A stretch of DNA of 64,000 nt, taken from positions 17,040,002-17,104,001 of the forward strand of contig NC_057719.1 in the NCBI RefSeq assembly GCF_004010195.1, given 5' to 3'. The position numbers and the translations under genes are program-made. Of this stretch, positions 1 to 64,000 are shown piece by piece. Under the pieces are notes generated by a model. It was not told where the DNA came from, made no database searches, and saw nothing but the letters and a program-made list of their open reading frames with translations. Origin of the DNA: Chiloscyllium plagiosum. Its lineage: Eukaryota. Numbering within the stretch: position 1 is the stretch's first letter; every line of letters begins with the position of its first letter.

Positions 1-325
1 GTGTACAAGATGATTAGGGGGTTATATAGGGTTGACAGTGTGAACCTTTTTCCACATATGGAGTCGGGTATTACAAGAGGGCATAGCTTTAAATTAAGGG
101 GGGGTAGATATAGGACTGAAGTTAGGGGTAGGTTCTTCACTCAGCGAGTCGTAAGTTCATGGAATGCCCTGCCAGTAGCAGTGGTGGACTCTCCCTCTTT
201 ATGGGCATTTAAGCGGGCATTGGATAGGTATATGGAGGATAGTGGGTTAGTATAGGTTAGGTGGGCTTGGATCGGCGCAACATCGAGGGCCAAAGGGCCT
301 GTACTGCGCTGTATTCTTCTATGTT
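1..325 (+). mobile_element. CR1-clade LINE 3' end (ORF2 C-terminus and 3' UTR)
   Basis: ORF 1-255 reads YKMIRG..TRGHSFKLRGGRYRTEVRGRFFTQRVVSSWNALP..FKRALDRYM, the CR1 ORF2 C-terminus. The tail GGGCCTGTACTGCGCTGTA..TTCTATGTT follows, and the same tail recurs at 7250-7287. Confidence 0.9.
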
Positions 326-730
326 AGGTGACATTATGGCAGATGGCCAAAAGTTTGGTAAAAGAGGTAGATTTTAACAAGAAGTTCAATGAAGAGGAAG
401 AACAGCTCAAAATGTGGAGAGTTTAAGGAGAGGATTCCAGAGCTCAGGGCTCAGGTAGAAGAAGGCATACCCTCCAATGGTAAGCGTGATTAAAATTGTG
501 CATACTGAAAATATCAGAATTCGATGACAGCACATTTCTCAGAGTTGTGGAGCTGGAAGATATGCCCAAGATTGCAAGGTGTGAAGCTATGGAGATATTT
601 GAAAATGCATGCCAATTTTAAAGTTAAAATGTTGCTTCAATAAGAGCTAATCTCTTTCAGTCAGCACAGGTCCCAATGGGAGAAAAGAATTTGATTTAGA
701 TTGGAGGGCAAGGCCAGTTTTTGATGATGG

Positions 731-930
731 GAGTGTGGTTCAGGAAAAGCACAGCAGGTCAGGCAGCATCTGAGGAGTAAGAGAATCTACATTACATCAT
801 AAGCCCTGATGAAGGGCTAGTGCCTGAAACATCAATTCTCCTGCTCCTCGGATGCTGCCTGACCAGCTGTGCTTTTCTGGCACCACACTCTTGACCCTGA
901 TCTCCAGCGCCTGCAGTCCTCACTTTCTCC
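731..930 (+). mobile_element. Fold-back PLE-terminal-repeat-derived short element (family A) with degenerate hammerhead motif
   Basis: Inverted arms GAAAAGCACAGCAGGTCAGGCAGCATC / GATGCTGCCTGACCAGCTGTGCTTTTC; CTGATGA at 806-812 and GAAAC at 826-830; ends in CTGCAGTCCTCACTTTCTCC. Confidence 0.8.
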
Positions 931-934
931 CAGT

Positions 935-1480
935 TTGAATGACCTCAAGTTTACCAAGGATGGAACATGTGTGGTTGGCCAGGAGCATATTGGACTAATT
1001 ACGAGTTTCAGCAGCAAATTAATTTAAGTAGCAAAGTCTGGCAATGTTGCTCAGGTAGAAACTGATGGCCTTAGTGATATTGACAATATGGAGTTGGAAG
1101 CTCATATCAAGAGCAAGAATGACACCAAGGTTTTAACAAAGTTGTTTCCACATTAAACACTCACCAGGAAGAAGGATAGAGATAAGAGCTCGGAAATGGA
1201 GTTTGTACTGGGGACAAAAGATGATCAGTCTTCTCTGTTGTAATTTAGAGTAAAAAATAGTTTCATCAAGTAGTAGATGTTGAACAATTTAGCAACATTG
1301 GAGGATTCACAAAGGTGGTATTGTGATAGAGTCGTGCATCATTACTGTTGATGTAAAAATGAAAGCTTAAGTTTGGATGATGCTACTGAGCGGAAACATA
1401 TAGCTGTGAAACAGGAAAAGGGCCTAAATTCAATCCTTGGAGACAAGCAGGGGTAACCATATCCAAGGAGGAAAAGAAGA
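935..1480 (-). mobile_element. Old L2-clade LINE fragment (probably continues into 330-720 on the other side of the 731-930 insertion)
   Basis: The reverse complement of about 1035-1132 translates NLGVILALDMSFQLHIVNITKAISFYLSNIARL, typical of the L2 RT C-terminal region. Boundaries are approximate. Confidence 0.6.
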
Positions 1481-3349
1481 CATGGGAAATTATGCTGCAT
1501 CAGAGATATAATAAGAGATTTTAATTCTTATTAAGAGGTAATTTAGATCATAAGTAATTTCCTGATAATTTCTATCCACTGAGTTTAAGCCAGTCAATCC
1601 CAACAGTGCTTAGACTTGACTCTGTAGGATTAACATAACCATCCCACATGGAAGAAGTTGCTTGAGAATGTTACCTTCCTCAAACAGTCCTTTAATTTTA
1701 ATAAGACTTAAATATGTCATTAATATCCCTGATATTTTAAGACTGTGGGACTTTCTTTCTCTAGAATATATACTTCACTTAAGGCATACATAACAGCATA
1801 AGATAACTGGCAGTTGTACTAGAAATACATTAATAAGATAACTTATCAATTTTACAACTTAATTAATAGAAGTTAACAAGCAATACACTCAGTATTGATC
1901 AGTAAACTCTAATGTCAAAACAAGAATTATCAATGGATGTAACTGCAAATCTAATAGCATTCAGATTGATATTGCTTATAACCATTAAATAGCATCTAAA
2001 GAATATCTGAGAATATCCATGATTATCTATGAACAGAAAATCCATCAATGCTTAAAGTAAAGTTTTATCTCAAAGCCCTGAGTGACTAAGATACCTTCTT
2101 CCTCTGGGACAAAATGTTTTTAAGAAGCATCACTCCAATTAGATTGACAAGAATGGAATTAGTAAAGTGTAATGCCATCTGGTCAACTGTGGAGAGACAC
2201 TGGACTCACTCGTTATCAACACATTATTATTCATTAAGTCATCAATGATAACGTACGGTTATATGTCTGGCTTTTGTTCAAGCATGTCCTTTCTCCCTCA
2301 TTTTAAAGATAACAGTAATGGTCAAAGTCTGTAATCTCTGTGAAGAGAGAATTATTTAGTTAGAACAAAGAACAATACAGAAGAGAAACAGGCCCTTCGG
2401 CCCTATAGCCCTTTTGCCTACTACGCATTTTGCCTTTCCATACTAAAGTGTATTTAAGCTATACATAAGTGATACAGAATGAGTATTTAGTGAGTGTTTG
2501 TAAAGCATCTACTGGTCAGTAGAAGAAGGAATGCTATCTGAGCAAACCAGAGTGAGCTGAAGGATATTCTCATTCATGGGATGGCATCAGGGTTTAAAGG
2601 TCTGGCTGACTTTGGAGATGATTATAGCCAGATGCTGATTGACATATAACTAGGCAATTGTAGTCCATTAAATTATTCATTCTGCAATTCCATTGAAACA
2701 AATAATGATTGGGAGCACAACAAAAAATATGTTGCATTAAATTGATGTGACTTCAAAGATGTAATGTTTCCTCTATAGAAATATTCTCAATGAATATGAT
2801 GACCATTAATTCTTACTGCTGTGAAAATGTGTGTAGTTATCATGGTTAAATTGGGCTCTAGGGGTCAGTGCACTCACCCAGCAGTCAGTCTTCTTCCAGG
2901 ATTGACACTTTTTGAACATAAAACAATGAGTCGTGCGCCTCTTCAGAGTTTAGGCTTCAACTTGAACCGAAAAATAAATGATGTTTCATGCTGTTTCAAG
3001 CAATTAGAATTTGAAAGAACAGAATTAAGTGGAAAATATTTTGATCCATTGGAATTTTTGTACAGTAGGAGAAGATAAAATCAGTCCAACTGTCCTGATT
3101 GTATAATGTTTGGTAGATAGATACACAATATGTGTACTGTTGTCTGCTATATTCCTGTGTGATGTGTTTGATGTGGTTCTTTGGATTCCAGTACTGAAGG
3201 AAATAACTGGACTTTGGTCCATTAGAATTTGTTACAAATTCTGCAGACATCATCAATGCATTTGATGTTGATTATTAGTTCCAAAGTTATCCTGCTATTT
3301 CCTTCTCCAATTTTCATGAATTGCAGTTTCCTGAGAAAACAGACACAGA

Positions 3350-5495
3350 TAGAGTCATAGAGATGTACAGCATGGAAACAGACCCTTCAGTCCAACTCAT
3401 CATTGCCTACCAGAGATCCCAAGCTAATCTAGTCCCACCTGCCAGCACCTGGTCCACATGCTTCCAAACACTTCCTATTCACATATCCATCCATACCAGT
3501 CTCCACCACTCCCTCTGGCAGCTCATTCCATACACGCACCACCCTCTGCTTGAAAAGAGTTGCCCCTTAGGCCCTATCCATGCCCCTTATGATTTTACAA
3601 ACCTCTACAAGGTCACCCCTCAGCCTCCGATGCTCCAGGGAAAACAGCCCCAGTCTGTTCAGCCTCTCCCTACAGCTCAAATCCTCCAACCCTGTCAACA
3701 TCCTTGGAAATCTTTTCTGAGCCCTTTCAAGTTTCACAACATTCTTCTGATGGGAAGGAGACCAGAATTGCACGCAATATTCCAACAGTGGCCTAACCAA
3801 TGTCCTGTACAGCCACAACATGACCTCCCAACTCCTGTACTCAATACTCTGACCAATAAAGGAAAGCATACCAAACACCTTCTTCATTATCCTATATACC
3901 TGTGACCCTATTTTCAAACAACTATGAACCTGTACTCCAGGGTCTTTTTGTTCAGCAATACTCCCTAGGACCTTACCATTAAATGTATTAGTCCTGCTAA
4001 GATTTGCTTTCCCAAACGGCAGCACCTCGCATTTATCTAAATTAAGCTCCATCTTTGACTCCTCAGCCCATTGGCACATCTGATCAAGATCTCATTGTAA
4101 TCCAAGGTAACTTTCTTCACTGTACACTACACCTCCAATTTTGGTGTCATCTGCAAACCTACTAACAATACCTCTTAACCTCACATCCAAATAATTTATG
4201 TAAATGATGAAAAATAGCGGACCCAGCACCGATCCTTGTGGCACTCTACTGGTCACAGGCCTCCAGTCTGAAAAACAACCCTTCACCACAACCTTATGTC
4301 TTCTATCTTTGAGCCAGTTCTGTATCCAAATGGCTAGTTCTCCCTGTATTCCATGAGATCTAACCTTGCTAACTAGTTTCCCATGGGGAACCTTGTTGAA
4401 TGCCTTACTGATATCCATATAGATCACATCTACTGCTCTGCCCTCATCAATCTTCTTCAAAAAATGCAATCAAGTTTGTGAAACATGATTTCTCACGCAC
4501 AAAGCCATGTTGACTATTCCTAACCAGTTCTTTCCAAATACGTGCACATCCTGATCCTCAAGATTCCCTTCAACAACCTGCCCACCTCTGATGTCAGGCT
4601 CACTCCTCTATAGTTTTCTGGCTTGCCCTTACCACCTTTCTTAAATAGTAGCACCACATTAGCCAATTTCCAATCTTCCGGAACCTCACCTGTGACTTTT
4701 GATGATACAAATATCTCAGCAAGGGGCCCAGCAATCACTTCCCTAGCTTCCCACAGTGTTCTAGGAAACACCTGATCAGGTTCTGGGGACTTATCCACTT
4801 TTATGCATTTCAAGACATCCAGCACTTCCTCCTCTGTAATATGGACATTTTTCAAGATGTCAAAATCTATTTCCCTACATTCTATACCTTCCATGTCCTT
4901 CTCTACAGTAAACACTGATGCAAAGTACTCATTTAGTATCCCCCATCTCCTGCAGATCCACACAAAGGCCGCCTTGCTAATCTTTGAGGGTCTAGATTAG
5001 AGTGGTGCTGAAAAAGCACAGCAGGTCAGGCAGCATCTGAGGAGCAGGAAAATCAACGTTTCAGGCAAAAGCCCTTAATCCTCATTTTTGCCAAGTTGAT
5101 CTTTGAGGGGCCCTATTCTCCACTACTTACCCTTTTTTCCTTAATGTATTTGTAAAAACCCTTTGGATTCTCCTTAACTCTATTTGCCATAGCAATCTCA
5201 TGTCCAGTTTTTGCACTCCTGATTTCCCTCTTAAGTATACTCTTACTGCCTTCATACTCTTCTAAGGATTCATTCGATCTATTCTGTCTATACCTGACAT
5301 ATGCATCCTTCTTTTTCTTAACCAAACCCTCAATTTCTTTAGTCATCCAGCATTTCCTCTCCCTACCAGCCTTGCCTCCTCACCCTAACAGGAATACACT
5401 GTCTCTGGACTCAGGTTCTCTCATTTCTGAAGGCTTCCCAATTTCCAACCATCCCTTTACCTGCAAACATCTGCCCCCAATCAGCTTTTGAAATC
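3350..5495 (-). mobile_element. CR1/HER1-type LINE, 5'-truncated, decayed RT
   Basis: Minus-strand ORFs contain KSPEPDQVFPRTL, VDVIYMDISKAFNKVPH, VPQGSVLGPLFF, FADDTK and YRTLVRPLLEYCVQFWSP, with frameshifts and stops; the 3' tail ATAGAGTCATAGAG lies near 3350. Confidence 0.95.
4991..5095 (-). mobile_element. Family A short element inserted in CR1
   Basis: Family A core sequence flanked by duplicated ATCTTTGAGGG (4980-4990 and 5099-5109). The CR1 copy at about 61985-62000 shows the uninterrupted site. Confidence 0.8.
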
Positions 5496-6647
5496 TTTAG
5501 TTTTCACTTTGTTTTCTGAGCACCTGTGGCCTTTTGTATGATTTGAAAAAAAATTCATTTTACACTCATATTAAAAGTTTAAATGAGTTAATAATGGATA
5601 CCTGTCAGCGAATTACAAAGCAATAATCCAATTGAGGGTTTCCATTGACATTATAAACCGCAAAAGCTAAAGGTTAATGAAGCTTGAGCAGTTCATTCGA
5701 ACCTTGAGATTAGATTAATCCCTTAAGGTCACTGAGAGATATCTGTTACTCGACATGATATGTACATATTAGTGAATTCCATTTACAATGCTATTTTTTT
5801 CACTGCTATAGTTAAGCTTCCTTTTCCTTCAGCAATTGTAAACTGCGAAGGAGCACTATATTTGTGATGTAGCGTTGGCACTACTGTCAGACTGCTTTTT
5901 TAAAGTGACTCATATTAAAATCACTCCCATAATACATATTATGAAATGGTCTATTGGTTTGGCAGGCTATCTTATTGAATGTTTTAATTCAGCTTGTGAA
6001 TATTCAGGGAACATCAATCAGCATTTAAGAAAAAAAAACAAACTGAAGCCATTTTATGCACAGCATGTGGTAATTGTGTATTTTTATCTCCCTGTTGACC
6101 AGTTTTGCTTTTTATAAGCGATCATTGTGTCAGTTGCAAGCTTGTGTGTTAGAATATTAAATGCTGATACACTGCATACTCTCCTCCATCTTCTCTACTT
6201 TTATAAGATTGGACTCGGCTGCCTGGAAAGCAACATATTGATTCAGGAAGGTTCTACTACTTAATGCCAAGAGTTCAGATGTAGTTCAATGATCAGAGAT
6301 CCTCCCTATCATCAGGCGTCAATGGAAAATTTTAATTACTGAATGTTTTTCTAGTGAAATAGAGCTTCAAGCGAGTGTTTTGCTCTGACTCAAGAGTAGG
6401 GTTGACCAGCCCTTGAGGAATGATACACCGTTCAATAAGGTCACAACTGATCTGATTAAGGTCTCAACTTCATTTTTCCCTCTGCCCCCATAACCCTTGA
6501 CTTTCTTGCCTTTCAAAAATCTATCTGGCTTTGCCTTGATCAAATTCAATGGCCCTATCTTCAATGTTTTCTTGGGAAAAGAATTCTACACATCAACTAT
6601 TATCTGAGAGAAAGAAGTTTTCCTCATCTTTATTTCAAAAGGGAGAA

Positions 6648-7105
6648 ATAGAGTCATAGAGATGGACAGCACTGAACCAGGTCCAACTCGTCCGTGCCAA
6701 TCAAATGTCATAACCTAATCTAGTCCCATTTGCCAGCACTTGGCCCATATCCCTCTAAACCCTTCCTAATCATATACCCATCCAGATGCCTTTTAAATGC
6801 TGTACTGTACCAGCATCCACCTCTTCCTCTGGCAGCTCATTCCATACATGGACCACCGTCTGCATGAAGAAATTGCCCCCTTAGGTCTCTTTTATATCTT
6901 TCTCCTCTCACCCTAAACCTGTGCCTTCTAGTTCTGGACTCACCCACACCAGGGAAAAGATCTTGTCTATTCACCCTATCCGTGCCCCTCATGATTTTAT
7001 AAACCTCTATCAGGTCATCCCTCAGCCTCCAATGCTCCAGGGAAATCAGCCCCAGCCTATTCAGCCTCTCCCTATAGGTCAAATCCTCCAACACTGGCAA
7101 CATCC
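6648..7105 (-). mobile_element. CR1/HER1-type LINE 3' fragment
   Basis: ORF 6837-7181 reads YRERLNRLGLISLEHWRLRDDLIEVYKIMRG..TRRHRFRVRG; tail near 6650. Confidence 0.9.
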
Positions 7106-7109
7106 TCGT

Positions 7110-7287
7110 ATGTAGATTCGCAGTAGTAGATTCGCCAAGTTTAAGTGCATTTAAGTCGTCATAGGACAGGCATATGGACATACATGGAATAGTGTAGGTG
7201 GGATGGGCTTCAGATTAGTATGACAGGGCAGCGCAACATCGAGGGCCGAAGGGCCTGTACTGCGCTGTAATGTTCTATGTTCTATGT
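7110..7287 (+). mobile_element. CR1 3' tail fragment (same subfamily as 1-325)
   Basis: GCGCAACATCGAGGGCCGAAGGGCCTGTACTGCGCTGTAATGTTCTATGTTCTATG matches about 275-325. Confidence 0.8.
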
Positions 7288-7619
7288 CTTCTCATTTTAG
7301 TCTTCTCACAAGAGGAAGCATCCTTTCAACACCCTATCAAGTCCCCTCAGACTAATATATATTTCAATAATAAGGTCACCTCTCATTCTGCTAAACTCTA
7401 ATCATTTTCATTCCATTCAGTACCTTTTGTTGCAAGATAAACCTTCATCTCTGGAATACCTTGACAGAATCATCTCTGAACAGCTTCTAACACAATACAG
7501 AAAGAAAAAAAAAGTACATTGTTGAGACCACTTCTGAAACTCAAAGTCCTATATTTGCAATGAAATGCTCCAAACCTTGTGACGATGTCATGGAGCAGCT
7601 CCTCACTGAGCTCAGGAAT

Positions 7620-7738
7620 GAGCTTGTGCTCGAATCGTCGATTCTCCTGCTCCATGGATGCTGCCTGCCCAGCTGTGCTTTTCCAGCACCACACTTTTTG
7701 ACTCTGATCTCCAGCATCTGCAGTCCTCACATTCTCCC
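7620..7738 (+). mobile_element. Family A short element, 5'-truncated
   Basis: GAGCTTGTGCTCGAATCGTCGATTC (stem II remnant) through CTGATCTCCAGCATCTGCAGTCCTCAC. Confidence 0.8.
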
Positions 7739-8893
7739 AAGGACCACACACATGCTGACAGCATAAATTGGAGAAGCATCTACAGTGTGCATTGTTGCTA
7801 CCGATCCAGGGCACTGCTGGTTAACACTGTTCTCAGGTTATACCTTATAACACCAGGACATCCGAAGGACAATAAATGACATATTCTTTTATCTTTAGTT
7901 TTATATTCACAATTACTCCTTTTTAACTTTGTATTTTACAGTTTATTCAACATTGTGTTTTTATTATTTTTCTCAAGTTTAGTAATCAATAAAATTCCTT
8001 TCCTTAGTTCAAAATAATTTGTAATTGGCTCATTAGTATTTCTGGTGAACTAACAAAAACATTTTAATTGAAGTGAAATATATTTGTGTTCTAATAAAAT
8101 CTTTGTTGTGACTATCTGAGAAAGTTGAAAAGAGGAGAGCTGATTCTCCCTGCTCCTCAGTAGGTTGTATCATTAACCTCATCCAGGTCATGGTGATTAT
8201 ATGTTCACATGACATCTCCTACATCACTGAACTCTGATCTTGCACAATGCACAACATCTCAATCACTTCCAGCAGTGCTCCCTGTCATTCATGACCAACA
8301 TCTCATCTTCACACAATTGTCAATGTTTGCCAACTTCACACCCACTTCTTTCTACCATTACACATCTCCACTTATACACCTAGCACGGGTCCTTTGCCCA
8401 AACACTGCGACATATTCAGTGACATTCTACACTCTCTCGGACAAGGCATTACAGAATAGAATGGATCAGAGTCAGTGGAGAAAAAGCATTTCTTTATCTC
8501 CTGAACCCTACAAAAGGGATGTCTCTCAGTATCATCGATGGGTGGTGCTGGGGCTCTAGGAACCTAATATTCCTGAGCACATTGTGGTTAACAGCATATT
8601 TCTGCCTTATTCTCAACTTCCAATTCACCCTTATCCTGCCGTGATGGTGTGACTGTGAGTCTGTCTTGAATTGATGACCTTTTACTCTAAGACAATGCCC
8701 TCTGGTCCTACAGTGACCCAGAAGGGGAAACAGTGGTAGAAGCATTCCATTGCCAGAAACATTGATAACTTGAGGAGACAGTATTGAGGTGAGTGATGAA
8801 AGAATCAGGGCTGAAAGAGGATTATAAGATCACAAGGTGTCGGAACAGAAGTAGGTCATTCAGCCAATCCAGTCCACGCTACTGTTTTATACG

Positions 8894-9101
8894 GAGGAGA
8901 AAGTGAGGTCTGCAGATGCTGGAGATCAGAGATGGAAATGTGTTGCTGGAAAAACACAGCAGGTCAGGCAGCATCTAGGGAACAGGAGAATCGACGTTTC
9001 GGGCATTGGCCTGAAGAAGGGCTAATGCCCGAAACGTCGATTCTCCTGTTCCCTAGATGCTGCCTGACCTGCTGCGTTTTTCCAGCAACACATTTCCATC
9101 T
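8894..9101. mobile_element. Fold-back family A element with target-site duplication
   Basis: 78-bp inverted arms at 8930-9007 and 9024-9101 with one mismatch; hammerhead core CTGAAGA at 9011-9017 and GAAACGTC at 9031-9038; TSD ACTGT(T/A)TTATACG at 8881-8893 and 9102-9114. Confidence 0.9.
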
Positions 9102-9839
9102 ACTGTATTATACGCCCAACTGTTACTATCCGAATACAGTATCTGAAGTAATTTTCGATAGTAATATTCTAAAGGAAATTGGATATATGTTTTCAGGTGG
9201 AGAGGAGAATGGAAAGAACTATGAGGATATGTGTTGAATTAAATACCTTCTGTAAAGACTGGGCTCAGGGCTGAATTGCCTGCTTTACTAGATAAATTAA
9301 AAATAAAAGAGGCGAAAATAAATATGCTGCTGAAATAGGCAGGCTCATGGAACTTTCAGACGTGCAAACTGATTAATTTTGTTAAGAAATACGCCGAGTG
9401 GCAATATTAAAAGAAACAATGAAATGATCAGAGAGACCAGAGAGTACACTTACACTTGTCCTTTAAAGGTGACAGAACACATTAAGAAATCTGTCTAAAA
9501 AAAAGGCACTTGGAACCTTGTTTTTTTTAGTATAAGCTTTGATTACAAAATGATGAAAGCTTCTTTAAACCTTTACAAGCCACTAGTTAAACTTCAGCTG
9601 GGGACTTGTGTTCCATTCAGTGGACCACATACAAAAAGTATATCAGGGCCTTGATGTCAGGGTATATAGGAGAGCTATTAAAATGGTATCAGGGTAGAAG
9701 GAGTTCAGTTACATGACGATATTGAAGATGCTAGAGTACCTTTGGGGCAGGAAAGGTTCAGAGTTAATTTGATGGAGGTTTTCAAAATTACAATTGGCTT
9801 CATGGAAGGAAATAAGATGAAACATTTTTTTCAGCTGCA

Positions 9840-11115
9840 AAAGCATTTGACAAGATTCCCCATGGGAGATTGGTTAGCAAGGTTAGACCTCATGGAATAC
9901 AGGGAGAATTAGCCATTGATACAGAAGTAGATCGAAGGTAGAAGACAAGATGATGGTGACCAATGGAGTGTCACAGGGATCATTTCTAGGTCCACTACAC
10001 TGCGTCATTTATATAAATAATTTGGATGTGAACATTGGAAGAATAGTTATTGAGTTTGCAAATGACACCAAAATTGGAGGTGCAGTGGACAGTGAAGAAG
10101 GTTACCTCAGAGTACAATAGGATCTTGATCAGATGGGCCAATGGCCTGAGGAGTGGCAGATGGAGTTGAATTTAGATAAATATGAGATGCTGCATTTTGC
10201 AAAAGCAAATCAGAATAGGACTTATACACTTAATGGTAAGGTCCTAGGGAGTGTTGCTGAACAAAGAGACCTTGGAGTGCAGGTTCATAGCTCCTTGAAA
10301 GTAGAGTCACAATTGGATAAGATAGTGAAGGCGGCATTTGGTCTGCTTTCCTTCATTTATCAGAGCATTGATGCATAGGAGTTAGAAGGTCATGTTGCAG
10401 TTGTACAGGACATTGGTAAAGCCACTTTTGGGATTATGTGTGCAATTCTGGTCTCCTTCCTATCGGAAGGATGTTCTGAAACTTGAAAGGATTCAGAAAA
10501 GATTTACAAAGATGTTGTCAGGGTTGAAGGATTTGAGCTATAGGGAGAGGTTGAATAGACTGTGGCTGCTTTCCGTGAAATGTCAGTGGCTGAGGCATGA
10601 CCTTGTAGAGGTTTATAAAATCATGAGGGGCATGGATAGGATAAATAGACAAAGTCTTTTTCTTGGAGTGGGGGAGTCCAGAACTAGAGGGCATAGGTTA
10701 AGGGTGAGGGGAAAGATATAAAAGAGACATAAGGGGCAACTCTCTCATGCAGTGGTATGTGTGCAGAATGAGCTGCCAGATGAAGTGGTGGATTCCTGAT
10801 CCACTTTTGCCCAAAACGTCAATTTACCTGCTCCTCGGATGCTGCCTGACCTGCTGTGCTTTTCCAGCACTATTCTAATCTTGACTCGTACCTCTAGCAC
10901 CTACAGTACCCACTTTCGCCTGCCAGATGAAGTAGTGGTGGCTGGTACAATTGCAGTGTTTAAAAAGCATTTGAATGGGTATATAAATAGGAAGGGTTTA
11001 GAGGGATATGGGCCAAGTGCTGGCAAATGGGACTATATTAGGTTAGGATATCTGGTCCGCATGGACGAGTTGGACCAAAGGGTCTGTTTCCATGCTGTCC
11101 ATCTCTATGCCTCTA
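9840..11115 (+). mobile_element. CR1/HER1-type LINE, 5'-truncated
   Basis: ORFs 10133-10378, 10392-10721 and the distal part of 10839-11141 are consecutive CR1 ORF2 C-terminal fragments. An older CR1 relic lies upstream at about 9380-9830. Confidence 0.9.
10792..10919 (+). mobile_element. Family A short element inserted in CR1
   Basis: Family A core; 19-bp TSD CTGCCAGATGAAGT(G/A)GTGG at 10773-10791 and 10920-10938. Confidence 0.85.
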
Positions 11116-11649
11116 AGAGAATTTGGAACCAGCTGTCATAGGTTTAACATGATTGGCAAAAGAACCATCAGGAAAGCACATTTTTAAAATATACCTGGTT
11201 GACAGTATCTGGAGAGCAGTGCCTTACATTGAAGTGGAAACAGATACAATATTTGAAAGGAAATTGCATAAAAATTTGAAGGTAGCCTACTTCTTGGTTC
11301 GGCTCAGTAAGTGGCCTCCTTCTTCCCAATAGCACTGTTTCTGTGTTTCACCTCAGGTGCACTGCACCACTTCCATGGGATCAGTCATTGTTACCAACAT
11401 GTGCTAAGATGTGGTCTACACTCATGTGAGTGAACTTTCAGAAGGTTTATTATTACTCAACTGTCTACAAGGTATAGAAAGAGAGGGCACTTCCCGTAAC
11501 CCAACAAACTCAGGCTGCAGTTCTGTTTGATCTAACATCACTATGTTAGAGCTCCTTTGGCACATGTTCTGTAGCTGGTAATGTACAATTAACCCTCTAG
11601 TCCTCCCTTCCATTGCATGCAAAAGGAAAACAGACTTAAGGAGGTTATA

Positions 11650-12419
11650 GTCGAGAGTGTGGTGCTGGAAAAGCACAGCAAGTCAGGCAGCATCCGAGGA
11701 GCAGGAGAATCGACGTTTCAGGCATAAGCCCTTCATTAGGAATGAAGCTTGCGGGTTAAGGGGGCTAAGAGATAAATGGGAGGGGGGCAGTTGGACTGGG
11801 GGGGAAGGTAACTGAGAGTGCAATAGGTAGATGGAGGTGGGGGTGAAGGTGATAGGCCAGAGAGGAAGGTGGAGTGGATAAGTGGGAAGGAAGATCAACA
11901 GGTAGGACAGGTCATGAGCGTGGTGCCAAGTTGGAAGTTTGGATCTGGGATAAGGTGGGGGGAAAGGAAATGAGGAAACTGGTGAAATCTACTTTAATCC
12001 CGTGTGGTTGGAGGGTCCCAAGGTTGAAGATAACGCGTTCTTCCTCCAGACATTGGGTGGTTAGGGTTTGGTGATAGAGGAGACCCAGCACCTGCATGTC
12101 CTTGGCAGAGTGGGAGGGGGAGTTAGTGTTCGGCCACGGGATGGTGGGGTTGCTTTGTGCGTGTGTCCCGGAGATGTTCTCTAAAGCGTTCCACAAGTAG
12201 GCGTCCTGTCTCCCCTATGTAGAGGACACCCCTACATCGGGAATAATGGACACAGTAAATGATGTGTGTGTAAGTGCAGGTAAGTCCCTGTGGGAGGCTC
12301 CTTTTGAGGCCTTAGATGGAGGTGAGGGGGGAGGCGTGGGTGTAGGTTTTGTAATTCTTGCAGTGTCTGAAGCGTTCTGCAAGTAGGCGTCCTGACACCT
12401 TCTCCTCCTCACTTTCTCC
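11650..12419 (-). mobile_element. Penelope-like element 3' fragment (GIY-YIG region and terminal repeat)
   Basis: ORF 11912-12196 reads KDMQVLGLLYHQTLTTQCLEEERVIFNLGTLQPHGIKVDF, the PLE GIY-YIG C-terminus. The family A repeat lies at 11650-11745, with a probable TSD at 11636-11649 / 12420-12433 (12 of 14 match). Confidence 0.85.
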
Positions 12420-12772
12420 TTAGGGAGATTATACACAGACTACACACAGTAAAAGGAATAGATACATGACAGATGAAAATTAATGCAGAAAATGCAAAAG
12501 TCTTCATGTTATTAGGAAGAATGAGGTGAGCCCAAATGAATAAGCTTTTAAAAGAGGTGTATGTCTTCCCTTATCCAGGGCAAGATGGGAAGGCGATTTG
12601 AAAAATAAAATAATTTTGGCTCACTGACTTTAAAAATAGAGGTAGAGGGTATAAAAGTGACAATGTTATGCTCAGCCTTGTTTTAACATTAGCAATAAAT
12701 TCTGAGACCTTAAAAAGATGCCAAGACCAAAGAAAGGGCGCAAAGGAAATGTACTGGACTGATACCAGTGAC

Positions 12773-13790
12773 GGGGAAAGTGAGGACTGCAGACGCTGGA
12801 GATCAGAGTTGAGAGTCTGGTGCTGGAAAAGCGCAGCAGGTCAGGCAGCATCTGAGGAGCAGGATAATTGACATTTCGGCCATAAGGCCTTCATCAGGAA
12901 TGAGGCTTGTGCGTTGGGGCTGAGGGATAAATGGGAGGGGGGGTGGGGTTAGGGAGAGGTAGCTGGGAAAGCAATAGATGGATAAAAGTGAGGGAGAAGG
13001 TGAGAGGTCAGAGGGGGCAGTGATGGACTGGTCTGGAGGGCGGTGTCGAGTTGGAGGTTTGGGACTGGGATAATGTCGGTGGGGGGAATGAGGAAGCTGT
13101 TGAAACCCACATTTATCCCGTGTGGTTGCTGGGTCCCAAGGCGGAATATGAGATGTTCCTCCTCCAGGCATCAGGTGGTAATGGTTTGGCGGTGCAGGTG
13201 GCCCTGGACCTGCATGTCCTTAATGGAACGAGAGGGGGACTGGAAGTGTTCAGCCACGGGGCAGTGGGTTTGGTGGGTGCCGGTGTCCCAGAGATGTTCT
13301 CTGAAACGATCCGTGCCCTGTCTCCCCAATGTAGAGGAGACCACACCGGGTGCAAGGGATGCAGTAGATGATATTGGTAGAGTTGCAGGTGAATTTCTGA
13401 TGGATGTGGAAGGATCCCTTGGGGCCTTGAATGGAGGTGAGGGGAGTGGTGTGGGTGCAGACTTTGCACTTCCTGCGGTGGCAGGGAATGGTACTAGGAG
13501 TGGGGTATGGGTTGGTGTGGGGGCGACGACCTGACGAGGAAGTCGTGGAGGGAATAGTCTATTTGGAACATTGATAGGGGTGGGGAGGGAAATATATCTC
13601 TGGTGGTGGGGTCTGTTTGGAGGTGGCGGAAGCGGCGGAGGATGATGCGCTGTATGCAGAGGTTGGTGGGGTGGAAGATGAGCATCAGGGGGGTTCTGTC
13701 CTTGTTGCATTGGGAGGGGTGGGGTCCAAGGACAATAGTGCGTGAAGGAGATGCACTGGGGGGCATCATCAATCACATGGGAAGGGAAGT
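12773..13790 (-). mobile_element. Penelope-like element (Neptune-type) 3' fragment
   Basis: Frameshifted ORFs: DRTPLMLIFHPTNLCIQRIILRRFRHLQTDPTTRDIFPSPP, then DRFREHL..PVAEHF. Ends in a full family A terminal repeat at 12773-12900. Confidence 0.9.
12867..12900 (-). ncRNA. Minimal hammerhead ribozyme motif (partly decayed) in a PLE terminal repeat
   Basis: Reverse complement reads TTC-CTGATGA-A-GGCC-TTAT-GGCC-GAAA-TGTC-AAT. Stem II is intact; the ACGT tetramer has decayed to ATGT. Confidence 0.6.
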
Positions 13791-14139
13791 TGATTTCAGT
13801 TACATGAAAAATTAAAGAAGCTGGGTTTGTTCTCCTTAAGTTAAGATTTGACAGAGATGCTCAATATCTTGAAGGGTTTTGGTGGAGTAAATGAAATAGG
13901 AATTGTTTCTGCTTTCAGATGAGTCTGTAAACAAAGGAAGCAGAAGTCAAATTAGGAAAACACTGTTTGTGCAGTGGGTTTGTAATCTGGAATGCAATGC
14001 CTAGAAACATAGTGAAGAGGGATACAATAATAATTTTAGAGGGTCGGAATCCCCCCCTCGTCCACCACATTTTTTAAATGTAGGAAGGATGTATTTAAAT
14101 TAGAAATGACATAGAAAAAATACTTTACAAGGGATAGGA

Positions 14140-14565
14140 GGGTATGAGTTACAAGGAGAGTCTGGATAAGCTGAGACTGTTTTCCTTGGAGTGTTGGAAG
14201 CTAAGGGGTGACCTAATAAAATCATGAGGGGCGTAGGTAAGATGAATAGCCAATGTTTTCTTCCTAGGGGAGGGGAGTCCAAAACTAGAGGGCAGAGATT
14301 TAAGGTGAGAGGGGAAAGATTTGAAAGGAACCCAAGGGGCAGCTTTTTCACACAGAGGAAGGTGAGTGTCTGGAATGAACTGCAAAAGGAAGTGGTAGAG
14401 TCTGGTACAATTACAACATTTAAAAAACATTTGGACAGATATATGGATATGGAGGGAAATGGGCCAAATGCAAGCCAATGGAACTAGTTCGGTTTAGGAA
14501 ACATGGTCAGCATGGATGAGTTGGACAGAAGGGTCTGTTACTGTGATGTATGACTCTATGATTCT
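14140..14565 (+). mobile_element. CR1/HER1-type LINE 3' fragment
   Basis: ORF 14224-14487 reads SKTRGQRFKVRGERF..FFTQRKVSVWNEL..FKKHLDRYM; tail TATGACTCTATGATTCT. Confidence 0.9.
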
Positions 14566-15544
14566 AGAACTTAATGTTAAGTTAGTTAAGTATCGAAAAA
14601 AGAGAGACAAAATGTTGATTTATGAACAGCCACATGAGGAAAAAAATGAGGAAAGCCACCCGGGTAGGATTCCGCATTGTTGAGAAGATGCCAGTGTTGT
14701 GGTTGTGCTGGGAATGTAGAGTTCTTCACAAATCTCTCCTGCCCCAGCTGGTTTCTTATTTTACCACAGCCTTCAGCTACCCCCTCCTGCAACCTTCAAT
14801 AAGCCCTCTGTTCCCAGAGTGTCCATATGCGTGACACTGCAGCCGACCAGGCAAAAGGCCAGACTGGGAAGATTCTAAAGTTGGGTCCTTGTAGCTCGCT
14901 TGTTCAGTGGGAGTTTGCAGATTAAGAAAGTTGAGAGTAACCTACAGAGCTCTCGCTTTCTGAAAATCATCTTCATCTTTAATAATCTGTAGATTTAGTA
15001 CCCAGATTCTGGAGGCATTATCTTTTTACCTTTCTTTTAAATATTGAGGACACAATAGTAAAAATTCTGATTGATTATTTCCTCCACTTGGTAGACATGG
15101 GGAATAGATCTTCCAATATTCCTGGCAAATTTATCTCAGAGTACCAAAGAAGGCTAAGTTCAGAAGATTTGTGAAGCATTGACAAGCATTGTGAGAGAGT
15201 CACTGGACGTTAAGACCTACTATATATAAGAAATAGTACGATATCATGTGTTCATTCTGCAAATGAGTAACAAATCAAACTTGGTGCCCATTTACCCTTA
15301 CTCCAAACTCATGTAAAATAATAGAAATCATTAAAATTGATTATCTATGTTACTGATTTCTATTGAAGACAATCATGCCTGACCAATCCTCTTATTTTTT
15401 AGCTCTTGGGGATCAGTGGTGCTAATGTAACTAGCTTGGACTCAGAAATTCAATGTAAGATGATTGAATTTTCAGATTGCATCAAATTAGAGGAAATTAT
15501 AAAGTTGAAGGAGACAGCTCAGCAGTGCTGAATAAACTGGTCAA

Positions 15545-16740
15545 AACAAACTTGACTACAGCTCCACCTTCAACACTATGATTCCAAACAAACTCATCTC
15601 CAAACTCTGAGACCCAGAACTCGGCTCCCCCTTCTGTAACTGGATTCTCGACTTCCTGACCCATGGACTGCAATCAGTAAGAATAGGCGACAATACCTCC
15701 ACCCCGTTAATCCTCAACATCAGTGCCCCACCAGAGTGCGTACCCAGCCCCCTACTATACTCCTTACTATCTCACCACCTTGTGGCCAAATTCTGCTCCA
15801 ACTCCATTTACGAGTTAAAAAGGTAAAAACAATGACTGCAGATGCTGGAAACCAGAATCTGGATTAGTGGTGCTGGAAGAGCACAGCAGTTCAGGCAGCA
15901 TCCAAGGAGCTAACGACACCACCACCATCAGATCGCAAACAATGATGAGACAGAGTACAGGAAAGAGATAAAGTGTCTAGCGACATTGTGTAAAGACAAA
16001 AGTCTCTCCATCAATGTCAGCAAAATGAAGGAGCTAGTCATTGACTTCAGGAAGTGCATTGGAAGGCATACCTCTGTCTGCATCAATGGCGTTGAGATGG
16101 AGATGATCTATACTGTCAAGTTCCTGAGAGTGACAAGCAACAACAATCTGTCCTGACACACCCACGTCAATACGATAGTCAAGAAAGCACAACACCTTTA
16201 CATCCTCAGGAGGCTAAGGAAATTTAGCAAGTCCACAAAGACTCTGACCAAAATGTATTAATGCACCGTAGAAAGCATCCTATATAGATGCATCACAGCG
16301 TAGTTTGGCAATTGCTCTGTAGGGAACTACAGAGAGTCATGAACACAGCCATGTCTATCATGCACACCAGCCTTCCATTCATTGACATCATCTGTACTTC
16401 CCACTGCCCTGGGAAATCAACCAACATAATCAAAGACTCCTCCCACCTCGTATATACTCTCTTCCACTCTCTTCTGCTGGGCAGAAGATAGAAAAGTGTG
16501 AATACACATACAAACAGATTCAAGAACAACTTCCTCCCCGCTGTTATCAGACTATTGAATGGACCTTTCAAATGTTAATGCTGAAATCTCTCTCTGCATC
16601 TTCTCTGCAGCTGGAACACTGTATTCTGCACTCTGTTCTGCTACCTGATGCACTTTTGTATGATACGATCTGCAAAACAACATTTTTCATTGTATTTTAG
16701 TTCATGTGACACCAATAAATCAAATCAAATTAAATCAAAA
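15545..16740 (+). mobile_element. Rex1/Babar-clade LINE, 5'-truncated and decayed
   Basis: Translation fragments DYSSTFNTMIPNKLISKL, LCNWILDFLT-like, GAPQGCVLSPLLYSL-like and KTKELVIDFRK-like; ends in an (AAATC)n tail at about 16718-16740. Confidence 0.85.
15817..15908 (-). mobile_element. Family A-related short element inserted in the Rex1 RT catalytic motif
   Basis: ACTGCAGATGCTGGAAACCAG..GTGCTGGAAGAGCACAGCAGTTCAGGCAGCATCC interrupts the FADD-equivalent codons (TACGAGTT | GCTAACGACACC). Confidence 0.7.
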
Positions 16741-16994
16741 TACATAATGCAGAACAATGGTCGTCTGCCAATCATTGTCCTCATCACCCAGCAGGTGTAA
16801 CAGGTTAAAATCAGAACCTGTGGGAAGAGGAGAATCATGGCAAATAACAATTTAATACAGAATAATATAAATTCCACGCAGAAGAATTAGTGCAGATTTC
16901 TCCTTCTGCACAAGTATTGCTTGAATAGTAATGGTCAAAATTGAAAGAGTCTGATGAGTCACAATTGGTTAAAATTGTCTGGGCACTGTAGACG

Positions 16995-17287
16995 AGTCAT
17001 AAAGTCATAAAGTCATAGAGGTGTACAGCATGGAAACAGACTCTTCAGTCCAACTCGACAATGCTGACCAGATATCCCAACCCAATCTAGTCCCACCTGC
17101 CAACACCCGGCCCATATCCCTCCAAACCCTTTCTATTCACATACCCATCCAGATGCCTTTTGAATGTTGCAATTGTACTAGCCTCCACCACTCCTTCTGG
17201 CAGCTCATTCCATACATGTACCACCCTCTGAGTGAAAAAGTTGCCCCTTAGGTCTCTTTTATATCTTTCCCCTCTCACCCTAAACCT
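16995..17287 (-). mobile_element. CR1/HER1-type LINE 3' end
   Basis: ORF 17087-17278 reads RGNFFTQRVVHVWNELPE..FKRHLDGY; the tail is AGTCATAAAGTCATAAAGTCATAGAG. Confidence 0.9.
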
Positions 17288-19119
17288 GATGAATAAAACA
17301 CTAAACCTTGGAGTCTAAACAGGAGAACACAAAGCCCCAATTAATCAGAGAGGGAGGTGCTGAGAAGGAGGTGCTGAGAAGGGTACAAAATATGACAATC
17401 TGGAACCCAGGAAATTTAAAAACCCTAACCCCATCTGTGCAGCACCCGCCCGTCTCCTATGGGATAAAATGTCAAGTGCCAGCAAACCATCACGAAGATG
17501 AGAAGGAATGTCCCCAGTGTTGAGGTAACAGTGAGGAGTTGTGAGGGCCTTGGTGGCCTGGAGCTGAGGGGAGTGAAATGCCCAGACCAAAAAAGGGCTT
17601 CAGCACTCTCTAAACTTGCAATCTATCTTTCTTCCTTTGCTTCATCGCTTTATTTTTTCCTCAGTGCTGGAACAACCTTTCCATAAATCTCCCAAAAAAC
17701 AATTATCAGAAATATACACAAAATGGGCAAAATGTTTTGTCTTCCTACACAAATGTTTTTAGACTGTCAATCAAACACGGAAAATGTGCTCCACGATATC
17801 AACGTGAATTGGAAGATAGTAGGATCATTTTCACTTAAGTGTATAGTTTTTTTTCTTGCTCTGTGTACACAGCACACTCATATACAGCACATTAATGTTC
17901 CCATTCTCACCTCTGAAATTGTTCATGGTTGCTCTGTTCATTTAACTGGTGGCGGTATCTCATTATTCATTCATTGTCAAAGAATTGCCAGAGTAAATGT
18001 CATCCTGTACTCCTAAATTCTTTATGCTTTGTTGAACTGTCCTATTAAAACACCATTCTATGCTATGAATTTGTTTTGCTAGTGCAGTACAAGTCAATTA
18101 ATAGACACTTTGTTAGTGGGTGTGTTTGTTTAAAGGAAACTGTTTGATCCAACAAAAACAATTGTCATCTGTTTGGAACTGCACGCTTCAGACAAACGTG
18201 TCTTTGAAGGAAATGATTGCTCACACTGCCCTCTTTAAAGAAGGTTGTGAAATCCTGCACTCAACGATGCTACCCCAAGCCCCTAGCTGGTTCCTTATTT
18301 GACTGCAGCCTTCAACAACCGCCCCTGCTCCCAAGATCTACAAATGCTGCTCAGTGCAGCTCACAATGACCAATAAAACACCAAACTGGGAGAATTATTA
18401 AAGCTGGGTTTTCAGAGGTTAGCTAGCTTATTCAGTGGGTGTTGAGGGGATAGGAAATTCTGAATTAACTCACCTCTTTTCTCTGAATATCATCTTTATC
18501 CACCTTATCCTATTTATAAAACTGATATTTCACCTCTCACTTTAAGTCTTATCTGCAACCCACATAATTTACTGATCAGGCAGTCTCAAGAGGCCTAATA
18601 GTAATGGAGATACAAATCTCTGGTTTGAAATGCCTTTCATTTAGTTTGATTTAAGTTGGATATCTAGAAGTAAAATTTCACTCCTTGAAGATGACAATGG
18701 AGCTAACTTTCTGCAGGACCCATGATGGGGATAGATCGAAATCAAGGAGGTAGATAAATTTATCCTTGGCCACAGATGGGTAAGGATGGCCCAGCATCAT
18801 ACAATAATTGACTATTTATCTTGCCTCTCTGGGAAGCAATCCTTAGCCACCTCTTGACACCATACCAAGATGATAGCTCATCTCACAATGTCTCAATATC
18901 ATATAACAGCAGGTTTTAAGGATCAGTATCTGTTATTCATGGGAGATTTCACTGTTAACTTATTTACAGGTGCTCCATTTGGTTCTGTTGAGGTTTGGAT
19001 GCAATCTTGTGAACATTGACCATCTGTGCAGTCCAGGAGCTGCTGGGATGATGTCAATGCTCAGCAACTGTTACTTATGCCACAATTAATTGTCAATTCG
19101 GTTCAGTTGAAAACCTTCT

Positions 19120-19800
19120 TGCTTCAGAGTCAGGGAGTTTCATATTTAACCAGGATAATCGGGTGCAGTACTAAAAAGGTACAGTAATGTTAGCAGAGCC
19201 GTCTTTTAATCAGAGGTCTCACTACTTATTTAGAGGACAAAGTTAAAAATCACATACTACCAGGTTAGAGTCCAACAGGTATATTTGGCAGCACTAGCAT
19301 TTGGAGCGCTGCTCCTTCAGGTGGTTATGAAGCAGAACCATCAGACACAGAATTTAAAGCAGAATTCTGCTTCACAACCACCTGATGAAGGAGCAGCGCT
19401 CAGAAAGCTAGTGCTTCCAAATAAACCTGTTGGACTATAACCTGGTGTTGTATGATTTTTAACTTTGTCCACCCTAGTCCAACATCTGCTCCTCCACATT
19501 ATGGCTACTTATTTAGATGGATGGGAAAGTTAGCAAAGACTTTTTTTTTTGATGAAGACCGAGGGAATTATCCCTTGTGTCCTGTCCAATAATTATCCTC
19601 CAATCAACATCAACAAACTAACTAAAAGATTTCCTTGTCATCATACTATTTCTTTTTGTGGGAGCTCCCTGCATGCAAATTGGCTACCACATTGCTGACA
19701 TTCAGCAGTGGTGATATTCAGAAAAGTAGTTAACTGACTGTAAAGTACTTTGGGTATATGAGTTCATGGAAGATGCTACGTAAACATAAGTTTCATTTTG
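19120..19800 (+). mobile_element. Deu-domain SINE (SacSINE1/AmnSINE1-like), old, interrupted by 19235-19504
   Basis: GTGCAGTACT..GCCGTCTTT and GGGAATTATCCCTTGTGTCCTGTCCAATAATTATCCTCCAATCAACATC resemble the Deu domain, followed by an L2-like tail (TGTAAAGTACTTTGGG). Confidence 0.55.
19235..19504. mobile_element. Fold-back short element, family B, with hammerhead motif
   Basis: Inverted arms at about 19235-19337 and 19365-19470; 13-bp TSD CTACTTATTTAGA at 19222-19234 and 19505-19517; motif CAC-CTGATGA-AGGAGCAGCGCTCA-GAAAGCTA-GTG at 19379-19413. Confidence 0.85.
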
Positions 19801-20324
19801 AGCCAATACAGCAGTAATACTGCGAGTGTGAGTGAATCTCAATTCAGCACCAACATTCTGTCCTTCGCATTGACCTGAGCACAGACTGCTCAGTAACAAG
19901 CCAAATTCAACCTGGGTTGACATATCCAGGCGCAGCTTAAAATACTCTTCAATTCATTTATCGCTTCTTTTTGTAAAAAAGGTACCACGGTGTGCAGGAA
20001 TATTAAAAGCTACGTTGCATCCCTTTGTGGAGTAAAAGTATACGTTAATTCTTTTAACATTGAACTTAACAATAAAAATAAGGGGTTCAATATATTCATG
20101 CAGATGGCACAGTCTCAGAGTTAAGGGATGCCAATTTAAGACTGAGATGAAGGGGAATTTTTTTCTCTCGGAGGGCTGTGAGTCTTTATACCTCCTGAGG
20201 TTCTGGTAATGGTAATGGGGTTCAGGCTGCAGGGAGCAGAGTACTTGTGTATATTTAAGGCTGAGACAGACACATTCTTGACCAGTAGGGGAATCAAGGG
20301 TTATGAGCAATCTGGCGAAAAAAG

Positions 20325-20675
20325 AATCATGAGGGGCATGGATAGGGTGAATAGCCAAGGTTATTTTCCTGGGGTGGGGGAGTCCAAAACTTGAGGGCAC
20401 AGGTTTAAGGTGAGAGCAGAAAGATTTAAAAGGGACCTAAGGAGTAACCTTTACAAAAGGTGTGTGGCATGAGCTGCCACAGGAAGTGGTGCAGGCTGGT
20501 ACAATTAGAACATTTAAAAGACATCTGGATGGGTATATGAATAGGAAGGGTTTAAAGGGATATGGGCCAAGTGCTGACAAATGGGACCAGATTCATTTAG
20601 GATATCTAGTCAGCACAGATGGTTGGACAGAAAGGTCTGTTTCTGTGCTGTATATCTCTATGACTATGACTCCAT
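20325..20675 (+). mobile_element. CR1/HER1-type 3' end nested in an older CR1 tail (about 20100-20770)
   Basis: IMRGMDRVNSQGYFPGVGESKT and WHELPQEVV..FKRHLDGYM; tail CTCTATGACTATGACTC. Confidence 0.85.
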
Positions 20676-21449
20676 GAATGATGAAGCAGCTATGACCCTA
20701 TCTAATGGTAGAGCAGCCTCAAGGGGCCGAATGGCTTACTCCTGTTCCTATTACTTATGATCTTATGGTTTTATAAACCTGGATCCAAATGCCCTAAATG
20801 GTGCTTGAGTACACCAGATTTACTTGAAGGAAGTTCTTTACATGGTATGGTAGTGTAATGCACATGGTATTTTGTGAGCAGCCCAGAGGTTTGAAAGTTG
20901 TATTCCCTACAGTCCATTGTGAATATTAATCACTTTGCTGTAGTCCTACTGTCTCATTACAGAGAGATGACTGGTGGTGATTTAACTGAGGGTCTTCATG
21001 CTTCATGGCAGTAGAGAGAGACTGAGGAGAGTCCTTTGTGAGACCTCAACCAGTATAACTTCAGCCAGATGGCTGGTTTGCTCTGTTAGCCGGCTGATTG
21101 GTTTGTGATGCCAAGTGATACCTGTGGCGCTGTTTCAATTCCCGTACTGGCTGAGGTTATCATGCATGTCCCACCTTCTTGACCTCATCCCTTGCCTGAG
21201 GCGTGGTACCCGTCAGGTTAAATCCAATGCCAGTTGTTGCTCTCTAATGAGAGTAGCTCTGACACTGCGGTGACTTTACTTTTGCTTTATTATTCGCTTG
21301 TGGCGTTGTACAAACCATACTTCACACACTTCGCCACATCATTCAGGCTGGCCTTCCAATGCATGTGGAAGGAATACTGAGGGACCATGTGACCAGCATA
21401 ACCAAAAGGTTAAGATGCAGAAAGCAGCCATTTGGCCCATGACCTCTGC

Positions 21450-21852
21450 CCTGGCCCTCACGTACCAGCAGATTCAAGATCAGCTTCTTTCTCACTGTTA
21501 TTAGACTTCTGAGTGGACCTCTCAAATTTTAGATTTAATGTCGATCTCATTCTTTGGGCACCTTCTCTGCAGCCGTTATATTGTATTCCTTGCTCTTTTC
21601 TATTACCCTTATGCACTTTGTATTGCATAATCTGTCCTGATGAAGGGCTTATGCCCGAAATGTCGATTCACCTGTTCCTCGGATGCTGCCTGACCTGCTG
21701 TGCTTTTCCAGCACCACACTCTCGACTCTGATCTCCAGCATCTGCAGTCCTCACTTTCTCCCAGTATGATCTGTCTGTACTGCATGCAAAACAAAATGTT
21801 TTAATGCACTAGGTACATGTAATGTAAGAAATCAACTCAAATCAAATCAAAA
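21450..21852 (+). mobile_element. Rex1-type 3' tail fragment containing a family A insertion
   Basis: Matches the 16505-16740 tail (CAGATTCAAG..CTGTTATTAGACT..TGCATGCAAAACAA..AAATC repeats). Confidence 0.75.
21637..21762 (+). mobile_element. Family A short element beginning at the hammerhead core
   Basis: CTGATGA-A-GGGC-TTAT-GCCC-GAAA-TGTC at 21637-21664; TSD-like 21625-21636 / 21764-21775 (10 of 12 match). The empty site is visible in the Rex1 tail copy at about 40965-41000. Confidence 0.85.
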
Positions 21853-21879
21853 TCCTTCTGTCTTTTTGCCCAAAACCCA

Positions 21880-22740
21880 GCATGTTGCTTCTATTTAAAT
21901 AATCATTGTATAGCACTTTGAACACGTCAACTGAACCTGCCTCCATCATATTTCCAGGCAGTACATTCCAAATCCTAACGACTCGTTGTGTGAAAAACTT
22001 ATTTCTTCCCCTTTTTTTGTAAAATAATATAAAAACATGTCCTTCGGCTCTCGATCCTTTTCAAAATGGCAGCTTTCTCCTCTCCAAGGCAAGCAGTCCC
22101 AACTTCTCCAATCTACCCTTCCAACTGAAAGTTTCCTAACTCAGGAAACAATTTTGCAAATCTCTTCTGCACACTCTGCAATGAAATCACCTCTGCGTAA
22201 AGTATGCCCACAACTGTACAGAATATTCCAGCTGAAATCTAATCAGTGTCTTATATAAATACCTCATAACATCCTTGTTTGCATGTTCAATGCTCCTATT
22301 TATGAAGCTTAGAATACTGTCTGCTCTATTGTCAGCTTTCTCTACCTGCCCTGCCACCTTTCATGACTATTGTACATATACAGCCAGGTCTCTGCTTCAA
22401 CAAACCTTCCAGGTACTTGGTATTTTATACTGACTCCATACTCTTTATGCCAAAGCCAGTCACCATCCACTTCTGAACTCTGAACTTCATCTGCTACCTA
22501 TTATTCCACTCCACAAACATGTCAATCTTGTTTTGATGTTCTGTGCTGTCCTACTGCCAGTTTTGTGTGTCATTCGCAAACTTTGAAACTGTCTCCTACA
22601 CACCAAGATCTAGACCATTAGCGAAAACAAACCTCCCGATAGTAGCCCTGGGGTCCTCCATTACAGACTTCAGCCTGTTCGAAAAATGTCCAATGACCAT
22701 TACTTTCTGTTTCCTATCCCTCAGCCAATTCTGTATCCAC
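21880..22740 (-). mobile_element. Old CR1-clade LINE relic
   Basis: Antisense CR1 motifs such as AACGACTCGTTGTGTGAAAAA (FFTQRVV) and GCCCACAACTGTACAGAATATTCCAGCTG (QLEYSVQLWA). Confidence 0.65.
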
Positions 22741-25700
22741 AATCTCATGAGATGTTAGAATTAGGTTCCATCTGGCTCTGAGGCTCTGAGACTCTGGCAC
22801 CAATTCTATCTGCCCACAAGTGATATTTAAACCATCCATTCAGAACATGTACATAACACTTACTAGAATGGTTTTTGAACCCTTTCCCACCATCAATTTT
22901 CAAAACATGCCCTGTAAAAGAAATGGCTGAAAATACCTTTCTGTGCTCTGATTCATCACTCAATGTGGTCAAGAATTGATATCCTCTACCCTTGCTCTCT
23001 CTCCCTACTCTGACCTCTCATCAACTTGCTAGCCAGTTTATCCCCAAGTATTACCAATGCTTTAGGACTGGTCTCCTGATGTTAAAGTCCGGAATACTGG
23101 AGAGATCTCTGGAGAAAATCACAACAGCATTAAAAACATATGTCCTGAGGATAAATAATGAACCTCTTGGCTCCACTTGTATACCCCTGTGAGTCCAGAA
23201 GCCGGCACTAATAGGTTCAGCCCTTCAATGTCTCAAATCAGATATGCACATTTTTCACACCACTCTATTCCCACATGTCACACTGACATGAAGAAATTGA
23301 ACTCTGAATTTTTCTGACGGACGTCTGTGATGCCTGTGAAGCTGAATTTGTACTACTTTTACAAAATTTTCACTTTTTTTTTATTGTGTTCCATTAACCT
23401 TTACAATTATCCTTTAAACCTGTTTACTTATTTTCAGGACTTCTGCGCACTGATTCCAAAATCTCTTGCCCCTCCACAGTTTCTAGCTTCTTACCACCTA
23501 AAGGATTCTCCAATCTATCTTTCCGAGGTCGAAGGCAAATGATGGATTTTGATTTGCTCGCAATTAGTCACTCAACGAATTGATTGGTTATTTTAAAAGC
23601 CGGGTGCTTATTTCAGCCAATTGAAGCTTGTTGTCCCATAACTTTGTGGTGTTCTTGTGGTGTGACGCCCTGAAGTGTAACATTTTTGAGGCTGCAATTT
23701 CAGGTGTGGCTGCTTTGAAAGGCAGGACGTGACAGATGCACACGAGATGCAAGTCTTTTTAATTGTTCAAATGTTGTTTTTCATCTTTATTTCAGTCCAT
23801 TTTTGTGGTGGCATTAGTGGTTGAAACTATTTTCCTTGGTGGTCCACTGGGGGATATACATCTGCACCAAGCGCTGGTGGTCCATTGATGGATATGCATC
23901 CAAGCCCCTGGAGTCTAGTAATAGGTATGCATCCAAGTCTCCAAGGAGGTCTAGTTGTGGGTACGGCTCCAAATTCCTGGTGGTCTGGTGACAGTCTGCC
24001 TCTGACTCAGTGCCAATATCATAAAAAGATCTCTTTTCAACAAGTGTTACAGTAAACAACGTCTCGGGATTGAAGGACTATGCTCCTAACCTGGAATCTG
24101 AAAATACTAGAGGTGCACACCTGATGTGCTAGCATGGAGCAATGACAGGTTTGTTCCTTAGAACTTGCATCAGTTCTAGCACATCCTGAAGCATTAACAT
24201 GTCACTTTTCTTTACAGATGTCGACTAACCTTTTTATCATTTGCTGTTTTTATTACAGATTTCCAGCAATTTGTGCTTTTTGTTTCAGTTTTTTTATAGA
24301 AGATCTATGTTTGGGGTAGGCTCATTATGTCACCTTGATGGACAGATAAAAATCTTGTGCAGAAACAGTAAGTAACACTGCAAAGAAATGGAAACCAAGA
24401 ATTGTTTCGAAACAAAAAGCAGCACAGAAGTTTTCCTCTGCCTATTTCTGAGGAGGGAAATTAAACAACATCCACTCCCAAACAGCAGGAAAAAGCTGAC
24501 AGTTACTGTGGATTAGCAGTTGTCTGCTGATTTCAATGAATGCACACACTATAAAATGGGTTAGTGGTGTTTGCATTTATTGCTGTGAGGCCAGCACTTG
24601 AGTGCACAATTGTATTGGTGACAAAGATCGTACATGCACATTTAAAAACATATACAAGCCCAACGTAATGTATGTACTTTATAACTGTCGTGGCACAGAC
24701 AGAGTACAAGTAGCGAAAATCTCCGGTATGGTAAAATTGGACTGCAGGATGAATGTGATGCGTTTGTATGTGCATTTCTTAACAAGAATATTGCATGCAG
24801 TTTGACATACTGATCATGCAGCCTAACTCTAAAGGGGAAGTCTCCTCTTTCCACTGTAACTTGAGAAATAAATAACATACTATCTTCGTTTAACAGGACT
24901 CAGAACATATAGGATAAGGATCAATGATGACATTAAAAAGACCCAGAGCTGTCGTGATGGGAAGCATGGATGAACTCAAATTATTTAATCCATTAATCAA
25001 ACCAAAATCGATAAGCACTCATGATTTATTGATTGCTAAGGTCTTATAATCAGCAGACTCCCCCAGCGATCAAATGCTTACAGGATGTTTACTGTGGATA
25101 AATGGACCATGGTTACAGGAAGACAGACCAGGAGTAGGGCAATGAATAATGTAGTTACCTGCAGCTCAGAAATCCCATCTCCAATGTGTTCTCTGTGCGA
25201 GGGCCAACTGCAGGTTAAGTGCCCAGAAGTGGCTTATTGCAGGTCACACCATTACCAGGCTTAGTGCTCGGCAGGCAGATGGAGAGAGGGCAAACATTAT
25301 GTCCATCACCTACTGAAAAAAAATGCTGGTGTACTCTATTATTTTTGTATGGACCAACTGTTTGGGCTTTGCATTAATTACTGCTCAGTCACCATACTAC
25401 AACACAGAATGGATACTTCCCACATATAGAAACAAATCAACAAACTTATCTACTTGATATAAAAATAGCTGAAAGCCCTGCTATTGTCAGAACAGCACTT
25501 CTACTGTGCTCCGAAACAAAATATCACTTGTCGCGTGGCATGTCCAATAACATGAGAAAGAACTTTGTGGGCCACTAGGGCTGGAAGAGAGCGATGGGAG
25601 CTTGCGTGTCAATTTGGCAACTCTCCTGATTTATTTTTCATGGACAAAAGTAGAAATAAAAGATGCAGTCATGTAACATAGGCTGCCAAGTCATTATCAC

Positions 25701-26609
25701 CCGTGTTACGTTCACATTCATAGGAAATTTCTGTCATTGTGTAGGAAGTAGGGCGGACTCTGGAGTTGTTGGCTTTATCACTGACCCATACTTCCCTCTA
25801 TCACACCATCCTCTCTGGGAAGTCAGGATGGCAACATCACTCCTCACCCCCACATGAAGGAAATGTCAAAAATATTTCACTTCTTGTACTCTTACCCTAA
25901 AATGAATCAAAACTAATGTAAATAATTAACATGCAAATAATATTTCAATTTAAAAATATAATTTTAATTTTTAAATCATTTATATGACAAAGATATTCTG
26001 AAAATAATCATAAGTATTTGCATCACTTTGCATATAAATGTGCACACCATAGCTGCACAGTCCACAATGTGCATTTTTTCACTAATACAGAGTAAGTCAG
26101 GATATTTATCCAGCAATAATATTCACCTGCAAATTTCATGTTATGGTCACTAGCTGCCAAGCACACTTCCATAAATCCCCCTTTTCTCTCAAGTTTTGAC
26201 AATTCTTTTGTACCTAATCATGAAGTAATGATCCTGTTCACAGTTGGCCACTTCTAATAAAATAACAATGTCTTTAACTATTCTCTCTGAGCTTTCCACT
26301 CAGCCTTTTAGATTTTAAACCTTCTTAATCAGCTTGTATGGTACATTTTAGATCTCATGTTTCCTTTTCTGCTACATGGAAAATAACTGACTTCTTTCTA
26401 AGGGATGTAATTTTTTTGCTAAACATTCAGGCAGCAATTGTTCTAACTTAGAAAAAACTCAAGATATTCAGGAGGAGAAGAAATCATGTTTAGTTTATTA
26501 GACGTCTTTAATTAGTCAGTAAAGGCAAGTGTACCAATCACTTCATTCACTACTCTGTCTGTGAATCCACTTTGCCAAAAACAGTGAAGAAATAGAGTAT
26601 TACTTAAGA

Positions 26610-27230
26610 GTACAGCACATAACCAAGACAGCTAATGGGATGCTCTCTCTTATTATGAGATGAATCAGACGTAAAAATAAGGATGCTATGCTTCCAAACA
26701 GGAGCACACCTTGAATAATGCATGCAATTTTGGTTTTCTTGTTTCGGGTAGGATATGCATCGGAGGCGGTTCAGAGGAGATTTATTAGATCGAGACCTGG
26801 ATTCTCTTATGAGGATGGGTTGGACACACAATGCTTGGTTCCACTGGAGTTTCAGAGAATTAGGGGTGACTTGATTGAAGTATATAATATCCTGAATGGT
26901 CTCGACAAGGTGGACATGGAAAGGATATTTCTTCCTGGGGTGAAGCCAGATTTAGAGGGCAGCATTTTAAAATTAGGGGTCACCCTTTTAGGACAGAAAT
27001 GAGAGGATTGCTCTTTCTCAGTGTTGTGCAACTTTGGGACTTCCTACAATAGAAGTGGGTGTCACTGAATACTTTCAATTTAAAGGTAGACACATTCTTG
27101 TTGAGCAACTGAATCAATGGTTATGTGGAGCAGATGGGAATATGGAATTTAAAAGACAAACAAATCAGGCATGATTTTATTAAATAAGGGAGCAGACTCA
27201 AGGGGCCAAATGATTTACTTCCACTCATAT
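26610..27230 (+). mobile_element. Old CR1-clade LINE 3' fragment
   Basis: ORF 26718-27002 reads EAVQRRFIR..LEFQRIRGDLIEVYNILNGLDKVD. Confidence 0.8.
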
Positions 27231-28754
27231 TTTGTGTGTTTCTCCCTCTGTAGAAGGAACTTTCAGCAGCAGTGGCACTGCACAGTCCAATTGTAACAAC
27301 GCTTATTTGTAATTCTCAAACTTTCATGAAGTAAAATCAAAGTTACTCATCTTGATATTGCTGATTTTGGGGTATTATTCAATTAAGAAATTAAGAAACT
27401 AACCACAGTGTGAGATTAACTGTATGTCATGGCATTAGTTCTATCTGTAATACTTGTTTTAACACAATCTTTCACCTCACCACCTTGTGAACATCAGAGG
27501 ACGTACTCCAGATTTAAGCCTTAAAATATTAGCCCTTATATTTACTGAGCTAGCTGTGCAGTGAAGCAATTTATTCAGTTGATTGAAGAAGGGAGACTCA
27601 CCATCAATAGTCTGTCAAAAATTAAATAGTGAGAAAGAATTATAATTATTTTTAACACTCATAGATTTTTTTCTGTCCCTATTGTGGGTAAAATTTCCAA
27701 CATATTTTAATATAAAAATGAAAAAAATGTTAGAAAGTATGAAGTGTGAAAATTTCCTTTTGTTTCTTTCTAAAATTGTTCAAATATCAGCAAAATATAT
27801 CCATGGATTGTTTTAGGTTTAATGAACCCATATCCAAGTGTGAAGGAGACTTTCAAAACCCAGACAATTGAAACAGTAAACTCACTAAAGAACCTAAAGA
27901 AATGATTATCGACTAATATTCACCCAGCACTTACTCAATTCACTCCTTCTCTGACTCTACCTCCTATTTTTTTTTAAGTTATCAGCGACCATTATTTTAA
28001 AAATAGAAAACAGAAATAGCAAAATAAAAAAAATAATGAGGTTATTCATAATTTTTGGAACTGTTCACTTTTAGTTCAGAGATTGTCTCTTTAATGATTA
28101 ATCCTGAGGAATGATAACATATTAGAAGTATGTTAACTGAATGATGTTTAACCAGAGTATCTTACAACCAATATCCTTGTCAATCATTTTTCCCAAGAGT
28201 AATGCTGTATTATGGAAGGTAGATTTTTCCAATTACCTTCTCAACGTCTCTCTTTGGATTTTTTTTTCCCTTTCTCCCACATATTCCCTCTCTCCCACTC
28301 TCCTCTGTGTTAATGGCTGTAAGGGTTATGTATTTTAGTGTAAGACTCCGTGAAGTTGTTTTTATTTTAACAGTGTTCGTTTTCCCTCTCTCTCTCACCC
28401 CAATGGGTGGGCGTGAGTGGCAGCTGGGAAAGAGAAAGCAGGTGTTTTGGAAGTGAAGCGTGCCATCCAGCTCAGGCGTCAGGTAAAATAACGTCCCTCG
28501 GGGAACCATGCTCATCTGCATCAACACAACTGTCCTCCAAGGAGACACAAAAGCCAGTTGTGACCCGCTCCGGACAGCTGTTTGGCAGAGCACCAGCTCT
28601 GTCAGCCATAATTACAGCTAATTTATTGTGGTGCAATTTAACTCCTTCATATGCTCATTACGTGAAGGTTTTGTCACCTAAAGTAGTATAGTGGGCTTGC
28701 TTTCTTTATTCCATTAATAATGTATCATTAAACTTGGCATGTGAGGTGCATATC

Positions 28755-29135
28755 AGGTTTACAAAATTATGAGGGGCATGGATAGGGTAAATAGGCAAAG
28801 TCTTTTCCCTGGCGTGGGGGAGTCCAGAACTAGAGGGCATAGGTTTAGGGCGAGAGGGGAAAGATATAAAAGAGACCTATGGGGCAACGTTTTCACACAG
28901 AGGGTGGTACGTGTATGGAATGAGCTGCCAGAGGAAGTGGTGGAGGCTGGCACAATTGCAACATTTAAGAGGCATTTGGATGGGTATATGAATAGGAAGG
29001 GTTTGGAGGGATATGGAGGGTTTGGAGGGTGCTGGCAGGTGGGACTAGATTCAGTTGGGATATCTGGTCGGCATGGACGGGTTGGATTGAAGAGTCTGTT
29101 TCCATGCTGTACATCTCTATGACTCTATGACTCTA
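28755..29135 (+). mobile_element. CR1/HER1-type LINE 3' end
   Basis: ORF 28769-29122 reads SRTRGHRFRARGERYKRDLWGNVFTQRVVRVWNELPE; tail (CTCTATGA)n. Confidence 0.92.
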
Positions 29136-29484
29136 TTTAATCATAACAGCCATCTAAGTAGTCCTTATAAAAGAACACTTGGAATAGAATCTGAATCCAA
29201 TATCTAAATCTATGTTTAGATTTTGTTGTATTTGCATGAAACACGAGTTAGAAGTGGTGGAAGTCAAATATGAAGTGAGCCTGTCTCATTTTGTTTTTAT
29301 TTTGAACCTGTCATTTCTGTCAATGTTTTTACTCTCCCACTCCATCCTTTGTCCAAGCATCCTGATTTGACCAACACTGGCCTCACTTCACACGGCCATT
29401 TCCCATTCATGAGTCAAGCTCAGGTGATTGCTGGACAATTGGAGAATGAGGCTCTCAGACGTGTTGAATACTGACAAAAGTTAA

Positions 29485-29850
29485 CCAGCTCAGTGATCCT
29501 GGCTTCAAGACTTGCTCCAGAGTCATGAAGACATTATCTAAATGACCACTTCAGTGGAGTACTGAGGGTATGCGGTCCTGCCAGTTGTGCCATCTTTCCG
29601 ATGAGACATTAGGCAAAAGCCCCATTGATCATTCCTGATGAAGAGCTCATGTTTGAAACATCAACTCTCCTAATCCTTGGATGCTGCCTGATTGGCTGTG
29701 CTTTTCCAGTGCCATACTTTTTTGACTCTGATCTCCAACATCTGCAGTCCTTACTTTCTCCCTTCAAGCCCTGCTGATCCACTTCAGTGATAAAAGATCA
29801 TTTGACACTATTTGAAGAACAGGGGCATTCTGCTGGAGGTGTCTGAGGAA
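29485..29850 (+). mobile_element. Deu-domain SINE relic interrupted by a family A element
   Basis: CAGTGGAGTACTGAGGG..TGCCATCTTTCCGATGAGACATTA..AAAAGATC..CACTATTTGAAGAACAGGGG. Confidence 0.6.
29631..29762 (+). mobile_element. Family A short element
   Basis: CTGATGA at 29635-29641, A-GAGC-TCAT-GTTT-GAAAC; TSD-like 29617-29630 / 29766-29779 (11 of 14 match). Confidence 0.8.
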
Positions 29851-30856
29851 GGGTAGGTAGCATTCTGGCACCTGCACCCTTCTGGTCCACAGCACCAGGC
29901 TGACTGCATTCTACTTTCTCCTTTTCTTTCTTATTTTCTCTCTCATCTTCAATTATCCTTCACCTTTTTCTTCTTTTCGTAGGCGACAGCGAAAGAAGCA
30001 ATCAGTGCCGAGAGCAGGATCAGGCAGCCCCAAGGTGGACAGCAGCAAGAATGGGAGCAGGCAGTCCCTGGAATGGGAAAAGGCAGCAGGGATAAGGATG
30101 AGCCTGAAGTGGGGAGGTCGAGCCTGTTGTGAAGAATGTGAGACCAGCATGGCCAGGTGCTTATGGACTGTGGTGCTGAACTGTTAACCGTCTATCTTTT
30201 TTCTTCTATGTTTTAGTAAGAAGATCTGTAATATTTAACTTTTTAAACTTTATTTTCCTTATTTTTCTGCTTTGTAACTAAGATTCTGTACCTAGGTACC
30301 TTTGTACCTAAGATGTACCTGTAAGTGGTGGCTTGTAAACTTCTCACAGTACGCATGTGAGCACATGTGACAATAATTCTAGTTCAACGAAACATATTTC
30401 TGTTACTTGTTTTCTTGCTGGTTGTTAGATCTCACTATACATAAGTTGGTTGCTGTGTTCTCTACATTTTAGTAATGACTCACTTCAAGAGTATGACATG
30501 GGGTGCAGAACACTTTAGACATCCTGAAGTCATGAAGGGTGGAATCTAAATGGGGAATATATTTTTTTCCTTTTAGGGAATGGAAACCTTTGCTAAATGC
30601 CACTAACTCTAACAGGAAACAATCCTCCATCTAAACCAATACTGTTACCTAAACCAGTCCAGCTGATGAAATAACATCAAGGCTCACAAGCTTGTATATG
30701 CTTCACCTCAAGGAAATTTCCATCTGCCCACTCCCTGACAAAAATCACCCCTATACCGCCAGGTAAAGCATTTAAGTAATCATGTTTGTGTCAATGTGCA
30801 AATGCTAAAGCGCAAAATGAGACTGTACATATATCATAACTCTGTCTAAAAACATA

Positions 30857-30960
30857 GGCGAAAGTGAGGACTGCAGATGCAGGCAAAAGCCTGAAATGTT
30901 GATTTTGCTGCTCCTTGGATGCTGCCTGACCTGCTGTGCTTTTCCAGCACCACACTCTTG
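30857..30960. mobile_element. Family A rearranged short element
   Basis: Inverted family A pieces; 17-bp TSD ACTCT(G/A)TCTAAAAAC(A/G)T at 30839-30855 and 30961-30977. Confidence 0.8.
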
Positions 30961-31874
30961 ACTCTATCTAAAAACGTGACTTTCCATTGCCCATAATTTG
31001 GCCAACCGAAGTGAAACTTCCAGGTTTCTAAAAAATAGGATCATTCTCTGTGAATAACTGTGCATTTTCTTGTTTCTCTTCCCTTTATAAATGCCACTTC
31101 CATTGATCTTCGGGTTGACCATCATAACATTCTCCAAGGATGACATGTTAAATTCTCCGTTATACGTCTCTAGGAGTCTCAGCACTTTGAGCACTTTATC
31201 CACTCTGTGCTGTGCAGGGATGATTTACATGTTGCAGAAAATATCCTTTTTCCTTTATTATCCCACTCCACTTAATTGCCAACTATTGAAAAGCAATTTC
31301 TTGATATGGACCCTTCTTGAAAATCAACTATAATATTCTTGTCTCTCATATAGTTTTGTCCACAACAACAGCAGTTTTGTCCCTTTTGTCTCATTCCTTT
31401 GGGGTTGCTGACTTGTTTACATGCCAACCTATATTTTTGGACATCATCCTACCTCACTTGGCCTATAGTCTATCCCCCTTTGATACTGGAAGGTTTCCAG
31501 TGGTGTGGCTTGGCTCCTCACCAATAAGATTCCTCTTATGTTTTTTCCTGCCTCTGGCTCCTCTAACCATCCCATGCTTTCTCAAGTAGTTGCAAATCTC
31601 ACTTTTTCCTTGTTATGTGTGGTGTTTTGATTTCTCAGGTACCCAGATTCCCGACATTATTACCCTTCATGTGCGCTCAAAAGTATGCTCATGTACAAAG
31701 TTTAGAAACAAAGAAGGTATTTATTTCATCATTATCCACGTTGTACAGCAATTCATTTTTGAACTGAAGCTTTTTTCCCTTGCTTCTGTCCACAGAGCAG
31801 TGTGTTTTGACAGGGCACATTTCCATGAATGGCGAAAGTCTTCTGCTGCAAAACTCAACTGGCTATTTACTATA

Positions 31875-32296
31875 CGAAAGTGAGGACTGCAGATGCTGGA
31901 GATTAGAGTCAAGAATAGAGTTGTGCTGGAAAAGCACAGCAGGTCAGGCTGCATGTCCTGGGGGAGAGGGATTTGAAATGTTCGGCCACGGGGCGGAGGG
32001 GTTGTTTGGTTCGGGTATCTCGGAGATGTTCTCTGAAGCGTCTGTGAGTAGGCTACCAGTCTCGCCAACATAGTGGAGACCGCATTGAGAGCAGCAGATA
32101 CAATAAATGATGTGTGTGGAAGTGTTAGGTGAACTCTCAGCTACCTTCCCCCTATCCCCACCCCCCCCCCATTTATCTCTCCACCCCCAAGACTCCCAGC
32201 CTCACTCCTGATGAAGGGCTTTTTCCCAAAACATCAATTTTCCTGTTCCTTGGATGCTGCCTAACCTGCTGTGCTTTTCCAGCACCACTCTAAACT
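31875..32296. mobile_element. Rearranged PLE fragment: terminal repeat, GIY-YIG piece (minus strand), inverted terminal repeat
   Basis: 31975-32125 matches the PLE sequence at 12125-12290; family A repeats occur in opposite orientations; TSD TGGC(T/C)ATTTACT at 31860-31871 and 32297-32308. Confidence 0.8.
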
Positions 32297-34459
32297 TGGC
32301 CATTTACTGTGTGTGAGTTTAAACTGTAGAGGCGATAGAAAACTCAATGTTAGAGGGCACTGACATTGAACCGCATCCTCTTCTCAACTCATACCCACTC
32401 AGGCACGCTTTTACCAGTTGCATAGCTCTCAGAAGAGGAATCCTTGGCTGATTCCTCCCCTCCTTAGCTCAAGGCCAGTGAGGCTAACAAATTGCACCCT
32501 CCTACTGAATGAGGTCAACAGGCTGAACATCTTGGGGACCTTTCTAGTCTGTGCTGCACTTACACATCACTACACAACTTAAACATCTAAGTATCAATGA
32601 ACAGGCCTTTTGATTAGAAAGTTTCAAACCCACTGTCATAACAAGAATGAAACAGCAGTGTTCATGTATTATTTGGAGAGTCCCTCCCTTTATATTCAAG
32701 ATAATTTCACTGTGGTCTTCGGACAGTTGATCAGTCAATAAAACAAAGCCATGTATTCACCTGACTGTGTCACATCTCAAAAGTGCTTTGTTACCATTAC
32801 TGAAGCACAGGCAAAAACAGATTCTATTTCTCATAAGCTCCAAAATCAACACAATGAATGGGCAGTCACTCTATTTTTGATGGTGGAGGCTAAAGGAGGA
32901 ACATCAGCCAGGTCATTGAGGAAAGACCCTATTCTTCTACAGATAATGCCAGAAGATCGGTTACATCCATCTGAAGTGTCGGTAACCACAGAGTCAGGTA
33001 TTTGTCCATGCAGCAAGGTTGACTCATTAATTCCTAATTCCCATCATATAATATCTCCAAAAAATAAAATTACATTGCTGAATATTATGACATTTCAAAG
33101 CGCATAGTGCATTATTCCCCCTTGGTAATGAAATACACTGCAATATATTTTTAGATTATTTTGCAATATATTTCTGTTCCATAGGGGATTCTTCATTATT
33201 AATACTCAGAATAAACTTAAAATTCAAATCTTGTCATATTTATTATTGTTGTCCATGAAGGCTACAAGAACCGCAGAGAGTAAAGATCATTGGTTACCTT
33301 ACTGATACATCATTGCCTTCCAAGGAATGATTTAAGAAATTGCTTCAAAATTTCAAACGTATAGATTCAATTCACAAATCATTGAATCCTATTGCATAAA
33401 ATGTGCTTTCATTATGCAAAAAAAAAGGCTCAGCTCTTTTATGGCTTTGGGGAATCTGAATTTATATTCACTAGGAGCCATTTTCACCTAAAGCCAATAA
33501 AACAAAAGTAGTCCTTGTTTCTGGAAGCTACCTGCCAGCTACATGCTAACCTTAGCCTTAAGTAACCTTTAGCGATAAGTCCAAATTCTGCAGGTGATCT
33601 GGCCCTCTGCAAGTAAATGTTAGATGCAAGCTGTAGTGGTCGAAAGTGATTTTCTCCAACTGATTTTTATTAAAGTTGCTCTTAGAATGTCTATAATATA
33701 ATTCAGCTAGCTGAAACAGAAGTCCAGGTTTTTCTGGATACTTGAACCCATATTGAATTCCCATTAAGTATTAGGACAGAAGAATGATAGTTCAAAAGCT
33801 TCAAAGTTTTAACATTCATAACTTAGCTTTGAACAGAATGCTGGAAGGGAAAACCAAGCTTTTTTATTTCAAAATGGTGGGTCATTCCCTCCCCAGATCT
33901 CATGCCCACTGCCCCCCAGGAGTTAGCTTGCCTACCATGATGAAGTTGAGAGATCATTGAACTACTGAGGAACAGGCCACACTAAGGATTTGCGTATGCC
34001 ACACTCCTGTGGTACATTTGCCAGTATCTCAATGTCTTCACTAGCAACGCGCATGAAACTTTGGCACCAAAACCCAATTATTTTTGTATGTGCATCAGAA
34101 ATTTTCCTAATGCCACAAGGAGGGATAGTCTTCAACAATGAGGGATCCCCTAATAAACAGATCAAATTTTGAGAATGAATGTGTTGCCAAGATTTAGAAG
34201 CATAATTCCAAATTGTCAGGAATGTGAACTAATTACAGTAAAGCTGCAAACAAGTCTCCTAAATTTTGTTCAGTGATGTGAAAGGCAACACAACTGGAAA
34301 TGATACTCAGACAGCTACAACATAAAGCTCTTTCCAGAGATTACTAACTGCAAAGGGCTGCCAATCTCGAGTTTGAATAGGACCTTAATCACTTATTGCT
34401 GTGGGATACCGGGACTTTGGACATACCCAAATTGTCTGTCTCATCTTGATGGGCTGCAC

Positions 34460-35430
34460 GCAGTTTGATTTGATTTTTTTGATTTATTCATTATTGTCAC
34501 ATGTACCAAGATTCAGCAATAAACAATGTTTTGCATGCTATCCAGGTAAATCATACCTTACACAAATACATCAGAGTAATAGAACAGAATGCAGAATATA
34601 GTCTTGCAGCTACAGAGCATTTAAGGCTAAGGGGGACAGTTCAAAGGAGATGTGAAGGGCAAGTGAGTGGTAGGAGTGTGGTATGCATTGCCAGGTTTGC
34701 TGGTGAAAGCAGGTACTATAGGGACATCTAAGAGATTTTTAGATAAGCACGTGAATATGTAAGGAAAGGAGGGGGATATGGACCAAGAACAGGCAAAAGA
34801 GATTAGTTTCTTTTGGCTTCATGTTCAGCACAACATCGTGAGCCAAAAGGCCCTTTCCTACGCTGTACAGTTCTATGTTCTACGTTCTACAGGGGATGCA
34901 GAGAAAGATCAACTCTAACATATGAGAGGTCCATTCATTAGTCTGATAACAGTGGGGAATAAGCTGATCTTTAATCTGTTGGTACATGTTTTCAAACTTT
35001 TGTATCTTCTGCCCAATGGAAGAGGGTGGATGAGAGTATAACTGGGTAGGACAGGATTTTGAACGTGTTGGCTGCTTTCCCGAAGGAATGGGAAAGCAGT
35101 GTGGGAAGTATTCCATCACATTTCCCTCTTGATGCAACAGTCACATTTACATAATTTCTTTCATTTGAAAGTGTCACAAGTTCACAAATGGAAATGGAGA
35201 AAAAGATGGCAAGCTATTGGGGAACATGATAGAAGAAAGAGATTTGGTTGGATGCATTTTGAGAAATACTTTAAGGGTGGGAAGAGATTTGATTTGATTT
35301 GATTTGATTTGATTTGATATATTATTGTCACATATGCCAAGACACAGTGAAAAGTTTTGTTTTGCATGCTATTCAGACAAATTATCCCTCACATAAGGGC
35401 ATCAGGGTAATAGAACAGAATGCATAATTT
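34460..35430 (-). mobile_element. Cluster of Rex1-type tail fragments (about 34460-34620, 34890-35080, 35286-35430) with a nested + strand CR1 tail (34620-34885)
   Basis: (GATTT)n at 35286-35315 is the antisense of the (AAATC)n tail; the adjacent sequence is the reverse complement of 16480-16740. Confidence 0.7.
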
Positions 35431-37535
35431 CATGTCTAACCGGGCTGGACAGACTCAATGCAGGGAGCATGTTTTCCCTGGATGGAGAGTCTAGAACCAC
35501 AATCTCAGGATATGGACAAGGCCATTTAAATCTTGAGAAGTGGAAAAGGGTCTTCACTCAAAGTGATAGTGAAGCTGTTGAATTGTCTTTCACAGAAGGC
35601 TATGAAAGCCAAGTTATACAATTGAGAAAGAGACTGATAAATATTTGAATGTTAAAGGCATCAAGGGGTATGAGGGAAGCATGGTATTGAGGTTACAGGA
35701 AAAGCCATGACCATATGGAATGGAGAGAAAGCTCAAAGGACTGAATGGCCGACTCCTAATTTCTTAGTTTCTATGTTTCATCTCCCATCACTTTTCTGTT
35801 GGAAGTCACAGCCACCAGTGTAATAGCAGCAATTTCTCCAAGCTGCTCGTCCAGTGGCATCACCTGGGGGATGTGGCGCTAAGTCCCAGGCAAAGCTGAC
35901 AACCAGTGCTTACGTTGTCCTTATTGCACACTACCCACAAATTCAAGACTTTGTTTTCCTGTGTTGCAGGCATTTTGTGTGCTTTGACAGACTGTAATGG
36001 CTTGATTCAGAATTGCATCCTGATCTCTCAGGTCATCGATGTAAATTTAGAAGAGAACAAGATCAAAACCTGGAAACTGGAAAGCTCGAGCATCAGTACA
36101 GGTTATGTTTGAAGTTAGCTTGTGGATTGCCGTCTGTTGCTGTTGACCTGTAGTGAAGGCTAATAGCTATTTAAGGAAGCATTCTCCAGTGATGCAAGCC
36201 TGTAATTAAGTAATCAAACCTGAGTGACCTCTTACAATCAAAAGCTTTCTTTGTAACAAGAATTGCTTCTTGACGCCTTCCGGATTTATCCCGTATGAGT
36301 CAGTGCATAAGTAGGGTTGTATATTTTTCACAACTTGCACTACTGTGGCGAATTGGGAAACTAAATATAATCTTCACATCACTTTTTTTAAAAAATGCAT
36401 TAGAATTAGTGCTAGACCTGCTATTGGTTCGTACACCCAGAATCGGTCAGAAAGAGGAATTTCTAAGCACATGGATGCTAATTATTGGGTGATGAGGGTA
36501 AAGTTAGCTTGTTGCAGTTGTCAGCTTGTGATATTTTCAGCCAACACACCTTTAAATTAATTCTCAAGCACAGAGTGCTGCTTCTGCTGTTACTGGCAGA
36601 TAACTGTTGCTTCACCTTTATTATTTGCATATTTATTTTTTTAGCCTCTGAAAACTTATTTCCCAAATATGCTCACTGGGTCTTTTTCGGCTCTGTGCAC
36701 AGCTTCCCATCACGCCTTGTTGCAACAGGGGAGAATTAAAACAGAAGGATCAAAGAATAAGGCAACAAAGAAAAAGCAGGCCATTTGGTCCATCATTCCT
36801 GTGCTGGCTTTTTGCTAGATCTGCACAATTAGTCCCATTCCCGTGTCCTTTTCCCATCATCCTGCAATTTCTTTTTAGCCTTTAGACAGTTATCTGGTTC
36901 TCTTTGTAAATCATTATTAAAAATATTGCTGAACAAAAATATTACATTTGACATTTACTTTTGATTTGGTGAAACTATTTTACAAATTTTCCAAGGCACT
37001 TAATAGGCCATGTCCTTCTTTAAATCATCATTTCCATATTTTGTTAATTGCTGTTGACAATCTACATTGGGTCCATACATAATTGATAGAATTTGTCCTT
37101 CCTACGTATGCAAGAGCCATAAACTTGACTGAAAATGTGAATACCAACAATGATGGCTACATGCCAAAGGTCCAGGCAGCTTTGTGTTATGGACTTACCT
37201 CTATGGAAACTAGATTACCTCTCACAGGCTTGGTTCAAATTTCACATCAAACAGTGAAGCAGAATCATCAGCACTGCAGACTGAAAACTGGATGGGCAGC
37301 TGACAAATAACATTGGTAACCAACCCCAGAGAACAGTAAACTATGAAAATACGTTCTAATGCGTACTGCCATTATGAGAGTGGAAATGGGGAAAAAGATA
37401 GGAAATGTTATTGAGTCTTGTATCTACCCATTAAGGCCAGTGGATTATATTAATGATGGAATGACTTACAATGAGCACTTGATGCATTGTCATAGAACAA
37501 AGACTTTGTGCATTAGACTACTTTTGTTTGGCATG

Positions 37536-37737
37536 GAGAGTGTGGTGCTGGAAAAGCACAGCCAGTCAGGCAGCATCCGAGGAGCAGCAGAATCGATGTT
37601 TCAGGCATAAGCCCTTTATCAGAGCTTATGCTCGAAACATCGATTCTCTTGCTCCTCAGATGCTGCCTGACCACTGTGCTTTTCCAGCACCATTCTGTCG
37701 ACACTGATCTCCAGCATCTGCAGTCCGCACTTTCTCC
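37536..37737. mobile_element. Fold-back family A element
   Basis: Inverted arms; A-GAGC-TTAT-GCTC-GAAAC at 37621-37638; perfect 13-bp TSD CTACTTTTGTTTG at 37518-37530 and 37737-37749. Confidence 0.88.
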
Positions 37738-40700
37738 TACTTTTGTTTGATGCCTGTGTCATGTGATGAAAGAAATTATTGAACCTTGACTTGTACAGCA
37801 CTGAAGGAGGCTATTCATCCCATTAAATTGATGTCAGCAAGAGCATTCCAGCCCCATTTGTCACACTTTTCACTTATTCCTAATTTTTTTTCTCTCCTTC
37901 AGATATTTATCAAATCCTTTTTTGAAGATTACAAATGCATCTGTTTCTAACACATTATCATCTGTCATATTATCAGGCCACATGCCCCTCAACAGAACCA
38001 CTCATATTAAAAGGTATTTCCTTCATGTCATGTGTGTTGTTTTTAACCAATTATCTTTAACTTCTCTCCTCTATACCCCTCTTATCAACCTCTCAGCCAT
38101 ATTTGAAGCTGTTTCTCATTACCTCCCATGTCTAAACCCTTCACAGTTTTAAACAACTCTACAAAATCGTCACATCACCTCAATGCTAAAGCAAAATACT
38201 GCTGGAAATTTGATTTAAAGAAATGACAAATGCCGCAACTACTCACTGGTCTCAGAATATCTATGAAGAGAGCATTTCTTTTAACTCACTCAAAAATGCA
38301 TTCACAGATTTAAGGTTGTCCTCAATATTTCAGGCAGGTAATCTTTCATCAGAACATTGTTCTGTTTTCATTGATGTTGCCTGGTCTGCTGAATATTTCC
38401 AGCATTTTTTTTTGTTTCTGCCACTCTGACACTTCCACCTCCCTAAGGACAACAAACCATTTGCCATCTTGATGGAGTACTGAATCTATAAGGAGTGGGA
38501 ATACATCCAATTCGTTCTCCCTAGGAGCATGCCTCCTGCTGGCAAGCCATGTAACTGCAACGATCAGAAAAGCAGGGGGTAGAGGGTGGTGTATGGACCA
38601 CTGCTGAAAACACTGCAAAATTCAGCATTGGATGGGTTAATATGTCTGCCTGCCTACGTAGTTACTTCCAAGGAATTTTCAAAAAAAGGGGCTTTCATGA
38701 GGGGACCATTTACTGACATAAATGAGATCTGCAGCTTTTAAAAATTAATTGTAATGTAGACACTGCTTAATGAAAAAAAACAGAATGTGTTATTACTTTG
38801 CCTGCATCAGATCAACTGTTCTGTTTTTATTTTGCCTCGAGTTTCTCACGAAACGAAGGGGTTTTCTTTTGATGTATTTAGCTTCACGGCTTCTGAGCAC
38901 TCGCTAATTCCATCTGTCCACAACACAGAAGAAGAAATAGCGAGAGAAAGCATTTCCATATGTGCAAATTATCACCAAGCCTCCCATAAGCTGCAAAGAG
39001 CTCCTCTGAAGCAGAGACAGAGAACAGCTGCCAACACACTAATGGCATTAAAAAGGTAATAGCAGACCTCTGAGGTACATTTTTAAAACATCAAATTTTA
39101 ACATTATACTTTCGATTTTTTAGCAAATCCAGATCTTCCAATGCATTTATCAGCAAAATTTCAATTAGTATGTTTATGTTTTAAACTAGCTTTTTTTTCC
39201 TCTTCCCCCCCCTCTCCCTCCAGCTGTAACAACCCTGAAATAGTTTGTTTCAGTCAATAATAATACAGTAATTCTAGACAACTAACGCGGGTCATTCTGG
39301 TGGGGCCCACTAAAATAGATCTGAGCTTCAAAGGAAATTCTGTACTGAAAAGGCTTTAAGCACCTCTCAGTTTCTCAGCCTGTACAAAGAAATGAGATGT
39401 ACTGTGGGTGGATTTTTTTAAGGTTCTAAGGATATTATTCTGATAATATAAGCACCCAAAATGTTAACTTAGAGCAGTGAAAGCAACTGAACTCCAAACT
39501 GCATACCGAGATGTTATCCTAGAGCAAATTCAACGGCATTGTCCTGTATTAAGAGCACTGGATGGAAGTTAGCCCTGGTGCAAAAGATCCTGTCTATGGT
39601 TTACTGACAGGATCAGCAGTAAAGGACTGAATGAATACCACCAAAATCCATGGTTGTGAGAGCGATTTTCTTTCTTAGAACCTTTTCAGTCTCCTGTTAC
39701 AGTAAAATTGTTTTACTTCTTGAAAAAAGAAAACAAAATTATTTTCATCAAATCACCGTTGAAAAAAAAAATGCATTGGCCACAGGAAGGGTATGATATT
39801 ACCATGTGCTGTGCCATGTCAGTTAAGGAACTTAATCCCCCTGTCAATTAGGTGACTGAATTCCAATCACTGCTGACTGGATCGTGTGATCCAGTATCCA
39901 ATCCTTTCTATCTGTCACACGTGAACACTCAATACGCACTCCGCCGAATGATACAGCTCTCTGATAATATTTACTCCAGTTTTGCAGAGATTCCTGCTGA
40001 GAATTTATTCCGGAGCCTGAAATCAGAGTGTTCAAGAAGGATTTTTGCTGCTCATCGCAACGGAGAGGTCCTTCTTTCCCCCACACTCCCACCCCCATTG
40101 CACCTCTTCTCCTCGGAGGGTGTTTAAAATTGGCAAAAAAGCAAGGGCTTATGCTGAAGAATGTAACATTCAAGAGCTAGGAGCACACAAGTCTATTGAT
40201 TAGATGAGTTTGTTCAGGATACTTTCTCCACAGCATTCCTATTGCTCGCGGCTCTGTCAATGTGTGTGCCTTATGCCTCTGGCTGTTCGTAAAAGGAGCT
40301 GGAGGGCTTATATTTTTTTTTAATTAAACAGATAGGAATTGCTATAATAGCAAGTGCCTTTCAGGTGCCACTGAAGGTCATATTTATTTTCTGCATGCAG
40401 TTTTTGTTCCTACAGATATATTAGGTTGCTAATCACTAACTCTTAAAATTGCATCCTTTTAAATAAGAATGTGTCAAATCAATCATAATGGCACAGCTTC
40501 TATATGTAGGACTCATTCTCTGTGCCTCTCACCTTTTCCCTTACATTATCAACCGATTTTGTCTATAATGCGACAAACATATTGTTCAGGAAATACACTA
40601 AGACTCTGAAAATCCATAAGTGCCAATTTTGGCTTTATTCCTGTTATCCCTGAATTCCCCCCGCTGCTGATGCTCACCCATACGGGCACAACGGACACCT

Positions 40701-40859
40701 CATTTCTGTAAGACCCATCATTGGCTGCCTATCCCACTGTGGTTGTTAATGCTCCAGCACAGTCCTGGACTCACCAGGAATAGTAGGTTAATCTGAAGGT
40801 TATTTCGCCATGTTTAAAGTGATACTCCAAATGAAGCAACAGTGATGTAAGAAAGAAAC

Positions 40860-41055
40860 TGTTATTAGACTTCCGAATGGAACTTTCAAATTTCAAATTT
40901 AATGTTGACCTTGCTCTCTGCAGCAGTAACATTGTATTCCTGGCTCTGTTCTATAACTTTGATGCACTTTGTATGGTATGATCTGCCTGTACTGCATGCA
41001 AAACAAACTTTTCATTGTACTGAGATACATGTGACAAAAATAAATCAAATCAAAT
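40860..41055 (+). mobile_element. Rex1-type 3' tail fragment
   Basis: Matches 16540-16740 and 21495-21852; ends AAATCAAATCAAAT. Confidence 0.75.
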
Positions 41056-41460
41056 TACAAAAACCTCTTCACGCAGCAAGTAGCTAGGGTCTGGAATGTA
41101 CTACCTGGAAATATGGTCGAGACAGTTTCAATTGAAGCATTCAAGAGAACATTGGGTGATAATTTGGATAGAAATTGTGCATATGGATATGGAATAAAAG
41201 CAGGAGATGGGACATAGGGGATAGAACCAGCACAAGCATGATGGTCCAAATAGCCACCTTCTGCAGCTGTAACAATTCTGTGATTCTGCTGGAACACGTG
41301 GATGAAGAAAATGTCATTAAAAGTTAGACATTAGAAAATAAATAATGTTGTTTTATATTGGGCTTTTCTTTTTGATAATTGCCAATTTCATAGCTGGTTT
41401 CTCTGTGAGGCCTAGTGATTTTTTTTTGAGCCATTGTCACAAACTCCCCTCCTTAATTAT

Positions 41461-41747
41461 GGGTGGCACAGTGGTTAGCACTGCTGCCTCACACTGCCAG
41501 AGACCCGGGTTCAATTCTCGCCACAGGCGACTGGCTGTGTGGAGTTTGCACATTGTCTGCGTGGGTTTGCTCCGGGTGCTCCGGTTTTCTCCCACAGTCC
41601 AAAAATGTGCAGGTTAGGTGAATTGGCCATGCTGGATTGCCCGTAGTGTTAGGTGTAGGGGAATGGGTCTGGGTGGGTTGCACATCGATGGGACGGTGTG
41701 GACATGTTGGGCTGAAGGGCCTGTTTCCACACTAAGTAATCTAATCT
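41461..41747 (+). mobile_element. HE1-type V-SINE (tRNA-derived)
   Basis: Head GGCACAGTGGTTAGCACTGCTGCCTCAC, B-box GGTTCAATTC, V-domain CTGTGTGGAGTTTGCACATT..CCCACAGTCCAAA, and CR1-like tail GAAGGGCCTGTTTCC. Confidence 0.9.
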
Positions 41748-41924
41748 TAACCACCCCCATGGCATCCCTCTTGTCCAATGCTGACCTGATCCTACCACAT
41801 GCTGCAGCTGGGAGTACTCACCACCACTGACTAAAATTCTTGAATGTACCCTGTCAACAGTGCCATCTGTGAAGCACTGTCAGTCTTGAGCTACCCCGCA
41901 CGGTTTTGTACATTTGCCATGACA

Positions 41925-42760
41925 TGGCATGGAGGCCACCTGAAAGTCCCTACACATGGAGTGATGCAGTGGAGAGCTTTCCTATCCCCTCAGGACCACC
42001 AGAACAGGATATGAATCTAGATCCTGCCCGCTTGGTCCCAGTATCTATCAGCTTCTCTGCTGTGCCAGACTAAGTGCCACCACCTTTTTGCCACTTCACA
42101 TTCATTTTATCTCTGCAAATGCCGACCTCCCAGTCCTGCAGCCCTCTTGACCTGCTCTAGTAGCTGGCATTAATACATGGCTGCATCCCAAACATAAGAG
42201 CAGCTGCCAACACAGCACTTCGCCCATCCCCAGGAAATGGAGTTAGGGCCGATAGACTATGGTGTCTGTCCGGACCCTGTGCACTGTGAGAGCTCCCTGT
42301 GGCTGTGACCTCTGCACAAGCTGTCCTGCTGCTTATCCTGCTTCTGGGTTTGCTGTCAGCCCTGGTTCCTCCTGAATCTGCCTTCACCTTCTCTTGGAGG
42401 TAGCCACAGTGACCAGCATTGCATCCCACCAGCAGCCGGGCACAGGATGGTCACTCAGTTAGCATGTCTAAGGAGCAAAAGAGTTTTGTCAATCTCAATG
42501 TTGGAATACCATGCAGACAAGGCCTGCAGTCACCTCTCTGGACAGTGATCGCACGAGGGCCATGTCTCTATCGTTCATTCAGCTTTACCCTCAGTATGTG
42601 CACTAACTTGTTAAGAATGCCATGTCAGGTGACCACCGCATTACATCGCTGCACTCTGGAACCCTTCCCATTGCAGGCACATCAACTGTTCAACTTTTCA
42701 CAACATTCAGTACAAACCATCATTACACTTACAGGACAGAGGATAAAGCAAAGGTCTACA
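41925..42760 (+). mobile_element. Possible highly decayed PIF/Harbinger relic
   Basis: VTTALHRCTLEPFPLQAHQLFNFSQHSVQTII (about 42630-42725) loosely resembles the Harbinger transposase helix-turn-helix segment; 41930-42100 loosely resembles the Myb/SANT partner ORF. Weak resemblance only. Confidence 0.25.
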
Positions 42761-43364
42761 CCTCTCACAAAATGCTTGGAAATTGTGTGGGTGATGGTTC
42801 ACCTTTGACCAGCTTTGGCCTATTTTCAGTTATGGTTGCTCACTTCAACATCATTGAGATGCCAATGGTCTCTTTGCAAACACCAATTTGCAAGCTGTAA
42901 ATCATCTTTAACCAATGTTTGGCCCCTAACTATGCTCACTATTGCAAATGTACAATGAAATGATTACAAATTAATTGTATTCAGAGTTTGTAAATGCCTG
43001 CATCATGTCTTTGTCCCTTCAATGCCCCTGCACTTTTCAGTCAAAAGGACTCCCCTCATACTTGACATTCTCCCAGATATTTTCCAGTTGCATTTCACAT
43101 CTAGAGAATGACAAGTAATGCCAGAGAATGTAGCTCACACTGGACATCATCATCAGCAAGCTCTGCTGGGTTCTGACCCTCACCCTGAGCCTCCACATGA
43201 TCCATCAGCCCATTTGAAAACCTCCCACCTCCCAGCACAGTCATGTGGAGGGCCACGACATTGATCTTCACTCTGTGCTCTCCTCCCTGCCTCCTGAATT
43301 TTGACAATACCCACCCTGCTCCTCTATGTTCCTGCTGTGGAGAGACTGCTGATAACTCCCTATC

Positions 43365-43422
43365 TTGGTGCTCCTCGAATGCTGCCTGACCTGCTGTGCT
43401 TTTCCAGCATCACTCTAATCTA
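43365..43422 (+). mobile_element. Family A mini-insertion
   Basis: GCTCCTCGAATGCTGCCTGACCTGCTGTGCTTTTCCAGCA; TSD AACTCCCTATC at 43354-43364 and 43423-43433. Confidence 0.8.
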
Positions 43423-44528
43423 AACTCCCTATCATGATGTACCATGCCCTCTGATGCTGCATACCTCCCATTCACCCATCATCATCCCTGTCCCACCTTG
43501 AAGCAATGCCTTTGCTCTCCCACCATCAGCCTTGACAACACCCCGATCCTCCTGGAAGTGAACCACTTGCCACCTCGTGATCAACAGGTGGGCACCTACA
43601 TCTGCATTTGACCCAATCTCTGACCAATTTCAATCAGACCCCTGATGGCTGACTTTACAGATCCTCAACAACTGACGATACACCATTCCCTGCTCACTGA
43701 TATCAGCCCTCCGCAACTGACCATTGTCAACACCTTGAACTGTAGTCAGACAAATTACAAGAAAATGTCAGCAGGTCTGGCAGTGTCTGCAGACAGAAAT
43801 CAGAATTAACATTTCGGATCCACTTCTTCAGAACTGGAGGTGCAGTTGGTTCTGAGGCATTGTAGTTGAGATGTTGTTAGAGTCTATAGCTGTAACTGTT
43901 TCTAGCTTCTATTCTTTTATATCCAAACGTGCTCCGACACATGATTGATTCCCATCACCAAATCGCCCATAGAGTTTTTTCCATTTATTAACTGCCATCT
44001 TGAACAGAGGAATGCCCCTGACCAAGACCTTTGACTGTGTGCAGGCTGGTGCCTGTGACTGACTGCATTGAGATCCCCTAAAAGACAACATCTTGGCACC
44101 AATCTTGACTGGACCAGAGACTTGTCCCCTGCCACGTTCTGACATGGCTTTTTAGATGAATTAATATTCAGTGTCTTTGCTGTGCAGGAATCCAGCGCAT
44201 AATGTAGGTTTTGTCTCGACGTTTCAGTCTGCTGAACTGCAGGATAATGCCCCTCCCTTCCATACCCTGCTACCGACAAGCATGACACACAGTGTGCTAA
44301 CACTGGCATAGCACAGCCAGGCAGGGCATGGGATGCTGTGAGCATGAAACATAGGTTCTAGGTGAACAAGTGCTAAGATCCAGTCTCTGAGGTGGGGAAT
44401 CTGTCTCTTTACACAGTGGCCTTTTAATATTAGTGGCCATAGCGCTCTCCAGTGTTTCCAAAGCAGCTTGACAGTGGACCATGAGGGGTTGGCAAATGCT
44501 GGATACCAATATCCATGGGCATGGGGTG

Positions 44529-44656
44529 TTCCTGAAGAAGGGCTTATGCCCGAAACGTCGATTCTCCTGTTCCTTGGGTGCTGCCTGACCTGCTGCGCTT
44601 TTCCAGCAACACATTTTCAGCTCTGATCTCCAGCATCTGCAGTCCTCACTTTCTCC
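44529..44656 (+). mobile_element. Family A short element with intact hammerhead core
   Basis: TTC-CTGAAGA-A-GGGC-TTAT-GCCC-GAAACGTC-GAT at 44529-44562; ends CACTTTCTCC. Confidence 0.88.
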
Positions 44657-44879
44657 TAGGAAAGTTGTCGTGTCAATAAGATATTTAACAAGCTATAATC
44701 CCCTTTAATTGGAAACTCACTGCTGCCTAATGAAAAGTTCACCTCATCAGTAATTGCATAAAAAAGATGCAATGAGTTGCTCCCAAGGCCAAACTCAGCC
44801 TCACTGGGCTTCTCACATGAACCTGCCACAAAAATCTCACCATAGCCAACATCCCTCAGCACTCTAGAAGATTCCAACC

Positions 44880-45090
44880 TGATGGCATCCAAACTGAGTG
44901 TTAGTGAGCAGGTTAGTAGTAAAGTGTCCCTCATTAGCATTTTCAGCAACACCTTCATCTCTGTTTCAGAGTGGACTGATAGGACAATGATTGGCCTGAT
45001 TGGATCTGTCCTTTTGGTGAGCAAGATTTACCTTTCTACTTTGTCGGAGAGACGGCAGTGTTGTACCTGTGCTGGAACCTTTGCTAGAGG
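44880..45090 (-). mobile_element. Decayed LINE RT N-terminal relic
   Basis: The reverse complement resembles K.DKSNPANYRPISLL..KV.E..I..HL..NLLT..QFG; related relics probably continue to about 46050 and at 46690-47040. Confidence 0.5.
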
Positions 45091-46059
45091 AGCAACTGAA
45101 AAAAAGAAAGACATGCAGATGCTGGAAAAGCTCAACAGATCTGGCAGCATCTGTTGCAAGAAATCAGAATTTACGTTTCTGATCCAATGGCCCTTCTTCA
45201 GAATTAGAGATGCAGTTGGTTCTGGGGCACTGCAGTTGTGATGTTGTCAGAGTTTATAGCTTCACCTGCATCTAGTTTCTCTTTTTTTTGTAGCCAAAAG
45301 TGCTCCTACACACGATTGAATGTTTCTGTCTTATCAACAAATCTCCCATGGTTGTTTTTTCCACTTGTTATCTGCCACCAGTAAAATCACCTGAGTTTCT
45401 CATTGAATACTTTACATGCAATACCTGGATCTTGTGTCAATAACCATTTATTGCTAGCACCTGTGGACAATTTAATTAGCTGAAGTCTGGCATCTGTGAA
45501 GCTGGAGACCTCAAGAGGAGGTCAAGATGGAGTATACAGTGAGCAGTTTCAAATGCTTCAATCTTGTCTCATGCACTGACAAACTGATCTCCCCTTTCAT
45601 TCAGAATAAGGAAGTTTATGAAGCCTTTTCCTGCCTGCTTAGTTACCCACAATCATTCATGAGTAGAGATAGCAGGCTGCAGGTCTTTGTGATCCATTCG
45701 TTGTGGGATCGCTTAGCTCTAACAAAACATGCAACCTCCACTGTTTGAAATGCATGCAATCCTGTGTTTTAGCTTCACCAGGGTTGGCACCTTATCTTTA
45801 GGAATAGCTGGTGCTGCTCTGGGCGTACCTCTTGGACACCTTTTTAAACCGCAGTTGACTTCCTGGCTTGGTGGTAAAAGTTGAGCAGAGGATAGGTGCA
45901 ATGAGATCACACATTGAGACTGAGGGCAGTTCTGGTGATGCTGCTGAAGCCTTTAGTACGGCTTTATGGGCTTTGTGCTCATAAATTTGTTTGAATTAAT
46001 GCCTTGTAGCACAGTGGTGCCTGTAGTTAAATACAATACAATATGGAGGATGTCATCAC

Positions 46060-46680
46060 CAGAAGGATGTCTCCCTGCTATAGCAAAGATGTTGTAAAAC
46101 TTGAAAGGTTTCAGAAAAGACTTACAACTTCATCCCTGATGAAGGGCTCCGGCTTGAAACGTCGATTTTCCTGCTCGGGTGTTACCTGACCTGCTGTGCT
46201 TTCCCAGCAACACTCTCAACTCTGAATAGTCAGGATCCTTACTCCAGGGTAGGGAAGTCCAAAACTAGTGGGCATGGGTTTAGGGTGAGAGGGGTAAGAT
46301 TTAAAAGGAACATAGGTGGCAACATTTTTATGCAGAGGGTGGTGCATGTATGGAATGAGCTGCCAGAGGAAGGGGTGGAGACAAATGCAAGTTGCAGATG
46401 CTGGAATCCAAGGTAGACAAGCAGAGGCTGGAAGAACACAGCAAGCCAGGCAGTGCCAGGAAGTGGAGAAGTCATTGTTTCGGGAGTGACCCTTCTTCAG
46501 GAAGTGGTGGAGGCTGATACAATTACAGCATCTAAAAGGCACCTGGATGGGTATATGAATAGGAAGGGTTTCGAGCCAAATGCTGGCAAATGAGATTAGA
46601 TTTGTTTAGGATATCTGACCCATATGGATGAGTTGGACTGAAGGGTCTGTTTCCGTGCTGTACATCTCCACGACTCTACA
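46060..46680 (+). mobile_element. CR1/HER1-type 3' fragment with two nested hammerhead-type insertions (about 46130-46225 and 46381-46498)
   Basis: CR1 motifs AAAGATGTTGTAAAACTTGAAAGG, GTATGGAATGAGCTGCCAGAGG and tail GAAGGGTCTGTTTCCGTGCTGTAC. Confidence 0.85.
46381..46498 (-). mobile_element. Family C short element
   Basis: Reverse complement CTGAAGAAGGGTCACTCCCGAAAC; 14-bp TSD AGGAAG(G/T)GGTGGAG at 46367-46380 and 46499-46512; homologous to 46840-46965. Confidence 0.8.
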
Positions 46681-46839
46681 ACTACAAGATGCTTGCTCCA
46701 ACCATTAGTATCCTGAACAGAGCAGTCTGGTACAACTGAATAAATTCTGTACATTTGCTGTCCTTGCTATCTCCAATGTTTCTTCCAAGTGGTGTTCAAT
46801 GTAGAGGAATACCAACTCATCAATTGAAGGAGGGTTGTC

Positions 46840-46874
46840 AGTCCTGAAGAAGGGTTACACCTGAAACGTCGACT
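46840..46874 (+). ncRNA. Minimal type-I hammerhead ribozyme motif (family C element, 46840-46965)
   Basis: AGTC-CTGAAGA-A-GGGT-TAC-ACCT-GAA-ACGT-C-GACT: stem I AGTC/GACT and a 4-bp stem II; predicted cleavage after C46870. Confidence 0.75.
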
Positions 46875-47789
46875 TCTTCACCTCCTGATACTTCCTGGCT
46901 TGCTGTGTTCTTCCAGCCTCCTGCCTGTCTACTTTGGATTCCAGCACCTGCAGTTTTTTTTTGTCTCTGTAGGTGGTAATCAGCAGGAGATTTCCTTGGC
47001 TATGCTTGACCTAATTCCATGAGATCATTGTTTTTAGTTTATGACAACTAGATTATTCCCCACGAATGAGCTGCTTGAGTTACATGCTAGATAATAACCA
47101 CTGCATGTAAATCTTCCTTATGCTACAAAGTGCATTCTGTTTATACTGCATTCTGTTTGATATGTTACAGGTCCAAGGTAAGGCTAGAATACTTGATAAG
47201 TACCTTGTATTGGTCATTAGTAAAGAAAAGAATCCTGATAAAATGTCATTAGAAGTAGAGCTGGTCTAGATAATGGACAGGGTAAAATAAATAGTCAGGG
47301 TAATTGGAAAGGCTGCAATCCTCAGATTGGCTCAGCCATCTGGTCCAGATGCCTTGAAATAGCTTGGCCTGCTCTTCTGAGGGGAGATTTGTTCAGAGTT
47401 GCACAGAACTACAAATAGTTGGACAGGGTAGACAAAGAGAAACTGTTCCCATTAGCTGATGGTATAAGGACTTTGCAGACAGAAATCTAGGATATTTGGT
47501 AAGAGATAACAGAGGTGGTATGAGGGAGAATCTTTTTATGCAGCTAGTAAAATGAACCAGAACTCACTGACCATAAGAATAGTAGATGGATGACTTCAAA
47601 AGGAAATTGAATAGGTGCTTGAGGGATGGAGCAGGAGAATGGACACACTGGGTTGCTCTGTATGAGCTGGCATGGGGTTGTTGGTCCAACTTGTCTCTTT
47701 TTGTGTGATAATAAATTTTGACTCTAATGAACCCATACTTGGTTGAGACTCATGAGTAAAATAATACATTTTCAGCAGTATTAATAGGA

Positions 47790-48230
47790 AGATGAAAGAC
47801 TTTCATTTATATGGTGCCTTTGATGACTTCAGAAATTCTAAAACATGCTACCACCAATGAAGTGTCATCACTACTTCAATGCACAAAATGCAGTGACCTG
47901 TTTGCATGCCACGTGCCTACACAAATAGGAATGAGACATATGACAAAGTCATCCGTTTTAGCGTTGCTGAGTTGTGAACATTCACCAGAACAGCACAATA
48001 TGCTTCCCTGTCTTTCTTAAAGATTTAGTGTTATGGAATCTTTTTATGTCCACTTGAAAGCACAGGTGGAACCATAGTTTATCATTTATTTGGAAAGGTG
48101 TCACCTCCAACAGTCCACCACACCCTCAATACTGCACTAAAATGCTAACCTGGAATTTATGCTCAGGTCTCTGGAGCAGGCCTCAAACCTAGAATCTACT
48201 AACCCAGATGTCAGGGTATTTCTCTAAGGA
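47790..48230 (-). mobile_element. Deu-domain SINE relic
   Basis: GGTGTCACCTCCAACAGTCCACCACACCCTCAATACTGCACT is the antisense Deu motif. Confidence 0.55.
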
Positions 48231-48966
48231 TAATGTTAACTCCAGTGGATCCATATCAATAACAGTACTGACTCAGTGTACAGTACCTGGTTCTCATCAC
48301 AATATATGAATAATATGGTGCAGAAAGACATGCTTTAATCAGCGACCAATGTAAATTAATGTAAACCATAGTATGGAATGTCAGATTAAAAGAACTATAT
48401 CAATTCTTGTACAGGAAAAGGCATGAGCATCTTTAATCACGGTGGCCAAATATCTACCTAGGAAGTGGAGTGCAGGTGTTTCCGGGGGAGACTGAACGTT
48501 GTTTAGACAACAAAATATTTGGGAACTTGTAAATCAAAAATTCCTGTTTGTTTAAAAAAAAAATGGCCAGTTCAGGGACATGGTGAGACAATTTGGCAAA
48601 GTCAGTCATGATTTGTCAAAGATGTGGCACGCCTAATTTGTTTTCTTGTTGCCTGTCTGGCCAATAATTCAGAAATTCCTAACTATTGCAACTTTCAGCA
48701 GATTTATGACCATTTTGGTTAGCAAATTGGCCACCGATTTAAATTGCTGCTGGCCATCTGGGGCGAAAGTAGCTTGTACCTTCAGAGTGGCGTCAGGCAT
48801 TGTTTTCATTGAGCTTTAAGACACTAGTTGGTATCATAAACCACAATGCTGCACTGAAATCTTTCTACTCTTGTAATTGCATGACTTCTGTTGACAGAAA
48901 ATTGCAGTAAATTTGGACTTCTTTGAAATTATCCTTGCATTTCTAGGAAAGCAAAGCTCTTCCAGT

Positions 48967-49165
48967 AACAGAAACAAAAATTGCTGAAAATTCTCAGCAG
49001 ATCTGGCAGTATCTCTTCAGAACTATTCTGAAGAAGGGTCACTGGATCTGATTGATTTTGCTTTCTCTTCACAAATGCTGTCAGACCTGTTCAGCTTTTC
49101 CAGCAATTTCTGTTCTTGTTTCTGATTTCCACAGTTCTTTCTTTTTTGTTGTTGTTGTTGTTGTT
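48967..49165. mobile_element. Fold-back short element, family D (degenerate hammerhead)
   Basis: Inverted arms around CTGAAGAAGGGTCACTGGATCTGA (49028-49051); TSD AAAGCT(C/T)TTCCAGT at 48953-48966 and 49167-49180. Older relatives occur at about 38190-38420 and 59480-59730. Confidence 0.75.
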
Positions 49166-49319
49166 TAAAGCTTTTCCAGTGCCTCTTTTTGATTCATTCA
49201 TGGGATGTGAACAACACTGAGTAAGTCAGCATTTTATTTGCCCAGAGGCCAGTTAAGAGTTAACCACATTGCTGTGAATCTGGAGTCACACATAGGCCAG
49301 AGCAGCAGTATCTTCCCAA

Positions 49320-49775
49320 AAGGAACTTTCTCCCCGTAACCCTTGATACCCTTGACAATTAAGATCCTATCTCTCTGTCTTAAAGATAACTCAATTACCT
49401 GGCCTCCACAGCCTTCTGTAGCAGTGAATTCCATAGAAGAAGTTCCTCCTTATCTCCGTTCTAAAAGTTTTCCTTTTACTCTAAGAGTGTGCCCTTGGGT
49501 CCTAGTCTCTCCTACCAATGGAAACATCTTCCCAACATCCACTCTGTGCAGGCCATTCAGTATTCTGCAAGTTTCAAATAGATTCCAACCCCCCACCCCC
49601 CTCCAACCCTCATCCTTCTAAACTCCATCAAGTACAGACGCAGAGTCCACACATGTTCCTCATATTTTAAGTTTTTCATTACAGAGCCTCAGAGGTATGC
49701 TTTTATATTCAAGTCCCCTCAAAATAAATGCCAACATTGCATTTGCCTTCCTAACTATTGACTCAAGTTTACCTC
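49320..49775 (-). mobile_element. CR1 LINE fragment (same subfamily as 54565-56690)
   Basis: High similarity to 54715-55230. Confidence 0.8.
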
Positions 49776-49882
49776 GAGAGAAACCTGTGCTGAGAAGGTT
49801 AAGGGAAATTTCAATAGAGGTTCATAACCCAAAAGGTCGTAACCCCTGTTCAGAATTTAAAAGACATCCCTTGATTAACAGT

Positions 49883-50142
49883 GGGCAGCACGGTAGCACA
49901 GTGGTTAGCACTGCTGCCTCACAGCACCAGACACCCAGGTTCAATTCCCACCTCAGGCAACTGTCTGTGTGGAGTTTGCATATTCTCCCTGTCTCTGCAT
50001 GGTTTTCCGCCCACAGTCCAAAAATTGGCCATGCTAAATTGCCTGTAGTGTTAGGTGAAGGGGTAAATGTAGGAGAATGGGTTTGGTGGGTTGCTCATCG
50101 GAAGGCCGAAGGGCCTGTTTCCATACTGTAAGTAATCTAATC
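49883..50142 (+). mobile_element. HE1-type V-SINE
   Basis: GGGCAGCACGGTAGCACAGTGGTTAGCACTGCTGCCTCACAGCACCAG..GGTTCAATTCC..; homologous to 41461-41747. Confidence 0.9.
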
Positions 50143-50366
50143 AAAAAACCAGACAGATTTTCTTGACAATCAGTAATAGTTTCATGGCCACCATGAGATT
50201 CCTAATTCCATATTTTAATTGAAGTTATATTCTAACATTTGCCCTGGTTTGGTTTGAACCAAAATACTCTGGGGAGAAAGTGAGGTCTGCAGATGCTGGA
50301 GATCAAAGTTGAAACTTTATTGCTGGAACAGCACAGCAGGTCAGGCAGCATCCAGGGAACAGGAGA

Positions 50367-50400
50367 TTCGACGTTTCGGGCACAGGCCCTTCTTCAGGAA
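50367..50400 (-). ncRNA. Minimal type-I hammerhead ribozyme motif (antisense arm)
   Basis: Reverse complement reads TTC-CTGAAGA-A-GGGC-CTGT-GCCC-GAAACGTC-GAA. Confidence 0.75.
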
Positions 50401-50408
50401 GGCTTCAG

Positions 50409-50446
50409 GATTCCTGAAGAAGGGCCTGTGCCCGAAACGTCGAATC
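50409..50446 (+). ncRNA. Minimal type-I hammerhead ribozyme motif
   Basis: GATTC-CTGAAGA-A-GGGC-CTGT-GCCC-GAA-ACGT-C-GAATC: stem I GATTC/GAATC, stem II GGGC/GCCC, GUC triplet with predicted cleavage after C50441. Confidence 0.8.
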
Positions 50447-50540
50447 TCCTGTTCCCTGGATGCTGCCTGACCTGCTGTGCTGTTCCAGCAATAAAGTTTC
50501 AACCAAAATACTCTGGAACATTATCTGGCTCTCCAGATGC

Positions 50541-51488
50541 AATTCAAGATTATCCCAGAAATATACATTGTCACAGATTTTATACATCATTGAAGGGAGA
50601 TGGTAGACAAAGCCAAGATGTGACTTTAAGAGCCTTTCAACTCTAAATAGTCTAGCAATAACACAATTTGGCTACCACATCTCCCTTCCAGAGTTCCAAT
50701 TTGTTTCCAACTCAGAAATAAGCCATTTGGCTCATCAGGTCCAGGTTTCTGTTAATGTTTCATTTAAGCTTCCTCCCCCATTATTTCATCTAACCCCTAC
50801 AACGGTCCTCTTTCTTTCAACCCTCTTGTTCTAACCTAGCTTACCGCAAACATATGAATGCCTTACCTATTCCATATTGTCGCAAGTTCCCTATTTAAAT
50901 CACTTTTCAGGCAAATCAATTTCTGTAATATTCCCAATGAACATTTCCAGCTCTGATCTCCAGCATCTGCAGACCTCACTTTCTCCTCAAATATTCCATA
51001 TTGTCGCAAGTTCCCTATTTAAATCACTTTTCAGGCAAATCAATTTCTGTAATATTCCCAATGAATTCATCATCCAAGGTTTTGGTCCCAATGTTCATTC
51101 AAAATACTTCACACATTTGAATTTTGGGTGAAAAAAACTCTGATCTTTAACTGTTTTAAATTAAGAACTTATCGGTTCCCACTTCATAGATTAAACCTAT
51201 TGGTGAACAGCTCCTTCATATCATGTATGCCATCTACATGTTACTTAGCTATGTTCTAGTGATGGGCAGGAGTAGAGTCATAGGATTTGGTTTGAAAATT
51301 AATGTTCCTATTCTGCTTCCAAAATCTAACACCCAGTGGATTCACAGTAAAAATAAGGCAACAGAATTCAAAGAATTTGAGAACTGAGCTCAAAGGCTCT
51401 TAAAATGACATCTTGGCTTTGTCTAACATCCCCCTTCAATGATGTATGAAATCTGTAACAATGTACATTACTGGGATGGTCTTGAATT
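50541..51488. repeat. About 97-bp inverted repeat pair (50541-50637 / 51392-51488)
   Basis: AATTCAAGA..CATCATTGAAGGGAGATGGTAGACAAAGCCAAGATGT..TAAGAGCCTTT versus its reverse complement at 51392-51488, roughly 85% identical by eye. Confidence 0.85.
50868..51065 (+). repeat. Perfect 74-bp direct repeat flanking a 50-bp family A terminus
   Basis: 50868-50941 equals 50992-51065; between them lies CTCTGATCTCCAGCATCTGCAGACCTCACTTTCTCC. Confidence 0.92.
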
Positions 51489-51508
51489 AAATCCCTTGTA
51501 AAACAGAA

Positions 51509-51738
51509 TTAAAAATCACACAACACTAGGTTATAGTTCAACAGGATTATTTGGAAGCTTTCAGAGCATTTAACCTCCATCAGGTGGTTGTGGAAGATAA
51601 GCTTAACTCCCACAGCTACCTGAAGGAGGACCAGCACTCTGCAAGCTAGTGCTTCCAAATAAACCCATTGACTATAACCTGGTGTTATGTGACTTTTAAT
51701 TTTGTCCACCCTATGTCCATACTGACACCTTCAAATCA
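51509..51738. mobile_element. Fold-back family B element, decayed
   Basis: Homologous to 19235-19504; TSD TGTAAAACAGAA at 51497-51508 and 51739-51750. Confidence 0.82.
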
Positions 51739-53379
51739 TGTAAAACAGAAGCAGTTCATTGCTGGTAGTTTTTGCAAATAAGGAACGGGAATGAAGTTGA
51801 CTTCAAGAAAGAGTTTGGTTCTACCTAAGGTGTTCAATTAATATAAATCAGGCACAATAGACCAGAAATTGGATCAGTTGACCCCTGCTTTATGAACAAG
51901 CCCCAGGTTGAAAATGTTGTCTCATTGTCACTGGAGAGCTTGAAAAGTGTCCAGTCTGAAATTGTGTCAAGGATTTCTTGGGCACCCCTGGGGCTGAAGA
52001 GATAGCAAGACCCATAAGTTTGTAGATGACAGAGTAAAGGCTAACTTTCAAAAGAGGTTTGGATACATAACACACAAATGTAATGGAGGCTTACAGTGGA
52101 ACACAAACCCACAGCCAAAAAGGTGAGCCATTTAACTATGGGAGTGATTATAACAAAGTGGAATTTAATTCAAAATTAGATAAAGGGTACATAGCAGAAA
52201 TATTGGTGTGGAGAAAACATATTAGCATATTGCACAGTTTATTTCGAAAGAGGAATAATTTTGAGAATTATTCAAAGCTAATATCTTTGACTCCAATAAG
52301 TATTTTCACGAGATTTCCAATTAATTCAAATGTTACCTCAACAAGAGTACCTGGATATTAGGAAATGGGCCACACAGCAAACTATAGATGAGAATTGTTT
52401 TCTCATTAAATTATTCAAAAGCTAGGAGGTAAATGCAGTCAAACAAAATTAATACTTTCAAAATGCAATAATTCTTCACTTACTGTTGGCTCAGTCAATA
52501 TTCTTTTGCTGAAATATCACTGGTAAAAAGGGAACATGTAGGTTACTATTGCTGCAACGTTCTGTATAACATTGCTGTACCTTGTTCTGCTCATTCCAGA
52601 TTGAACTTCTGAGATTTATCTTGAGCAGAATCATACAGTCCCCAAGGGAAGGGTTATACACAGTAAACCCATCAAATTTCATTGATACTGTTCCCACTGC
52701 CTATTTGCAACACACCCCACCCCCACCCCCAACCCTGTGATTTAACAGGCAATGTTTGGAGAAGCTTTAGGTAATCTACCTTCATACATTTAAGCGAGCA
52801 ATTAATGGATACTTTGGAGCCACTGCACATTGGGCTGAAACATTTTGCCTGGCAGGAGGAGGTTGGAGATGGGCAGTCACCCTGGTGGATAGGCCTGCTT
52901 GGATTTCAACCAGGAAATAGGGATGGCTTCCTTCACAGGACCTCTTTTATATTGGAGGAAACCCTGCAGCACCTCTCCTACACCAAACTCCTTAGGTTTG
53001 CCCCCTTCAGGTGTCAGCTCTGTCCCAGCCCTTGTAACACAGCCCTCAAAGCCAAATCCCTCTCCTACCGCCAACCCCTCAGGTGTCTCCTACCTTGGTT
53101 GTGCTTCACTTCACAGCCTACTTGGTATCCTGCTCCTGACTCTTCATCTTTAGGCACGGGTGCAAGTGAACAGAGACCCGTGGTGGCACTGCTAATGACT
53201 AGATTGGCTGGCGGTGGTTCTTGTTCCCCATTGGGGTTTTAAATAGCTCCAGGGCAGGCTGCTGGAACAAGGCACATTTTTAGTGATAATGGGGAAGTAT
53301 TGCATGGAAAACATATCCATGTGTAAATTCCTGACCCATGGTTAAGAACTTAAATTTCCACAGTTTTTATTGGTCACAG

Positions 53380-53700
53380 AAACATAGGGTTATACAACAC
53401 AGAAACAGATCTTCCTGTCCAACTTGTCCATGCTGACCAGATGTCCTAAGCTGATCTAACCTATTTGTCAGCATTTGGCTCATATCCCTCTAAACTCTTC
53501 CTATTCAGATATCCATCCAGATGTCTTGTAATTGTACCAGCCTCCACCACTTCCTCTGGCAGCACATTCCATGCATGTACCACCCTCACCTTCTGTGTGA
53601 AAACGTTGTCCCTTAGGTCCCTTTTAAATCTTTTTCCTCTTACCTTAAACATTTGGCCTCGAGTTTTGGACTCCCCCATCCCAGGGAAAAGACCTTGTCT
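53380..53700 (-). mobile_element. CR1/HER1-type 3' end
   Basis: ORF 53461-53766 reads SKTRGQMFKVRGKRF..VVHAWNVLPE. Confidence 0.88.
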
Positions 53701-55864
53701 ACGAACGCTGTAGCCTGAGTAGTGACCAATCTCTAGATCACATTGGGTTAAAAACTGAATATTCATGACATAGTTTCAATAATATTCAAGAAAGCCATGG
53801 ATTTCTCACTAATAATAAATGTCACATTAAGTATGATCTGCAGCTGTGGGAATAATAGCCAAATGTTTACATTGCAGAGATTTTATTATTTACAAAAGAT
53901 GTGTATTTCCCAATTCCACTGTAGTTTTCTTCCTCTTTGATCTCCATCTCCTCATTATGACAGCTCATGTTCAATGGGCAGTGACTTTTCTCTGTCAGTT
54001 GACTAAAGAGCAACTTTATACCTGTGACATTAAGAAGTAACACCAGAGAACTGAGCCCTATTGGGCTTACTGTCAAATTCCATAGATCAGCCATGATCTC
54101 GTTGAATGGTGGTACAGACTCAAGGGGCTGAATGGCCTACATCTGTTCCTATTGTCCTCATATCCTTATCTGCCCTTTCCCAATATCTTTTGAAATGTAC
54201 CTATCTTTAAAGAGTGATCAATATTCTTGATTGTTCTGTGTTGGATTATATGAATCTCTAACTGATCTATGCCAACTGCACTTAATTAATTGGGCATTGA
54301 TTCAGAGCAAAATAAACAGACACCATAGAAGCAATAAAAGTTTGATCTAGAGTGAAGGTGTTGATACTTTGAAGCATTGTAACTAAAGTTCCTGCATGCT
54401 TGGAAGCTAATATCATCTCTGTATTTGTTTAAGATAAATATATAAAATATATAACAATGTTGCGTAGTATCACCAGGCAATCAATTCTACAATCACTGTT
54501 CAATGGTGATTGAGAAACAGAATCCAAGGCACATTTCTTCAACCCAACCTCGGGATAGTGATAAGACCATAAGACATAGGAGCAGAAATTAGGCCATTCA
54601 GCCCATCGTGTCTGCGCTGTACCTCTCTACAACTCTATAATCATTCTATCATGGCTGATAGGGTCTTGAGGATCAAGGGTTACGGGGAGAAAGTGGGAGA
54701 ATGGGGTTGAGAAACCTATCTATCTCAGTCTTAAATATACTCAATGACCTGACCTCCACAGCCTTCTGTGGCAATGAATTCCATAGATTCACCACTTTTT
54801 GGCTGAAGAAGTTTCTCCTTATCTCTGTTCTAAAAGGTCTTCCGTTTACTCTAAGACTATGGCCTCGGATCCTAGTCTCTCTTACCAATGGAAACATCTT
54901 CCCAATATCTACACTGTCTAGACCATTCAGTATTCTGTATGTTTCAATTACACCTTCCTCTCATCCTTCTAAATTCCATCAAATTGAAACCTAGAGTCCT
55001 CAAACTTTCCTCATATGTTAAGCTTTTCATTCCTGGGACCATTCTCGTGAAAGTCCTCTGAACATGCTCCAGGGCCAGAACTTGCCTCCTGAGGATATGG
55101 GGCCCAAAACTGCACACAATACTCCAAACTCTAGTCAGAACCAGAGCCTTATAGAGCCTCAGAAATACATACCCGCTTTTATATTCAAGTCCTCTCAAAA
55201 TAAATGCCATCATTGCATTTGCCTTCCTAATCCTGGACTAGAACTCCTAAGTCTCTTTGCACTTCAGATTTCTGAATTTTCTCCCCATTTAGAAAATCGC
55301 CCATGCCTCTATTCTTCCTACCAAAGTGCATTACCTCATATATTCCCACATTGTACTCCATATGCCACTTCTTTGCCCACTCTCCTAACCTGTCCAAATC
55401 CTTCCACAGACTCCCTGCCTCCTCAAAGCTATCTATCCCTCTACCTATCTTTGTATCATCTGCAAACTTAGCCAGAATGCCCTCATTTCCTTCATCCAGA
55501 TTGTTAATGTATAAAGTGAAACGTTGCAGTCCCAACACTGAGCCTTGCGGAACACCGCTTGTCACCGGCGGCCGTCCTGAGAAGGGCCCTTTTATCCCTG
55601 CTCTCTGCTTTCTGCCAGACAGCAAGCTTTTGTCCATGCCTGCACCTTGCTTCTGACACCATGGGCCCTTGCCTTACTCAGCAGCCTCCTGTGAGGCATA
55701 TTGTCAAAGACCTTATTGAAGTCCAGGCAGATAACATCCATTGGCTCTCCTTGCTCTAACCTGCTCATTACTGCCTCAAATCATTCTAGCAGATTTGTCA
55801 GGCATGACCTCCCCTTGAAGAAACCATACTGACTTTGCCCTATTTTACCATACACTTCCAAGTA

Positions 55865-56023
55865 CAGAGGAACCTCGATTATCCAAAGGATATGGGCAGG
55901 GAGTATTACACTAGGTTAATCAAATGCCGGATAACATAGTTTAGCCGAGCATCGGGATCTTGCCATCTTTCCGTATCAACCAAAATAAGGACAATGGAAT
56001 TTTGGATAATCGAGGTTCCTCTA
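55865..56023. mobile_element. Tigger/pogo-like MITE (Tc1/mariner superfamily)
   Basis: 23-bp terminal inverted repeats CAGAGGAACCTCGATTATCCAAA / TTTGGATAATCGAGGTTCCTCTA (one terminal mismatch), flanked by TA at 55863-55864 and 56024-56025. Confidence 0.88.
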
Positions 56024-57322
56024 TATTCAGAAATCTCATCCATCACAATGGATTCTAGGATCTCTTGCCCATGAGAGATGTTAGGCTAATTGGTCCATAA
56101 TTTTCCATCTTTTGCCTTGCTCCCTTTTTAAACAGGAGTGTCAGCGATTTTCCAGTCCTCTGGGACCCTCCCTGATTCTAGCGATTCCTGAAAGATCACC
56201 ATTGTTGCCTCCACTATCTCTTCACCTATCTCCCTTAGAACTCTGGAGTATAGTCCAGCTGGTCTAGGTGATTTATCCACCTTCAGGCCATTCAGGTTTT
56301 CTAGCACGTTTTCCTTGCTGATGGCCTCCATACTCAGCTCTGCCTCCTCACTCTCTTGAATGTTTGCGATTTTGGGATATAACTTGTGTCTAATGCAAAG
56401 TAATTATTCAGTTCCTCAGCCATTTCCTTGTTCCCCACTACTGCTTCTCTAGCGTGATTGTTTAGTTGCCCAATGTTCACCTTTGCCTGTCTTTTGCCCT
56501 TTGTATATCTAAAGAAACTCTTGCAGTCTTCTTTTATATTACTGGCTAGCTTACCCTTATATTTCATCTTCTTCCTCCATATTTCTTTTTTGTTGCCCTT
56601 TGTAAGTCTTTGTAAACTTCCCAATCTTCTGGTTTACCCACTGCCCTTTGCTACATTATATGATTTCTCTTTTGCTTTTATACAGCCATAGGGTCATAGA
56701 GATGTATAGCACAGAAACAGACTCTTCGGTCCAACTCGTCCATGCCGACCAGATACCCAACCCAATTGAGTCCCACTTGCCAATACCTGGCCCATATCAA
56801 CAATCCAGAATTGCTTCAGGTGTGCAATTTTCTTTGAAGCTAAGACAGGGTGGCTGGCAAAGTGTACAAGGCACCAAACTGCATTACCAGTGCTGAAGCG
56901 TTCAATAACTTAGACTCATTGCATGGCTATTTTTAGCAGGTTTCCAATACAAATGCATGAGTGTTACTGGACCAGCTTTCCAGTGCTGCAGAGAAAGAAT
57001 AATTGTCAAGATGAACCAACTGCCATTAAAATCTATTTTAAATGTCATCTAGTGAGCACATATGCCTATCAATGTTTTAGACTGTAGTCTATTGCTTGAA
57101 TTTTGATTATGGGCAATTCTATAAATAAAGACAAGTTTTCAGATATATTGATTCTGATTTTTTAAAAAAAGAATGATAATCAGTGATGCACACAGACATT
57201 AAAAAATACAACTCATTACCATGCAAGTCACAGGCCATGTTATCCCTGACTTCCCTAGTCAGCTACGGTTGCCTCATCCTCCCTGTACTATGTTTCTTTT
57301 TCCTTGGTTGAATCTCTGCTGT

Positions 57323-58454
57323 TGAAACTTTATTGCTGGAACAGCACAGCAGGTCAGGCAGCATCCAGGGAACAGGAGATTCGACGTTTCGGGCACAGGC
57401 CCCTCCCCGCCTCCATCCTACTCCGGCCTATCGCCTTCGCCTTGGCCTCTTTCCGCCTATCGCATTTCCGGCGCCCCTCCTCCGGGTCCCTCCTCCCTAC
57501 CTTTTGTCTTCTCCTGCTGAACACTCTCTGGGTTTGTAGTTTGTGGTTTCTACTACAAATCAACCGACTCCCACAGCTACCTGGACTACACCTCCTCCCA
57601 TCCTGCCCCCTGTAAAAACGCCATCCCATTCTCCCAATTCCTTCGTCTCCGCCGCATCTGCTCCCAGGAGGACCAGTTCAAAATACGTACAACCCAGATG
57701 GCCTCCTTCTTCAAGGACCGCAATTTCCCCCCCCACGTGGTCGACGGTGCCCTCCACCGCATCTCCTCCACTTCCCGCTCCTCCGCCCTTGAGCCCCGCC
57801 CCTCCAACCGCCACCAGGACAGAACCCCACTGGTCCTCACCTACCACCCCACCAATCTCCATGTACAGCGCATCATCCGCCGTCACTTCCGCCACCTCCA
57901 AACAGACCCCAGCACCAAGGATATATTTCCCTCCCCACCCCTATCAGCTTTCCGTAGAGACCACTCCCTCCGCGACTCCCTTGTCAGATCCACACCCCCC
58001 ACCGACCCAACCACCACTCCCGGCACCTTCCCTTGCAACCGCAGGAGGTGCAACACTTGCGCCCACACCTCCCCCCTCACTTCTCTCCAAGGCCCCAAAG
58101 GAAAATTCCATATCCGCCACAGATTCACCTGCACCTCCACCCACATCATCTACTGCATCCGCTGCAGCCGGTGTGGCTGCAGTCTTCTTCTTGACCTCTC
58201 CGCCTCCATCCTACTCTGGCCTATTGCCTTCGCCTTGGCCTCTTTCCGCCTATCGCATTTCCGGCGCCCCTCCTCCGGGTCCTCCTCCCTACCTTTTGTC
58301 TTCTCCTGCTGAACACTCTCTGCTCATTCCTGGGGAGGGGCCTGTGCCCGAAACGTCGAATCTCCTGTTCCCTGGATGCTGCCTGACCTGCTGTGCTGTT
58401 CCAGCAATAAAGTTTCAACTTTGATCTCCAGCATCTGCAGACCTCACTTTCTCC
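57323..58454 (+). mobile_element. Penelope-like element (Neptune-type), young, rearranged
   Basis: Open frame 57551-58177 reads YYKSTDSHSYLDYTSSHPAPCKNAIPFSQFLRLRRIC..PCNRRRCNTCAH..IIYCIRCSRCG (RT thumb, Cys-rich linker, start of GIY-YIG). It has direct terminal-repeat copies at 57408-57530 / 58201-58322, an inverted copy at 57321-57408, and a perfect 15-bp TSD TTGAATCTCTGCTGT at 57308-57322 and 58455-58469. Confidence 0.93.
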
Positions 58455-58740
58455 TTGAATCTCTGCTGTGTCTCCTGAATTACTCCCATAAACTCCTTCC
58501 ATTGCTGTTCCATTGTCTTTCCTGCTTGGCTCCTCTCCCAGTCAGTTCTACCCAGCTCTTCCCTCATGCCTCTGTAGTTGCCTTTATTCAGCTGTAATAC
58601 TGTTACCTCTGATTCTATCTTCTCCCTCTCAAACTGCAAATCATATTATGATCACTGCCTCCTAAGAGTTACTTTACTTTAAGCTCCCTTACTAAGTCTG
58701 TCTCATTGCACAACACTAAATCCAGTATTGCCTGTTCCCT

Positions 58741-58858
58741 GGAGAAAGTGAGGTCTGCAGATGCTGGAGATCAAAGTTGAAACTTTATTGCTGGAAAAGC
58801 ACAGCAGGTCAGGCAGCATCCTCGTGGGAGCACGAGGTAGCGCCGATACAGTCATCTA
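58741..58858 (-). mobile_element. Family A insertion with extra unassigned sequence
   Basis: Family A terminus at 58741-58821; TSD TGTTCCCTG at 58733-58741 and 58859-58867. Confidence 0.78.
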
Positions 58859-60299
58859 TGTTCCCTGCTCCATCTTGAAGACATTCCACAAATTCCTTTC
58901 CTTGCAATCCACTACCAACCTAATTTTCCAGTGCACCTGCGTATTGAAACCCCCATGATCACTGTAACTTTGCCTACACATCTTTTCTATCTCCTAGTTC
59001 ATTCTAGTGATGATTGCAGCTACAATCAGTTCATTTAGAGCTTGGATATAATTCTCAACAAAAGGTTAAAGCCCAACGGCAACTTAATGTGAACCAGAGG
59101 ACATTATTGTATTTGTCCTCTGAGGAGCAGAGTGCGACAAAGGTTGAGAGACGAGTAGTCAATGGTTGAATAGTAGATTGGTTAGAATGGATAACTATTC
59201 TGGAAGCTTTGTTTTTGATTATCTCCGAAGTTTGTTAGGTTTCTTTACAGTGTGGTTTCAATCAAAAGATGAAACAACAGTGGAAGCTGTGCAGAATGTG
59301 TGGACTTTCCAGTTGTTTATGAATCTGAATAGTTCAGTGTCACCCCATGTGGTACGTAAACCCACAGATCCATCTTGGGTGTCCTTGTTTTCAATATATG
59401 CATCATGTTCTGACTGTGTTAATGCAAAGTCTGAGGCTTGATCCAGAACGGGAAGAATTTATTTCTCGGACAAATAATGTGATGCTGGAAATCTGAAACA
59501 AACACAGGAAATTGCTGGAGAAACTTAGTCGATCTGAGAGCATCTGTGGAGAGAGAAACCTTTTGAGTCCAGCTTCTTCTCTGTGTTTACATAAGGATTT
59601 ATTTCTGGTAATTGGTCAATATCCTGAAGTGTTAACTCTCTTTCTCCCTCCACGGATGCTGATCATTTCCAGTATTTTCTGTTTTTATTTAAGACTGTCA
59701 GCATTTGCAGAACCTTGCTTGTGTTTCTTGTTTCCCCTGAATTAGTCAAAATGCCACTCATCTCTTTTTTGGATTCTGGCTCATGCCCCGGGAATAATTC
59801 ACAGCAGAGGATGGCCATTTGGGTGGTTTTCAAGGCTTTGTTTTCATAAAACAAACCGTGCTGCTCTGAAATGTATGGAAATCCCTCTGTCCCGGAGTAG
59901 AAATCCAGTGGGAGACATTCTTTTTGTGCCTGGCAATATGGTTCAAAAACGTTGAGGTTGATGGAATGATGATCTCTTATCTAGCTAATCAGGATTTTGG
60001 GATAATTAAGTTTCCAGTGTTACTCAGTCCCCAGCACAAAACTGTCTAAAAATTGCTGGAACACTGTACTCTAACTCATACAGGCTGAAGAAAATTCCAC
60101 AGATGCTACAGGTGATATTAATCTTATAACATAGTTAACCATTTTTATGCCAGAATGAAGCCTCACTGCGCAACCACCCTCCTGTTATATTCAATCGTGC
60201 AGTGCGCCACACTGAGTAAAATGGAGATGTGCTCCATCCAGATTTACTGTACTGAAGTGCAGAAACCTTTCTGAAACCATTGGTTTCAGCCAATGTAGA

Positions 60300-63035
60300 T
60301 GATCATAGAGATGTACAGCACAGAAACCAACCTTTCGGTCCAACCCCCCATGCCAACCAGATATCCCAACCTAATCCAGTTCCACTTGCCAGCACCCGGC
60401 CCATATCCTTCCAAAGCCTTCCTATTTATATACCCATCCAGATGCCTTTTAAATGTTGCAATTGTACCAGCCTCCACCGCTTTCTCTGGCAGTTCATTAC
60501 ATACACGCACCACCCTTTGCATGAAAACGTAGCCCCTTAGGTCCCTTTTATATCTTTCCTCTCTCACCCGAAACCTATATCCTCTAGTTCTGGACTCCCT
60601 CACTCCAGGGAAAAGACCTTGTCTACTTACCCTATCCATGCCCCTCATGATTTTAAAGTCACCCGTCAGCCTCCGACGCTCCAGGGAAAATATCCCCAAC
60701 CAATTCAACCTCTCCCTGTAGCTCAAATACTCCAACCCTGATAAGATCCTTATAAATCTTTTCTGAATCCTTTCAAGTTTCATACCATCCTTCTGATAGG
60801 AAGGAGACCAGAATTGCATGCAATATGACAAAAGTGGCCTAAGCAACATCCTGTACAGCCATAACATGACCTCCCAACTCCTGTACTCAATGCTTTGACC
60901 AATAAAGGAAAACATACCAAATGCCTTCTTCACTATCCTATCTACCTACAACTCTACTTTCAAGGAGCTATGAACCTGCACTCCAAGGTCTCTTTGTTCA
61001 GCAACACTCCCTAGGACCTTACCATAAAGCGTATAAATCTTCCTAAGATTTACTTTCCCAAAATGCAGCACCTCGCATTTATAAGAATTAAACTCCATCT
61101 GCCACTCCTCAGCCCATTGGCCCACCTGGTCCAGATCCTGTTGTAATCTGAGGTAACCTTTTTCACTGTCCACTGTAGTTCCAATTTTGGTGTCACCTGC
61201 AAACTTACTAACTACACCTCCTATGTTCTCATCTAAATCATTAACATAAATGACGAAAAGTAGTGAACCCAGCACTGATCCTTGTGGCACTGCACTGGTC
61301 ACAGGCCCCCAGTCTGAAAAAAACCCTCCACTACCACCCTTTGTTTTCTACCTTCAAGCCAGTTCTGTATCCAAATGGCTAGTTCTCCCTGTATTTCCCC
61401 TTGCTAACAAGTGTCGCATGGGGAATCTTGTCGAACTCCTTACTGAAGTCCATATAGATCACGTCCATCACTCTGCCCTCATCAATTCTCTTTATCACTT
61501 CTTCAAAAAACTCAATCAAGTTTGTGAAACATGATTTCCCATGCACAAAGCCATGTTGACTAGCCCAAATCAGTGCTTGCCTTTCCAAATATATGTACAT
61601 TCTGCCCCTCAGGATTCCCTCCAACAATGTGCCCACCACTGATGTCGACCTTACTTAAATAGTGGCACCACATTAGCCAATCTCCAATCTTCCACCTGTG
61701 AATATCGATGATGCAAATATCTCAGCAAGCGGCCAAGCAATCACTTCCCTAGCTTCCCACAGAGTTCTGGGGTACATCTGATCAGGTCCTGGGGATTTAT
61801 CCACTGTTGCACATTTCAAGACATTCATTACTTCATCCTCTGTAATATGGGCATTTTTCAAGATTTCACCATCTATTTCCCGACATTTTATATCTTCCGT
61901 GTCCTTTTCCACAGTAAACACTGATGCAAGATACTCGTTTACGATCTCTCCTATGTCCTGCGGCTCCACACAAAGGCAGCCTTGCTGATCTTTGAGGGGC
62001 CCTATTGTCTCCCTCATTACCCTTCTGTCCTTAATGTATTTGTAAAAACCCTTTAGATTCTCCTTCACCCTATTTGCCAAAGCTATCTCATGTCCCCTTT
62101 TTGCCCTCCTGATTTCTCTCTTAAGTATACTCCTACTTTATACTCTTCTAAGGATTCACTCGATCTATCCTGTCTGTACCTAACATATGCTTCCTTCTTT
62201 TTCTTCACCAAACCCTCAATTTCTCTGGTCATCCAGCATTCCCTATACCTACCAACCTTTCCTTTCACCCTCACAAATATACCATCTCTGGACACTTGTT
62301 ATCTCATTTCTGAAGGCTTCCACTTTTCCATCCATCCCTTTATCTGCAAATATCTGCTCTCAATCAGTTTTTGAAAGTTCTTGCCTAATACCATCAAATT
62401 AGCCTTTCTCCAAATTAGAACTTCAATTTTTAGATCCATTCTATCCTTTTCCATCACTATTTTAAAACTAATAGAATTATAGTCGCTGGCCCCAAAGTGC
62501 TCCCCCACTGACACCTCAGTCACCTTTCCTGCCTTATTTCCCAAGAGTAGGTCAGGTTTTGTACCTTCTCTTGTAGGTACATCCACATATTGCATCAGAA
62601 AACTGTCTTGTACACACTTAACAAATTCCTATCCATCTAAATCCTGAACACTATGGCAGTTCCAGTCTATGTTTGGAAAGTTAAAATCCTCAAGCATAAC
62701 CACCCTCTTATTCTTACAGATAACTGAAATCTCATTACAAATTTGTTTCTCAATTTCCCACTGACTATTAGGGAGGGTCTATAATAGATCATCCCTTTCT
62801 CATTTCTCAGTTCCACCCAAATAACTTCCCTTGATGGATTTCCGGGAATATCCTCCCCAAGTACAGCTGTAACATTATCCCTTACCAAAAATGCCACTCC
62901 ACCTCCTCTCTTGCCTCCCTTTCTATCCTTCCTGTAGCATTTGTATCCTGGAACATTAAGCTGCCAGTCCTGTCCATCCCTGAGCCACGTTTCTATAATT
63001 GCTATGATATTCCAATCCTATGTTCCTATCCATGC
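60300..63035 (-). mobile_element. CR1/HER1-type LINE, longest copy (part of APE endonuclease through RT and 3' tail), decayed
   Basis: ORFs read VIWVELRNEKG..YYRP, QYVDVPTREG..DLLLGN..HFGASDYNSI, KSCFTNLIEFFEE..DVIYMDFSK and VPQGSVLG..FAGDTK, plus the C-terminal CR1 motifs. Confidence 0.95.
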
Positions 63036-63454
63036 CAGCTACTAGAAGAGGTACTTTGTTTGCTGTAAAGTGTTTTGTGACATTCAGAGGCTGCAAAAGA
63101 GTTTATAGAAGTGCCGATACTTTATTTTTATTCAAGGCTGAGCGATCACTTACTGCAGCGGCTTTGGTCAATGCTTCACAAAAGAAAAAAACCTGAAACA
63201 ATCAGGCAGGTTTTTGACTGGTATGTTCAGCTTTTAGTGGACCTGTCACTGCACTGATTAATGGGCCAGTGAAAGGCGAAATTCAATTTGGTCACCCAAA
63301 GGTTCACCCTACACATCTGCTGCTGGCTCTTTTCAAAAATATTACCCTATGGTAACTGCATTTGTAAGGCGAAGTAATTGGCCTTTGAGCTATGAACTAA
63401 CATAACCTGTGCATCCGCATCCAGAATGTTGAAGAGGAGTGCATTGTTTTGAAA

Positions 63455-63810
63455 GCTAAAAATCACACAACACCAGGTTATAGTCCAACAGGTTTATTCG
63501 GAAGCACGAGCTTTCAGAGTGCTGCTCCTTCATCAGGTGCTTGTGGAGTATAACACAGAACCTTGAGCAAAAGATTGCAGTGTGATGTCACTGAAATGAA
63601 GTATTGAAAAAAAATGGATTGATTGTTAAGTCTTTCATCTTTTTGACCATTTTAGTCTTGGTTCCTTCATATGTAAAATCAACAACTTTTTAAAAGTTAC
63701 ATTTTCAAGTTAGCTTTAACAATCGGTGCTATTTCAGCTCAGATTGAAGGTGTGAGGTTTAAGTCCAACATTATCTACCCCAGTCTAACACCAGAACCTC
63801 AAAATCATTG
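63455..63810 (-). mobile_element. Family B element with hammerhead motif
   Basis: Homologous to 19235-19504; the reverse complement of 63505-63539 reads CAC-CTGATGA-A-GGAGCAGCACTCT-GAA-AGCT-C-GTG. Confidence 0.8.
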
Positions 63811-64000
63811 ATTAGAAAGAAGAGGTTTGTGGGCTGACACTGGTAATGCTGCAGTTAGGATACACAGTGCAGGACTCTGAGTTGACACTATATCTTGGGC
63901 TAAATCCTATGAGTTTTTGCTTGAGTGAAAGTCATGGTGAGTTTTGAGATACTCACCACAAGGTCTGGTGAGCTGGCTTGTCGAATCTTAGTAAATTTGC

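What the first reader, a model, noticed from the sequence alone, without database searches (positions are those of the whole stretch)
50367..50446. Dense set of hammerhead-ribozyme-bearing mini-retroelements; best intact ribozyme pair is here
Seen: 50409-50446 folds as stem I (GATTC/GAATC), core CUGAAGA, one extra A, stem II (GGGC/GCCC), GAA, ACGU, then C. A second copy sits on the opposite strand at 50367-50400. The core recurs, intact or decayed, at about 806, 9011, 11739(-), 12897(-), 19382, 21637, 29635, 32208, 44532, 45201(-), 46136, 46500(-), 46844, 49028, 58330 and 63536(-). Established: CUGANGA..GAAA..UH is the hammerhead core, and Penelope-like elements carry minimal type-I hammerheads in their terminal repeats. 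Inference: the terminal repeat alone has spread as a very abundant non-autonomous, ribozyme-headed element (more than 25 insertions in 64 kb), which repeat annotation would probably label as a SINE or MITE. I cannot tell whether this has been described in sharks.
Basis: partly seen in the sequence, partly recalled or inferred. Interest (0 to 1): 0.85.

Follow-up and report, generated by a model that had tools for sequence, protein, structure and literature searches.

The report
Penelope retroelement leader copies with hammerheads
The hammerhead motifs are real and belong to short end-pieces of Penelope-like jumping genes, a known kind, and most pieces start about 30 bases after a TATA-like box, so they are likely dead-end DNA copies of the first 95-130 bases of the element's own RNA rather than a separate self-spreading element.

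Summary
Observation confirmed. The motif is a minimal type-I hammerhead; 11 strict matches in the window against 0.03 expected; 37 arms of four families, about 28-29 insertions. They are ends of Neptune-type Penelope-like elements (PLEs): the same sequence follows RT + GIY-YIG reading frames in the window and genome. This kind is published (Cervera and De la Peña 2014). Corrections: the two copies at 50273-50503 are one head-to-head insertion with a 16-bp target duplication; a transcript folds into a 93-bp hairpin that buries the ribozyme; native stem I is 4 bp. Copies do not start at the cut site (3 of 100). 55 of 100 start at -7..+2, at an initiator-like A 30 nt after a conserved AT-rich box, in two unrelated families, and end at two fixed sites just before the ORF start. 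Likely they are cDNAs of the transcript's 5' leader (inferred, about 0.6); a cap-G test was negative and RNA reads were uninformative. The scan already noted this family and its 5' pile-up on other DNA; the promoter geometry is what I add. Interest 0.35.

The parts
50257..50272 (+). left copy of the 16-bp target-site duplication
   Evidence: identical to 50501-50516
50273..50400 (-). inverted arm: hammerhead core (C3 at 50397, 5' end at -3, 3-bp stem I) + about 90 nt + 35-37-nt PLE 'tail' (about 50273-50307)
50401..50409 (.). junction between the arms; supplies the non-native G50409 that makes stem I look 5 bp long
   Evidence: vs parent upstream sequence
50410..50503 (+). direct arm without tail; begins at the putative +1 A (50410)
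   Evidence: 93 nt 100% complementary to 50308-50400
50410..50445 (+). minimal type-I hammerhead: stem I 50410-50413/50442-50445, core 50414-50420, extra A 50421, stem II 50422-50433, GAA + ACGU palindrome, predicted cut after C50441
50501..50516 (+). right copy of the target-site duplication (first 3 nt shared with the element end)
57308..58469 (+). 1.1-kb insertion of the same young family: inverted tail-less arm 57321-57405, RT thumb/linker/start of GIY-YIG 57548-58198, 3' UTR, damaged hammerhead at 58330, tail, 15-bp duplication at 57308-57322/58455-58469
12773..13800 (-). older 5'-truncated PLE: linker and GIY-YIG remains, 3' UTR, hammerhead at 12897, tail (upstream limit approximate)
731..63536 (.). 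span holding the other short arms of families A, B, C and D (37 arms in all)

Best explanation
These are short insertions of the hammerhead-bearing end of Neptune-type Penelope-like retrotransposons, and most are likely dead-end cDNA copies of the first 95-130 bases of the element's own transcript. Shown: the unit is the last part of the element's 3' repeat; in tandem copies the same unit continues into the ORF start about 160 nt after the core; 3' ends fall at two fixed sites (about +90 and +125, the 'tail'); 5' ends pile up just upstream of the core. Inferred: (1) a promoter in the repeat (AT-rich box at -30, initiator A as +1) starts RNA at the first base of hammerhead stem I, so the ribozyme heads the 5' UTR; (2) the PLE protein nicks the target and starts reverse transcription internally at the two sites, as shown in vitro for an anole PLE; (3) starting at the transcript's first such site, it reaches the RNA's 5' end after 95-130 nt and the product is joined by 1-4 nt of microhomology; (4) priming from both strands gives the head-to-head form with a tail on one arm; (5) the products leave the box behind and rarely spread further. 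The template is uncleaved RNA. The ribozyme would cut only as a dimer or with the protein's help, and a cut would remove about 32 nt with the cap.
For: PLE parent: 726-754-aa natural frames with Pfam RVT_1 above cut-off and GIY-YIG just below it, CX4CXXC linker, hammerhead 156 nt after the stop. ORF start after the tail aligns with residue 1 of a full-length relative (38% over 26 aa, E 1e-4). 5' ends of 100 arms: 55 at -7..+2, 14 further upstream, 31 downstream, 3 within 2 nt of the cut site; 3' ends 38 at +88..+93, 53 at +122..+128, 9 between. Genome-wide exact counts: core 11,888; to -4 8,383; to -10 4,324. Family C: to -8 4,446, to -12 2,805; 20 of 30 ends at -9..+3. TATAAA starts at -38 or -40 in 26 of 35 family-C copies with native upstream DNA, TTATCY at -34 in 50 of 66 family-A copies: 30-32 nt before the A at -8 and 30 nt before the A at -4. 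Target duplications abut the -4 end with no foreign exon in 9 of 11 solo copies. Tail on exactly one arm in 34 of 36 short inverted pairs; arm subtypes agree in 30 of 31 typed pairs. Poseidon-like families E and F keep upstream sequence through the hammerhead (9 copies seen), so the fold does not by itself stop copying.
Against: No direct RNA evidence: 738 reads of one single-cell run lie on both strands, 0.9 run on into unrelated flanks, no pile-up of starts or ends; a second run gave 0 reads. An untemplated G opposite a cap was seen in only 1 of 11 solo copies with a duplication. The 5' limit also lies within 0-2 nt of the possible edge of stem I in A and C1, so a structure-based stop is not excluded. 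The family-A box is not a canonical TATA. Subfamily C1 is more spread (12 of 30 ends at -10..+5). In Drosophila Penelope the start site lies well upstream of the hammerhead (PMC2377424, PMC4209133). Counts are dominated by one subfamily (39 of 66) and are not independent.
Confidence: 0.6

Rival explanations
1. The RNA starts further upstream, and the 5' pile-up comes from reverse transcriptase stalling, or a 5'-3' nuclease being blocked, at the edge of the folded, protein-bound hammerhead.
For: The limit follows the 5' edge of stem I to within 0-2 nt in families A, B, D and C1; no cap-derived G; the anole PLE protein acts on the hammerhead region (PMC11167929).
Against: A box at fixed -30 spacing in two unrelated families is not predicted by this model. 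Family C2 has only 3 contiguous stem-I pairs (a bulged extension to -7 is conceivable), yet 1,641 of 4,446 copies drop out between -8 and -12. E and F copies pass through their hammerheads (few copies).
Confidence: 0.22
2. The short unit is an independent non-autonomous element (SINE- or retrozyme-like) with its own master copies.
For: Internally deleted 224-bp and 320-bp units with shared junctions recur at several loci, often in tandem; a 2026 preprint derives animal retrozymes from PLE repeats and finds them in one chondrichthyan.
Against: Such extended forms are 364 exact hits against 22,414 for the common part. Short copies carry the same diagnostic bases as the coding element, are dispersed rather than tandem (no array in the window), have ragged 5' ends, and lack the upstream box.
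Confidence: 0.1
3. The boundary is a splice acceptor or reflects copying from an antisense, self-primed template, as proposed for rotifer and fly Penelope.
For: Families B and D have CAG at -5..-3; the fly intron ends at helix I (PMC4209133); palindromic junctions were read as self-priming on an antisense template (PMC3846280).
Against: Family A has no AG there; no common upstream exon is joined, the target duplication abuts the element; no joints in the laid reads.
Confidence: 0.05
4. The copies are reverse transcripts of self-cleaved or circularised ribozyme products.
For: The catalytic core and the dimer palindrome are conserved across families.
Against: A cleaved template would start at +28; only 3 of 100 arms end within 2 nt of it, and most keep the core upstream of the cut.
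Confidence: 0.03

Closest known systems
Minimal hammerheads (min-HHR) in pLTRs of metazoan PLEs (Cervera and De la Peña 2014, PMC4209133)
   Same: Type-I core, extra base after A9, G10.1-C11.1 pair, palindrome in place of helix III, short stem I, thousands of dispersed single motifs from truncated PLEs, some as close pairs on opposite strands.
   Different: Sharks are not named in the parts I read or in the one supplement searchable; the density here (about 20 arms per 64 kb) is far above the 4,000-9,000 motifs reported for coelacanth and Xenopus with their descriptor; no account there of a fixed 5' limit.
Canonical EN+ PLE insertion unit, Neptune clade (Craig et al. 2021, PMC8557442; Arkhipova et al. 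2013, PMC3846280)
   Same: RT + Zn-finger-like linker + C-terminal GIY-YIG, heavy 5' truncation, adjacent inverted copy, 30-40-bp tail at one end, target duplications.
   Different: Truncation here is concentrated at one point, so most insertions are only 95-130 bp; the ORF starts about 38 nt after the tail, whereas in the rotifer Pen2a the repeat and tail include the first codons.
Anole Poseidon PAc (Frangieh et al. 2024, PMC11167929)
   Same: Two internal start sites bounding the tail, downstream of the hammerhead; uncleaved RNA as template; both strands primed.
   Different: PAc's ORF begins in stem II; here it begins about 160 nt downstream. The paper does not map the transcript start or discuss short leader copies in the parts read.
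Non-LTR retrozymes (Li, Clavereau, Pollet 2026, bioRxiv 10.64898/2026.07.22.740005)
   Same: Non-coding, PLE-repeat-derived, hammerhead in each unit; the 224- and 320-bp tandem units here fit.
   Different: The bulk here are dispersed monomers or head-to-head pairs, not tandem arrays.

Membership tests
Minimal type-I hammerhead (min-HHR) | Core CUGANGA ... GAAA ... UH with helix II and G10.1-C11.1 | tested here: met
Minimal type-I hammerhead (min-HHR) | Extra nucleotide after A9; palindromic 15-16 region | tested here: met
   A50421; ACGU in A, B, E, F and AGCU in C (the two family-D copies chosen were decayed)
Minimal type-I hammerhead (min-HHR) | Helix I of 4-5 bp, covarying between families | tested here: met
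   ATTC/GAAT, AGTC/GACT, AGTT/AACT, CAC/GTG; subfamilies A2 and A4 carry a U-U mismatch
Minimal type-I hammerhead (min-HHR) | Self-cleavage as dimer or with protein | not testable with these tools
   In silico the double-hammerhead dimer is 5 kcal/mol above an alternative dimer; no cut ends in reads
EN+ Penelope-like element | One ORF with RT and C-terminal GIY-YIG upstream of the repeat | tested here: met
   (RVT_1 32-35 bits, above cut-off; GIY-YIG 21.5-21.7 vs cut-off 22.6); relatives carry PF00078, PF26215, PF01541
EN+ Penelope-like element | Inverted 5' copy, 30-40-bp tail at one end, target duplication | tested here: met
EN+ Penelope-like element | Complete repeat-ORF-repeat copy | tested here: inconclusive
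   All 12 long copies fetched are 5'-truncated or rearranged; the ORF start was seen only in short chimeric copies
Neptune clade | CX2-5CXXC linker before GIY-YIG (shared with Nematis) | tested here: met
   definition from PMC8557442
Neptune clade | Placement in the RT phylogeny | not tested
Non-LTR retrozyme | Tandem units each with a hammerhead | tested here: not met
   no such array in the window; met only by minority 224/320-bp units elsewhere
Non-LTR retrozyme | Circular RNA from double cleavage | tested here: inconclusive
   no joints listed in 4 runs, which were not suited to the test
SINE | tRNA/7SL/5S-derived head with a pol III promoter and a poly(A) or simple-repeat tail | tested here: not met
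   no Rfam match; the unit is PLE sequence from end to end
MITE | Fixed terminal inverted repeats and short fixed-length duplication | tested here: not met
   junctions differ between copies, arms unequal, duplications 7-16 bp

The most novel reading that the evidence does not exclude
The genome holds on the order of a million natural 5'-RACE products of Penelope-like transcripts: transcription starts on the first base of hammerhead stem I, 30 nt after a TATA-like box in the element's 3' repeat, and internal priming at the first start site copies only the leader. This would explain the 'massive' solo hammerheads of animal genomes as a by-product of PLE priming, make full-length copies promoterless unless a truncated copy lies upstream, and cast the ribozyme as a switch that decaps the element's own mRNA.
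Probability: 0.55. Interest if true: 0.55.

Novelty: new member of a known kind. Interest (0 to 1): 0.35.

Why it matters
The class is known, so the catch itself is not surprising to a PLE specialist. What is useful is the anatomy: it places the start of the PLE RNA, the ribozyme, the two priming sites and the start codon in one order for a vertebrate Neptune-type element, from genomic copies alone. The role of PLE hammerheads is an open question; if the ribozyme is the first 36 bases of the mRNA, its cut would remove the cap, which is directly testable. It also means that about 20 arms per 64 kb (206 in 647 kb) of shark DNA would be mislabelled as SINE, MITE or miRNA-like hairpins, and that most genomic hammerhead hits here are passengers: 9 of 115 family-A arms keep core, both stems and palindrome.

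Tried and rejected
Rfam: no hammerhead model matches. DNA search of the genome with the 90-nt arm returned nothing because common words are skipped; exact patterns were used instead. Pfam found nothing on the three window fragments; it needed longer copies. Cleavage-defined 5' ends: rejected. Cap-derived G: G is at -5 in 47 of the first 100 listed copies that end at -4 (A 43, T 10; counted by eye), but in the 30 inspected it came mostly from inverted junctions; 1 of 11 solo copies had an untemplated G. A downstream promoter element like that of fly Penelope: spacing is not kept between families, not claimed. A recalled link to MER6 was dropped: the listing concerns the V-domain SINEs (listing only). 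Sequencing runs: no holder on record as RNA; the lay was uninformative for starts, cuts or circles. No complete repeat-ORF-repeat copy found among 12 long loci. Lünse et al. on dimer cleavage was not held; I know it only through a review. No tree, structure or complex was run; none would change the verdict.

Full report
Positions are counted from C3 of the hammerhead core (CUGA; 0 = window 50414 on the + arm). The predicted cut lies between +27 and +28. The host is probably a shark: the best named protein hits are from Chiloscyllium, Rhincodon and Stegostoma.

1. Observation. The sequence at 50409-50446 is as described and folds into stems I and II around an unpaired core (z = -1.6). CTGANGA alone is not enriched (55 vs 45.9). 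The full descriptor (core, one extra base, helix II of 3 bp or more, GAAA, two bases, UH) hits 11 times in the window against a mean of 0.03 in 100 controls. With eight natural seeds, BLAST finds 37 arms in the window and 206 in 647 kb made of the window and 60 unselected 10-kb stretches from three contigs (115 A, 43 C, 38 D, 10 B). If that sample is typical the 3.56-Gb genome holds about a million arms (extrapolation). The exact 36-base core of the youngest subfamily occurs 11,888 times.

2. The locus. 50273-50503 is one insertion between 16-bp direct repeats. It has a minus arm of 128 nt ending in a tail and a plus arm of 94 nt without it, head to head. Any transcript holds one sense and one antisense copy and folds into a 93-bp hairpin (-208 kcal/mol), so the two motifs cannot form a double hammerhead. 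The G that gives the fifth pair of stem I is junction sequence; the parent has C and a 4-bp stem.

3. The parent. In the window, two arms (58330 and 12897) lie directly downstream of RT-thumb, linker and GIY-YIG remains. That peptide finds 150 scored genomic copies at 92-100% identity, the cap of the search, and 105 longer proteins, many with PF00078, PF26215 and PF01541. A near-complete natural copy (L081) has an RT with YIDD, a CX4CXXC linker, GIY-YIG, and the identical hammerhead 156 nt after the stop. The linker marks Neptune or Nematis (PMC8557442, passages); only Neptune and Poseidon were found in vertebrates in the 2026 preprint (parts 1-3 of 5 read). No tree was built. In 30 copies chosen for running past the tail, the sequence continues into an ATG about 38 nt after the tail whose peptide aligns with residue 1 of a 909-aa relative. 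So hammerhead and tail are both the 3' end of an insertion and the 5' UTR of the next ORF.

4. Ends of the copies. I took the first 100 exact matches of a downstream 28-mer (of 22,414) and extended each against natural copies. 3' ends: 38 at +88..+93, 53 at +122..+128, 9 between. This is the PLE tail, which Frangieh et al. traced to two internal start sites of reverse transcription (PMC11167929, parts 1-2 of 4 read). 5' ends: 55 at -7..+2 (mode -3/-4), 14 from -13 to -898, 31 downstream, of which 3 lie within 2 nt of the cut. Whole-genome counts agree: 11,888 cores, 8,383 reach -4, 4,324 reach -10. In 36 short inverted pairs the tail is on exactly one arm in 34; the two exceptions come from the set chosen for post-tail extension. 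Arm subtypes agree in 30 of 31 typed pairs. Solo copies have 7-13-bp duplications that abut the -4 end in 9 of 11 cases. Column identity falls 3-5 nt upstream of the core in families A, B and D too.

5. What sets the 5' limit. Not the cut. In A, B and D the sequence at -6..-1 reads TCATTC, TCAGTC, TCAGTT, which fits the initiator consensus with A(-4) as +1 (consensus and the -30 TATA spacing are recalled, from no call). Family C, unrelated downstream, has its limit near -8: 20 of 30 young copies end at -9..+3 (ends beyond +6 were excluded by the pattern), and counts fall from 4,446 to 2,805 between -8 and -12. Its older subfamily is more spread (12 of 30 at -10..+5). In copies that keep native upstream DNA, TATAAA begins at -38 or -40 in 26 of 35 family-C copies, and TTATCY at -34 in 50 of 66 family-A copies (-36..-32 in 59), the only strongly AT-rich island in a C-rich UTR whose neighbouring bases differ between subfamilies. 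Both boxes lie 30-32 nt before the limiting A. Poseidon-like families E and F keep upstream sequence through their hammerheads (9 copies). Against: no cap-derived G (1 of 11); stem I could reach within 0-2 nt of the limit; RNA reads show passive read-through only.

6. Mechanism. Shown: items 2-4 and the boxes. Inferred: transcription starts at stem I; the PLE protein primes at +90 or +125 of the transcript's first repeat and runs off the RNA's 5' end; priming on both strands gives the inverted form; products lack the box and are mostly dead ends. A full-length copy would need priming in a downstream tandem unit and would itself be promoterless, which fits the known need of PLEs for partial tandems (PMC6765202, passages). 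I put this at 0.6, a structure-based stop at 0.22, independent masters for the bulk at 0.1. Recurrent 224- and 320-bp internally deleted units show that such masters exist as a minority (364 exact hits for any post-tail extension).

7. The ribozyme. Across 13 natural copies of six families the core is kept, position 7 varies, stems I and II change in pairs, and the palindrome is ACGU or AGCU (families were found through the core, so core conservation is partly built in; the two D copies were decayed). Individual copies are mostly broken: of 115 family-A arms, 62 reach the core start, 30 keep core and stem II, 9 also keep stem I and palindrome. Activity is untested. Published min-HHRs do not cut as monomers and cut weakly as dimers (PMC4209133, parts 1-2 of 4); the anole one needs the protein; 1 of 9 frog dimers cut in the 2026 preprint.

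8. Prior work. Minimal hammerheads in PLE repeats, their mass occurrence as single motifs of truncated PLEs and as opposite-strand pairs are in PMC4209133. Inverted copy and tail are in PMC8557442 and PMC3846280 (passages); an internal promoter in the repeat in PMC2377424 (passages). Seven literature searches found no shark-specific description and no account of a fixed 5' limit; the 2026 preprint includes one chondrichthyan, and its supplements, the first supplement of PMC4209133, Repbase and Dfam could not be seen and may hold these families. This scan noted the family and the 5' pile-up several times on other DNA; those notes are not independent support.

9. Verdict. Real, abundant, new member of a known kind; interest 0.35. 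The leader-copy reading, if confirmed by start-site mapping, would deserve about 0.55.

Noticed in passing
window 50861-51065: A 45-nt piece of the same family (end of the unit plus tail, 50942-50989, + strand, no hammerhead) sits between two copies of an 81-nt direct repeat: an unusually long duplication for this family.
   Followed up: partly
window 57400-57525 and 58198-58310: The long insertion has lost most of its GIY-YIG region and carries a second, partial copy of the 3' UTR in front of the ORF piece, suggesting template jumps during one insertion.
   Followed up: partly
L135-L138, L159, L160; G000:C8:24157651-24158520: Internally deleted mini-PLE units of 224 and 320 bp with shared junctions at distant loci, up to five in tandem; retrozyme-like minority.
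   Followed up: partly
L034:837, L143:284, L148:969, L193:4740, L069:660, L091:838, L241:5910: Two further hammerhead families (E, F) with longer stem II, Poseidon-like by recalled resemblance; their copies keep upstream sequence.
   Followed up: partly
L081:5001-5516: A 120-bp piece of the PLE ORF is repeated about four times at the 5' junction of a near-complete copy, keeping the frame open; the element is inserted into a SINE-like repeat.
   Followed up: no
window 49880-50145: A tRNA-headed SINE-like repeat (resembles the shark HE1/V-SINE kind; label recalled, not tested).
   Followed up: no
window 3567-4996(-), 55227-55673(-), 60286-62137(-): Broken reverse-transcriptase frames of CR1-like LINEs (label recalled).
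   Followed up: no
window 50338-50473: The head-to-head junction scores against several miRNA precursor models by hairpin shape alone, all far below the gathering score; such insertions are a plausible source of double-stranded RNA.
   Followed up: no
L163-L192 flanks: The target continues with AT after the duplication in 5 of 9 solo copies, giving microhomology with the element's first bases; resembles the ATT preference of the anole PLE nuclease.
   Followed up: partly
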